DNA of 41,211 nucleotides from the IMG/VR virus record IMGVR_UViG_3300045163_000020. One strand, given 5' to 3'. The notes beneath the pieces are model-generated. The model was given only the letters and a program-made list of their open reading frames with translations, was not told the DNA's origin and did not search any database. Shown piece after piece: positions 1-41,211 of the stretch. The position numbers and the translations under genes are program-made. Position 1 is the first letter of the stretch. Every line of letters begins with the position of its first letter. Source of the stretch: a virus.

Positions 1-69
1 ATGTTCGTCACCTGGCTGGTGTCCAGCTCCGGCACCGTCGTCAACGCCGCACACCCGGAGAACATCGAG
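1..69. repeat. Terminal direct repeat, left copy (identical to 41143..41211)
   Basis: Base-by-base comparison: atgttcgtcacctggctggtgtccagctccggcaccgtcgtcaacgccgcacacccggagaacatcgag occurs at both ends. Confidence 0.95.
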
Positions 70-99
70 GACATGTTCGTCACCTGGCTGGTGTCCAGC
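1..99 (-). repeat. Left-end continuation of the 72-bp array (one unit shared with the terminal repeat plus a 30-bp partial unit)
   Basis: nt 1..99 match the array unit. Divergence starts at nt 100. Confidence 0.9.
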
Positions 100-905
100 A
101 GAAATGGGACGGTTGTCACCGTCCGGTAATCCAGTCCCCGACCAGTGAGCGCGGCACGGAACTGATCCTGTGCCGCCGTGGTTGAGCCGTTTTCCACAAT
201 GGTGACTGTTTCAACATCCAAGCCGCGGTTCCACACCAGCACACCGTCGAGCCACAGTTCTTCAATCTCCGACCCCTCGAAGTGCAGGGATTCAATGACA
301 TCGTCACTGGTGTTCATTGACCCTTTTTTGCCCCATTCGCCGGGGTTGGGAGGAGTGGTGAGGAACCGGTACCAGGCGGCGCCGGATGCACCATTCCCTC
401 CTCTGGTTCCGCCGCCGAGGAATCCACCGGCCTTGCCAGGGGCCCCTCCGCCGCCGGGAGCACTGCCAGGGAATTGACCATCGCCTGCGGTTTCGGCGCC
501 ACCGGTGAATGTTCTGCCGAATGCTGTGTAGCTTCCGGGGGATTGACCCGGCCGGTAGTCCCTGCCTCCGGGGCCGGCCTCCCCGCCGGCTGCGGTGACG
601 GGGCCGATGGTGGTCACCCCACCCGGAGCACCGTCCGGCTGGCTGTTGACGATGCTTCCACCGTGACCTCCGGCGCCGCCGGCGCCGAAGGCGTATGAGA
701 ATCTGGTGTTCGGGGTGACGTCCCATTCTCCGGAGGCCCATTCTCCGGCGCCGCCGCCGGCTCCCCTGCCGCCGTTGTTGTACCAGCCTCCGCGGCCGCC
801 GCCGCCACCACCTACAGCGACCGCCTGCGCCCGCAGCGCACGGTCCGGAACCGTGATCTCTCGGTTGCCAGCTGTTATCCAATCGCCCCACACAGGCTCC
901 CTCAT
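1..905 (-). CDS. Glycine-rich minor tail protein, N-terminal 301 codons of a junction-spanning gene whose C-terminus is 40509..41211
   Basis: Absent from the ORF track because it has no stop inside the window. Manual translation of the minus frame (codon low coordinate divisible by 3) is open from ATG 905..903 to nt 1. It reads MREPVWGDWITAGNREITVPDRALRAQAVAVGGGGGRGGWYNNGG...GAGGAGGHGGSIVNSQPDGAPGG...PGEWGKKGSMNTSDDVIESLHFEGSEIEELWLDGVLVWNRGLDVETVTIVENGSTTAAQDQFRAALTGRGLDYRTVTTVPFLLDTSQVTNMSS. ATGA overlap with the stop of 905..2266. Confidence 0.8.
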   Translation of the reverse strand, partial: MREPVWGDWITAGNREITVPDRALRAQAVAVGGGGGGRGGWYNNGGRGAGGGAGEWASGEWDVTPNTRFSYAFGAGGAGGHGGSIVNSQPDGAPGGVTTIGPVTAAGGEAGPGGRDYRPGQSPGSYTAFGRTFTGGAETAGDGQFPGSAPGGGGAPGKAGGFLGGGTRGGNGASGAAWYRFLTTPPNPGEWGKKGSMNTSDDVIESLHFEGSEIEELWLDGVLVWNRGLDVETVTIVENGSTTAAQDQFRAALTGRGLDYRTVTTVPFLLDTSQVTNMSSMFSGCAALTTVPELDTSQVTN

Positions 906-2266
906 CAGGACTCCCTCCGCACAGCGTAGATCACGCCGTCCACCATCTGATCAGGCAGTGCATCCACCACCTGAAACATCCGGATCTGTGCTGCAGCACG
1001 ATCAGCCTCCGCAGTCGCCGTCGATGCGGCACCCTGCGCAGACGCAGCATCAGCGGACACCGCAGCAGCAATGTCCGACACTTCGCCACGCACATCATCA
1101 GCCGCAGATGATGCCGCAGCCTCAGCCCGGTCAGCATCCGACGCTGCCGACGATGCAGACTGGGCAGCAGAATCCGCCAGCCCGGACACCTCACTGCGCA
1201 CACCATCGGCAGCCGCCGCGGCAGCTGACGCTGCTGCATCGCCTACGGCGGCATCCACACCATCCGCTGCCGTCTCTGCGCGGGCGGCATCTGCCGCGGC
1301 AGAAGAGGCGGACTCGGCAGCCTTTCCCTGTGCTTCCTCCGTGGCCGTCTGCGCTACCTTCGCAGCATCGCTGGCGGTGATGGTCGCCGACCGGTCCGCA
1401 GCCGTAGCCGCCGAATCCTCGTCCGCCTTCTTCTGTGCTGCCTCCGCCTTCCCCTGCGCGGACACCGACGCAGTCTTCGCCGCCGCCGCATCCTTCGCGG
1501 ACTGGTCGGCCTCCTGTGCCCGGGACGTGGCATCACCCGCCGATGCGGCAGCTCCACTGGCGGCGGTTCCCGCTGCAGTTGCCGAAGCGGCGGCATTCTT
1601 CTCCGATGTTGCGGCTTGTGTCGCTGCCCGGGTCGCGTCGTCCCTGGCGTCGAGGACGGTCTGCGCGTCGCCGACGACCGCGGCCCCAGCCTCTGCCCGG
1701 CCTGCCGCCTTCTCCGCCGCGATCTGTGCGGCGTGTGCCTTCTGCTGCGCTTCGACGCTCTCGCTGGCGGAGGTACCGGAAGCGGTCGCGGCGTTCTCTG
1801 CGCGGGTGGCTGCCTCGCGGGCGCGGGCGATGAACTCCTCGACGGTGACGAGTGCTTCGCCGATGGCATCCCCGTCGCCGGTGACGATGTCCATGTCAGG
1901 GAGGTGGACAGTGTCTCCGGAGAGGACGATGTTGACGTCGTCGATCCCCGGGATCTGCTGCCCGTTCCAGCGCATAGTGCGGTGTACCCGGTAGACGACG
2001 GAATGTCCGTTCACCTCGGAGATGAGGCGGACCCCCTGGGAGCCGTCGGCGCCGATGAGGCGGCCGAGCGTGTACTGGCCGGTCCGGGGGCGGGCGACGA
2101 TGTACCAGTCCGGTTCGTCGTCGACCGAGATTCCGGTGAGCCGGAGCGGGGTGAACGTGGCTTCCCCGGACAGTCCGCGCTTGATGAGGTCGGCGGTGCT
2201 GCTGGTCGCGGTTCCGATGTCAAGATAGCGCCAGTCGTCGGTGATGACCGTGGATGACAGTGACAT
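905..2266 (-). CDS. Tail fibre or minor tail protein with a long Ala-rich coiled-coil-like shaft
   Basis: 453-aa ORF. SD AAAGGAG lies before ATG 2266. The N-terminal globular part is followed by about 300 aa of A/S/D/E-rich low complexity. Position in the tail-tip block. Confidence 0.75.
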   Translation of the reverse strand: MSLSSTVITDDWRYLDIGTATSSTADLIKRGLSGEATFTPLRLTGISVDDEPDWYIVARPRTGQYTLGRLIGADGSQGVRLISEVNGHSVVYRVHRTMRWNGQQIPGIDDVNIVLSGDTVHLPDMDIVTGDGDAIGEALVTVEEFIARAREAATRAENAATASGTSASESVEAQQKAHAAQIAAEKAAGRAEAGAAVVGDAQTVLDARDDATRAATQAATSEKNAAASATAAGTAASGAAASAGDATSRAQEADQSAKDAAAAKTASVSAQGKAEAAQKKADEDSAATAADRSATITASDAAKVAQTATEEAQGKAAESASSAAADAARAETAADGVDAAVGDAAASAAAAAADGVRSEVSGLADSAAQSASSAASDADRAEAAASSAADDVRGEVSDIAAAVSADAASAQGAASTATAEADRAAAQIRMFQVVDALPDQMVDGVIYAVRRES

Positions 2267-2283
2267 GGTGGTCTCCTTTCTAT

Positions 2284-2979
2284 CTAAGGCTGCGTCTCAG
2301 GATCGGCCGGCGCCGGATCCGGATTGTCGGAGTTGTCGCCGAGATCGGTGCCGCCGGTGTCCTCGTTGAAGACCGTCTCCGTGGCGTACCGGGTGGTCTT
2401 CTTCGCGGAGACGATGGTCCGGGCGGCACCGCCGAGGACGGCCCGCCACTTCCCCGTCCCGAACCACACCTGCACGGTCGCGGGGAGCTGATCCTCCTCG
2501 ACCAGGGCGTCGATGATCCGGCAGGACGCCGACCCCGCCCCGGTCCCCGGCCACACGCGGACGGTCTTCGTCCGGATGACCGTGCCGTCCTTGGCAATCA
2601 CGTGGACGTCGACGTCCGTCCACCCGTCTCCGCCGTAGTTCGACCAGTCGAAGTAGACATCCGCATCGACCGTCCACTCCCCCGGCGCGAGGAGTTGGAT
2701 GTCGCCGTCGATGAGGCGGGCGTCGATGGGTTCCTGGATGAGTTGGTCCCAGCGGATGTGTCGTCGGTCGTCGGTGGCGTTTCCCCAGGTCCAGTCGATG
2801 ACGTTGTTGATGGTGGCTTGGATCTTGCCGATGGCGCCGTTGGCGGGGGCGAAGGCTCTGGCGAGTTCTCGGCCGAGGGCTGCGGCGACGGGCATGGTCG
2901 GGGTGGTGGGGAGACTGTTGGTGCCGGTGGCTCCGCCGGGTCCGGTGACTTCGTAGCGGTTGGTGGTGGGTTCGGTCAC
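2284..2979 (-). CDS. Minor tail protein
   Basis: GTG 2979 overlaps the upstream stop (GTGA). The sensible sequence VTEPTTNRYEVTGPGG...WTVDADVYFDWSNYGGDGW replaces the Arg-rich N-terminal extension of track ORF 2284..3810. Confidence 0.7.
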   Translation of the reverse strand: MTEPTTNRYEVTGPGGATGTNSLPTTPTMPVAAALGRELARAFAPANGAIGKIQATINNVIDWTWGNATDDRRHIRWDQLIQEPIDARLIDGDIQLLAPGEWTVDADVYFDWSNYGGDGWTDVDVHVIAKDGTVIRTKTVRVWPGTGAGSASCRIIDALVEEDQLPATVQVWFGTGKWRAVLGGAARTIVSAKKTTRYATETVFNEDTGGTDLGDNSDNPDPAPADPETQP

Positions 2980-4049
2980 TTGGTCACCACCGGTTCGACC
3001 TTGATGCGGAGGAATCCGTTGTCCTTGCGGCTCTTCACGGTGACGCCGGTGGCGGAGTAGCGGCGGCGGAGGAGGACGTAGAAGTCGACGCCGGTGCCGG
3101 CGGGGACGATGGTGTTGGACTCTCCGAGGGGGCTGCTGCCGTCTGCGGCGGGGACGATGCTGCGGGTCTGCCACTCGCCGAGGATCTGTTCGTTCTGGTT
3201 GCCGGGGCCTTTGGCGACGAGGGGTCCGGAGGCGGCGCCGAGGCGGACTTCGGCGTCGACGACGAGGCCGATGCCGTCGGTCTTGACGTCGATTGCTCCG
3301 AAGATCTCGGGTTCCCAGGGGAAGGCTTGGGCGGGGACGTTGACGACGACTGCCTGGAGGGTGTCGCCGCGCCAGTTGATGCCGGAGTCGAGGGCCTTCC
3401 AGTCGGAGTCGGCGGCGCTTTTCTTCACCACGCCCGGGGAGAGCTGCATGGTGGCGGGGTACCAGGTGCCGTCGGTGTGCTTGGTGAGGACCTGGCCGGC
3501 GGTGGCTGGGGTGCCGTGGTCGTCGTAGTCGGCGGAGGCTTCGATGTCCGCGGCGGGGCCCGTCGGGCCTTCCTTGCCTCGCTCTCCTTGCCGGGGTTCG
3601 GGGAGGGTGAAGTTGATGGTGGCGGTGCCGTTGGTCTGTCCGTCGTCTACGACGGTGACGGCGGGGACGGGGCCGACCTGGACGCCGCCGATCTGGACTT
3701 TCGGGGCGGGTCCGACGGGGCCGTCTCCGCCGAAGTAGTCGCTGATGCGGACGAGGTCCAGGCCGTTGTAGGTGAGGACGTCGGAGGTGCCGGCGATGGG
3801 CCAGAACCATCCGATGTCCGACGGGGACAGATCACCGATGTCCGGCAGCTCGTCCTCGCCGACGGGTTCGCGGAAGCGCGGGGGCAGGCCGTCGCGTCCG
3901 GGGTCGCCGGGCTCGCCCTTGTAGGCGGGGATGGAGGTGGTGATGCTGTTGCCGTCGATTTCGAGGACGCCGCGGCCCTCCTCGCGGATGTTCCACTGGT
4001 CTGACAGGAGCAGGTGCAGGGTGGACGGGATGTCGATCTTGGCGACCAT
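2976..4049 (-). CDS. Minor tail protein with short collagen-like Gly-X-Y stretches
   Basis: 357-aa ORF with SD GAAAGGA upstream. Contains GEPGDPGRDG and GERGKEGPTGP motifs. Lies in the tail-tip block. Confidence 0.75.
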   Translation of the reverse strand: MVAKIDIPSTLHLLLSDQWNIREEGRGVLEIDGNSITTSIPAYKGEPGDPGRDGLPPRFREPVGEDELPDIGDLSPSDIGWFWPIAGTSDVLTYNGLDLVRISDYFGGDGPVGPAPKVQIGGVQVGPVPAVTVVDDGQTNGTATINFTLPEPRQGERGKEGPTGPAADIEASADYDDHGTPATAGQVLTKHTDGTWYPATMQLSPGVVKKSAADSDWKALDSGINWRGDTLQAVVVNVPAQAFPWEPEIFGAIDVKTDGIGLVVDAEVRLGAASGPLVAKGPGNQNEQILGEWQTRSIVPAADGSSPLGESNTIVPAGTGVDFYVLLRRRYSATGVTVKSRKDNGFLRIKVEPVVTK

Positions 4050-4076
4050 GGCGCGGTCCTTTCTGTGGGGTGGTGG

Positions 4077-5609
4077 TCAGGAGAGAGACAGCTGGTTGGC
4101 GATGGTCAGCGCGGCGGCGCCGGAGCGTTTCGCGCGGGAGCCGACGGCGACGTCCGGGGGGCGGCCGATGGTGACTGTCGCGGCGCGGCCGGTGGCCCGG
4201 TCGCGGTGGATCTCGATAGCGGTGACGACACCGATGACCTCCCGGTTGGTGCGGTCGGTGTAGGCGACGGTGTCGCCCATGTCGAAGTCGTCGAACGCGC
4301 GCCACGGCATTCCGTCGGCGACGGTCACGGTCGTGGCCACGCGGCCGGCGATCTCCTCGAGCTGGGCGCGGCCGGTGGTCTCTGCCTCCAGGGACAGTCC
4401 GGTGGCGGAGTTGACGAACACCTCAGGCGGCGCAAGCCCCCCAATCGAACTGTGGACCTGCGTGTCGTGGACCCGGGTGTAAGTGAACAGGCGGTCGGAG
4501 AGGAGGTCCTCGGCGATTCCTCCGAGGCCGGGGATTATCACGCCGGCCTCGGCCGAGAGGATCGCCACCGCCGCCTGAGCGAGCGATCCGGTGAGGTCGT
4601 TCAGCCAGTTCGGCGACGCCCCGCCGACCAGGGCGGACACTGCCTCAGGGGAAGTGTCGTCGGTGTCCTCTGAGACGACGCCGGCGCCGCCCCACTGCCA
4701 GGACACGACCGGCAGGCCGGTGCCGGCCAGGGCCTCGGTCCAGCGTTTCCCGATCCACCGGGCGGACCCCTGACCGATCCACGCGAGCGCGTCAGTGAGG
4801 AACTCCGCCATCTCGATGGCGAGAGTCTCGAGCCGGTTGTGCGCGGCGGCCATCGCCCCGGAGCGCTCGTGCTGCACCGGGCGGACGATGAACTGGGTCG
4901 TGGACTGGTCGATCCAGGAGACGGGCACCGGCAGGCCGGTGAGCGGGTCGCCCGGCCTCCAGGTGATGACCTCGACGGTGACGCCGGTGTCCTCGGTGAC
5001 CTTCTCCACCAGCTCGGAGATCGTGATCGGATCCGTGCGCCACGTCCGCCGCGGTGACGTGTCGTGCCACGTGTCGACCTGCGGCACGAGAATTCGCGGG
5101 GCCGGTCGGACGTAGAGCGCCAGACGGGCGGCCTGGTCGCGGATCTCGCGGGTCAGGCCGGAGATCACCGGCCCGGACCAGAACCTCTTCTTCGACACCT
5201 GCAGCCACTCCGGAGCGAGCGCGTCGGACATGGTCAGGATGTTCTGGAAGATCGATGTCGACGCCTTCGCCTCGACCGTCACCGACTCGTCATCATCATC
5301 CGCAGCGAGGTTGACCCGGGTGACCTGACCATCCCAGGGGCGGACCCCGTCGCGAATGCGCAGGCCGACGTAGCGGGTCTTGCACTCCCGCAGCACCGGC
5401 AGCAGCGGATCCTCCACCGAGATCGTGAACGTCGCCTGCCCGCCGTCGGCGAGCCCGCGGACGAAGCGGGTGCTGAGGTCCGAGAACTCTCCGATGAAGC
5501 CGACGAGGCAGGAGTCCTCCCACACCTCGATCTCCGCGTCAGCGACGAGGATCCCCGGGCGGGCGCGGTCGGCGAGCAGGCCCGCGTCCTCATAGGTCAG
5601 TGCGGTCAT
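4077..5609 (-). CDS. Tail-tip protein (Tal-like), called by position after Dit
   Basis: 510-aa ORF. ATGA overlap with the Dit stop at 5609. Gene order is TMP, Dit, Tal. Confidence 0.65.
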   Translation of the reverse strand: MTALTYEDAGLLADRARPGILVADAEIEVWEDSCLVGFIGEFSDLSTRFVRGLADGGQATFTISVEDPLLPVLRECKTRYVGLRIRDGVRPWDGQVTRVNLAADDDDESVTVEAKASTSIFQNILTMSDALAPEWLQVSKKRFWSGPVISGLTREIRDQAARLALYVRPAPRILVPQVDTWHDTSPRRTWRTDPITISELVEKVTEDTGVTVEVITWRPGDPLTGLPVPVSWIDQSTTQFIVRPVQHERSGAMAAAHNRLETLAIEMAEFLTDALAWIGQGSARWIGKRWTEALAGTGLPVVSWQWGGAGVVSEDTDDTSPEAVSALVGGASPNWLNDLTGSLAQAAVAILSAEAGVIIPGLGGIAEDLLSDRLFTYTRVHDTQVHSSIGGLAPPEVFVNSATGLSLEAETTGRAQLEEIAGRVATTVTVADGMPWRAFDDFDMGDTVAYTDRTNREVIGVVTAIEIHRDRATGRAATVTIGRPPDVAVGSRAKRSGAAALTIANQLSLS

Positions 5610-6484
5610 CAGAACGGCCTCCTGAACTGGGGTCGGATACTCACGACGGCGGATGCGTCCGCCCCCGCATTGACGACGACGATGTCCTGGACCGACCGGG
5701 ACTCACGCGGGGCGAGCGGGAAGCGCAACCGCTGGCCACCCATCACCCGGTGAATGTCCGGCCGCTTGTCGGAGACCACGTGCCGTGCCGACCGGTCGGT
5801 GGTCAGGCGGACGGTCTCACCGTCCTCGACGTTGATGACGACGAGGGAGTCACCGTCCGGCACCTTGAACAGCGCCGGGCCGCGCAGGACCCAGTCGATG
5901 TGGGCGGGCACGTCACCGTGGTTGGCGATGCCGGCAGTGCGGTCCCACCGGCCGTCGGCCCACACGCGGCGGACCTGCAGTCCCTGCCAGAACGCCTGGC
6001 CGGCGACGACCGGGACCAAGTACGACTGCCGCTGGCGGACCTCGGCTGCGATGTCGGTCTGCTGGACCTCCGGCTTGCCGCCGAGGCGGACGTCCTTGAA
6101 CCGGACACCGCGCGGGGAGTTCACGGTCAGTCGGGAGGTGTGCCACGGGGTGAGGTCGTCGAAGAACCTGTCGCGGATCCGCTCGAAGCTGGTGGTCGGT
6201 GTGCGGTTGAGGTGCACAGGCAGGGAGAACTCCGTCTTCTGCCCCACCGCGCCCAGCCATGTCGCACCGTCAACCTGGGCGGACTCGAACCAGCGGTGGA
6301 CGATGTCCGGCTCCTCGAAGTCAGCCCAGCCGGAGGCTAGGACCGCTCCCTCGCGGTTGGCTGAGGCGGCCGACCAGTCCGACAGGTGCCACACGCGGGT
6401 CGGCAGGCCCGCCGCCATACCCGGGCCCGTCAGCGTGACGTTCGCTGACCCGCCGGGGAAGAACGAGCTGTAGTACTCGCTCAT
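5609..6484 (-). CDS. Distal tail protein (Dit-like phage tail family)
   Basis: ATG 6484 overlaps the tape-measure stop (ATGA). 291 aa, immediately downstream of TMP. Confidence 0.65.
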   Translation of the reverse strand: MSEYYSSFFPGGSANVTLTGPGMAAGLPTRVWHLSDWSAASANREGAVLASGWADFEEPDIVHRWFESAQVDGATWLGAVGQKTEFSLPVHLNRTPTTSFERIRDRFFDDLTPWHTSRLTVNSPRGVRFKDVRLGGKPEVQQTDIAAEVRQRQSYLVPVVAGQAFWQGLQVRRVWADGRWDRTAGIANHGDVPAHIDWVLRGPALFKVPDGDSLVVINVEDGETVRLTTDRSARHVVSDKRPDIHRVMGGQRLRFPLAPRESRSVQDIVVVNAGADASAVVSIRPQFRRPF

Positions 6485-9400
6485 CAGAACCCCTCCTTCC
6501 ACCGGGCTTTACGCTCGGCCATCCGAATTCCGGCAGCGACCTCCTGGCGGTCGAAGCCGTTGACATTGACGTGCGACTGGTAGGTCGGGCCGGACGCCGC
6601 CTGGGTGGCCACAGCCGCGGCCATCCGGTCGTCCCGCTTGCGCTGGTTCCCGGCGATCGTGAGCTGCAGCCCGCGTCGGCGCGCCCACGCCTGCCCCGTC
6701 GGGATCGACGAGTCATCATCGGGCAGGTAGAACTCGTCCACCGTCGGGTTGTCGCCGATCAGACGGGGCGTGTTCGGCGGGACGATGGCCGCCTGGCCCG
6801 ACGGCAGGAGCCGGAACTGTCCGCCGTCGGCGTAGCCCGCTCTCGTCGGCCAGATCGCCGACGGCCCGCCGTACTTGTAGATCGCCCAGTCGATTCCGGC
6901 GACGAGGTTCTCCAGCGGGTCGAACAGATCATCCACCAGTCCGGCGTGATGCTCGGGGAACATCTGCCGCATGGACTGCCGGGTCGGCTCGATGACCTGC
7001 AGCAGACCTCCCGACGGTGTGCCGCTCGCCGCGTTGGAGTCCCAGTTGTTCTGGATCCCCGGGTCGCCGCCGGACTCGATGTCGACCTGCTCGGTGGTCA
7101 CACCCTCCTCCCCTGCCGGACGCCCGGTGCGGGCGAGCGCGTCGAGGATGGTGGATGACCACTGAGCCGCCCCCTGCGAGGGGTCGTAGGTGTGGCTTCC
7201 GCCACCACCGCCGCCAGTGCCGCCGGAGGAGGACTCACGGAGTCCGGAGTCGGCCTCCGAGGCGGTCATGGACTGGTACGCGTCGGAGAACTTCGAGGAG
7301 TGCTGTCCGGATGCCGAGGCGGCGGACTGCATGTCCTCGTAGCTGGCGCCGGTGTTGATGCCGTAGGCGTACTTCGCTCCGGCGATGGCCGCCTGGGTCA
7401 ACGGGCCAAGATCGTCGTCGACGCCGAAGGCGGCGAAGACGTCACCGACCGCGTCGGATACCAGGGACTTCGCCACCTTCCCGGCGATGCCGGAGACCGA
7501 GGTGTCGACGTCGCCGTACTCGTCATGCCAGGCGGAGACGCGCAGAGTGTTGACGCCGCCCTTCTCCCTCGCGGCTAGCGCTGCGGTGACCAGCGCCGAG
7601 TTCTCGCCGACGCCGAAGGCATCGCCGAAGCGCTGGGTGTAGACGCCGGCCTCGAGGAGGGCGCGGACGCCGCGCGGGTCGTTCTGGTTGTCGAAGGCGG
7701 CGGCGAGCTCGTCGTCCTTCTCGTCCTGCCCGCCCTTCGCCCAGAGGAGGAAGTTGACGAGCTCGTCGTCTTCCTCGACGTGGTACCGGTCGGCGAATCG
7801 GGGGGTGAAGTCAGCTCCCCGGGTGAGGGACAGGATCCCGTCCGGGTCGTTGTCAGCGTTGAACATCGCCTGGGCGACCGGGTCAGGGCCGAGTGTCACG
7901 TTGGTCTGGACGACCTCGGGCTTCGACTCGGCGACCATCTTCCGGCGGCGTTCCTGCTCGTCGGCGGCGTTCTTCGCCGCGGAGTCGCGGGACTTCTCCT
8001 CCGGCGACTTGTCCTTGTCGTCGTCCTTGGTGCGGTCCTTCCACGCCTCGTCCTCACCGTCGAGGGGAGCCTGGGCGGCGATGTGGACGTGGTTGCGGTG
8101 CTGGGACATGGTGTCCGCGCCGTAGAAGCCCATGCCGTCGCCGACGTTGTCCCCGTTCTTCACGTTGTTGCCGAACGGGGAGTGGATCAGCTCGGCGAGC
8201 TGGTACTGGTAGCGGTCGTAGAACCACTGCGCCATGGACTGCATCTCGGGGGTGTCGTCGTAGCCGTTGGAGGCGTCGACGGCCTTCCCCTGCCCGTGGA
8301 GATCGTTGCTGTTCCGGGTCGTGGAGGTGATCGTCATCATCGGGAAGTTCTCGTTGACGAGCCCGATGATGCTGTCCACCACACCACCGGAGGCGAGCGC
8401 CTGCACACCCGGCGCGCCGCCGGCGGCGGTGGGCCGGGTGGGGGTCTTTGCTTCGAGGGCGAAGATAGCTGCCTGTGGCTGCCCCTGGTTGAGCCAGTAG
8501 TAGGCGTCGTTGTATTCGCGGCTGCTTTTGGCGTTGGCGACCCATTCTCCGCCGTCGAGCCAGGACATCGGGGTGCCGTCGGGGCTGATGCCGAGGATGC
8601 CGTCGGTGATGTGGGTGCCTGGTCCGGTGGTGGGGAGTCGGTAGCCGGTGTGGCTGGGGCCTCCCACGGCGCCGGGGGCGATGTCTCCGCCGGCAGCGTT
8701 GCGGGGGATGCGGCCGCCGGTGGCGTTTTGTCCTGCTGCCAGGCTATAGCCGAGTGGGTCGGCGAAGAAGCCTCCGGATGCGGAGTACTCCTTTCCCGCC
8801 ACCGTGTAAGTGACGGTGTGCTTGGAGTACGTGTCTCCGTTCGGGCTGTTGAGGTTGTTCTTGATGTTCGCAGCAGTTGCTGCGGAGTCGTCGGACTGGT
8901 GGTGGTTGCCGGAGGTCTGGGTGCCGTTGACGCCGTTGAGGTGGTCGACGACGTCCTGAATGTTGTCGGCGAGGTGGAAGTCACCGTTCATGTCCTTGTA
9001 GCCCATACCGAGTTCGATGAGTCGGTCTCGGACCTCGGGGTCGTTGGAGTCGATGACGACGCGACCGTCGGGGAGGGTTGTGGTCTTGATGCCGAGTTCT
9101 TCGAGGGAGGCGATGCACTCGGGGGCGTCCGGGTTGTCGATCTTGATGTAGCCGTCCTTGGTGGCGGACGCCTCGATGCCGATCTGCTTGAGGATGGCGA
9201 GGATGTCGGCGCCTTCGGGGAAGGCGATGTTCACTCGGCCGTTGATCGGCTCGGAGACTTTGGCGCCGAGTTCCTCGAGCTTGGACTTGGTGTCGTTGTA
9301 GGTGGCTTCGTCGAACTTGATGGAGACGCGGGCCTCTCCGTTCTCACCGGCGTTCTCGAGCTTGAGGTCCTGGCCGTTGAGTTCCTGCAGGATGTCCTTG

Positions 9401-11676
9401 GTCTGCTTGGCGCGCTCTTCGAGCTGGCGCATGCGGTCCTCGAACTTCTCGACCTGCTTGCCGTCGAGGTCGGCGTCGAGGTCTCCGATCGTGCCGCGGG
9501 CCTTGGCCGCCTTGCGGGCGGTCTCGTCGATGCCGCCCTGGATCTGCTCGATCTTCTCGCGGTAGCGGCCCTGCTCCATCTGGTTTCCGCCGGAGTTGGC
9601 GATGGCGTCGTCGATCTTCTCCTGTGCCCCGGCGACGCCCTCGGCGGCGTTGACGATGTCGACGTAGCTGAGGCCGAGGTTATCCATCATCTTCCGGTTG
9701 CCCTCGATGGCCATCGTGGACTCGCCGGTCTTGGCGATGTAGGCGTCGAAGGCGTCGTTGGCGGTGCGCATCGCGCCTGCGTTGCCGGTCGCCGCCTCGG
9801 CGAGGGTGTCCATGGACACGCCGGCGGCGCGGGCGGCGTCCTCGACGCCGTCGGTCTCGCGGAGCTTCTTCTCCTGGAGTTCCTTGGTCTGGGCGGTGAT
9901 CGCCCCGGTGGTCTGGTCCAGGGAGTCCCGGAGCGCGTCCTGGTGGGCCTTGTGCTCGGCCTCCTTCTGCGCGGCCTCCTCGTGCTTCTGGGCGAGGATG
10001 CCGAGGGCAGCTCCACCGACGCCGAGGGCGACGCCGAAGGGGCCGCCCATCATCGTCATCAGCCCCGACGCGCCGGACTTGAGCAGGGACATGCCGCCAC
10101 CGGCGACACCGCCAGCAACACCGCCGAGGGTCTTCATCGCGCCGCCGGCAACGGTCGTGGCCTTGTGGATGCCGGTCATGTCCTTCGCCGCCTCGCGGGC
10201 GGTCTTGCCCGCGGTGCGCATCCCGGATCCGACGCTCAGATAGGCGTCGCCCATCCGGCCGATGGTGGGGACGCGCTCCTGCATGAGGGCCATGGCGGCG
10301 GTTGTCCGGCCGATCTCCATCCCCATCGACGAGAAGTACTGCCGCTGCTCGGAGATGTCCCGCCCGAGGGTCCGCAGTGCCCCTCCCCCGGCGGACGCTG
10401 CGGATGTCAGTCCGGTCATCTTCGCCAGGGGAATCGCGGTGCCGAGGGCGAGCAGCGGCGCCGGGAGTTTCGTGACCACGCCGACGAGATCGGTGAAGAT
10501 CTTGGCCACCGGAGTCGCCGCGCTGATCAGCCCGGAGAGGGCCGAGGCCCCCATGGACGCCGCGGTCTCGATCGACGGGCCGAGCTGCTCCATGGCGTCG
10601 ACGCCGGCGTTCGCGGCGTCGGTCAGTGGCCCCTTCACCGCGTCGTAGATCTTCAGACCGAGATACTCGGCGGCGTTCTGCGCCCGCTCCAGCGCTCCGG
10701 GGAGGCCCTGGGTCTGGGCGGCCGCGACCTCTGCCGCCTGCCCGGACCGGGTGACCTGCTCCTTGAGTTTGTTGAAGCCCTCGCTACCCTGCTCCGCGCC
10801 GATTCCGGCCAAGCGCATGGCGTCAGATCCGAAGAGCACGGCGGTGGCTGCCTGGTAGGCCTCCGGTGTCATGTTCTTCTGCGCGGTCTGCAGCTGGTCG
10901 AAGAGGGCCGGCAGTCCGACGAAGTTGCCCTGCATGTCGTACACCGACAGGCCGAGTTCCTCCATGGCCGCCTGCGCGGGCTTGCCCTGGTCCGTGAGCG
11001 CCAGCAGTGCGGACTTGAGCAGCGTGCCGGCGTCAGAGCCCTGGATGCCCGCGTTGGCGAACATGGCGAGTGCCGTGGAGGTGTCCTCGATGCTGATGCC
11101 GAACTGGCTGGCTACGGTGCCGGACTGCTGAAGCCCCTGGGCAATACCGTCGATCTCCGCCGATGATGCGTTCGCAGCACCTGCGAGGATGTCGGAGACC
11201 CGGGCTGCATCGGATGCCTGCAGGGAGAAAGCCTGCAGTGCCTGCGACTGGATCGTGGCGGCGTCCGCCGCGTCGATCTGTGCCGCGGCGGCGAGCTGCA
11301 GCGTGCCCTTGGCCGCTCCCATCGACTCGTCGACGGAGAAGCCGCCCTTGGACAGCTCGACCATGGCAGCTGCGGCGTCAGAGGCGGAGGTGGCTGTGAG
11401 GTCGGTGTCATTGCCGAGTTCACGGGCCTTCGCTGCGACGGCGTCCATCTGGGATGCCGTGCCCTGGGACACCGCCGACATCTCGTTCATCTTCTTGTCG
11501 AAGTCGATGCCGATGTCCATGACGGCCTTGGCCGTGGCTCCGGCGCCGAGAGCGATGCCGAGTGCGGATCCGATCTTCGTCGCGGTTCCGAGGGCGCCGG
11601 AGAGCCCGGACTCCAGCTTTCCCGGGAACGCCTTGACGTCAGGCTCCACTCGGATGTCGATCTGGCCGCCGGCCAT
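6484..11676 (-). CDS. Tape measure protein with embedded LAS/M15-type zinc peptidase and SLT lytic transglycosylase motifs
   Basis: 1730-aa ORF with SD AGGAGG upstream. The N-terminal part is Ala/Gly-rich and helical. HGQGKAVD...HRNHVH lies near nt 8070..8340. ESGGDPGIQNNWDSNAASGTPSGGLLQV lies near nt 6930..7100. Confidence 0.95.
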   Translation of the reverse strand: MAGGQIDIRVEPDVKAFPGKLESGLSGALGTATKIGSALGIALGAGATAKAVMDIGIDFDKKMNEMSAVSQGTASQMDAVAAKARELGNDTDLTATSASDAAAAMVELSKGGFSVDESMGAAKGTLQLAAAAQIDAADAATIQSQALQAFSLQASDAARVSDILAGAANASSAEIDGIAQGLQQSGTVASQFGISIEDTSTALAMFANAGIQGSDAGTLLKSALLALTDQGKPAQAAMEELGLSVYDMQGNFVGLPALFDQLQTAQKNMTPEAYQAATAVLFGSDAMRLAGIGAEQGSEGFNKLKEQVTRSGQAAEVAAAQTQGLPGALERAQNAAEYLGLKIYDAVKGPLTDAANAGVDAMEQLGPSIETAASMGASALSGLISAATPVAKIFTDLVGVVTKLPAPLLALGTAIPLAKMTGLTSAASAGGGALRTLGRDISEQRQYFSSMGMEIGRTTAAMALMQERVPTIGRMGDAYLSVGSGMRTAGKTAREAAKDMTGIHKATTVAGGAMKTLGGVAGGVAGGGMSLLKSGASGLMTMMGGPFGVALGVGGAALGILAQKHEEAAQKEAEHKAHQDALRDSLDQTTGAITAQTKELQEKKLRETDGVEDAARAAGVSMDTLAEAATGNAGAMRTANDAFDAYIAKTGESTMAIEGNRKMMDNLGLSYVDIVNAAEGVAGAQEKIDDAIANSGGNQMEQGRYREKIEQIQGGIDETARKAAKARGTIGDLDADLDGKQVEKFEDRMRQLEERAKQTKDILQELNGQDLKLENAGENGEARVSIKFDEATYNDTKSKLEELGAKVSEPINGRVNIAFPEGADILAILKQIGIEASATKDGYIKIDNPDAPECIASLEELGIKTTTLPDGRVVIDSNDPEVRDRLIELGMGYKDMNGDFHLADNIQDVVDHLNGVNGTQTSGNHHQSDDSAATAANIKNNLNSPNGDTYSKHTVTYTVAGKEYSASGGFFADPLGYSLAAGQNATGGRIPRNAAGGDIAPGAVGGPSHTGYRLPTTGPGTHITDGILGISPDGTPMSWLDGGEWVANAKSSREYNDAYYWLNQGQPQAAIFALEAKTPTRPTAAGGAPGVQALASGGVVDSIIGLVNENFPMMTITSTTRNSNDLHGQGKAVDASNGYDDTPEMQSMAQWFYDRYQYQLAELIHSPFGNNVKNGDNVGDGMGFYGADTMSQHRNHVHIAAQAPLDGEDEAWKDRTKDDDKDKSPEEKSRDSAAKNAADEQERRRKMVAESKPEVVQTNVTLGPDPVAQAMFNADNDPDGILSLTRGADFTPRFADRYHVEEDDELVNFLLWAKGGQDEKDDELAAAFDNQNDPRGVRALLEAGVYTQRFGDAFGVGENSALVTAALAAREKGGVNTLRVSAWHDEYGDVDTSVSGIAGKVAKSLVSDAVGDVFAAFGVDDDLGPLTQAAIAGAKYAYGINTGASYEDMQSAASASGQHSSKFSDAYQSMTASEADSGLRESSSGGTGGGGGGSHTYDPSQGAAQWSSTILDALARTGRPAGEEGVTTEQVDIESGGDPGIQNNWDSNAASGTPSGGLLQVIEPTRQSMRQMFPEHHAGLVDDLFDPLENLVAGIDWAIYKYGGPSAIWPTRAGYADGGQFRLLPSGQAAIVPPNTPRLIGDNPTVDEFYLPDDDSSIPTGQAWARRRGLQLTIAGNQRKRDDRMAAAVATQAASGPTYQSHVNVNGFDRQEVAAGIRMAERKARWKEGF

Positions 11677-11702
11677 GGGGTACCTCCTGGGGTCGTGGTG
11701 GG

Positions 11703-12149
11703 TCAGCCTCCGAGGGAGGCGAACAGGGCGTCGAGGGCGGCGTCCTGGGTGGCCTGCGGCGTCGGAGACGGCGTCTGCAGGGAGGCGAGATACGCGGCGT
11801 TCCGCTCGGCGAGCTCAGCGGTGAGGTCGGCGGGTCGGACTGCGACCGGGTCCAGCACCGGCACCGGTGGCGGTGTGGGCCGTGGCCCGGGATCCGGCGC
11901 GTCGGGGTCCGCGGTCCAGCCCGCGTACACGCCGTTGAGGTGGAAGTCGTCTCGGTCGACCAGGCGGGCGATGTTCTCGTCCGTCGGCGACCACGCTGGT
12001 GGGAGTTCCTCGAGCAGGATCTCCATCTCCCGCCAGTCGAGGGTGTGCATGGCCTCGACGAGGCTCATGCAGTAGTGCCGACGGAAGCCCACTACCGCGC
12101 GGCGCCACCCTCGGGCGTCACTGATTCCGGCGAGGGCGCGAGAAAACCC
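11703..12149 (-). CDS. Tail assembly chaperone -1 frameshift extension (gpGT-like, expressed as a fusion with 12092..12475)
   Basis: The -1 frame is open from the GGGTTTT site. It continues GFSRALAGISDARGWRR...MSLVEAMHTLDWREMEILLEE and ends 27 nt before the TMP start. Confidence 0.8.
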   Translation of the reverse strand, partial: GFSRALAGISDARGWRRAVVGFRRHYCMSLVEAMHTLDWREMEILLEELPPAWSPTDENIARLVDRDDFHLNGVYAGWTADPDAPDPGPRPTPPPVPVLDPVAVRPADLTAELAERNAAYLASLQTPSPTPQATQDAALDALFASLGG

Positions 12150-12475
12150 TGATCGGTCGCCAGCCCGGCCAGCTTCAGCATCTCCATGACGACCTTCGAG
12201 GCGACCTGCGCCAGCAGGCCCCCGACGAACTCCCATGCCGCGTCGGCCTCGGCGGTGTCCGGGACGATCGCGCGGATCACGTCCTCGAGACCACCGGCGA
12301 GGGTGGTGGACACCCGGGCGGCCTCCGCCCCGGTCCAGGACGTCTTCACATGGACGGTGATGTCACCGAGGGTGGCGGGAGTCGTCTCGTGGTCGGACGG
12401 GCGTTCCAGCACCTTGAGCAGGTCGAACGGTTCCCGGTCATCGGTGTCCGGGGTCGCGGTTGTCTTCGTGGTCAT
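12092..12475 (-). CDS. Tail assembly chaperone (gpG-like)
   Basis: 127-aa acidic ORF between the tail and TMP genes. SD GAAAGGA upstream. Slippery heptamer near its 3-prime end. Confidence 0.85.
   Translation of the reverse strand: MTTKTTATPDTDDREPFDLLKVLERPSDHETTPATLGDITVHVKTSWTGAEAARVSTTLAGGLEDVIRAIVPDTAEADAAWEFVGGLLAQVASKVVMEMLKLAGLATDQGFLAPSPESVTPEGGAAR
12143..12149 (-). other. Programmed -1 ribosomal frameshift slippery heptamer G GGT TTT
   Basis: The plus strand reads aaaaccc. On the minus strand the zero-frame codons cag ggt ttt fit the X XXY YYZ pattern. Confidence 0.8.
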
Positions 12476-12525
12476 TGTGGCGGGGTCCTTTCACGAGGGG
12501 GCGGGGTCAGCTGTGGTCGAGAAGA

Positions 12526-12562
12526 GGGCCCGGGGCGACCCCGCCAGGGATTCCCCGGGCCC
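12526..12562 (-). terminator. Strong GC stem-loop (10-bp perfect stem) after the fibre-like gene; attenuator or terminator candidate
   Basis: gggcccgggg (12526..12535) pairs with ccccgggccc (12553..12562). On the minus strand it is followed by tcttct. Confidence 0.4.
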
Positions 12563-12596
12563 GGCGCGCCGCCGGTGGTGGCGCGGTCGGGTGGTG

Positions 12597-13046
12597 CTAC
12601 TCGCCGCCCTCTGCGGGGGCGGCGGCGTCCTCGAGCGTCTTGATGCGGGCGAGGGCGGCGTCAAGGTCGGTCTTCTTCGCCAGGCCGGTGATATCCGGGA
12701 TGGTGGGCTTGCCGGTGATGTCGGCCCAGGCGGGCTTCCAGTCGCCGGCCTTGGCGTCGGTGGCGGTGGTGCCGATCTTGAGGTTGCTGGACCCGGTGCC
12801 AGCGCCGATGGCGGTACGTGCCGCGGCGGCGTCCTTGGCGGTGAGGACCTTGCGTCCGGTGTCGGTGGCGTCGGTGATGGACGCGGCGGTGACCTCGCCA
12901 CCGCCTGCACCCCCACCGTCGGTCTCGATGGCGTTGACGCGGGCGGAGAGGTCCGCGATGGCGTTCTCGCCCTTGTTGAGGTTGTCGGCCTCGATGTTCG
13001 GCTCGTTATTGTTGACGTAGACCGTGGGCTTGTAGATGTCAGCCAT
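12597..13046 (-). CDS. Fibre-like structural protein
   Basis: 149 aa with SD GGAAAGGAAG upstream. The N-terminus PNIEADNLNKGENAIADL resembles the LN-x-x-E-x-GI motif common at tail or head fibre N-termini. Also has a Gly run and an AARTAIGAG motif. Confidence 0.6.
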   Translation of the reverse strand: MADIYKPTVYVNNNEPNIEADNLNKGENAIADLSARVNAIETDGGGAGGGEVTAASITDATDTGRKVLTAKDAAAARTAIGAGTGSSNLKIGTTATDAKAGDWKPAWADITGKPTIPDITGLAKKTDLDAALARIKTLEDAAAPAEGGE

Positions 13047-13120
13047 GATCTTCCTTTCCCGGGATCACTTCCCGTTGCTGGGCTTGAGTGTTTTCGAGGG
13101 GTAGAGCCCCGGACGGGGAA

Positions 13121-13759
13121 CTAGCCCTCGACCGGGGCCGGGGTTTCCCCCGGGTCAACAACCTCGATTCCCTCGGCGGGCTTGGTGATGGTGAAGGGTC
13201 GGGGGATGGAGAGGTAGTTGAACTTGAAGGTCCACCCGTCGAGGTCGGTGCCGTTGAAGCGGCCGAAGGCGGCGGGCTCGGCGAGCTTGGCTCGGGCGAT
13301 GTAGATGCCCTTGACCTTGGAGCCGCGGCGGAAGAGGTAGGTGAGGGCGATGACCTCCTCGTCGCCCATGACCTCCTCGTAGAGGGCGCCGTTCTTGACG
13401 ATGTGGCCGCCACGGAGGCGGGTCTTGGTGGTGGCGGCGTTGTCGTCGACGGCGATGAAGGAGCCGGTGTCCTTGCGGATGTCGTCGTAGGAGTCGTAGA
13501 TGCCGCCGCGGTAGTTCCAGATGGTCTTGTCGTTGGCCTTCTGCTCCGGGGCGAAGTCGACGCCGGCCTCGATGCCGCCGAACGGCTCCCAGGTGACCTC
13601 TCCGTCGCCGTCGATGCCGGGGGACTTGAGGGGGTTCTTGGCGTCCGGGGAGAAGTCCTCGACCTTGGACAGGTTCGGGATGGGGGTGTTCTCGGGGGCG
13701 CGGAAGGCGTCGCCGTCGAGCCAGATCTGTGCTGCCTCGGGGTTAGCGAAGTTGGACAT
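13121..13759 (-). CDS. Major tail protein
   Basis: 212 aa with SD AAAGGAG upstream. Lies between the tail terminator-like gene and the chaperones. Composition is typical of a tube protein. Confidence 0.8.
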   Translation of the reverse strand: MSNFANPEAAQIWLDGDAFRAPENTPIPNLSKVEDFSPDAKNPLKSPGIDGDGEVTWEPFGGIEAGVDFAPEQKANDKTIWNYRGGIYDSYDDIRKDTGSFIAVDDNAATTKTRLRGGHIVKNGALYEEVMGDEEVIALTYLFRRGSKVKGIYIARAKLAEPAAFGRFNGTDLDGWTFKFNYLSIPRPFTITKPAEGIEVVDPGETPAPVEG

Positions 13760-13771
13760 GATCGCTCCTTT

Positions 13772-14233
13772 CTAGAGCGTGTCGGGGGGTACCACCGTCA
13801 TCTGGACGGTGATCGTGCAGGTGTAGAGCGGGTGGGTCGCGTCCCGGTCGGAGCCGACCTCGGAGACCGGGCCCTCGGTCCAGGACGCGCGCCACGCCGC
13901 CCCTCGGAACTCCCGGCTCCGGGAGAAGTCGAGGATGGTCGCGGCGCGGGCGACGATGTCCCAGGCGGCTTCGTCGGGGTCCTTCCCGGCGTGCGGGCCA
14001 GACTCCGGGGCGTAGTTGTCCGGGACGACGGCGATGACCTGGATGGCGGGGTTGCGCAGCTGCGCATCCTCGCCGTCCTGCCACATCGACCGGATCAGGA
14101 CCGCCGGTGCGGTCAGCTCGGAGGGCAGGTCACGGGTCGTGACCGTGCCCCCGTCGAGCAGGCTCACGAACTCCTCCTCGTCGAGCAGGAGGCGACGGAC
14201 AGGGATGAGCATGTACGGCAGCGGCCCCTTCAT
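13772..14233 (-). CDS. Tail terminator-like protein (called by position)
   Basis: 153-aa ORF directly upstream of the major tail gene. Its start overlaps the previous stop. Confidence 0.55.
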   Translation of the reverse strand: MKGPLPYMLIPVRRLLLDEEEFVSLLDGGTVTTRDLPSELTAPAVLIRSMWQDGEDAQLRNPAIQVIAVVPDNYAPESGPHAGKDPDEAAWDIVARAATILDFSRSREFRGAAWRASWTEGPVSEVGSDRDATHPLYTCTITVQMTVVPPDTL

Positions 14234-14571
14234 CGGCGCCTCCGTCTACTCCGCCGGGTCATGCCGCGGGGCATCATGCCCCGGTACTCCCCGGCGCGCA
14301 TGGCGGCGTCGGTGAGGGCGGCGTGGGGCGGAGTGTCGCTGGTGCCGTACTCCTTGTGGATGGCGGTGGGGTCGGTGTCGATGATGGAGACCCGGCTGCC
14401 GGAGTGGGCGACGCTGATTCCGCCTCGGTAGGCGCCGGTGAGGACCGGGGCTGCGGCCCTGGCTTGGCCGGCGGCTTCGTTGGCGATCTTCAGCAGGCCC
14501 TTCTGGGAGTGCTGCCGTGCTTCCTGGCGGGCCTGCTGGTCGAAGATGGTCAGTCGGGCGGATGCGGGCAC
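14230..14571 (-). CDS. HK97 gp10-like head-tail joining protein
   Basis: GTG 14571 lies 10 nt after GGAGG. The sequence VPASARLTIFDQQARQEARQ...PVLTGAYRGGISV...EYGTSDTPPHAALTDA resembles the gp10-family pattern. Confidence 0.6.
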   Translation of the reverse strand: MPASARLTIFDQQARQEARQHSQKGLLKIANEAAGQARAAAPVLTGAYRGGISVAHSGSRVSIIDTDPTAIHKEYGTSDTPPHAALTDAAMRAGEYRGMMPRGMTRRSRRRRR

Positions 14572-14585
14572 GGTGGTTTCACCTC

Positions 14586-14963
14586 CTACGGGGTGGTGGT
14601 CTGGGTGCTGCGGGTGACGATGATGACCGTGTAGGGGCATGGTCGGCGTGGGGTGGTGCGGGGGATCGCGGGGGCGTCGGCGACCCAGCGGCGTCCGTCT
14701 CCTGCGACGAAGACGGTGCCCTGGGGGTACCGGTGTTCGCCTGCGAGGAGGAGGAGTCGCTGCTGGATCGTCGCGGTCTTGCCGGAACCGATGTCGGCGG
14801 TGGCCTGCGCGGCGTCAGGATCACGTCGCTGCAGGAGGCCGGGGACGGGGTCGCCTGGGGTGAGGATGTCCCGGTGGTTTCCGGTGTCGGGGTTGGTGAC
14901 CCGGCGGGCGACCATCGGGGCGTAAGCCTCCGAGCAGCGGGCGGCGAAAGCCTCAGGGGTCAT
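14586..14963 (-). CDS. Head closure or head-tail adaptor protein (called by position)
   Basis: ATG 14963 overlaps the upstream stop (ATGA). 125 aa. Confidence 0.55.
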   Translation of the reverse strand: MTPEAFAARCSEAYAPMVARRVTNPDTGNHRDILTPGDPVPGLLQRRDPDAAQATADIGSGKTATIQQRLLLLAGEHRYPQGTVFVAGDGRRWVADAPAIPRTTPRRPCPYTVIIVTRSTQTTTP

Positions 14964-15403
14964 TGCTGCCCCCTGGTCCGCCATCCGTTGATCGTCCACG
15001 CGCCCTGGTTTCCGTCGGTGGTGCCGTCGATGCCGATGTCGGCGAGCTCGTCGTCGGTGAAGAAGACGCCGCGCTCGGACTGGCTGGTGTCGAACTCAGT
15101 GGTGGCCTCTGGCCATCCCTCGCTGCGGACCCGCCAGCCGATGCGGTCGTCCTCGACGGCGCGGTAGACCGCCTCCACGAGCACGTCGCCGACCGCCAGG
15201 GCGTCGACCTGTCCCGTGGCCACGCGAGTGTCCAGGGTGGGGTCGAGTCGCCTCAGGCGGGTGTGGGCGGTGCGCAGGAAGCGGGCGACCTTGCGGCCCT
15301 CCGACTCCCCCAGTGCGATGCCTCCGAGCCGGTCGGCGACATCTTCGCCGGTGGCATAGACGGGCAGATCAGCCGGGTCGGTCGGGTCGGTCGGTGTGGT
15401 CAT
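14960..15403 (-). CDS. Head-tail connector protein (gp6-like, called by position)
   Basis: 147 aa with SD AGGAGGTG upstream. First gene after the capsid-associated genes. Confidence 0.6.
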   Translation of the reverse strand: MTTPTDPTDPADLPVYATGEDVADRLGGIALGESEGRKVARFLRTAHTRLRRLDPTLDTRVATGQVDALAVGDVLVEAVYRAVEDDRIGWRVRSEGWPEATTEFDTSQSERGVFFTDDELADIGIDGTTDGNQGAWTINGWRTRGQQ

Positions 15404-15414
15404 GGACTCACCTC

Positions 15415-15816
15415 CTATCCCCGGGACTGCTCCCAGGCGGTGATCAGCTCGTCACGGGATGCGCCGTCGGCGACGGTGATCCCCTGGTCGGCGAGGAACG
15501 CCGCCCAGACCGCGCGCGGCGCGTTGCGCTTCGGCGAGGCCGGGGCCGACCTATCGTCGGCGGCGGCCTCACTGTCGGCGGTGTCCTGCGCGGCGGGATC
15601 CTGGTCCCCGTCGACGGTCTCTTCCTCCGGTGCGTCCTGCTGATTGTCCGGTTCCGGGCTCTCCGTGACGGTGTCCGTGTCGCCGATGGTGTAGCCCTGC
15701 CTGATGTAGTACGGCAGGTTCCGCTCGGAGGCGTCATCACAGACGCCGCGGTAGAAGACGTCCTCGTTGATCCGTCCGTTGAAGCGCCGGTTCGGCGCGG
15801 TGACTCGGATCCTCAT
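15415..15816 (-). CDS. Hypothetical head-associated protein with an acidic disordered centre
   Basis: 133-aa ORF starting 6 nt after the capsid stop. Confidence 0.6.
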   Translation of the reverse strand: MRIRVTAPNRRFNGRINEDVFYRGVCDDASERNLPYYIRQGYTIGDTDTVTESPEPDNQQDAPEEETVDGDQDPAAQDTADSEAAADDRSAPASPKRNAPRAVWAAFLADQGITVADGASRDELITAWEQSRG

Positions 15817-15821
15817 GGGGG

Positions 15822-16805
15822 CTACCGAACCTTGACGTTGCGCAGCACGGCGGCCGCCTTCGTCGCCTTGAGGGCGACGGCGACCGGGCCGAGCTCGACC
15901 TCGCCGCGCTTGACCGCGCCGGAGGTAGTGAAGTCCGGCAGCCAGGAGTGCACGAGCTCACCGGTGGTGGTCGTGACTCCGTGGAAGCCGTCGAGGCCGA
16001 TGCGGACCGCGTAGAGGGACGTGGTGCCCTTCTCTGCGTCGATCGGGATGATCGGGTCGTTGGTGCCGGCCTTGTTGCCCGGGTCGACGAAGGTGACTCC
16101 GCCGTAGGACTCGCGCTCGATCGGCCGGCCGCCGGCGCCGACGAGGTCCTCGACCGGGTCCTTGGTGTACTGGCCGGCGCGGCGGGCGGCGGCGCGGACG
16201 CGGGCGAGGGTGGCCTTGTTGCCGAGGATGACGGTCGGGGTGCCGTCGAGGTTGCCGAGGAACTCGTCGATGACGTCGAGGGCCTTGTGCTCGGCCCGGG
16301 TGTCGGTGTCGAAGTCGGACCAGTCGACGGTGTCGTCGGCGCCGATCTCGGTGTCGGAGCCGAGGAGGGCCTTGTCGAGTCCGTCGAAGCCGTTGGCGTC
16401 GACGGCGGTGTCGCCGTTGATCACGGCGTCAGCGAACGCGGTGTTCGCGGCCTTGATCTTCTGGCCCATCTGCAGGGTGACCTCGTTGGAGGCTGCCGGG
16501 CCGAGGTTGGCGAGGACGCGGTCGATCTTGAACGCGCCACCGAGGACCGCGAGGTCGACGGAGAAGCGGGCGGTGGTGACGTTGGAGTCCGCGTACTCGG
16601 AGTTGATCGCGCGGAATGCAGCGTCGGCCTGGGTGACCAGGCGGCGGTAGCCGTAGGTCATCGTCGCGCCGCCCTGGGCGGGGTTGACCGCGGTGTCGAA
16701 GATCATCGCGTCGAGGAGAGAGGAGGACTTCCGGAACTCGTCGATGACGGCCGGGTCGTAGTCCTCCTGGGTGTTTAGCTTGGCGTCAGCCAGGGTGATG
16801 GCCAT
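15822..16805 (-). CDS. Major capsid protein (HK97-fold type)
   Basis: 327 aa with SD GAAAGGA upstream, following the scaffold gene. Sequence is typical of actinophage capsids (MAITLADAKLNTQEDYDPAVIDEFRK...). Confidence 0.9.
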   Translation of the reverse strand: MAITLADAKLNTQEDYDPAVIDEFRKSSSLLDAMIFDTAVNPAQGGATMTYGYRRLVTQADAAFRAINSEYADSNVTTARFSVDLAVLGGAFKIDRVLANLGPAASNEVTLQMGQKIKAANTAFADAVINGDTAVDANGFDGLDKALLGSDTEIGADDTVDWSDFDTDTRAEHKALDVIDEFLGNLDGTPTVILGNKATLARVRAAARRAGQYTKDPVEDLVGAGGRPIERESYGGVTFVDPGNKAGTNDPIIPIDAEKGTTSLYAVRIGLDGFHGVTTTTGELVHSWLPDFTTSGAVKRGEVELGPVAVALKATKAAAVLRNVKVR

Positions 16806-16829
16806 GGGGATGGTCCTTTCTGGTGGTGG

Positions 16830-17450
16830 CTACCGGCTGGTGCCGGTGCCGTAGTGGGCGGACAGGGCGTCCGCGAGGGAGTGGTGGGTCATCGGGCCGG
16901 AAGAGCCCTTGCCCTGTGACGGATCCACCGCAGACCGGTCGAAGCCGAGGGACTCCGCCATGGCCTTGGCGTCCGCCGCGAGCTCTTCCTTCGTCTCGCC
17001 GCGGAGCCGGTCAGCCATGGCCGGCGGGAGCTTCGCCGCCGCCGCCGCTTCCGCCACGAGCTTCTCGCGGTTGAGGGCGGCGACTTTCGCCTCCGCGTCC
17101 TCGGCGCGCTTGACCGCGGAGTCCCGGTCGGCGGCGATCTTCTCCTGCTCGGTCATCTGCTCGCGCTCGTGCGCGGCGATCTTCTCCTGCAGGGCGTCAC
17201 GCTCGGCGGTGATCTTCGCCAGGAGGTCGGCAGTGCCGTCCTCGCCAGCGTCGTCACCGTCGCTGCCGTCTCCGGCGTCCTCGCCGCCGGAGGGCGGGTC
17301 GGTGCCGGAGTCCTCCCCCGAGTGATCCTCGGAGGAGGGGGCGGGGTCAGCGCCCGGCGCGCCGACGGCGGGGCTGCCGGCGTTGTCGGAGGAGTCGGGC
17401 TCGACGATGAAGCGGAGCCAGGGGCGGTGGTTTCGCAGGTTGTTGGGCAT
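16830..17450 (-). CDS. Capsid scaffolding protein
   Basis: ATG 17450 follows GGAAGGA. Acidic, Ala/Glu-rich coiled-coil protein directly upstream of the capsid gene. Confidence 0.8.
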   Translation of the reverse strand: MPNNLRNHRPWLRFIVEPDSSDNAGSPAVGAPGADPAPSSEDHSGEDSGTDPPSGGEDAGDGSDGDDAGEDGTADLLAKITAERDALQEKIAAHEREQMTEQEKIAADRDSAVKRAEDAEAKVAALNREKLVAEAAAAAKLPPAMADRLRGETKEELAADAKAMAESLGFDRSAVDPSQGKGSSGPMTHHSLADALSAHYGTGTSR

Positions 17451-17481
17451 GGTGTGGTCCTTCCTGCCCTCGTTCGGGCAT

Positions 17482-17519
17482 GAGAAAACCCCGCCCACCG
17501 CGAGGTGCGGTGTCGGGGC
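17482..17519 (-). terminator. Intrinsic terminator candidate between the small acidic ORF and the scaffold gene
   Basis: The minus strand reads ccccgacaccgc-acctc-gcggtgggcgggg followed by ttttct. Confidence 0.5.
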
Positions 17520-17539
17520 TGTGTTCGGGTTGTGTGAGG

Positions 17540-17698
17540 TTAGGCGGCGGTATCCATGTCGGAGGGCTTGAAGAACTTGAGGGCGATGTAGTCTTCACAG
17601 ACCTGTTCCGCTTCTTCCCTGGAATCACCGAGCTGGTCCATCCATGCCTGGATGAACTCTTCGCGCGTGGCGTTTCGGTTGCTGGTCGGGAAGATCAT
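17540..17698 (-). CDS. Small acidic protein (52 aa), hypothetical
   Basis: Below the ORF-track size cut-off. Manual translation gives MIFPTSNRNATREEFIQAWMDQLGDSREEAEQVCEDYIALKFFKPSDMDTAA. It starts 9 nt after the MuF stop and is followed by a terminator. Confidence 0.5.
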   Translation of the reverse strand: MIFPTSNRNATREEFIQAWMDQLGDSREEAEQVCEDYIALKFFKPSDMDTAA

Positions 17699-17707
17699 GG
17701 GTCCATT

Positions 17708-19549
17708 CTAGAGCGATTCCAGGAACTCCTTCAATGCCGGCCGCACGAACTCGTCGAAGTCGTCGTCGGGCCACTGCTGCAGGCCGTCCATCCCCTCACC
17801 TCCTCGGTGGAAGTCGATCGTGTTGACCACCTTCGGGGACTTCGATTCCGTGGCCACATACTGGGCGAAGGCTCGGGCGAACACTTCCCGGTCCTGGAGC
17901 AGGTACCGCTTGTGAATCGGGTCCGTGAGGCTCTTCTGTGGGTGGTCTTCCAGGGCTCGCACCGTCTCTGACCGCTTGATCTGGTCTAGAGCCTTCGTGT
18001 ATTTCGTACGTCCGGCTTGATCCAGGTCTCTGTCGAGCAGGTGGCCGAGTTCGTGGATGATGGTCGCTTCCTGTCCTTGGAGCGTCGGGTTGACCTCGAT
18101 GACTCTGGTGTCCAGGTTCGTTGATGCCCTCACCGTGCTTTCCTGTGCGGGGGTCCCGAAGCGGTCCTTCTTGAACAGGACGATCTCGGAGACAGGAATG
18201 CTGACGTGATCCGGCAGCACATCCCGGACCATCGTGCTGGCGCGGCTCGTTGCCTTCGCCAACTGTCCTGGTGATGTGGTGACGCGCTCACGGTAGTCCC
18301 GGGTGCCTCGGGCGTCGGCGGCCCGACTTGGCGTGGTGTCGATGACCGTCGGAGGTGACCGGTGGTTGACCCGCTGCCGCTTCTTCACCACCTCCGCCGG
18401 AGCGCCCCGGCGGATCAGTCTCTGCCCGGCGCGGGCCTTGGCTGCCTGGACTTCGGCGTCCCGCAGGCGGAGCCCGGAGAGGTTCGGGCTGGTGTCGTCG
18501 AGGTAGCCGTTGGCGTGGAGCATGGCGAGCGCCTGGTCCCGGTCGCCGCCGGCGATGCGGTAGATCTCCTCGGGCATGAGGCGGCGGCGTTGGGTCTCGC
18601 GGTAGCGGCGTCCCTGCTTGGTGAGCTTCGTGTCGTACTGCTGGCGGAGGTACTGAGAGGCCCACCCGCGTGAGGTGGTGGACTCGTAGGTGACCTTGCG
18701 GGTGGTTCCGAACCGGTCAACGGCGGAGGCCATTCCGCGGCGGGCGTTGACGACCTGCGCGGGGTCTGCGCCGTCGCGGATCGCTTCCGCCCCGGCCTTG
18801 GTGAAGATCTTGTTCTGCTGGGCTTCCGGGAGGGAGTGGAAGTACTCGCGGGTGTCGAACACCCAGCCGTCGAGGGATGGGTCGTTGTGCCGGTTGAGGT
18901 AGTCGTGGACCGGGACTGCGTCGCAGTCGCAGTTCGGGTGGCGCTTGAACGCGCCGCCGCCGTCGTAGATGCGGCCGGCGAGGATCGCGCAGCGGGAGCA
19001 GCACGGTGGGCGGACCATTCGGATCCAGCCGGCGTTGTCCCGGCTGGTGATCTGGACGCCCTTGGCGACGCGGGAGGCGTCGAGGACCGCGGTGTGGGTG
19101 GCGAGGAGCAGGGTCTGCCCAGCGCGGGCCCACAGGGCGTAGGTCTCCGGTGCGGGGAGGTCGGTGTCGAGGGCTGCGGCGACCGGGAGGCTGGCGGCGT
19201 AGGCGAGTCCGAGGTCGTCGCGTCCGGTGCCGTCGATTCCTGCGAGGGACTCGGGGGCGAGGTTGATGTCCTCGCCGCCGGTGTAGCCCTGCTCTTCGAG
19301 GAGCGGGTCGACGGTGAGGGTGGCGACGGTGGCGGCTTCGAGTTGGGCGGTGGCCACCTGGCGGTAGAAATGGTCGCCGTAGTAGCCCATCCAGACGTGC
19401 GGGTGCATGACGCCGTGGCCGGTCCACAGTTTCTTGACGGCGCGGATGGTCTCGGCGGTGATGTCGGAGCGGACGAGGGCTGCTGTCCGGGCCAGCGGGG
19501 GCATCGCGGCGATCTGCGCGGAGCGTGCCTGGTCGACTGTCGTGGCCAC
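17708..19549 (-). CDS. MuF-like (SPP1 gp7 family) minor head protein fused to a C-terminal HExxH metallopeptidase-like domain
   Basis: 613 aa. CCSRCAILAGRIY...FKRHPNCDCD matches the MuF zinc-motif pattern. The C-terminus carries IIHELGHLLD (nt 18041..18055) and a downstream REVFARAF. It lies directly after the portal gene. Confidence 0.85.
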   Translation of the reverse strand: MATTVDQARSAQIAAMPPLARTAALVRSDITAETIRAVKKLWTGHGVMHPHVWMGYYGDHFYRQVATAQLEAATVATLTVDPLLEEQGYTGGEDINLAPESLAGIDGTGRDDLGLAYAASLPVAAALDTDLPAPETYALWARAGQTLLLATHTAVLDASRVAKGVQITSRDNAGWIRMVRPPCCSRCAILAGRIYDGGGAFKRHPNCDCDAVPVHDYLNRHNDPSLDGWVFDTREYFHSLPEAQQNKIFTKAGAEAIRDGADPAQVVNARRGMASAVDRFGTTRKVTYESTTSRGWASQYLRQQYDTKLTKQGRRYRETQRRRLMPEEIYRIAGGDRDQALAMLHANGYLDDTSPNLSGLRLRDAEVQAAKARAGQRLIRRGAPAEVVKKRQRVNHRSPPTVIDTTPSRAADARGTRDYRERVTTSPGQLAKATSRASTMVRDVLPDHVSIPVSEIVLFKKDRFGTPAQESTVRASTNLDTRVIEVNPTLQGQEATIIHELGHLLDRDLDQAGRTKYTKALDQIKRSETVRALEDHPQKSLTDPIHKRYLLQDREVFARAFAQYVATESKSPKVVNTIDFHRGGEGMDGLQQWPDDDFDEFVRPALKEFLESL

Positions 19550-19553
19550 GGGG

Positions 19554-20900
19554 TCACACCCCCTTTCTCACCATCTTCGATTCGACGGGATCGGGGTCCC
19601 GTCCTGCGAGGTCGTCGGCTTCTCCGGCCATCCACGCCATCTCCTGGTCGATGCGGGGCTGGGACCATCCGATCTCGTTCATGCCGCCGCGCTGGGAGAG
19701 CACCGGCATGCCGCCGGTGAGCTTCTGGATGTAGTCGGCGCGCTGGGCGACGGTGGGGGTGCCGGGGTTGTGCCACTCGAGGCGGATCAGGCCGTCGGCG
19801 TCCCAGGCTCGGGTGCGGATCCGCTCGGCGATGCCGAGGGCCCAGGCCCATCCGGCGCCGGCGACGGTGTTGATGCGCTCGACCTGGCGGGTCAGGCGGG
19901 ATTCGTCGGCCCGGATCGCACCCTCTGCCGGCGGGTTTGCCGAGGACTGCCCCATCATCCGGACCGGCAGGCCGGTGACCGTGGACGCCTGCTCGGAGAG
20001 CATCCTGATCGTGTCGTGGAAGTTCGACAGGGACGCGGCGGGCAGCTGCGTGACCTTCGCGTTGGGGTCGGACAGTGCCCAGACGGCGCCGAGGTAGGTC
20101 TCCCAGATGTCCTTGATCGGCTTGCCGTTCTGGTCCACGAAGTCCTCGCGTTTGAGGCCGCTCGCGATCTTCTGCGGGGTGGCGATGGTCTCCATGGCGA
20201 GCTGCAGCTGCAGCATGACCCGGCCGCCCATGTCCACGAGCGGGAGGAGATCCGACATCTGGGATTCGCCTGTCCACCGTCCGGTCTGCCGCCGGTTGAG
20301 CATCATCACGACCGGGACGCGGCCGAGGTCGTGCTTGATGCGGGTGACGGCCTCCCACTTTCCGGCGTTCCGGTCGATGAGGACCGTGGAGTCCGGGAGG
20401 TAGAGGGTCATGTGCTCGGCGCGGCCGGTCTCGTCCCTGTAGAGGCGGAGAGCACCGACCATCGCGCGGGTGAGGTTGTCGACCTCGGCGGCCATGTCGC
20501 GGGGCGACTCGACCCGGATCCGCGGCCGGCCACCGGCGGGGTCGGCGGCGACGGAGACGAAGGCGCGGCCGTAGATGAGGAGGTCCTTGTGCGCGAGCTG
20601 TGCTTCGGTGTCGAGGTCGTTAGCTTCCCAGTCGTGGCGGAGCTCCTCGTCCTCCACGCCGGTGCCCTGGCGCAGGATCAGGCGGACGTCCATGCGCTCT
20701 TCGAGGACGTCGACGTAGGTTCGGCACCAGTTCAGGGGGAAGGCGAACGGCTGGACGTCCGGGGGGACGGAGATGCCGAGGTTGCCGATGTTCTGCAGGC
20801 CCCGGTAGTAGAGCCAGTTCTTGCGGTCCTTCGGCTTCTGCCGCTGGATGCGGGTGAACAGGCGGTGCATCAGCTTGGTCTCGTCCTGGGTGAGTTCCAC
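19554..20900 (-). CDS. Portal protein
   Basis: GTG 20900 lies 7 nt after GAGGAGG, which removes the spurious Arg-rich N-terminal extension of track ORF 19554..21353. 448 aa, between TerL and MuF. Confidence 0.85.
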   Translation of the reverse strand: MELTQDETKLMHRLFTRIQRQKPKDRKNWLYYRGLQNIGNLGISVPPDVQPFAFPLNWCRTYVDVLEERMDVRLILRQGTGVEDEELRHDWEANDLDTEAQLAHKDLLIYGRAFVSVAADPAGGRPRIRVESPRDMAAEVDNLTRAMVGALRLYRDETGRAEHMTLYLPDSTVLIDRNAGKWEAVTRIKHDLGRVPVVMMLNRRQTGRWTGESQMSDLLPLVDMGGRVMLQLQLAMETIATPQKIASGLKREDFVDQNGKPIKDIWETYLGAVWALSDPNAKVTQLPAASLSNFHDTIRMLSEQASTVTGLPVRMMGQSSANPPAEGAIRADESRLTRQVERINTVAGAGWAWALGIAERIRTRAWDADGLIRLEWHNPGTPTVAQRADYIQKLTGGMPVLSQRGGMNEIGWSQPRIDQEMAWMAGEADDLAGRDPDPVESKMVRKGV

Positions 20901-20914
20901 GGATTGGCCTCCTC

Positions 20915-21538
20915 TCAGGAGAACACGATGACGGTGTGGTCGACGGCCTGGCTCCAGCCCTTCGCGTGGGCGTCCATGGACGCCTCGTGCGCGAGGACCA
21001 TGGACATCGCGGGGTCGATCTTCTGGGTCTGTGACGGCTTGCCGAGGATGTACATCTGCCCCGGCTTGGCGATGCGGCGAGCGTTGGCCACCGCGAGGGC
21101 GGTCAGCGGGCAGCCGTCGTGGCTGATGCGGCCGGACGCCAGGTCCACGGTGAACCGCGACAGGGCCGCGTACATCTGCTTGATGCGGTATGTCGGCCAC
21201 TCGAGGACGTGCTCGGAGCCGTAGGCGAGCGCCCACTCCCCGATCTCCGTCCGCCAGTCCGGCGGGTCGCAGTACATCCGCTTGACCTTCCAGCGGGTGA
21301 ACGCCTCGTCGACGGCGGCGCGGACCTCGCCGCGGGGCACGGTGCCGCCCCACTCGGCCGGATTCCAGATCGCGGGGCGCCGGTCGGGCCCGTAGCGGGG
21401 GGTGAAGGCGAAGCCGTCGATGGTCTCGGCCCGCAGGGCAGTCCAGTCGTCGGAGTCCGATCCGTCGAAGCCGAGGCAGATCGCCTCGCCGTCGTCAGGG
21501 TTGCTCAGCCACTCCTGCATACGCCGCCTCCCATTCAC
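20915..21538 (-). CDS. terL: Terminase large subunit, nuclease (C-terminal) part
   Basis: ICLGFDGSDSDDWTAL...MYCDPPDW...IDPAMSMVLAHEA fits an RNaseH-like terminase nuclease pattern. It lies in the +1 frame relative to the ATPase ORF and overlaps it by 44 nt. An internal ATG 21520 is preceded by GGGAGG. Confidence 0.8.
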   Translation of the reverse strand: MNGRRRMQEWLSNPDDGEAICLGFDGSDSDDWTALRAETIDGFAFTPRYGPDRRPAIWNPAEWGGTVPRGEVRAAVDEAFTRWKVKRMYCDPPDWRTEIGEWALAYGSEHVLEWPTYRIKQMYAALSRFTVDLASGRISHDGCPLTALAVANARRIAKPGQMYILGKPSQTQKIDPAMSMVLAHEASMDAHAKGWSQAVDHTVIVFS

Positions 21539-22556
21539 TGCCGGGCAGCCAGCCGCCCTGGCCGTAGGTCACGATGTTCCCGAAGAAGCGCTTCGCCTGG
21601 TCTGGGTCACGCTTGGACAGTTCGATGGCTTCCGCTTCGACGGAGTCGAGGTCCACCCAGGGGCTGCCCTTGTACACGTACTCGAGGATTCGGCGCCGGT
21701 CCTCGGCGCTCTCCCACCGCCAGCTCTTCGGCGGGCGCTGGAAGTAGCGGTAGACATCGTCCGGTGCGGTCTCGAAGGTGGTCTGCGCGACGGACGCCTC
21801 GGCGGCGTTCCAGGCGTTCGTCGTCTCGATGGAGCGGCCGCCCATGCCGGCGAGGCCACGGCGCTGGTTGTCCGCGACCGCCATCAGCCGGTTGCTCGCG
21901 TTCCACAGCCCGGTCTCGTCCTGGAGGACGAAGGACACGGGCTGGCCGACGCGGCTGTTCGCGTTCGCGGTGACCATGTCGATGCGGTCGGCGGCGTCCC
22001 CGCCGAGATTGCCGAGGATGCGGACGAAGGTGTCGCGGTCGGCGAGAAGCCACCGCAGCGGCCCCATGGTGATCATCGAGCGCAGCGGACGGTAGGTGTT
22101 CTCCACCTGGTCCTCGCTGCTCGCTGTCATCTGGATCAGCGGCGACGGATGCCGCCGGCCTTTCGGCTCGCCGGGCAGGTACTGGTAGGTCCAGCCGCAC
22201 CGGCATCCGTTGTCCGAGCACCGGTACACCTCGCCCTCGTGCGCCCAGCCGTCGAACTCGCACGGGCCGACGGCCTGCAGGAGGACCATGGACGCCGCCC
22301 ACGGCCCCTTCCCTGTCTTCTGCGGTCCGACGACCTGCTCGCGGCGGTACCGGAATGCCTGGTTCCTCAGCGGCGTCCCGTCCCATTTCAGCCCGGCGCG
22401 GATCTCGCCGAACTTGCTGGCGACCCAGAACTGCCAGTCGGTCCAGATCAGCGGGTCACCGCGGTGGAAGCCGTCGGGGACCAGGCAGTGCGCCCGGACC
22501 CAGGCTTCCCAGAGGTCGCCGAGGGTCGGGAATTCCGCGGTCTGGTCAGCCGGCAT
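21495..22556 (-). CDS. terL: Terminase large subunit, ATPase (N-terminal) part
   Basis: 353 aa. Walker A-like VGPQKTGKG and Walker B-like SFVLQDE. Its start overlaps the TerS stop. Confidence 0.85.
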   Translation of the reverse strand: MPADQTAEFPTLGDLWEAWVRAHCLVPDGFHRGDPLIWTDWQFWVASKFGEIRAGLKWDGTPLRNQAFRYRREQVVGPQKTGKGPWAASMVLLQAVGPCEFDGWAHEGEVYRCSDNGCRCGWTYQYLPGEPKGRRHPSPLIQMTASSEDQVENTYRPLRSMITMGPLRWLLADRDTFVRILGNLGGDAADRIDMVTANANSRVGQPVSFVLQDETGLWNASNRLMAVADNQRRGLAGMGGRSIETTNAWNAAEASVAQTTFETAPDDVYRYFQRPPKSWRWESAEDRRRILEYVYKGSPWVDLDSVEAEAIELSKRDPDQAKRFFGNIVTYGQGGWLPGSEWEAAYAGVAEQP

Positions 22557-23025
22557 CGGGGACCACCTTCATCCGGCGCTTCCGCTGTTCACGGGCGGCG
22601 CCCTGGTCCTCTCCGCCGTCGTCGGTGTCGGGTTCGTCGTCGATGATCTTCCAGCCGTTCTCCCGCAGGCCTGCCGGGGACAGGCCGATGGAGTCGGCGA
22701 GCCGGTTGACCTGGGTCATCACCGAGGGTGTGGCGTCCGGCGCTTCGGACTTCACCTGCCAGCGGACGTAGTTGGCGATGGTGAGCCACCGCCAGGACTC
22801 GTCAGCCCAGGCGATGGCCTGCGGGTAGGTCCAGAGCTTCTTCCACAGGGATTTCTCCCGGACGGTGCCCTTCGGCATCGGCCAGGCCGGGGCCTTAATC
22901 GAACAGCCAGAGGCCGGGAGGAGTCGCTGAATGTCGTCCAGACCCCGCGAATCGGAGCGTTTCGACGCCGGATCGGGGGCCGGACCGGAGCGATTTCGAG
23001 CGCCGCCAGAACCCACAAAAACCAC
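22546..23025 (-). CDS. terS: Terminase small subunit
   Basis: About 155 aa immediately upstream of TerL, with AGGAGG upstream. The start may be GTG 23025 or GTG 23016. Basic C-terminus. Confidence 0.7.
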   Translation of the reverse strand: MVFVGSGGARNRSGPAPDPASKRSDSRGLDDIQRLLPASGCSIKAPAWPMPKGTVREKSLWKKLWTYPQAIAWADESWRWLTIANYVRWQVKSEAPDATPSVMTQVNRLADSIGLSPAGLRENGWKIIDDEPDTDDGGEDQGAAREQRKRRMKVVPDAG

Positions 23026-23223
23026 CTCCTACCTGCATTTTTTGAACCCTGCGCACCTTTTAGGGACCTCCGTCACGGCCAGGCGTGATTCGTTCGCTCG
23101 GGGTACTCCCCTGGGTGCCGTGCAGCACACGCGCTACTCGAACGCCCGTTCGATCGAACACCGTTCGATATCGGACCTGCTACCCCACCGGCTTCACTAC
23201 CGCTACCCCGGCCCCGGAGACCG
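23026..23223. promoter_or_regulatory. Candidate cos/packaging-recognition region between HNH and terS
   Basis: Locally lower GC. Direct repeat ccgttcgat at 23146..23154 and 23161..23169. Perfect palindrome gttcgatcgaac at 23148..23159. T6 tract near 23038. The HNH-terS-terL order is typical of cos phages. Confidence 0.35.
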
Positions 23224-23610
23224 TCACCGGCCGACCGGCGAGCCTCCGGGCCGACGACCTCGGCGGCGGACCTCCGCGTTCTTCCGGGAGTTGCACGACC
23301 GGCACAGCACCACGAGGGCACCGTCCGCCGACCCGCCGTCGGCCTGGGCCACGACATGATCGGCGGTGAGATCCTCCGACCGGTGCGGAGGACGACCCCA
23401 TCCGGGGCACCATCCACCACGCTCGGCACGATGCCGGCGGACGACGGCCGCCCGACGACGCTGCTCCGAAGACCGGCGCCCCGACACCTTCGTCGGGACC
23501 GTCGACTTCTCGAGTCGCTCCCGGACTGCCTGGTGCGCCCGGCACCGGCCACGAGGACCAGCGACCTCCGGACACCCAGGCTCCGAGCACGGACGCCCAG
23601 CACGCGGCAC
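23224..23610 (-). CDS. HNH endonuclease (terminase-associated type)
   Basis: GTG 23610 follows GGGAGGTGG. Contains CSEPGC...GRCRAH and DHVVAQADGG...LCRSCNSRKN motifs. The longest ORF extends to 23694. Confidence 0.8.
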   Translation of the reverse strand: MPRAGRPCSEPGCPEVAGPRGRCRAHQAVRERLEKSTVPTKVSGRRSSEQRRRAAVVRRHRAERGGWCPGWGRPPHRSEDLTADHVVAQADGGSADGALVVLCRSCNSRKNAEVRRRGRRPGGSPVGR

Positions 23611-23713
23611 ACCGACCACCTCCCGGACACGACAAGAGCGCTGGACCCGGACCGTATACCGGGTGCAGCGCTCGCCTGATGCGAAGCATATCACACCATC
23701 AGGGACACGCAGG

Positions 23714-24391
23714 TCACGCGCTTCCGCTCCCCTCGACCCGACGAGACTCCGCCACCCTCGCGTCCTTGCCCTCGGCCATACCGATCACATCCGTCAGCGA
23801 CACCCGTCGAGTCCCGTCAGGCATCACCATCGACCGGACCTCACCATGATCCGCCCACGTCCTGATCGCCTTGGCACTGGCCGACAGGTCCGGCCGCACG
23901 AACGGCAGCGCCCTCGACAACGTGAGCTCACTACCCCACTCGACAGACGCATCCCGCTCCGGCACACCAGCCAGCCGCCGCTGCTCCCGCTCCGTCATCG
24001 GCGGCTCCACCAGATCCAACACCTCACGAGCCACCGCCCCGATCTCCGACACCGCCTTCCCCGCGTCCTCCCGGACCACGACCAGATCCACGTGCGACAG
24101 CAACCACGCCGCCCACACCCCGACCCGACACCGATCCCCGACAGGACCACGCCGCTCCCCGGACTCAGTCACCGCCGGCGCCCACGCACGCAGCGTGTCC
24201 CACGCCCGCCACTGCACATCGAACGCGTGACCACGCACCGGCTCCCGAGGACCAGGAGCAGACGCAGTCACCCCAGCACTCGACCCCGACGCAGGCGTCG
24301 CCGGCTCCACCAGATCATCCAGCAGAGGAGACACCCTCACCAGATCCCGCAGAGCAGAGACCAGAACCTCCACCTCAACCTCATCCAACAT
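23714..24391 (-). CDS. Hypothetical protein with a possible C-terminal HTH
   Basis: 225-aa ORF and the first gene after the 245-bp gap. The C-terminal AKAIRTWADHGEVRS...RRVSLTDVI resembles a MerR/excisionase-type HTH. Confidence 0.65.
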   Translation of the reverse strand: MLDEVEVEVLVSALRDLVRVSPLLDDLVEPATPASGSSAGVTASAPGPREPVRGHAFDVQWRAWDTLRAWAPAVTESGERRGPVGDRCRVGVWAAWLLSHVDLVVVREDAGKAVSEIGAVAREVLDLVEPPMTEREQRRLAGVPERDASVEWGSELTLSRALPFVRPDLSASAKAIRTWADHGEVRSMVMPDGTRRVSLTDVIGMAEGKDARVAESRRVEGSGSA

Positions 24392-24464
24392 CAGACCTCA
24401 CCTTCCCTTCCTCTTCACTGACTTCCCTGAACCCCTAGGTAGTAGGGGGTACTGCTACTGCTTG

Positions 24465-24497
24465 CCCGACCCGACCCGTCCCGGCCCGACCCGCCCC
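24465..24497 (-). other. G-quadruplex-forming motif on the transcribed (minus) strand
   Basis: The minus strand reads GGGGCGGGTCGGGCCGGGACGGGTCGGGTCGGG: seven G tracts of 3 or more with 1-2 nt loops. Confidence 0.6.
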
Positions 24498-24582
24498 AAG
24501 ACACCGACCCCCTCATGTTCCCGGGAGAATTCTGGGAGACACGAGAGAGGTACACAGAGCAGATCGGGTATGCCGAAGGCGC

Positions 24583-24602
24583 CACCGTCATGCGTGACGG
24601 TG
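24583..24602 (-). terminator. Weak stem-loop downstream of the HNH-domain early gene
   Basis: caccgtca-tgcg-tgacggtg, an 8-bp stem with no U tract. Confidence 0.25.
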
Positions 24603-24636
24603 ACGTCGTCCCGGACCCCGAGCGCCGGTACCGCGT

Positions 24637-25584
24637 TCAGTGGCGCTTGCGCCGACGGCGCTTGCGACCACCTCCGCCGCCCTGCCCCGCAGCGCTGGAA
24701 TCCTGCGACCGGGGTCCCTGACCGTTAGCGGACCGTGCCCCGCCGGCTGGCTGCCGGCGGTCGGTCTGCGGATCAACTTCCACTGGCCTAGCGGAAGGTT
24801 CCGGGTCGGGTCCCGCGGACATCGCGGACTCAACAGCGTCGGCTTGCGCCGAGCGCGGGGTGCCGTGGGGCTCGACCTCATCCTTGCACGGATTCGGGAT
24901 CCCCATGGCGTGGGCGACACCAGCGACCCTCTCGGGCCACTGGCGGATCTTCGTCAGAAGCTTCGCGTCGTAGTACGGCTTCTCGGGCGGGTCGAGCAGT
25001 GGCAGCTCATCGTCCGGGTGCTCGAAGTCAGCACGCAGGCGATTGCACCCGCGACAGCACACGACGTAGTTCTCCGTCGTGGTCTTCTGATCCGGCTCCC
25101 GGTGATCGTAAGTGCCACCGCCGTCGTGCTTGTGGTCTCCCCAGCTCACCGTGTCACCGCAGTACCGGCAGGTGCTGCCGTCGCGCATGAGCACCGGGAC
25201 GACCAGCTTCGCGTCGTTACGGTCCTTCTTCCTCTTGGCCTCCATCTTCTTGTCCGTCTGCGTCATCAGGTGGATGAACGAGGCGCGCTTGACCAGCCGG
25301 TAAACCCGCTGGCCGTCCTCGTCGGTCGTCTCATCGACGATCACGCCGACACGCTTGAGCAGATCCACGACCCGCTCCACCTCACCCATGCCGATCATCT
25401 TCACCGCGGCCGCACGGGAGACGACGTAGTCGTCCTTCTCCGCAGCGCAATGGGTGAACAGCGTCAGCGTCCACCCCTTCAGCTCCGCCTCGAGACGCGG
25501 ATCCATCTGGCCGGCCGCGATCTCCGCCGCCTTCATGAACTCAGGGGCGCTGTTGATGGTGTCGCCATACCGCTGCCACGTCAT
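24637..25584 (-). CDS. Early protein with an HNH nuclease domain and a basic C-terminal tail
   Basis: 315 aa. CRYCG...H...YDHREP...CCRGCN forms an HNH-type zinc-finger pattern. Ends in GGGGGRKRRRRKRH. Confidence 0.75.
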   Translation of the reverse strand: MTWQRYGDTINSAPEFMKAAEIAAGQMDPRLEAELKGWTLTLFTHCAAEKDDYVVSRAAAVKMIGMGEVERVVDLLKRVGVIVDETTDEDGQRVYRLVKRASFIHLMTQTDKKMEAKRKKDRNDAKLVVPVLMRDGSTCRYCGDTVSWGDHKHDGGGTYDHREPDQKTTTENYVVCCRGCNRLRADFEHPDDELPLLDPPEKPYYDAKLLTKIRQWPERVAGVAHAMGIPNPCKDEVEPHGTPRSAQADAVESAMSAGPDPEPSARPVEVDPQTDRRQPAGGARSANGQGPRSQDSSAAGQGGGGGRKRRRRKRH

Positions 25585-25749
25585 CCGACTCGGCTCCCGG
25601 ACCGGGGCGTCGCCAACACGCTGGCGGCAGTCATGGTCATCATCGTCTCTCTGCTCCTGATCTCATCGTCACGGTCATCATCAAGTCCCCCGGCGCGCCG
25701 GGGATCTGTCTCGGTCACGGGTCCCGACACCCGGCGCGCCGGGTGGTCA

Positions 25750-25866
25750 TCAGTGCTTCCCTATGATGCGGTCCTGGTACTTCCCGCAGGTCCGGCACTG
25801 GCGGCGCTGGAAGGTGTAGCCGATCAGCTTCCACCTGGTCCACTGGTGTCGGTGGACCGGCCACAT
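25750..25866 (-). CDS. Small basic protein with a CxxC motif (38 aa), hypothetical
   Basis: Manual translation gives MWPVHRHQWTRWKLIGYTFQRRQCRTCGKYQDRIIGKH. ATG 25866 overlaps the upstream stop (TGATG). Confidence 0.45.
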   Translation of the reverse strand: MWPVHRHQWTRWKLIGYTFQRRQCRTCGKYQDRIIGKH

Positions 25867-26231
25867 CACTCCACCGCCTCGTAGGTCTCCGCGAAGATGT
25901 CGGGGGCACACGCGTACATCTCGCCCCGGACGCCTTGGATGATCCAGTCGCCGGGGGTGGCGCGCATGTCGCCTTCGAGGGTGCGAACCATCAGGGCCCC
26001 GTCAGCGGGGTCGATGTAGATGCCCTTGGTGGGCCGCTCTTCGTCGTCTGGGTCGCGGGTGTAGCGGAGACTGTCGGGGTCGAGGTAGTTGCCGATGAGG
26101 AAGGGGTAGCCGTTGCTCTCCATCCATGAGGTGACAGCGTGTACTGCTGCCCCGGACCTGGGGCCGGGGTCGGGGAGCTGCATTGCTTGGACGGTGACGG
26201 GCTTCTTGCGGTAGGTCTTCGGGTCAGTCAT
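25866..26231 (-). CDS. Conserved phage hypothetical protein
   Basis: 121 aa. YRKKPVTVQAMQL...GDWIIQGVRGEMYACAPDIFAETYE resembles a widespread small phage beta-barrel family. Its start overlaps the previous gene by 8 nt. Confidence 0.7.
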   Translation of the reverse strand: MTDPKTYRKKPVTVQAMQLPDPGPRSGAAVHAVTSWMESNGYPFLIGNYLDPDSLRYTRDPDDEERPTKGIYIDPADGALMVRTLEGDMRATPGDWIIQGVRGEMYACAPDIFAETYEAVE

Positions 26232-26607
26232 TCTGGGTCTCCTGTTCTTCTGCGAAGGCGGCGGCGGAGAAGAGTGCGGCGGCGAGGTCGCGGGCTTGCC
26301 TCGGGGTGTAGCCGCGCCGGTCGGGGACGATGGTGTGGGTGATCTCCACGCGATCTCCGTAGGCGGCGGCACCATCCGGGTGGCCCCACACTTCGAAGAG
26401 TGCGAAGGGCTCCTCGGGGTGGTCGATGTCTCCGATGCTGCGGGGACCTGAGGTCATTCCTTTGGCGTACGGCTCTCGGATCTCTGGTGCTAGGAGTCCG
26501 GCGTCCACGAGAGCCTGCACGACCTTGAGTGGGGTCATGTGCGGAGCCACGTACTCGTCGGCGTAGGTCTCGTTGACGACCCGGACCGCCTTGGCCTTGA
26601 TGCTCAT
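26224..26607 (-). CDS. Hypothetical protein
   Basis: 127-aa ORF with an ATGA overlap at 26604..26607. Confidence 0.7.
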   Translation of the reverse strand: MSIKAKAVRVVNETYADEYVAPHMTPLKVVQALVDAGLLAPEIREPYAKGMTSGPRSIGDIDHPEEPFALFEVWGHPDGAAAYGDRVEITHTIVPDRRGYTPRQARDLAAALFSAAAFAEEQETQND

Positions 26608-27266
26608 GACTCCGCCTCCGGCACGAGACGGGCGACGAGGCGGACGGCGTCGTCACTGACCCAGTGGAACGGTAGGCCAGCGCCTCGGATGTGGATCGGG
26701 ACGATCCACTGCCGTTCACTGGTGCTATGCAGGCGTAATGCTGCGACGGTCTTACCCTCCACCTCCACGAGCCACGGCTCTCCTGCGATCACGTCAGCGG
26801 GGTCCGGGAATCCGTTCTTGTCGAGCCAGTCACGGTCACGCACGGGGAGGTCCGCATACTGCTCGTCCATGCGGCGCATGGTCTCCTCCTGCCGCTCGGC
26901 GGTCAGGCGCTTCACCTCCGCCAGTGCCTTGTCCCGGTGGAGGGTTACGGCCGCAAGCTCCCGGCCCCGGCGGTCCAGCGACTCCGCAATGTCGTCCCGC
27001 TCCTGCTCGATCTGCTCGGCGCGGCCGGCGAGACGCTTGACCTCCCCTACGCTGAACGCGATGCATTTGATGCCCTCTTGGTTGTGTCCAATGGGAGCAC
27101 GCAGCTCCTCGGCGAGGGTCGGGACCGGGGCGGGGAAGACAGCGCGGAGGTCACGTAGCCACTCGCGGGGATTGCCGGTGTATCCGGGTGCGTTGCCCAC
27201 GTAGCCCTGCATCTGGTCGAGGACGCGGAGCACCTCGCTCCTGTCCTGGTCGGTGATGTCGGTCAT
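26604..27266 (-). CDS. Hypothetical coiled-coil protein
   Basis: ATG 27266 (ATGA overlap). 220 aa, MTDITDQDRSEVLRVLDQMQGY.... Removes the Arg/Pro-rich extension of track ORF 26604..27530. Confidence 0.7.
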   Translation of the reverse strand: MTDITDQDRSEVLRVLDQMQGYVGNAPGYTGNPREWLRDLRAVFPAPVPTLAEELRAPIGHNQEGIKCIAFSVGEVKRLAGRAEQIEQERDDIAESLDRRGRELAAVTLHRDKALAEVKRLTAERQEETMRRMDEQYADLPVRDRDWLDKNGFPDPADVIAGEPWLVEVEGKTVAALRLHSTSERQWIVPIHIRGAGLPFHWVSDDAVRLVARLVPEAES

Positions 27267-27379
27267 GCGATCACCTCGCAGAGGTGGCGGAGGATCGTGA
27301 TGAGGATGTCGGTGATGTTCCAGTCGACGGCGCCGACGATGGTGTCGGGGCGGGGGACGGGGTCGGGGAGTTCGGTCAT
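27263..27379 (-). CDS. Small hypothetical protein (38 aa)
   Basis: MTELPDPVPRPDTIVGAVDWNITDILITILRHLCEVIA. ATGA overlaps at both ends. Confidence 0.45.
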   Translation of the reverse strand: MTELPDPVPRPDTIVGAVDWNITDILITILRHLCEVIA

Positions 27380-27600
27380 CGGTTCTTCCTGTCGTAGGTG
27401 CCGGCGGCGGTGAGTACCGGGCCGAGGAGTCGGGCCTGCTGGGCGGTGAGGCGGATGCGGATCGGGTTGCCCTGGATGTCGTGGCCGAAGAGCATGACGT
27501 CGCCGGTGGCTCCGTCCTTCCGGACGTCACCGATCGGCGCGTTGACGTACCAGGCCGCGCCGCCGCCGGTCATGAGGCGGGACGGTGCTGGCGTTCTCAT
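27376..27600 (-). CDS. Hypothetical protein
   Basis: ATG 27600 (ATGA overlap). 74 aa, MRTPAPSRLMTGGGAAWYVNAPIGD.... Confidence 0.6.
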   Translation of the reverse strand: MRTPAPSRLMTGGGAAWYVNAPIGDVRKDGATGDVMLFGHDIQGNPIRIRLTAQQARLLGPVLTAAGTYDRKNR

Positions 27601-27830
27601 GCTCTCCACTCCTGTTCGATCGTTCGGGTCCCGTCGGCGTCCAGCCGGATGCGGCAGACGGTGTGGGCGGTGGCCGTGATCCGCCGTCCGGGGAGGTGCT
27701 CCGGGAGTTCCTGCTCGACGGCGGCCGGATCTGTAGTCCACCCGGTGAGGGGGCTGACGATGATGCGGGCGTCGCCAGGGGTTGCCTCGATCGAGCTGTG
27801 CCGCTCGAGTCGCCATCGGGTCGTGGTCAC
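27597..27830 (-). CDS. Hypothetical protein
   Basis: 77 aa. GTG 27830 forms a GTGA overlap. Confidence 0.6.
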   Translation of the reverse strand: MTTTRWRLERHSSIEATPGDARIIVSPLTGWTTDPAAVEQELPEHLPGRRITATAHTVCRIRLDADGTRTIEQEWRA

Positions 27831-28210
27831 GGTGTCACCTGCTCCACTGCGGCGCGGGCGGCCTCGGCTTCCTGCGCCCGGGCTTCACGGGCGGCGGCGA
27901 TGAGGTGCCGGGCGGTGATCTCCGCGGCGGCCGGTGTCAGGCGCATCAGCTCGGTCTCCCGGTCGAGACGGACGATGTGCTCGTAGACGACACCGGTACT
28001 GGCTGACACCGGGGGAACTCCGTCGCCGCGTTCCCAGAGCGGGGTGCCGGCGAACCGGCCGGACGGGGGCACGGGGTCCGTGTCGGCCGGGAGGATGCCC
28101 GGGGTGTCGGCGATCGCGTTGACGAGCTGGGCGGCGGACCGGTCGGACCAGTCCATCTCGGTCTTGATGACCTCGGACAGGCGACGGACGGCTTCGGTGC
28201 GGGCGGTCAT
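27827..28210 (-). CDS. Hypothetical protein
   Basis: ATG 28210 (ATGA overlap with the WhiB stop). 127 aa. Confidence 0.65.
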   Translation of the reverse strand: MTARTEAVRRLSEVIKTEMDWSDRSAAQLVNAIADTPGILPADTDPVPPSGRFAGTPLWERGDGVPPVSASTGVVYEHIVRLDRETELMRLTPAAAEITARHLIAAAREARAQEAEAARAAVEQVTP

Positions 28211-28704
28211 GATGCCTTCTCCTTCTCGGTGGTGGTCTTGAGCTTCCCGTCGCGGTACTTCGATGCACAGGACTGGCACCGGCCGTGGCCGCCGACGTAG
28301 ACGAGCCCGTCCGGCAGTGGCGGGCGGTGGCCGAGCGTGGCGATCTGGGCGACCATCGGCCGTCCGCAGTTCCGGCACAGTCCGCGCAGCCGCTTCTCGA
28401 TCGAGATCTGCGGGGTGAACTCGCGGCCCGCCATCACGCCGGTCACCGGCTGGTTCTTCGTCTCGAAGAGGTCGAGCTGGCGGGAGCAGGCGGCGAGCAC
28501 CGGGCAGACACGGCACAGGCGTGCCGCCCGCTCGACGTGCCGGGCGCGCTCCGCCCTCGACTCGTCGGAGGTGCGGCGGATGTCGCACCACTCGCCGAGC
28601 CAGATGTCCGGGTCCATGGTCTGGCACAGTCCACCGATCAGGTCCTCGGACCCGACCAGGCTCTTCAGCTCCGCGGTCGCCGTGGCCGGCAGTGTGGCGG
28701 TCAT
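28207..28704 (-). CDS. whiB: WhiB-family regulator with a C-terminal Cys4 extension
   Basis: 165 aa. CQTMDPDIW...C...CRVCPVLAAC is the WhiB four-Cys pattern. The C-terminus adds CRNC...CQSC. Confidence 0.8.
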   Translation of the reverse strand: MTATLPATATAELKSLVGSEDLIGGLCQTMDPDIWLGEWCDIRRTSDESRAERARHVERAARLCRVCPVLAACSRQLDLFETKNQPVTGVMAGREFTPQISIEKRLRGLCRNCGRPMVAQIATLGHRPPLPDGLVYVGGHGRCQSCASKYRDGKLKTTTEKEKAS

Positions 28705-29468
28705 CAGAAGCCTCCCTTCGTCGGCGAGGACTTCACGATGTGCAGGGTCGATACCCCGGTCTCATCGCTGGTCTCGTGCACGTCGCCGTCGTCGAGGGTT
28801 TCGACGGCGGCGTCGTCCTGGTCCTCGGGGCGGAATGCCTCGGGGATGACGGAGGTGGCTCGGGCGTACGGGCCGATGGCGAACCGGTAGTGGCTGTGAG
28901 AGATGGTGGTGATGACGTCGGCGGTGTTGAACAGCTTCCCGACCTCCGCGATTCGGCGCATCAGCTTCGAGGACATCGGCGGCTGCTCGTCCTCCTCCTG
29001 ATCCCAGATCGCCTCGACGGCCGGGGGCACGTCCGGCGCCGCCTCGGCCATCGCCTTGCGCGGCCAGTTGTGGTCGAGCATGTCGATGAAGCCGGACGCG
29101 TCGACCATCGTCACCCGTACCTCGGCGGCGGTGATCCGTATCCGGTCCTCGAGGTCGTGCTTCTTCCCGCTGTAGATGGCGAGGATCTCCACCGCCTGCC
29201 ACACAGGGATGTCCACCACCCCGGCGTCCGACCACGCGGCTTCCACGAGGGGGGCGGAGGTGATGAACATGTCGGCCGGGTTCGCCGCGCTGATGATCAG
29301 CCGGTCATCCGCCGGCGTCAGTCGGATCGCGGTGTAGCTGTCGCCCTTGTCCTTCGGATCCGCGATCAGGCGGGCCGCGCGCAGGCCGCGCAGCAGAGGT
29401 TCCGTGTGGACCAGGAGGTCGACCGGCAGGCGGTTGTCTCCTGGCTCGAAGACTCTGACCATGGTCAT
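28704..29468 (-). CDS. Hypothetical early protein (254 aa)
   Basis: ATG 29468 (ATGA overlap). MTMVRVFEPGDNRLPVDLLVHTEPLL.... No motif recognised. Confidence 0.7.
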   Translation of the reverse strand: MTMVRVFEPGDNRLPVDLLVHTEPLLRGLRAARLIADPKDKGDSYTAIRLTPADDRLIISAANPADMFITSAPLVEAAWSDAGVVDIPVWQAVEILAIYSGKKHDLEDRIRITAAEVRVTMVDASGFIDMLDHNWPRKAMAEAAPDVPPAVEAIWDQEEDEQPPMSSKLMRRIAEVGKLFNTADVITTISHSHYRFAIGPYARATSVIPEAFRPEDQDDAAVETLDDGDVHETSDETGVSTLHIVKSSPTKGGF

Positions 29469-29662
29469 TTTCCTTTCATGTCGTCGATGGTGAGCTGGCC
29501 GGGCAGTTGCTCGGCGGGTGCCGGGTGGTGAGGCGCCGCCGCCCGGCCGCGGTGCTTCTTCGTGCCGTCCCGGTTCAGGCCGGCGATGTATCGGTGGACG
29601 CCGATCTGTCGGTGCGGCGGCAGGCTGCGGAACCATGCCCGCGCGTCCTCCACCGCGCCCAT
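29465..29662 (-). CDS. Hypothetical protein (65 aa)
   Basis: ATG 29662 forms an ATGA overlap. Confidence 0.55.
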   Translation of the reverse strand: MGAVEDARAWFRSLPPHRQIGVHRYIAGLNRDGTKKHRGRAAAPHHPAPAEQLPGQLTIDDMKGK

Positions 29663-29955
29663 CAGCTCGCCTCGGCGGCGACCGGGCCGTCCGGCCCCGT
29701 CTCGGTACCGGCCACGTCTTCGACGACGCCGAGGGAACTGACGCGGCTGTACGCCCACCGCTGGGGACCGGCGCCGGCGGAGTTCAGGGGGACCGACTTC
29801 CGGTTGAGCTTCGAGAAGATCCGGCGGACCTCGCCCCGGATGTCCTGGGCGTGGGTGATGCCGAGCCGGTCGACCTCCGACTGCAGCCAGTCGACGTCCG
29901 GGTTCGGGAAGCCGCCGAGGCGGATCCGGGGGTGGTAGCTCTCGTCGTCATGCAT
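29662..29955 (-). CDS. Hypothetical protein (97 aa)
   Basis: ORF-track entry. Its start overlaps the stop of 29948..30346. Confidence 0.6.
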   Translation of the reverse strand: MHDDESYHPRIRLGGFPNPDVDWLQSEVDRLGITHAQDIRGEVRRIFSKLNRKSVPLNSAGAGPQRWAYSRVSSLGVVEDVAGTETGPDGPVAAEAS

Positions 29956-30346
29956 GGTCGGTGTCCTCCACGTGAGTGTTCAGCGGGTCGAGGTCTTCGT
30001 AGTGCTGGGCGGCGTGCCGCCCAGCGGTTGAGTCGTCATCGAGTCGAACGCCGTCGGTGGACATGCGACCCAGCGGCTGCCACAGGACCTGCGGGCCATC
30101 GACCTCCGGGACGTCTAGGTCGCAGGTCGTGTCGAGCGTCCCCCTGACCAGGGCGTCGACCTTGGCCACGGCGAGCGCCGCGTCACGAGACGCCGCGGTC
30201 GCCTGGATACGGGCGGCGGTGGTGTCCTCGACGTCGTCCGCCCGGAACTGGACCTGGTCGGCGAGCCGCCGGCGCAGAGCGTCGACCTCGAACGCGAGGA
30301 CCAGGACGGCCGCGAGCGCCGCCACGGCGCAGAGCGTGGTGATCAT
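29948..30346 (-). CDS. Hypothetical membrane-anchored protein
   Basis: ATG 30346 follows GGAGGTGG (ATGA overlap). N-terminal hydrophobic segment MITTLCAVAALAAVLVLAF. Confidence 0.65.
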   Translation of the reverse strand: MITTLCAVAALAAVLVLAFEVDALRRRLADQVQFRADDVEDTTAARIQATAASRDAALAVAKVDALVRGTLDTTCDLDVPEVDGPQVLWQPLGRMSTDGVRLDDDSTAGRHAAQHYEDLDPLNTHVEDTDHA

Positions 30347-30588
30347 TCCGCCACCTCCGTCAGATCGGCGCGCTCGGCACGCTCGGCGGCTAGCCGGGCG
30401 GTGTCGCAAATGTTCTCCCAGGCGTCCCGGGACGCCGGCTCCGGACGGTGTGCGAGGGCGGTGCAGGCTGCGGATGCCGCCCGTGCTGCCAGTTCCTCGG
30501 CCTGCTCCTGGGTGATTGGCTTGTGCGTGACGATGTGACGGTGCTGCAGCTGGTCGTCCACCTCGATGGTGACGGTGATCTTGCTCAT
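30343..30588 (-). CDS. Hypothetical protein (81 aa)
   Basis: ATG 30588 follows AGGAGG. MSKITVTIEVDDQLQHRHIVTHKP.... Confidence 0.65.
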   Translation of the reverse strand: MSKITVTIEVDDQLQHRHIVTHKPITQEQAEELAARAASAACTALAHRPEPASRDAWENICDTARLAAERAERADLTEVAE

Positions 30589-30770
30589 CGGATCCTCCTG
30601 GGTCGGGTGTCGGCGGGTGTCGGGTAGGTCGGTCGGTGTTCCCACGGTCTGGTGGGGTGCTGGGCGCGGTGGCGCGGTCGGTCCCAGCCGACCAGCCAGC
30701 GGGCCAGTCGGGCCCGCCACCGCGGTGGCCGGCGGACGGGGTGTGGTCGGAAGCACGGGCGGCTCGTCAT
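30585..30770 (-). CDS. Possible very basic Arg/Pro/Trp-rich small protein (61 aa)
   Basis: ATGA overlaps at both ends. My hand count of third-position G+C is higher in this frame than in the alternative frame. Confidence 0.35.
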   Translation of the reverse strand: MTSRPCFRPHPVRRPPRWRARLARWLVGWDRPRHRAQHPTRPWEHRPTYPTPADTRPRRIR

Positions 30771-31045
30771 CGGTCACCGCCTCCCCGTGACGGGGCGTCT
30801 TCGGCGGCTGCCTCGAGCAGGTCTCCGAGCCGCCGGATGAACCGGGCGCCCGTCTCCTCGAGCGCGGTGACCGGGTCCACGTCATCTCCGGCGAGATCCT
30901 CGGCGCGTTTCAGGATGAGACCGGCGAGGAAGTAGACCGCCATGTCCTCCTCCTGCGCGCTGGTGACCGAGGGCGGGCAGAGCACGTGGACGTGGTCGGA
31001 GTGCAGTACGACCAGGGCCGCCTTCTTCATGTCTTCGGGGGTCAC
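30767..31045 (-). CDS. Hypothetical protein (92 aa)
   Basis: GTG 31045 forms a GTGA overlap. Confidence 0.6.
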   Translation of the reverse strand: MTPEDMKKAALVVLHSDHVHVLCPPSVTSAQEEDMAVYFLAGLILKRAEDLAGDDVDPVTALEETGARFIRRLGDLLEAAAEDAPSRGGGDR

Positions 31046-31296
31046 TGGTACTTCGCCTCCATCGCCGCGGCGCGGGTGATCTTGATGACCGACAGGACGC
31101 GGCGACCCATGTCGGTCACCGTGCCGTCGGCGCCGACGAGCGTCCGGTCAGTCAGCGCGGCCTGGTCGCGGCCGTGGACCGCGGTCCAGGCGACGCGGCC
31201 GGCGGCGCGGTTGTCGAGGACCTGGATCAGGTGCGGTGACGTGCGCCGGGCGATCTCGTCCGGGGTGCACTGGTTGTAGGGCTTGGCGGTGTGCAT
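31042..31296 (-). CDS. Hypothetical protein (84 aa)
   Basis: ATG 31296 (ATGA overlap). MHTAKPYNQCTPDEIARRTSPHLIQ.... Confidence 0.6.
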   Translation of the reverse strand: MHTAKPYNQCTPDEIARRTSPHLIQVLDNRAAGRVAWTAVHGRDQAALTDRTLVGADGTVTDMGRRVLSVIKITRAAAMEAKYQ

Positions 31297-31604
31297 CACG
31301 CTGCCTCCGTCTTCACTGTCGTGTGGGTGGGTATCTCGGGCTCCTCGACCAGACCGATGAGGTCCAGGCCGACGATCATGTCGATGAGTCTCTGTGGGGT
31401 GACGCTGCGCTTCGTCCCGCGGAGGATCTGGTGGACCACGGTCGGGTCCGTTCCGATGCGGCCGGCGACCACGACTGCTCCTCGAGCACGGCCCTCGACC
31501 GGCGACGAGACGATGTCGTGCAGGCTGACCAGGTGACGCATCGTCTCGATCACCAACTGCGGGACGGGCACGTACTGCGGCGGCGGCTTCCTGATGTCGC
31601 TCAC
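31296..31604 (-). CDS. Possible HTH DNA-binding protein (102 aa)
   Basis: Starts at GTG 31604. AGRIGTDPTVVHQILRGTKRS is an HTH-like segment. Confidence 0.55.
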   Translation of the reverse strand: MSDIRKPPPQYVPVPQLVIETMRHLVSLHDIVSSPVEGRARGAVVVAGRIGTDPTVVHQILRGTKRSVTPQRLIDMIVGLDLIGLVEEPEIPTHTTVKTEAA

Positions 31605-32105
31605 AGGTCACCCTCCTCGGCGGCGATGCGGGCCATGCGCCGTCGGAGGCGCGCCTCCCGGCGCTTCTCCGCCAGCTCGGCGAGGTGGTCGGCCCTGCTG
31701 GTCTGCGCGGCGGGCGCAGGCTCCGGCTCGGCGGTCGGCTCTACGGTCGGCTCCGGCTGCCCGACGGGCTCCTCGGCCGGGGCTGGCGCGCTAGCGGTGG
31801 CGGTCGGGGCGGTCTCGCCACTGTCGTGGGGGGGGCATCTGTTCCTGGACCGGGACGTCGTCGGCGTAGACCAGCTCCGTCGGGGTGGGCTGCGGAAGGT
31901 CCGGGGCCGGCCGGCGCAGTTCCGACCATGCCGGGTGGTGCAGTGCGAGAGCGTGGATGGCGTCGAGCTGCATCCGCGCCATGTCCTTCATCGGGACGCC
32001 GGCGGTTCGGAGGGCCGCGTTGACGTTGAAGATCTCATGGCACCGGCGGGATGCGGCGTCCACCGGACGCCGCTCGTCGCGGCGATAGCGTGTCGCAGTG
32101 GTCAC
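31601..32105 (-). pseudogene. Early gene broken by a frame change at a G8/C8 homopolymer (as written: ORF 31791..32105; the continuation frame is open to 31601)
   Basis: GTG 32105 (GTGA overlap). After the C8 run (plus-strand G8 at 31828..31835) the written frame gives PRQWRDRPDRHR then stop. With one C fewer it reads HDSGETAPTATASAPAPAEEPVGQPEPTVEPTAEPEPAPAAQTSRADHLAELAEKRREARLRRRMARIAAEEGDL. That frame has very high third-position GC, and its stop overlaps the next gene start (GTGA at 31601..31604). Confidence 0.6.
31828..31835. repeat. G8 homopolymer (C8 on the coding strand)
   Basis: Read directly: gtcgtgggggggggcat has 8 consecutive G. Confidence 0.95.
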
Positions 32106-32527
32106 TGGCGCGCCTCTCCCCTGCTCCGGCGGGCACGGTCCACACCGGCTCCGATGGCGGCGCCGCCGACGGCCCCCGCGATGAGCGGGGACCAGTGCCA
32201 CAGTGCGAAGAAGACGGTCAGGGTGCCGAGGATGATGCAGGCGACCATGAGCGCCAGGCCGATGATCTCGATGCCAGTGATGGTCGGCGTGGTGGCGGGC
32301 GCGGTCTCGTAGTCCCGGTCCTCGAGGACGTCGACCGGGGTTCCGGTGGCGTGGCCGCCGGGCACCGTGCGGTGTCGGAGATCCCGGTCAGCGTCGCGGG
32401 CGGCGGTGGACGGGACGTCAGCCAGGCAGCCGTCGAGGCGTGCGGCGCGGGCGCGGACTGCCGCGGTGGCGGCGGGGTGCCGGGGGTTGAGCGCGAGCTC
32501 GGCGGCGAATCGGTGGCGGGGGTTCAT
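32102..32527 (-). CDS. Hypothetical membrane protein (C-terminal TM segments)
   Basis: ATG 32527 (ATGA overlap). IEIIGLALMVACIILGTLTVFFALWHWSPLIAGAVGGAAIGAG. Confidence 0.65.
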   Translation of the reverse strand: MNPRHRFAAELALNPRHPAATAAVRARAARLDGCLADVPSTAARDADRDLRHRTVPGGHATGTPVDVLEDRDYETAPATTPTITGIEIIGLALMVACIILGTLTVFFALWHWSPLIAGAVGGAAIGAGVDRARRSRGEARQ

Positions 32528-32814
32528 GGTCTGTCCTTCTGGGTGGTGATCGTGTGGAGCAAGTCGGTGAGCATGTCTTTGACCTGTGGTTCGTGCCGGT
32601 CGCTGACGGATTCGGCGCGGAGGTCGGAGGCCCGGACGAAGACCATCCGATGGCGGAGCACCTGCCGGGCTGGAGGGATCGGGTTCCGGAAGCTGGCGGG
32701 GAGCATCCAGCACAGGTCGCCGTACGAGATGAGCGGATCGGTGATCTCCGGGTCGTCGAAGATCACGTCAATCTGCCGTGACCGGCCCGGGAACGGGAGT
32801 CTCTGCATGGTCAT
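32524..32814 (-). CDS. Hypothetical protein (96 aa)
   Basis: ATG 32814 follows GGGGAGG. Confidence 0.6.
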   Translation of the reverse strand: MTMQRLPFPGRSRQIDVIFDDPEITDPLISYGDLCWMLPASFRNPIPPARQVLRHRMVFVRASDLRAESVSDRHEPQVKDMLTDLLHTITTQKDRP

Positions 32815-33100
32815 CGCCTCCCCGGTTCTGCTCGTCGTGGATGCTGTGGACGAGCTCGTCGGTGGAGACGATCTCCTCGCGCAGGCGGCGGACGTCCCGG
32901 TCTCCCCGGGCTGCGTCGATGAGCAGGGTGATGCGCTGGTCCTCTGCGGTCGACAGGTGCGGGCGGATCAGCAGCCAGATGTCCTCGGCGGTGGCCAGCG
33001 TCGCCGCGACCGGATGGTGGCGGTAGCGGTCCACCTCGCGCTCGATGATCTTCACGCCGAACGTCTGGGGGGCGTACGGATCCGTGTAGGTGGCGGTCAT
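32768..33100 (-). CDS. Hypothetical protein (110 aa)
   Basis: ATG 33100 (ATGA overlap with the stop of 33100..33312). Removes the Arg-rich extension of track ORF 32768..33367. Confidence 0.6.
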   Translation of the reverse strand: MTATYTDPYAPQTFGVKIIEREVDRYRHHPVAATLATAEDIWLLIRPHLSTAEDQRITLLIDAARGDRDVRRLREEIVSTDELVHSIHDEQNRGGDDHAETPVPGPVTAD

Positions 33101-33312
33101 CAGGCGACCTCCCCGGCTTCGACGGGAGGGAACGCTGCGTCGACGTAGACCGCTGGCCAGCGCCAGGTCCTCCCCGACCGGAACGGCCTGAGGTTGGCGG
33201 CGTAGTCTCCGCGGCCGGCGTGCTCGGCGAGATGCGACTCGGACAGTCCGGTGATCTCCACGACCTCCGGCGTGCTGTACCAGCGTCGTTTCGTACTGAT
33301 AGTGTCGTTCAT
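33100..33312 (-). CDS. Excisionase-family/MerR-like HTH DNA-binding protein (candidate Xis or early regulator)
   Basis: 70 aa with SD GAAGGAG upstream. RRWYSTPEVVEITGLSESHLAEHAGRG...RTWRWP fits the excisionase-type HTH pattern. Confidence 0.5.
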   Translation of the reverse strand: MNDTISTKRRWYSTPEVVEITGLSESHLAEHAGRGDYAANLRPFRSGRTWRWPAVYVDAAFPPVEAGEVA

Positions 33313-33614
33313 GGCTTCTCCTTCGAAGTCTGACGCTCGTCACCTGGTTGCAGCAGGTGGCGGGCACTTTTTTGTTGGGTGGGGTGCGGAGCAGCTGACT
33401 CCTGGGAGTGAGATCTCCTTCGTGGGCCCGGGACCTCAGGTCGAACGACTGAGGTCCGGGTCCGGCCCGGTGGGCTGGAAGCGCTTCGCCGGTGAGCTAC
33501 TAACGCCGGCGGTGACTCCGCACCCGTGCGCGCTGCTCCGGTCGTGACTCCGGTGGCCGGCTCTCCCGGCTGCAGCGCGGGCCGTGCCCCTTCCCCAGGG
33601 CGCGGCCGGGTTGG

Positions 33615-34373
33615 TCATCCGAGGTCGAAGGGGATCGGCATGTTCTCGGTGAGCTTCTGGTGCAGTGCCTCGAGTCCCTTGGCGGTGATGCGGATGGTCG
33701 GTGCCGGCATCTCGAAGTCTCCGGTCTTCCGGTTCAGGAACTGGGTCGCCGGCCGCTCGTGGAGCCTGTCGAGGTCCACCTGCGTCTGGTAGGCGCACCA
33801 GCCGCCCCTCTTGCCCTTGGCCTTGTAGATCCAGCCGATGCTGGCGAGCATGTCGAACAACCGGTTCCTGCCGATGCTGATGCGCTCGTCCTGGGAGAGG
33901 ATCTTCGCGGCGTCCGCGACACCGAGGTCTCCTTCCGCGTCGGCGAGGTGGGTCCACGCGTTGGCCTTCGGCTCGATCTCGGCGATGACCGACTCGAGTT
34001 CCTCGACGCGCTGGGTGGTGATGGCGAGTGCCTGGGCGACGATCTGGTCATCGGTGAGCGCCGTCGGCTGCTGCTGTGCCCGCTTCTCGCACTCGATGAA
34101 GTACTGACGCGCCTGCCGACCCCGGTCGGTGCGCTGGATCATGGCCAACTCCTTCGCCATGTCCAGGGACAGGGCGTGATCCTGACGGGGCCGACCTCCG
34201 GTGCTTACGGGGGAAATTCCCGTAAAGTCCTCGCCTTCGGCGAACCCGTAGGCACACATGTCCCGGAACCAGTGCGAGTAGTCGTTCTTCACGCCGAGGA
34301 ACCCGTGGAGGGCGCGGCCGCTCACCGCCTGCCGTCCGTCGGAGGTCTGGGTGATCGGGATCAGCTCGCTCAT
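33615..34373 (-). CDS. Phage antirepressor (AntA/AntB N-terminal domain plus KilAC C-terminal domain)
   Basis: 252 aa. GRQAVSGRALHGFLGVKNDYSHWFRDMCAYGFAEGEDF (Ant-type) and AKILSQDERISIGRNRLFDMLASIGWIYK (KilAC-type). Confidence 0.8.
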   Translation of the reverse strand: MSELIPITQTSDGRQAVSGRALHGFLGVKNDYSHWFRDMCAYGFAEGEDFTGISPVSTGGRPRQDHALSLDMAKELAMIQRTDRGRQARQYFIECEKRAQQQPTALTDDQIVAQALAITTQRVEELESVIAEIEPKANAWTHLADAEGDLGVADAAKILSQDERISIGRNRLFDMLASIGWIYKAKGKRGGWCAYQTQVDLDRLHERPATQFLNRKTGDFEMPAPTIRITAKGLEALHQKLTENMPIPFDLG

Positions 34374-34645
34374 GCCGGCACCTCCGTCTGCTCGTCAACG
34401 CCGTCAAGGTCCCGGGCTTCGGGGTCGTAGGCGAGGTGTCCTCGGATGGTGGCGTCGATCTGGTCGTCGGTGACGGACTCCCCCTCGTCGCGGAGATCCA
34501 GGAGGACGTCGATGACGTCCTCGGTGTAGACCTCAGCGTCCGGGTGGAAGGCGTCGCGGATGCGGCGGTTGACGATGGCCCGCATCCAGGCGCGGTCGCC
34601 GGTGTCTTCAGCAGCGTCGAGCTCGTCGAATTCGTAGTCCCTCAT
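34370..34645 (-). CDS. Hypothetical acidic protein (91 aa)
   Basis: ORF-track entry. Second gene of the early operon. Confidence 0.6.
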   Translation of the reverse strand: MRDYEFDELDAAEDTGDRAWMRAIVNRRIRDAFHPDAEVYTEDVIDVLLDLRDEGESVTDDQIDATIRGHLAYDPEARDLDGVDEQTEVPA

Positions 34646-34674
34646 GGTCTTCCCTCCTTCGTGGTGTGTCGTGG

Positions 34675-34911
34675 TCAGGCGACCGCACTGGGCTGCTCTG
34701 CACTGACCGCTCGGAACAGGGAGTCGAACGGCACTCCGAAGCCAAGACAGGCGCCAGCAACGAAGCCGGCCGAGACGTTCTCCCCCTCCATGGCTCGCCG
34801 GTAGGTCTGCCGACCGACGCCGATCTTCTCGGCAGCGCGGCTTTCGGTCAGGCCATGCAGCTCCACGAGCTTCTTCATCTGGTCCACGCGAACCTTGAGC
34901 GTGTTTGTCAC
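34675..34911 (-). CDS. XRE-family HTH regulator (Cro-like, first gene of the early operon)
   Basis: GTG 34911 lies 7 nt after GGAGG. LTESRAAEKIGVGRQTYRRAMEGENVS is an XRE HTH. Confidence 0.7.
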   Translation of the reverse strand: MTNTLKVRVDQMKKLVELHGLTESRAAEKIGVGRQTYRRAMEGENVSAGFVAGACLGFGVPFDSLFRAVSAEQPSAVA

Positions 34912-35054
34912 TGGCTTACCTCCTCGTCGTGATGGCTTAACCGTAGGCCATTCTGGCCCATTCGTCAACCAGTCGCGCCGGACACGGTGGCTTGTAGTTA
35001 ATCCACGCAGGTCATATGTGCTCATGGTGGCTTATCCGTGTACCATCTATCTAC
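34912..35054. promoter_or_regulatory. Divergent immunity-switch region with repeated TGGCTT(A/G) motifs
   Basis: The 13-mer ca(c/t)ggtggctt(g/a)t is present twice, at 34983..34995 and 35023..35035. There are two more tggctta copies, at 34912..34918 and 34933..34939. AT-richer patches (tagttaat, catatg, ctatctacat) could hold -10 elements. Confidence 0.4.
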
Positions 35055-35579
35055 ATGGACAACGTTCACACATGGGTCACCCGGATCACTTCTGGCGCAT
35101 CGTGGCGCGCCATTGCCGACCGCCTAGGGACCACTCACAGCACGATCCAGAGACGCCTCGTAAATGACACTGCGTCCGCGGTCGTCGACCTTGCGACCGC
35201 CTACTCGGTCAATCCCATCGGCGGCCTGCTTGCCGCTGGCGTCATCACGCAGGAGCAGCTCGCCGAGTACTCCCGCCCGGCGCGCCTCGAGGAGCTCGAC
35301 GATCTAGAACTCGCGCAAGCGGTTGTCGATCGGATTGCGGCGCGGCAGGAGAGTCCCCTCTCGACGCTGACGGAGTTCCCTGCCGGGGGTAAGGATCAGC
35401 TGGGAAACGTGTCTGTGTTTACCCCCGAACGTTCGAAAGATGGCGCAAGTGTCCGGTCACAGAGTGATGATGACGGCACTGTCCGTGACTTCGACTGGGA
35501 ACCCGGCACGTACGCCGCGGACGGCAGCACTGATGAGCAAGAGGCGCGGGAGGCGCGGGGTGAAGACCCCATCGACTGA
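35055..35579 (+). CDS. HTH DNA-binding protein with an acidic tail (candidate prophage repressor)
   Basis: ATG 35055 has no SD and is possibly leaderless. SWRAIADRLGTTHSTIQRRL is an HTH. First gene of the plus-strand lysogeny module. Confidence 0.6.
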   Translation: MDNVHTWVTRITSGASWRAIADRLGTTHSTIQRRLVNDTASAVVDLATAYSVNPIGGLLAAGVITQEQLAEYSRPARLEELDDLELAQAVVDRIAARQESPLSTLTEFPAGGKDQLGNVSVFTPERSKDGASVRSQSDDDGTVRDFDWEPGTYAADGSTDEQEAREARGEDPID

Positions 35580-35964
35580 GAGACTGATCGACGTGGCGTA
35601 CAGCCACGGTGTCCAGGTGCGGTGGCACCGGAGTGGCCCGAAGGGTGCGTTCCGGTGCGGGCCACCGCCGACTATCACGATCCGGTACGGGATGACCGAT
35701 GCGGAGACGGTGAGTGCCCTGGCGCACGAGATCGGGCACGCGGCCCACGGGGACCGGTGCGGGCTGGATCCGGCCGCGGAGCGGCGGGCGTGGCGACATG
35801 CGGCCCGGCTGCTCGTGGACCCGGACGACTATCGCCGGGCCGAGGAGGAAGTCGGGTGTCATCCGGCGCTTCTGGCTCATGAGCTTGCTGTGACCACCGA
35901 GGTGATCCGCACCTGGTGGGAGATCCATTCTGACCTGAGGAGTCAATGCAATGAACGTCCGTAG
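35533..35964 (+). CDS. immA: ImmA/IrrE-family (M78-like) zinc metallopeptidase
   Basis: ALAHEIGHAAHGD is an HExxH motif in a protein of about 140 aa, next to an HTH regulator and upstream of int. The start is ATG 35533 or GTG 35560. Confidence 0.65.
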   Translation: MSKRRGRRGVKTPSTERLIDVAYSHGVQVRWHRSGPKGAFRCGPPPTITIRYGMTDAETVSALAHEIGHAAHGDRCGLDPAAERRAWRHAARLLVDPDDYRRAEEEVGCHPALLAHELAVTTEVIRTWWEIHSDLRSQCNERP

Positions 35965-36334
35965 AAACCTGGCCGCCGGGGTAACGGCCGCCGCCCTGAT
36001 GCTTCCGCTTGCCGCGTGTTCCGGAGAGTCCACCAGCGGCGGTTCGGGGAGTGCCGACTCGAAGGACGGCGACGAGTACCACGGGGTCGGCCGCGCGGAG
36101 TCCAGGAACGCCTGCCACGACAGGGTCAAGGAGCAGCTGCCGGCTCCGAGGAGCGCAGACTTCGAGGGCCTCACCGAGGGAACGTGGAACGAGACGTACC
36201 GCGGCGTGAACTTCTCCGGTTGGGTCGATTCGGAGAACAGGATGGGTGCGACCACGCGGGCGATGTACGACTGCGAGGTCTACTACGACGGTGGCGACCT
36301 CATGGTGTCGCGTCCAGAGATCATCCAGAGATAA
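35951..36334 (+). CDS. Secreted lipoprotein (candidate superinfection-exclusion or lysogenic-conversion factor)
   Basis: MNVRRNLAAGVTAAALMLPLAACSG is a signal peptide with a lipobox (LAAC). Lies between immA and int. Confidence 0.7.
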   Translation: MNVRRNLAAGVTAAALMLPLAACSGESTSGGSGSADSKDGDEYHGVGRAESRNACHDRVKEQLPAPRSADFEGLTEGTWNETYRGVNFSGWVDSENRMGATTRAMYDCEVYYDGGDLMVSRPEIIQR

Positions 36335-36338
36335 GAAT

Positions 36339-36371
36339 GGCCCCCACTCGCCGGGCAGGGCGGTGGGGGCC
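36339..36371 (+). terminator. Stem-loop between the lipoprotein gene and int
   Basis: ggcccccac (36339..36347) pairs with gtgggggcc (36363..36371). No U tract. Confidence 0.3.
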
Positions 36372-36410
36372 GAAGTGTCTACAGCAACAGCAGACAGGAG
36401 AAGCGTACTC

Positions 36411-37631
36411 ATGAGCATCCAGCGGCGCCCGAAGAAGGGCAAGGACAAGGCCGGTCAGGTGAAGTGGGTCGTTCGGTACCGGGACCATGCCGGCGACGAG
36501 CACTCGAAGACCTTCACCTACGACGAGTACGACCAACCCCACGAGGCGGCGAAGGACTACGACGCCGCGATGCGGGACCAGCTGCGCCGGGGCACCTGGA
36601 TCGACCCCGAGGTCCAGCAGACGACCGTGCTCACCCTGTGCGAGCAGTGGCGGGACCAGGCGGTGCGCGACGGGACGGTGAAGGATCGCCAGTTCCTCTG
36701 CGACAATCTCGGCCCCATGGGCGCCTACCCGGCCGGGCAGGTCACCAAGTCGATGGTCACCACCTGGGTCAAGCGCCTACGGGAGGGGCGACCCTGGGCG
36801 GACGGGCGGCCCCTGTCCGAGAAGAACGTGATCAACCGGTGTGGTCAGCTGCGCAACGTCCTGGCCCGCGCCATGGATGACGGGATGATCGGACGGAACC
36901 CTGCCTCGCACCTGAAGAACCAGCCGACGATCGAGGCCCGCGTCGAGGAGCGCATGGTGCCGACCGTCGAGCAGATCAAGGCCCTGTGCGCTGCCGCGGA
37001 CGCCGGCGGATCCTGGGTGGACGACGAGGACGTGACCCGGGACCTGTCCCCCACCCCGTGGCTGACGCTGTGCATCCACATCGCTATGGAGACCGGTCTG
37101 CGCTCCGGGGAGGTCGCCGGCCTCATGGTCCGGGACGTCGACCTCGAGCAGAAGATCCTGCGGGTCCGCCAGCAGTGCGGCAAGCGCCTCGGCGAGTACG
37201 CACCCCTGAAGTCGAAGAGCTCCCGGCGCGATGTGCCGATCTCGGCGGCGCTGGCGCGGGAGCTGCGGAGTGCGATCGCGGGGCGTGGTGGTGATGAGCC
37301 GGTGGTGTCCGGGGCGCGGGGTGCCGGGGTGACGTCGCGGGTTATCTCGGAGCGGTTCCCGAAGGTGCGGGCCGTGGCCGGTGTTCCGGCTGGCGTGAGT
37401 TTCCACGGGCTGCGGCACTTCTTCGCGACGGAGATGCTGAATGCCCGGGTCGCCCCGTTGACGGTGTCGGCGTTGCTGGGGCACGGGTCGCTGGCGGTGA
37501 CGGCGAAGGTGTATGCGCACTGGATGCCGGGGCGGATTGACGATGCGCGGGGTGCGCTGCGGTCTCTTGCGGGATCGTTGCGGGATGACGTGCCTGCGTT
37601 GCGGGTTGTGAGTGACGCTGACCTGGGGTGA
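36411..37631 (+). CDS. int: Tyrosine integrase
   Basis: ATG 36411 (GGAG upstream). The N-terminal SAM-like region is followed by a catalytic region with RSGEVAGL, HGLRHFFAT and LGHGSLAVTAKVYAH (R, HxxR, H, Y). Confidence 0.9.
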   Translation: MSIQRRPKKGKDKAGQVKWVVRYRDHAGDEHSKTFTYDEYDQPHEAAKDYDAAMRDQLRRGTWIDPEVQQTTVLTLCEQWRDQAVRDGTVKDRQFLCDNLGPMGAYPAGQVTKSMVTTWVKRLREGRPWADGRPLSEKNVINRCGQLRNVLARAMDDGMIGRNPASHLKNQPTIEARVEERMVPTVEQIKALCAAADAGGSWVDDEDVTRDLSPTPWLTLCIHIAMETGLRSGEVAGLMVRDVDLEQKILRVRQQCGKRLGEYAPLKSKSSRRDVPISAALARELRSAIAGRGGDEPVVSGARGAGVTSRVISERFPKVRAVAGVPAGVSFHGLRHFFATEMLNARVAPLTVSALLGHGSLAVTAKVYAHWMPGRIDDARGALRSLAGSLRDDVPALRVVSDADLG

Positions 37632-37817
37632 TGGTGTCCGGGCGGGGTCTGGCTACACGTTGAACTTGAACTACCGCCCATCATACCGCCACCTGCGGTT
37701 CCGCAAACCTGCAGGTCACGCAGCACTGCTCCCGCCGCGTCCGCCGCGTCCGCCGTCGTCTCCGGAGTCTCGTGCGGGATGGATGCGGGATGGCAGGACC
37801 CCTTCCGGAACGAGAAC
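37632..37817. other. Candidate attP region
   Basis: Non-coding stretch immediately 3-prime of int. Holds short direct repeats (ttgaac x2, ccgcgtccg x2, gcgggatgg x2) and a local low-GC patch. The core cannot be defined without the host attB. Confidence 0.3.
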
Positions 37818-37850
37818 AAGGCCCCGCCATCATCACGATGGCGGGGCCTT
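37818..37850. terminator. Perfect 14-bp stem-loop terminating the lysis cassette (and possibly int from the other side)
   Basis: aaggccccgccatc-atcac-gatggcggggcctt, 2 nt beyond the stop at 37852. Confidence 0.6.
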
Positions 37851-37851
37851 C

Positions 37852-38205
37852 TCAGATGTCCGCTTCAAGCTCCACGGGAACGTCCTTCCTGCGCTCCGGA
37901 TGCAGAACGAGGAGCTGACGGATGAAGGCGAGGGCGGCCCGGTACTTCCGCTCGAGCGCGTCGAGCCTGCCCTCCATCGTCCGCATCTCCTTCTCAAGAC
38001 CGCGGACCCGCTCCCGCGACTCCTTCATGTCCGCCTTGAGTCCCTGAATCTCCTGACGCTGCTGACTGGTGAAGGCGTTCCAGTCCGGGCCACGAGCCAC
38101 GTCCCGGTCCCCGGTGGCTTTCGCCCGGGAGGATGCGACAAGATAGATGCCGCCGATGATGGCAGCTGCGGTGCCGGCGAGGGCGCTCAGCACGGTCTCG
38201 ATCAT
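37852..38205 (-). CDS. Membrane-anchored coiled-coil protein of the lysis cassette
   Basis: ATG 38205 follows GGGAGGTGG (ATGA overlap). N-terminal TM AGTAAAIIGGIYLVA, then a coiled coil. Confidence 0.65.
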   Translation of the reverse strand: MIETVLSALAGTAAAIIGGIYLVASSRAKATGDRDVARGPDWNAFTSQQRQEIQGLKADMKESRERVRGLEKEMRTMEGRLDALERKYRAALAFIRQLLVLHPERRKDVPVELEADI

Positions 38206-38651
38206 CGGTCCACCTCCCGCACCCTGATCTCGGTCCGACTCCCCCGCCACACAGACCACAGGGCCAGCGTGGCGACCCCCGCATACACTCCGGCGCCACC
38301 CCACCCTGGCGCGGCCGGCCGGTCCGCCTGAAACGATCCGAGGAAGATGGACACCGCCCACAGGCCGTTGAGCCCGACGGCGACGGAGAAGGACAGGTTC
38401 GCAACCCAGCTGTGATGTCGAGATGCAGCGGCGAGGCAGGCGACGCCGACGGCCGTCCAGATCACCGCCCAGATCGTCACGTCGAAGAACTGCTCGATCG
38501 GATGACTCGACGGTGGGCGCTGCAGGTAACTGACACCCCGTGCTGCACACTCTGCGCCGAGGACCAGGAGGACAGCGGCATCAGTCATGAGGAAGCCCCG
38601 CAGGCTTTCGGCTGCGGGGCGGAGTCGGGGTGGTAGACGGTCGATTGGCAC
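38202..38651 (-). CDS. Multi-pass membrane protein (holin-like)
   Basis: About four hydrophobic segments. The start is GTG 38651 or ATG 38588. Confidence 0.6.
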   Translation of the reverse strand: MPIDRLPPRLRPAAESLRGFLMTDAAVLLVLGAECAARGVSYLQRPPSSHPIEQFFDVTIWAVIWTAVGVACLAAASRHHSWVANLSFSVAVGLNGLWAVSIFLGSFQADRPAAPGWGGAGVYAGVATLALWSVWRGSRTEIRVREVDR

Positions 38652-38657
38652 GGGTGG

Positions 38658-39011
38658 TCACCGCCCCTCGTAGTAGCCGGCCACCGACGTCGCCGGGGAC
38701 TCCGGCACGGCAGCGTGCTTGCCCGGCTCACCCTGCAGGTGCTCCGCCACTGCAGCGGCGATGGCCGGCGCTGACGGAATGTCCGCGGCGGTGAGTGTGG
38801 AGTCGGATCCGGCGTTGGTGTGCGCGGACGCCCACGCCGGCCCGATGGTTCCGAGCAGCACCGCAATGATCTGCGGCGCCTTCTCGAGGATCTGGTCGGA
38901 CTGAATCTCCGACAGAACCCCGAAGTAGCCGAGGGCGGCGACCGCGACAGCGATAACCGCCTGGGCGATCTTCCGCACCTGCCACGGTGCGGGGCTCTTC
39001 TTCGTGGTCAT
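38658..39011 (-). CDS. Holin candidate
   Basis: ATG 39011 overlaps the endolysin stop (ATGA). TM segments IAQAVIAVAVAALGYFGVL and IIAVLLGTIGPAW. Confidence 0.65.
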   Translation of the reverse strand: MTTKKSPAPWQVRKIAQAVIAVAVAALGYFGVLSEIQSDQILEKAPQIIAVLLGTIGPAWASAHTNAGSDSTLTAADIPSAPAIAAAVAEHLQGEPGKHAAVPESPATSVAGYYEGR

Positions 39012-40453
39012 CGGATCAGTCCCTTCTTCTTCGAGGCAGCGTCGGCCGCCGCCTGTGCATCGGCGAGGATCTTCAGCAGCTCGCCGACGGCGTCGACGAT
39101 CGTCTGGTTGTCGAGGAACGGCCAGCCCGTGTATGCCCAGGTGCCGTCCGGCTTCTTGCCTGGGCCGAACACCTGGTCGCACAGGCGACTCACTGCGTCT
39201 ACGAGCGTGAGGTTCCCCAGCTGCGGCCACTCATGGAGCAGCTGGTGGTGCACCTCCTCGAGGAGGCGTTCCTGATCGGGGGTCATGTCTTCTTCTCCTT
39301 CAGTCGTGTCGGTTGCCCAGGCGGATGCCCAGGCGTATTCGCGCGGGGGGATCATGGTGGCGAACTGGTCGAACGTCACCCACGAGCCGTGCGGGTCGAA
39401 CCCGCTGTCGGCCAGCCAGACGTGGCGGACACCGCCGGTGTCGCGGGCGTACCCCATGACCGCGAGGTAGTGCATGACGAATCCACCGCCGTAGTGCAGG
39501 TTCTCCGTGGAGGTGTAGGACGCCCGCGGGTAGTTTTCCGGCGGGACCCAGATGTTCGCCGCCACCCCTACGCCGCCGTTGATGGACGCGACGATGCGCG
39601 ACCACAACTGCTCTTTCTCGTCGTCGTGGGGCGGGTCGTTCGGCATGGCGCCGACCTGCCACTCCCCGCCGATTCGGTCGTTGAGTACCCGGGCGAGCTG
39701 ACCGACATTGGCGGTCCCCTCCACGGTCGTGCCGAGCTCACTGGCGAGCGTCGCCTCGTCGACCATCTGCCCGGTACGGGCCTGAATCAGCGTCTGCGTG
39801 GTCGCCGGACCGCACCAGTAGTAGGTGTCCTGCCCGATCTCGGTCCTGCTGTAGTCCAGACGCTTCTCCACAGTGGGCACCGCCGGCGCCTCCCCGGGCA
39901 GCAGTCGCTCCCCCAGTTCCTTGCAGTGTGCGAGTCGCTCCTTCCGGTCCGCCAGGCCGTTGGTTCCGCCGTTGATCGACCGGGTGACGGCCACGACATC
40001 ATCCGCATCGCACTGCGCGTTGAGGTTCGGGCGGGCGACCGTCCAGTACCAGGACGCGGCGAGGAACCCCCACCGTGGATCCGAGCGCACCAGCTCCGGC
40101 TGCGCCTCGAAGTCCAGGTCGGTGAATCCCTGCTGCTGCGCCCACCGAGTGAACGCCCGGAAGTTCGCCCGCCCGGTGAGCTGGATCGGGCCGGACCCCT
40201 TGAACCTCTGCCCATCACCGGGCTGCGTGTTGCCGAGGTCGGAGCGCCCCTCGTAGGCCGAGCCGTCGGCGAGTTCCTCCATGTACCGGAGTCCCGCCGA
40301 CTCGTGACCGATCTGCGCGCACCAGTGCGCCGCCCGCAGCGCGGTAGTCACCCCGGCGGCGACCATCGCGGCATTGAACGCCGGGGTGTGCCGCTCGTAG
40401 TCCGACAGCGACAGGCTCCCGCCCATCGCCTCAGACAGTGTCTGTGCATCCAT
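39008..40453 (-). CDS. Modular endolysin: GH19-type glycosidase plus papain/C39-like cysteine peptidase plus a C-terminal domain
   Basis: AQIGHESAGLRYMEE...GSGPIQLTGRANF (GH19 pattern). YYWCGPATTQ and MHYLAVMGY (Cys and His of a C39-like peptidase). SD GAAGGAGGAAG upstream. Confidence 0.85.
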   Translation of the reverse strand: MDAQTLSEAMGGSLSLSDYERHTPAFNAAMVAAGVTTALRAAHWCAQIGHESAGLRYMEELADGSAYEGRSDLGNTQPGDGQRFKGSGPIQLTGRANFRAFTRWAQQQGFTDLDFEAQPELVRSDPRWGFLAASWYWTVARPNLNAQCDADDVVAVTRSINGGTNGLADRKERLAHCKELGERLLPGEAPAVPTVEKRLDYSRTEIGQDTYYWCGPATTQTLIQARTGQMVDEATLASELGTTVEGTANVGQLARVLNDRIGGEWQVGAMPNDPPHDDEKEQLWSRIVASINGGVGVAANIWVPPENYPRASYTSTENLHYGGGFVMHYLAVMGYARDTGGVRHVWLADSGFDPHGSWVTFDQFATMIPPREYAWASAWATDTTEGEEDMTPDQERLLEEVHHQLLHEWPQLGNLTLVDAVSRLCDQVFGPGKKPDGTWAYTGWPFLDNQTIVDAVGELLKILADAQAAADAASKKKGLIR

Positions 40454-40473
40454 TCTTCCTCCTTCTGATGTGC

Positions 40474-40502
40474 GAAAACCCCGGCGCGGTGTGCGTCCGG
40501 GG
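40474..40502 (-). terminator. Intrinsic terminator after the LRR tail gene
   Basis: The minus strand reads ccccgg(a)cgc-acacc-gcgccgggg followed by ttttcgc. Confidence 0.55.
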
Positions 40503-40508
40503 CTGGGG

Positions 40509-41211
40509 CTATCCGACGGTGACCTTCCATCCCTTCTGGGTGGCCTTTGCTGTGTCGCAGCCTTGTGCGGTTGCGGGCAAGCTGATCTTGCAGCCTGGGT
40601 AGGCCTGGCCGATTGCGTCCATGAAGTTGTTGGCGGCGGCGGGGGACATGATGGTGTATTTCAGGTCGATGATTCCTGGGCTGTTTCCGCCTCCTGGGGT
40701 GTCGGAGGATGAGTAGAACTTCGGTCCGATTCCTCGGAGGATGACGCTCTCCAGCGCCGCACACCCGGAGAACGTGGAGAACATGTTCGTCACCTTGCTG
40801 GTGTCCAGCTCCGGCACCGTCGTCAACGCCGCACACCCGGAGAACATCGAGGACATGTTCGTCACCTTGCTGGTGTCCAGCTCCGGCACCGTCGTCAACG
40901 CCGCACACCCGGAGAACATCGAGGACATGTTCGTCACCTGGCTGGTGTCCAGCTCCGGCACCGTCGTCAACGCCGCACACCCGGAGAACATCGAGGACAT
41001 GTTCGTCACCTGGCTGGTGTCCAGCTCCGGCACCGTCGTCAACGCCGCACACCCGGAGAACATCGAGGACATGTTCGTCACCTGGCTGGTGTCCAGCTCC
41101 GGCACCGTCGTCAACGCCGCACACCCGGAGAACATCGAGGACATGTTCGTCACCTGGCTGGTGTCCAGCTCCGGCACCGTCGTCAACGCCGCACACCCGG
41201 AGAACATCGAG
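40509..41211 (-). CDS. C-terminal part of the same tail protein: BspA/DUF285-type leucine-rich repeats plus a 90-aa C-terminal cap
   Basis: The ORF track protein is MFSGCAALTTVPELDTSQVTNMSS repeated, which matches the FDTSxVTxMxxMFxGCxxLTSL signature of BspA-family LRR surface proteins. The frame is continuous with 1..905 whether or not the 69-bp overlap is trimmed. Confidence 0.8.
   Translation of the reverse strand, partial: SMFSGCAALTTVPELDTSQVTNMSSMFSGCAALTTVPELDTSQVTNMSSMFSGCAALTTVPELDTSQVTNMSSMFSGCAALTTVPELDTSQVTNMSSMFSGCAALTTVPELDTSKVTNMSSMFSGCAALTTVPELDTSKVTNMFSTFSGCAALESVILRGIGPKFYSSSDTPGGGNSPGIIDLKYTIMSPAAANNFMDAIGQAYPGCKISLPATAQGCDTAKATQKGWKVTVG
40780..41211 (-). repeat. Tandem array of six 72-bp (24-codon) units, continuing into 1..99 through the junction
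   Basis: Unit starts at 40780, 40852, 40924, 40996, 41068 and 41140. The last four units are identical at every base. Unit 40852 differs by 1 nt and unit 40780 by 2 nt. A degenerate unit lies further 3-prime (lower coordinates). Confidence 0.95.
41143..41211. repeat. Terminal direct repeat, right copy (identical to 1..69)
   Basis: Same 69-mer as 1..69. It lies inside the 72-bp tandem array, so the overlap register is ambiguous by multiples of 72 bp. Confidence 0.95.

What the first reader, a model, noticed from the sequence alone, without database searches (positions are those of the whole stretch)
17708..19549. MuF head protein carrying a lower-GC C-terminal HExxH metallopeptidase-like domain (polyvalent or MuF-toxin-like architecture)
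The N-terminal two thirds is a standard MuF/SPP1 gp7-type head protein (CSRCAILAGRIY...RHPNCDCD). The last 180 aa or so contain IIHELGHLLD plus a downstream REVFARAF, a possible third ligand and gluzincin-like. By rough hand counts of 60-nt lines, the DNA encoding this part (about 17708..18300) is near 57-60 percent G+C, against about 68 percent in the adjacent part of the same gene. MuF modules are known carriers of variable C-terminal effector or toxin domains that are packaged and injected (MuF polymorphic toxins, polyvalent proteins with metallopeptidase modules). This looks like such an effector rather than a capsid maturation protease, which is normally a serine enzyme.
Basis: partly seen in the sequence, partly recalled or inferred. 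Interest (0 to 1): 0.7.

Follow-up and report, generated by a model that had tools for sequence, protein, structure and literature searches.

The report
Phage head protein carrying swappable metallopeptidase
A prophage head protein of the MuF type ends in a swappable zinc-protease module that arrives with its own tiny partner gene; this is a clear but not unprecedented case of phages loading exchangeable enzymes into their capsids.

Summary
ORF 17708..19549(-) encodes 613 aa. Residues 1-405 are a MuF-superfamily head protein of the VG15/MuF4 branch, not canonical PF04233. Residues 418-613 are a zincin metallopeptidase. H499, E500, H503 and E555 are invariant in 38 homologues. The AF2 model (pLDDT 86) has the helix / three-strand sheet / HExxH helix / Glu helix core. 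Its best matches are anthrax lethal factor (weak) and phage MuF-fusion and polyvalent proteins.

The GC dip is real: 61% against 71%, GC3 79% against 91%, p=4e-5. It is the lowest-GC stretch of the window.

Relatives with 80-85% identical portal and capsid proteins lack the module or carry other tails (CdiA_C, an unidentified tail). More distant relatives carry ADP-ribosyltransferase or glutamine-deamidase toxin domains. The two other-tailed close relatives examined have different small genes downstream. So this is not a maturation protease. It is a MuF polymorphic toxin/effector cassette with a probable cognate inhibitor.

The class is published (Jamet 2017; Iyer 2017). New here are this subfamily and the wide coupling of the peptidase to small acidic ORFs. 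Target, packaging and immunity function remain inferred.

The parts
17708..19549 (-). Whole gene, 613 aa: MuF-superfamily head protein fused to a C-terminal zincin metallopeptidase
   Evidence: ORF listing. Identical protein P0001 occurs in about 177 JGI metagenome blocks. phrog_1522 matches residues 7-425 at E 8e-58.
18335..19549 (-). MuF-superfamily core (VG15/MuF4 type), residues 1-405, shared by all homologues
   Evidence: Pfam VG15 scores 24-25 bits against a 26-bit cutoff, and 41 of 42 relatives match VG15. AF2 model has pLDDT 87.9. BFVD gives 25 hits at E<=1e-3 to MuF-like, head morphogenesis or minor capsid proteins. The gene lies 4 nt downstream of the portal gene.
18920..19000 (-). 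Cys/His motif CSRC...RHPNCDC (residues 184-210); C184, C187, H204, C207 and C209 are invariant
   Evidence: Invariant columns in the 42-sequence alignment. This is the only segment that aligns to the MuF4 seed Angel gp4 (hhalign E 1.5e-4).
18299..18502 (-). Basic linker (pI 11.7), residues 350-417, partly low-confidence in the model; contains the swap junction
   Evidence: pLDDT is below 50 at residues 356-363 and 395-400. This is the most divergent DNA segment against L001, at 51-64% identity. pI.
18335..18373 (-). Junction motif RVNHRSPPTVIDT (residues 393-405), the last segment shared with relatives that carry other tails
   Evidence: Alignment of P0001-P0006. P0003 and P0004 share RVIHRKAPATVIDT and then diverge; P0005 ends at RVIHRR.
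17711..18298 (-). Zincin-like metallopeptidase module (polyvalent-protein MPTase type, ATLF/LPD1-like), residues 418-613
   Evidence: AF2 pLDDT 85.7, pTM 0.86, with topology helix, 3 strands, HExxH helix, Glu helix. Pfam ATLF E 2.7e-5 and LPD1 E 3.7e-4, both below threshold. PDB best match is anthrax LF, probability 0.89. BFVD top hits are MuF-fusion and polyvalent proteins, probability 1.0. 323 representative clusters match.
18041..18055 (-). HELGH (H499, E500, H503): two zinc ligands and the catalytic base
   Evidence: Invariant in 38 homologues. Coordinates verified.
17885..17887 (-). E555, the predicted third zinc ligand on the following core helix
   Evidence: Invariant in 38 homologues, within the motif Y..L...E.FA...AQ. 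It lies on model helix 136-151. This matches the MPTase description in PMC5512222.
17540..17698 (-). 52-aa acidic ORF (pI 4.2) starting 9 nt after the stop codon; candidate cognate inhibitor or immunity protein
   Evidence: Coding signature GC3 0.79 > GC1 0.54 > GC2 0.38. Called by JGI and Logan pipelines. jackhmmer against 7,680 ORFs gives 25 hits, all in the same slot downstream of this module. Absent next to the tail-less MuF, and replaced by other small genes next to other tails. No Pfam or PHROG family.
17460..18300 (-). Low-GC cassette that is highly conserved against L001: module, small ORF and spacer
   Evidence: GC 59.9%, the lowest in the window. DNA identity to L001 is mostly 0.8-0.92 here (0.73-0.92 over the whole block, 0.87-0.92 from about 17950 to 17460), against about 0.73 in the core and 0.73-0.80 at the start of the scaffold gene.
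19554..20903 (-). Portal gene (context)
   Evidence: phrog_104, E 4e-114.
16830..17450 (-). Scaffolding protein gene (context), ATG at 17450
   Evidence: phrog_1793 and phrog_233.
15822..16805 (-). Major capsid protein gene (context)
   Evidence: phrog_212, E 3e-72.

Best explanation
This is a MuF polymorphic toxin/effector cassette in a temperate actinobacterial phage.

The N-terminal 405 residues are a MuF-superfamily minor head protein of the VG15/MuF4 branch, encoded directly after the portal gene. By analogy with SPP1 gp7, this part should anchor the protein inside the capsid at the portal in a few copies.

A basic, flexible linker connects it to a 196-residue zincin metallopeptidase with ligands H499, H503 and E555 and catalytic base E500. 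This peptidase sits in the slot where relatives carry tRNase, ADP-ribosyltransferase or deamidase toxins.

The peptidase, the 52-aa acidic gene that follows it and the spacer form one laterally exchanged block.

Proposed mechanism. The fusion is packaged into the head and leaves it with the DNA. The peptidase then cleaves one or more cytoplasmic proteins of the newly infected cell, either an essential protein or a defence protein. The small acidic protein binds and blocks the peptidase in the producing cell or lysogen.

Shown here: domain identities, catalytic-residue conservation, polymorphism of the slot, dispensability for head assembly, and co-inheritance with the small ORF.

Inferred: packaging, ejection, proteolytic activity, the substrate, and the inhibitor role of the small ORF.
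For: - Architecture and motifs.
- Catalytic residues H499, E500, H503 and E555 are invariant across 38 sequences whose modules are as little as 32% identical to the window's.
- Confident zincin-core model. Fold matches to anthrax LF and IrrE and to phage 'head morphogenesis domain', polyvalent and N4 vRNAP proteins.
- The N-terminal fold matches MuF-like proteins, and the gene follows the portal gene.
- Slot polymorphism: about 55 of 120 homologues have no tail, 38 have this module, and others carry CdiA_C, Gln_amidase or ADPrib_exo_Tox above Pfam cutoffs.
- Dispensability: L004 (no tail) and L005 (other tail) have portal proteins 84%/80% identical and capsid proteins 85%/85% identical to the window's.
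- Small-ORF linkage: 25 of 25 jackhmmer hits lie in the downstream slot. There is no small ORF after the tail-less MuF, and different overlapping ORFs follow the CdiA_C and unknown tails.
- Cassette edges are visible in DNA identity and in GC.
- The same module, each time with a small and mostly acidic ORF after it, ends Phage_Mu_F, Phage_min_cap2 and VG15 carriers in many phyla.
[quoted passage not shown] MPTase is the main hub domain of polyvalent proteins and is linked to MuF (PMC5512222). MuF-toxin/immunity pairs have been validated for the Apk2 toxin (PMC12226406).
- The element is temperate: integrase and antirepressor.
Against: - No experiment shows packaging or ejection of any MuF-fused peptidase, and none was found in the searched literature.
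- All Pfam peptidase hits are below gathering thresholds, and all PDB fold hits have E>0.01 and TM below 0.4. The assignment therefore rests on the motif, the topology and the BFVD matches.
- The small ORF has no known family. Its families downstream of different module subfamilies could not be shown to be homologous (hhalign probability 18-32%). It could be a chaperone or have an unrelated role.
- The module is about 10 GC points below the core in relatives of different GC as well. Part of the dip may therefore be intrinsic (amino-acid composition, weak codon adaptation) rather than a sign of recent transfer.
- A peptidase could act on the fusion protein itself rather than on host proteins.
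Confidence: 0.65

Rival explanations
1. Self-processing ('releasing') peptidase. The zincin domain cuts its own polypeptide in the basic linker, inside the procapsid or after ejection, or trims another packaged protein. Iyer et al. proposed this for P1 DdrB and other polyvalent proteins. On this view there is no host target.
For: Iyer et al. propose autoproteolysis for MPTase domains of packaged proteins (PMC5512222). Zhang et al. note that metallopeptidases in polymorphic toxins are often releasing peptidases (PMC3482391). A long basic, low-confidence linker lies between the two domains.
Against: There is no further effector domain to release; the peptidase is the only cargo. It occupies exactly the slot held by terminal toxin domains in relatives. 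A tightly coupled small acidic ORF is more easily explained as an inhibitor of a dangerous activity.
Confidence: 0.15
2. Capsid maturation (prohead) protease, as homologues are labelled in PHROGs and in many SEA-PHAGES records. The domain would digest the scaffold or trim the capsid protein during head maturation.
For: phrog_1522 and phrog_193 are named 'head maturation protease'. Many phage homologues are annotated 'capsid maturation protease'. No separate prohead protease gene is present between portal and capsid.
Against: Those PHROG hits cover only the MuF core (residues 7-425), not the peptidase. Relatives with 84% identical portal and 85% identical capsid proteins end at residue ~397 with no peptidase (P0005/L004), or carry a CdiA_C (P0004/L006) or an unidentified tail (P0003/L005) instead. 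The module has been exchanged laterally together with a small ORF. SPP1-type heads with a separate scaffold do not need a protease (established knowledge).
Confidence: 0.03
3. Inter-bacterial toxin released at lysis. The fusion, free or virion-borne, mainly harms non-lysogenic competitors, and the small ORF protects lysogens through prophage-expressed immunity. This is the same molecule with a different ecological role.
For: Jamet et al. discuss MuF toxins as weapons of lysogens (PMC5576092). The element is temperate. The cassette has the toxin-immunity layout.
Against: The small ORF lies in the late structural operon between the MuF and scaffold genes, with no obvious promoter of its own examined, so expression in lysogens is uncertain. 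A cytoplasm-acting peptidase would still need virion-mediated entry.
Confidence: 0.12
4. Catalytically irrelevant structural or DNA-binding domain that only retains a zincin-like shape.
For: All family hits are below threshold. The N4 vRNAP MPTase region is needed for encapsidation rather than for known proteolysis (PMC5512222).
Against: Invariance of H, E, H and the distal E, plus flanking motif residues, across modules only 32-38% identical to the window's is the signature of a maintained active site.
Confidence: 0.05

Closest known systems
MuF polymorphic toxins of temperate phages (Jamet et al. 2017, PMC5576092); validated examples are EFV ADP-ribosyltransferase and Apk2 (p)ppApp synthetase with IapK/Aph1 immunity (PMC12226406)
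   Same: MuF-superfamily N-terminus encoded right after the portal gene. Variable C-terminal enzymatic domain of at least 100 aa. Small ORF immediately downstream. Temperate element. Jamet et al. report metallopeptidase tails in 20% of MuF toxins.
   Different: The carrier is the actinobacterial VG15/MuF4 branch, whereas MuF toxins were described as vastly over-represented in Firmicutes. No metallopeptidase MuF toxin has been characterised experimentally in the literature I could search. The partner ORF (52 aa, pI 4.2) belongs to no described immunity family.
Zincin-like MPTase of phage and plasmid polyvalent proteins, with LPD1 (Iyer et al. 2017, PMC5512222; Pfam PF18796)
   Same: Same core: N-terminal helix, 3-stranded sheet, HExxH helix and a Glu on the next core helix. 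The exhaustive search and BFVD find the module inside 1,000-3,154-aa proteins with LPD1, ATLF, ADPRT and GNAT domains.
   Different: Here it is a minimal two-domain protein, not a giant multi-effector. Which of the 12 published MPTase clades it belongs to was not determined.
Anthrax lethal factor catalytic domain (Pfam ATLF PF07737, MEROPS M34; Tox-ALF metallopeptidase of Zhang et al. 2012)
   Same: Best Pfam peptidase hit and best PDB fold hit. HExxH with a downstream Glu ligand.
   Different: 24 bits against a 27.4-bit cutoff. Foldseek E 1.3e-2, TM 0.36, and only the ~80-residue core aligns. No LF substrate-recognition domains are present. This is superfamily-level resemblance only.
SPP1 gp7 / phage Mu gpF (Pfam Phage_Mu_F PF04233)
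   Same: Position after the portal gene, fold-level similarity, and an H-P-x-C-x-C-type motif.
   Different: No PF04233 hit in any of 42 family members. hhalign to a true PF04233 protein is negative. gp7 and gpF lack a peptidase tail.
SEA-PHAGES 'capsid maturation protease and MuF-like fusion protein' / PHROG 1522 'head maturation protease'
   Same: Homologous N-terminal core. Same genome position.
   Different: The label implies a morphogenetic protease. Here the peptidase is an optional, swappable module, and the PHROG match covers only the MuF core.
T4 Alt and other virion-packaged, injected enzymes
   Same: The concept of an enzyme carried in the head and delivered with the DNA.
   Different: Unrelated proteins and a different packaging signal. 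The analogy is functional only.

Membership tests
MuF superfamily (sensu Jamet 2017: MuF1-4) | Gene immediately downstream of the portal gene in the head module | tested here: met
   Portal 19554..20903 (phrog_104, E 4e-114). The gene starts 4 nt downstream, and scaffold and capsid genes follow.
MuF superfamily (sensu Jamet 2017: MuF1-4) | Homology to a MuF family profile (MuF4 seed = mycobacteriophage Angel gp4) | tested here: met
   Angel gp4 matches Pfam VG15 at E 5e-32. The window protein scores 24-25 bits on VG15 against a 26-bit cutoff, and 41 of 42 relatives match VG15. hhalign of family A2 against Angel gp4 gives E 1.5e-4, probability 51%, over the Cys motif only. This is marginal by sequence.
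MuF superfamily (sensu Jamet 2017: MuF1-4) | MuF-like fold | tested here: met
   AF2 model pLDDT 87.9. It gives 25 BFVD hits at E<=1e-3, all probability 1.0, to MuF-like minor capsid, head morphogenesis domain and minor capsid protein 2 models. TM-scores are modest, 0.3-0.6.
Pfam Phage_Mu_F (PF04233; SPP1 gp7 / Mu gpF, 'standard MuF') | Match to the PF04233 profile | tested here: not met
   No hit at E<=1 for the protein, and none at E<=0.01 in 42 relatives. hhalign against the PF04233-bearing protein P0133 gives probability 0.2%.
MuF polymorphic toxin | C-terminal extension of at least 100 aa that varies among proteins sharing the MuF core and includes known toxin domains | tested here: met
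   Tails of 180-290 aa. CdiA_C, Gln_amidase and ADPrib_exo_Tox are above gathering thresholds in relatives, and about 55 of 120 relatives have no tail.
MuF polymorphic toxin | Small ORF (putative immunity) immediately downstream, specific to the tail type | tested here: met
   52-aa ORF 17540..17698. Homologues are found only downstream of this module (25 of 25 hits). It is absent or different next to other tails.
MuF polymorphic toxin | Toxicity of the C-terminal domain and neutralisation by the downstream protein | not testable with these tools
   Needs expression assays.
MuF polymorphic toxin | Encoded by a temperate phage or prophage | tested here: met
   Tyrosine integrase 36246..37631 and AntA/KilAC antirepressor 33615..34373. 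The identical gene is on 50-200 kb contigs in 70 metagenome blocks.
Zincin (gluzincin-type) metallopeptidase / polyvalent-protein MPTase | HExxH on a helix plus a Glu third ligand on the following core helix, both conserved | tested here: met
   H499, E500, H503 and E555 are invariant in 38 sequences. They lie on model helices 76-90 and 136-151.
Zincin (gluzincin-type) metallopeptidase / polyvalent-protein MPTase | Core fold: N-terminal helix, 3-stranded sheet, two active-site helices | tested here: met
   DSSP of the model: H10-27, E38-41, E58-61, E66-69, H76-90 ... H136-151. This matches the description in PMC5512222. The three best BFVD hits (E<=1e-4, TMq 0.5-0.67) are 'phage head morphogenesis domain' (MuF-fusion) proteins; polyvalent proteins follow at E about 1e-2.
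Zincin (gluzincin-type) metallopeptidase / polyvalent-protein MPTase | Zn binding and proteolytic activity | not testable with these tools
   Biochemistry required.
Pfam ATLF (PF07737, anthrax lethal factor M34) | Score above the gathering threshold; LF-like domain organisation | tested here: not met
   24.4 bits against 27.4. Foldseek to LF gives E 1.3e-2, TMq 0.36. This is superfamily-level similarity only.
Pfam LPD1 (PF18796) | Score above the gathering threshold | tested here: not met
   20.9 bits against 27, covering only profile positions 7-37 of 78. More distant homologues of the module do pass (P0122 67.8 bits, P0137 48.4 bits).
Capsid maturation (prohead) protease | Required and conserved in phages sharing the same head module | tested here: not met
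   Absent from L004 and replaced in L005 and L006, although L004 and L005 have portal and capsid proteins 80-85% identical to the window's.

The most novel reading that the evidence does not exclude
The zincin module and a small, mostly acidic protein encoded right after it may form an obligate two-gene unit (peptidase plus cognate inhibitor, or peptidase plus delivery chaperone).

This unit appears to have been grafted repeatedly onto at least three of the four MuF branches (Phage_Mu_F, Phage_min_cap2, VG15), and it also exists as a standalone pair, across many bacterial phyla.

If so, virion-delivered zincin peptidases would be a widespread class of phage weapon dangerous enough to need dedicated immunity. 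The small-ORF families (none in Pfam or PHROGs) would be a new class of proteinaceous zincin inhibitors.
Probability: 0.35. Interest if true: 0.55.

Novelty: new member of a known kind. Interest (0 to 1): 0.38.

Why it matters
It adds a clean, well-delimited actinobacterial example to the MuF polymorphic toxin class, with exact cassette edges, a recombination junction motif and a candidate cognate inhibitor.

It shows that the widespread database label 'head/capsid maturation protease' for these proteins is misleading.

No MuF-fused metallopeptidase has been studied experimentally. Its substrate, whether a host defence or an essential protein, is unknown.

The peptidase/small-ORF pair gives a compact system of 196 aa plus 52 aa for testing whether phage-delivered zincins are toxins, anti-defence effectors or self-processing enzymes.

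The comparative data also suggest that Pfam LPD1 is the C-terminal half of the polyvalent MPTase rather than a separate domain.

Tried and rejected
- The search for homologous proteins with the C-terminal 196 aa alone returned nothing, although the identical protein is in the collection. I took this as a word-index limitation. It was replaced by the exhaustive representative search and local phmmer.
- megablast of the region and tblastn of the module against 50,697 phage records gave no match. The module subfamily is absent from sequenced isolate phages at that sensitivity.
- Sequence search of the PDB gave only chance hits.
- The look-up of encoding contigs for P0008 found no record.
- A search of Jamet's supplementary tables for the metallopeptidase domain names found nothing in the held text.
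- hhalign of the carrier family against a PF04233 protein was negative, so I rejected 'standard MuF'.
- hhalign of the module against the different HExxH tail of Gordonia phage Nyceirae gp8 gave probability 2.6%, so it is not demonstrably the same module.
- Attempts to unite the small-ORF families A-D by jackhmmer and hhalign were inconclusive (probabilities 18%, 32%, below 2%).
- Pfam and PHROG scans of the small ORFs found no family.
- The capsid maturation protease reading was rejected on comparative grounds.
- No tRNA genes are present in the window.
Full report
**1. Observation**

The ORF 17708..19549(-) exists, starts with GTG and encodes 613 aa. An identical protein (P0001) is called on about 177 JGI metagenome blocks, 70 of them with contigs of 50-200 kb.

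The compositional break is real.
- Codons 1-420 are 70.6% GC with GC3 90.5%. Codons 421-612 are 61.1% GC with GC3 79.2%.
- Split at the junction, GC3 is 369/405 for the core against 163/207 for the module, Fisher p=3.9e-5. The module lies below the minimum GC3 (82.5%) of 21 other genes.
- The segment 17540-18300 (59.9% GC) is the lowest-GC 760-nt stretch in the whole window.
- The dip does not stop at the stop codon. It runs on to about 17460.

**2. The N-terminal carrier**

PHROGs match residues 7-425 to phrog_1522 at E 8e-58. The closest isolate-phage homologues are Arthrobacter, Gordonia and Streptomyces phage gene products 4-8. They are about 35% identical and are labelled 'MuF-like minor capsid protein', 'capsid maturation protease' or 'hypothetical protein'.

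By sequence this is not canonical Phage_Mu_F.
- PF04233 is not hit by the protein or by any of 42 relatives, whereas 41 of 42 match VG15, PF25310.
- hhalign to a genuine PF04233 protein is negative.
- Jamet et al. defined an actinobacterial MuF4 family seeded on mycobacteriophage Angel gp4 and linked it to PF04233 by HMM-HMM comparison (PMC5576092).
- Angel gp4 matches VG15 at E 5e-32, so VG15 is essentially MuF4. Family alignment A2 aligns to Angel gp4 over the CxxC...HxxCxC segment at E 1.5e-4.

The AF2 model of residues 1-400 (pLDDT 87.9) finds 25 BFVD models at E<=1e-3. All are MuF-like, head-morphogenesis or minor-capsid proteins, and several are toxin fusions (ADP-ribosyltransferase-MuF, 'CDI toxin-like').

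The gene lies 4 nt after the portal gene and before the scaffold and capsid genes. The carrier is therefore a MuF-superfamily head protein of the VG15/MuF4 branch.

**3. The C-terminal module**

Pfam gives only sub-threshold hits: ATLF 24.4 bits, LPD1 20.9 bits, M78.

Thirty-eight of the 120 best homologues carry the same module. In them H499, E500, G502, H503 and E555 are invariant, as are Q491-G-Q-E494, Y549, F557, A558, A562, Q563, H581, R582 and W593. In the representative set, the modules are 32-38% identical to the window's, apart from P0002 at 89%.

The AF2 model (pLDDT 85.7, pTM 0.86) has a helix, a three-stranded sheet, the HExxH helix and a later helix carrying E555. This is the zincin MPTase core as described by Iyer et al. 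(PMC5512222).

- PDB fold search: anthrax lethal factor (probability 0.89, E 1.3e-2), IrrE/PprI and minigluzincins, all weak.
- BFVD: the three best matches (E<=1e-4, TMq 0.5-0.67) are 'phage head morphogenesis domain' proteins of 618-1,186 aa. Further such proteins, 'large polyvalent protein associated domain' proteins, N4-like virion RNAP and PolyVal ADP-ribosyltransferase follow at E>=2e-3.
- An exhaustive profile-free search finds 323 representative clusters at E<=1e-3. Lengths suggest three settings: the C-terminal end of 450-600-aa proteins, 170-260-aa proteins with room for little else, and 1,000-3,154-aa proteins. Of the nine I scanned, the giant ones carry LPD1, ATLF, ADPRT and GNAT domains.
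- Ten distant carriers were scanned. Six have Phage_Mu_F, two Phage_min_cap2 and one VG15. The module has therefore been joined to three branches of the MuF superfamily.

**4. Polymorphism and dispensability**

The shared core ends at query residues about 350-405. About 55 of 120 homologues stop there. The rest carry tails of 180-290 aa. Some tails are CdiA_C, Gln_amidase (papain-fold toxin) or ADPrib_exo_Tox above Pfam cutoffs.

The closest carriers (P0003-P0006, 64-68% identical to the window's core) have an unidentified tail, a CdiA_C tail or no tail. They diverge right after the motif RVxHR..P.TVIDT, residues 393-405.

Their phages have portal proteins 80-84% identical and capsid proteins 85% identical to the window's. 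The peptidase is therefore not needed to build this head. That excludes the 'maturation protease' reading propagated in PHROGs and GenBank.

**5. The cassette and its partner gene**

Nine nt after the stop codon begins a 52-aa ORF, 17540..17698(-), with pI 4.2 and a coding-type GC pattern (GC3 0.79 > GC1 0.54 > GC2 0.38).

- P0002's contig has a 96% identical ORF in the same place.
- P0012's contigs, and the 22 IMG/VR loci L035-L056 whose modules are 34-37% identical to the window's, have a recognisable homologue: QSYMD.MGWSRERAEE against QAWMDQLGDSREEAEQ.
- jackhmmer from the window ORF against all 7,680 ORFs of 114 loci gives 25 hits, every one in that slot.
- The tail-less relative goes straight to the scaffold gene after 88 nt. 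The CdiA_C and unknown-tail relatives are followed by different, overlapping 111-aa and 102-aa genes.
- DNA identity between the window and L001 is about 73% over the core and drops to 51-64% in the linker. It is then mostly 80-92% across the module, small ORF and spacer (87-92% from about 17950 to 17460), and falls back at the scaffold start.

So the module, the small ORF and the spacer form one exchanged block that coincides with the low-GC patch.

The module is also about 10 GC points below its core in L001 and L002, phages of different GC. The dip is thus partly an intrinsic property of the cassette and not only a mark of very recent transfer.

**6. Wider pattern**

I examined about 100 loci from many phyla.
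- The module nearly always ends its ORF, usually with 20 or fewer residues after the match and at most about 60.
- It is nearly always followed by an ORF, usually of 50-90 aa, that overlaps or abuts the stop codon (offsets mostly between -21 and +13).
- Most of these ORFs have pI 4.1-5.
- They fall into several families, each confined to that slot.
- Profile-profile links between families are weak (18-32%), so common ancestry is unproven. None is in Pfam.

**7. Mechanism**

Shown here: a MuF-type head protein; a conserved zincin active site; a swappable toxin slot; independence from head assembly; a co-inherited small acidic partner; a temperate host element with integrase and antirepressor.

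Inferred from SPP1 gp7 biology and the MuF-toxin hypothesis (PMC5576092; PMC5512222): the fusion is packaged at the portal, exits with the DNA and cleaves cytoplasmic protein(s) of the infected cell. The small protein would inhibit it in the producer or lysogen.

Rivals are autoprocessing, a lysis-released competition toxin, a structural role and a maturation protease. The last is contradicted by the comparative data.

**8. Novelty**

The class is published. Jamet et al. found metallopeptidase tails in 20% of 191 MuF toxins and small downstream ORFs in 89%. Iyer et al. made MPTase the main hub domain of polyvalent proteins and linked it to MuF.

This locus is a new member of that class. It has a VG15/MuF4 carrier in an actinobacterial prophage, a module subfamily without a Pfam model, and a partner-ORF family not yet described.

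No experimental work on a MuF-fused peptidase turned up. Interest is moderate.

Noticed in passing
window 20915..21538(-) and 21495..22556(-): The large terminase is encoded as two overlapping ORFs: a 353-aa ATPase (phrog_19179) and a 207-aa nuclease (phrog_21277), overlapping by 44 nt. The same split is present in all relatives examined (L002, L004-L006, L116). It is therefore conserved (a true split or a programmed frameshift) and not a sequencing error.
   Followed up: partly
L115 (Mycobacterium phage Angel NC_012788) 6189..6395: The 68-aa gp5 overlaps the end of the 929-aa MuF4 protein gp4 and sits in the 'immunity' slot. It matches Pfam RMF (ribosome modulation factor) at E 2e-10, above the gathering threshold. 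This is an unexpected identity for a gene in that position.
   Followed up: no
window 17885..17911 region (residues 547-577), and proteins P0122, P0137: Pfam LPD1 (PF18796) aligns to the helix that carries the third zinc ligand, E555. In the giant polyvalent protein P0137 the ATLF and LPD1 hits overlap (869-967 against 935-968). LPD1 appears to be the C-terminal half of the MPTase and not an independent domain of unknown function.
   Followed up: partly
window 18335..18373(-): The motif RVNHRSPPTVIDT is conserved in the closest carriers, whatever tail follows it. It marks the exact point where tails diverge, so it may be a recombination or demarcation motif analogous to VENN in CdiA.
   Followed up: partly
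window 33615..37631: Lysogeny module: AntA/KilAC antirepressor (33615..34373, -), an ImmA/IrrE-like M78 protein just below the Pfam threshold (35440..35964, +; a second, unrelated candidate metallopeptidase), a 127-aa ORF, and a tyrosine integrase (36246..37631, +).
   Followed up: partly
window 39008..40453(-): A 481-aa protein with GH19 chitinase-like and Peptidase_C39_2 domains, resembling an endolysin. It lies beyond the integrase, so the prophage boundary or gene order relative to the window is unclear.
   Followed up: no
window 22546..23025(-): A 159-aa ORF directly upstream of TerL, where a small terminase would be expected, matches phrog_226, which is labelled 'minor tail protein'. This is probably a mislabelled family.
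   Followed up: no
window 8690..9506 and 34454..35654: These are the only other stretches where 760-nt windows fall to 62% GC or less. The first is inside the 1,730-aa tape-measure gene, and the second is in the lysogeny region.
   Followed up: no
L010, L019, L020, L027 (Deinococcus/Deinococcota genomes): Standalone 209-215-aa versions of the peptidase are followed by a distinct, longer partner family of 123-133 aa that occurs only in that slot.
   Followed up: partly
P0099 (Gordonia phage Nyceirae gp8, 581 aa): This isolate-phage homologue of the carrier has a different C-terminal tail with its own HEYGH ... EWVAEGYA motifs. It is annotated 'capsid maturation protease'. It is not demonstrably homologous to the window's module (hhalign probability 2.6%) and may be a second kind of MuF-borne zincin.
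   Followed up: partly
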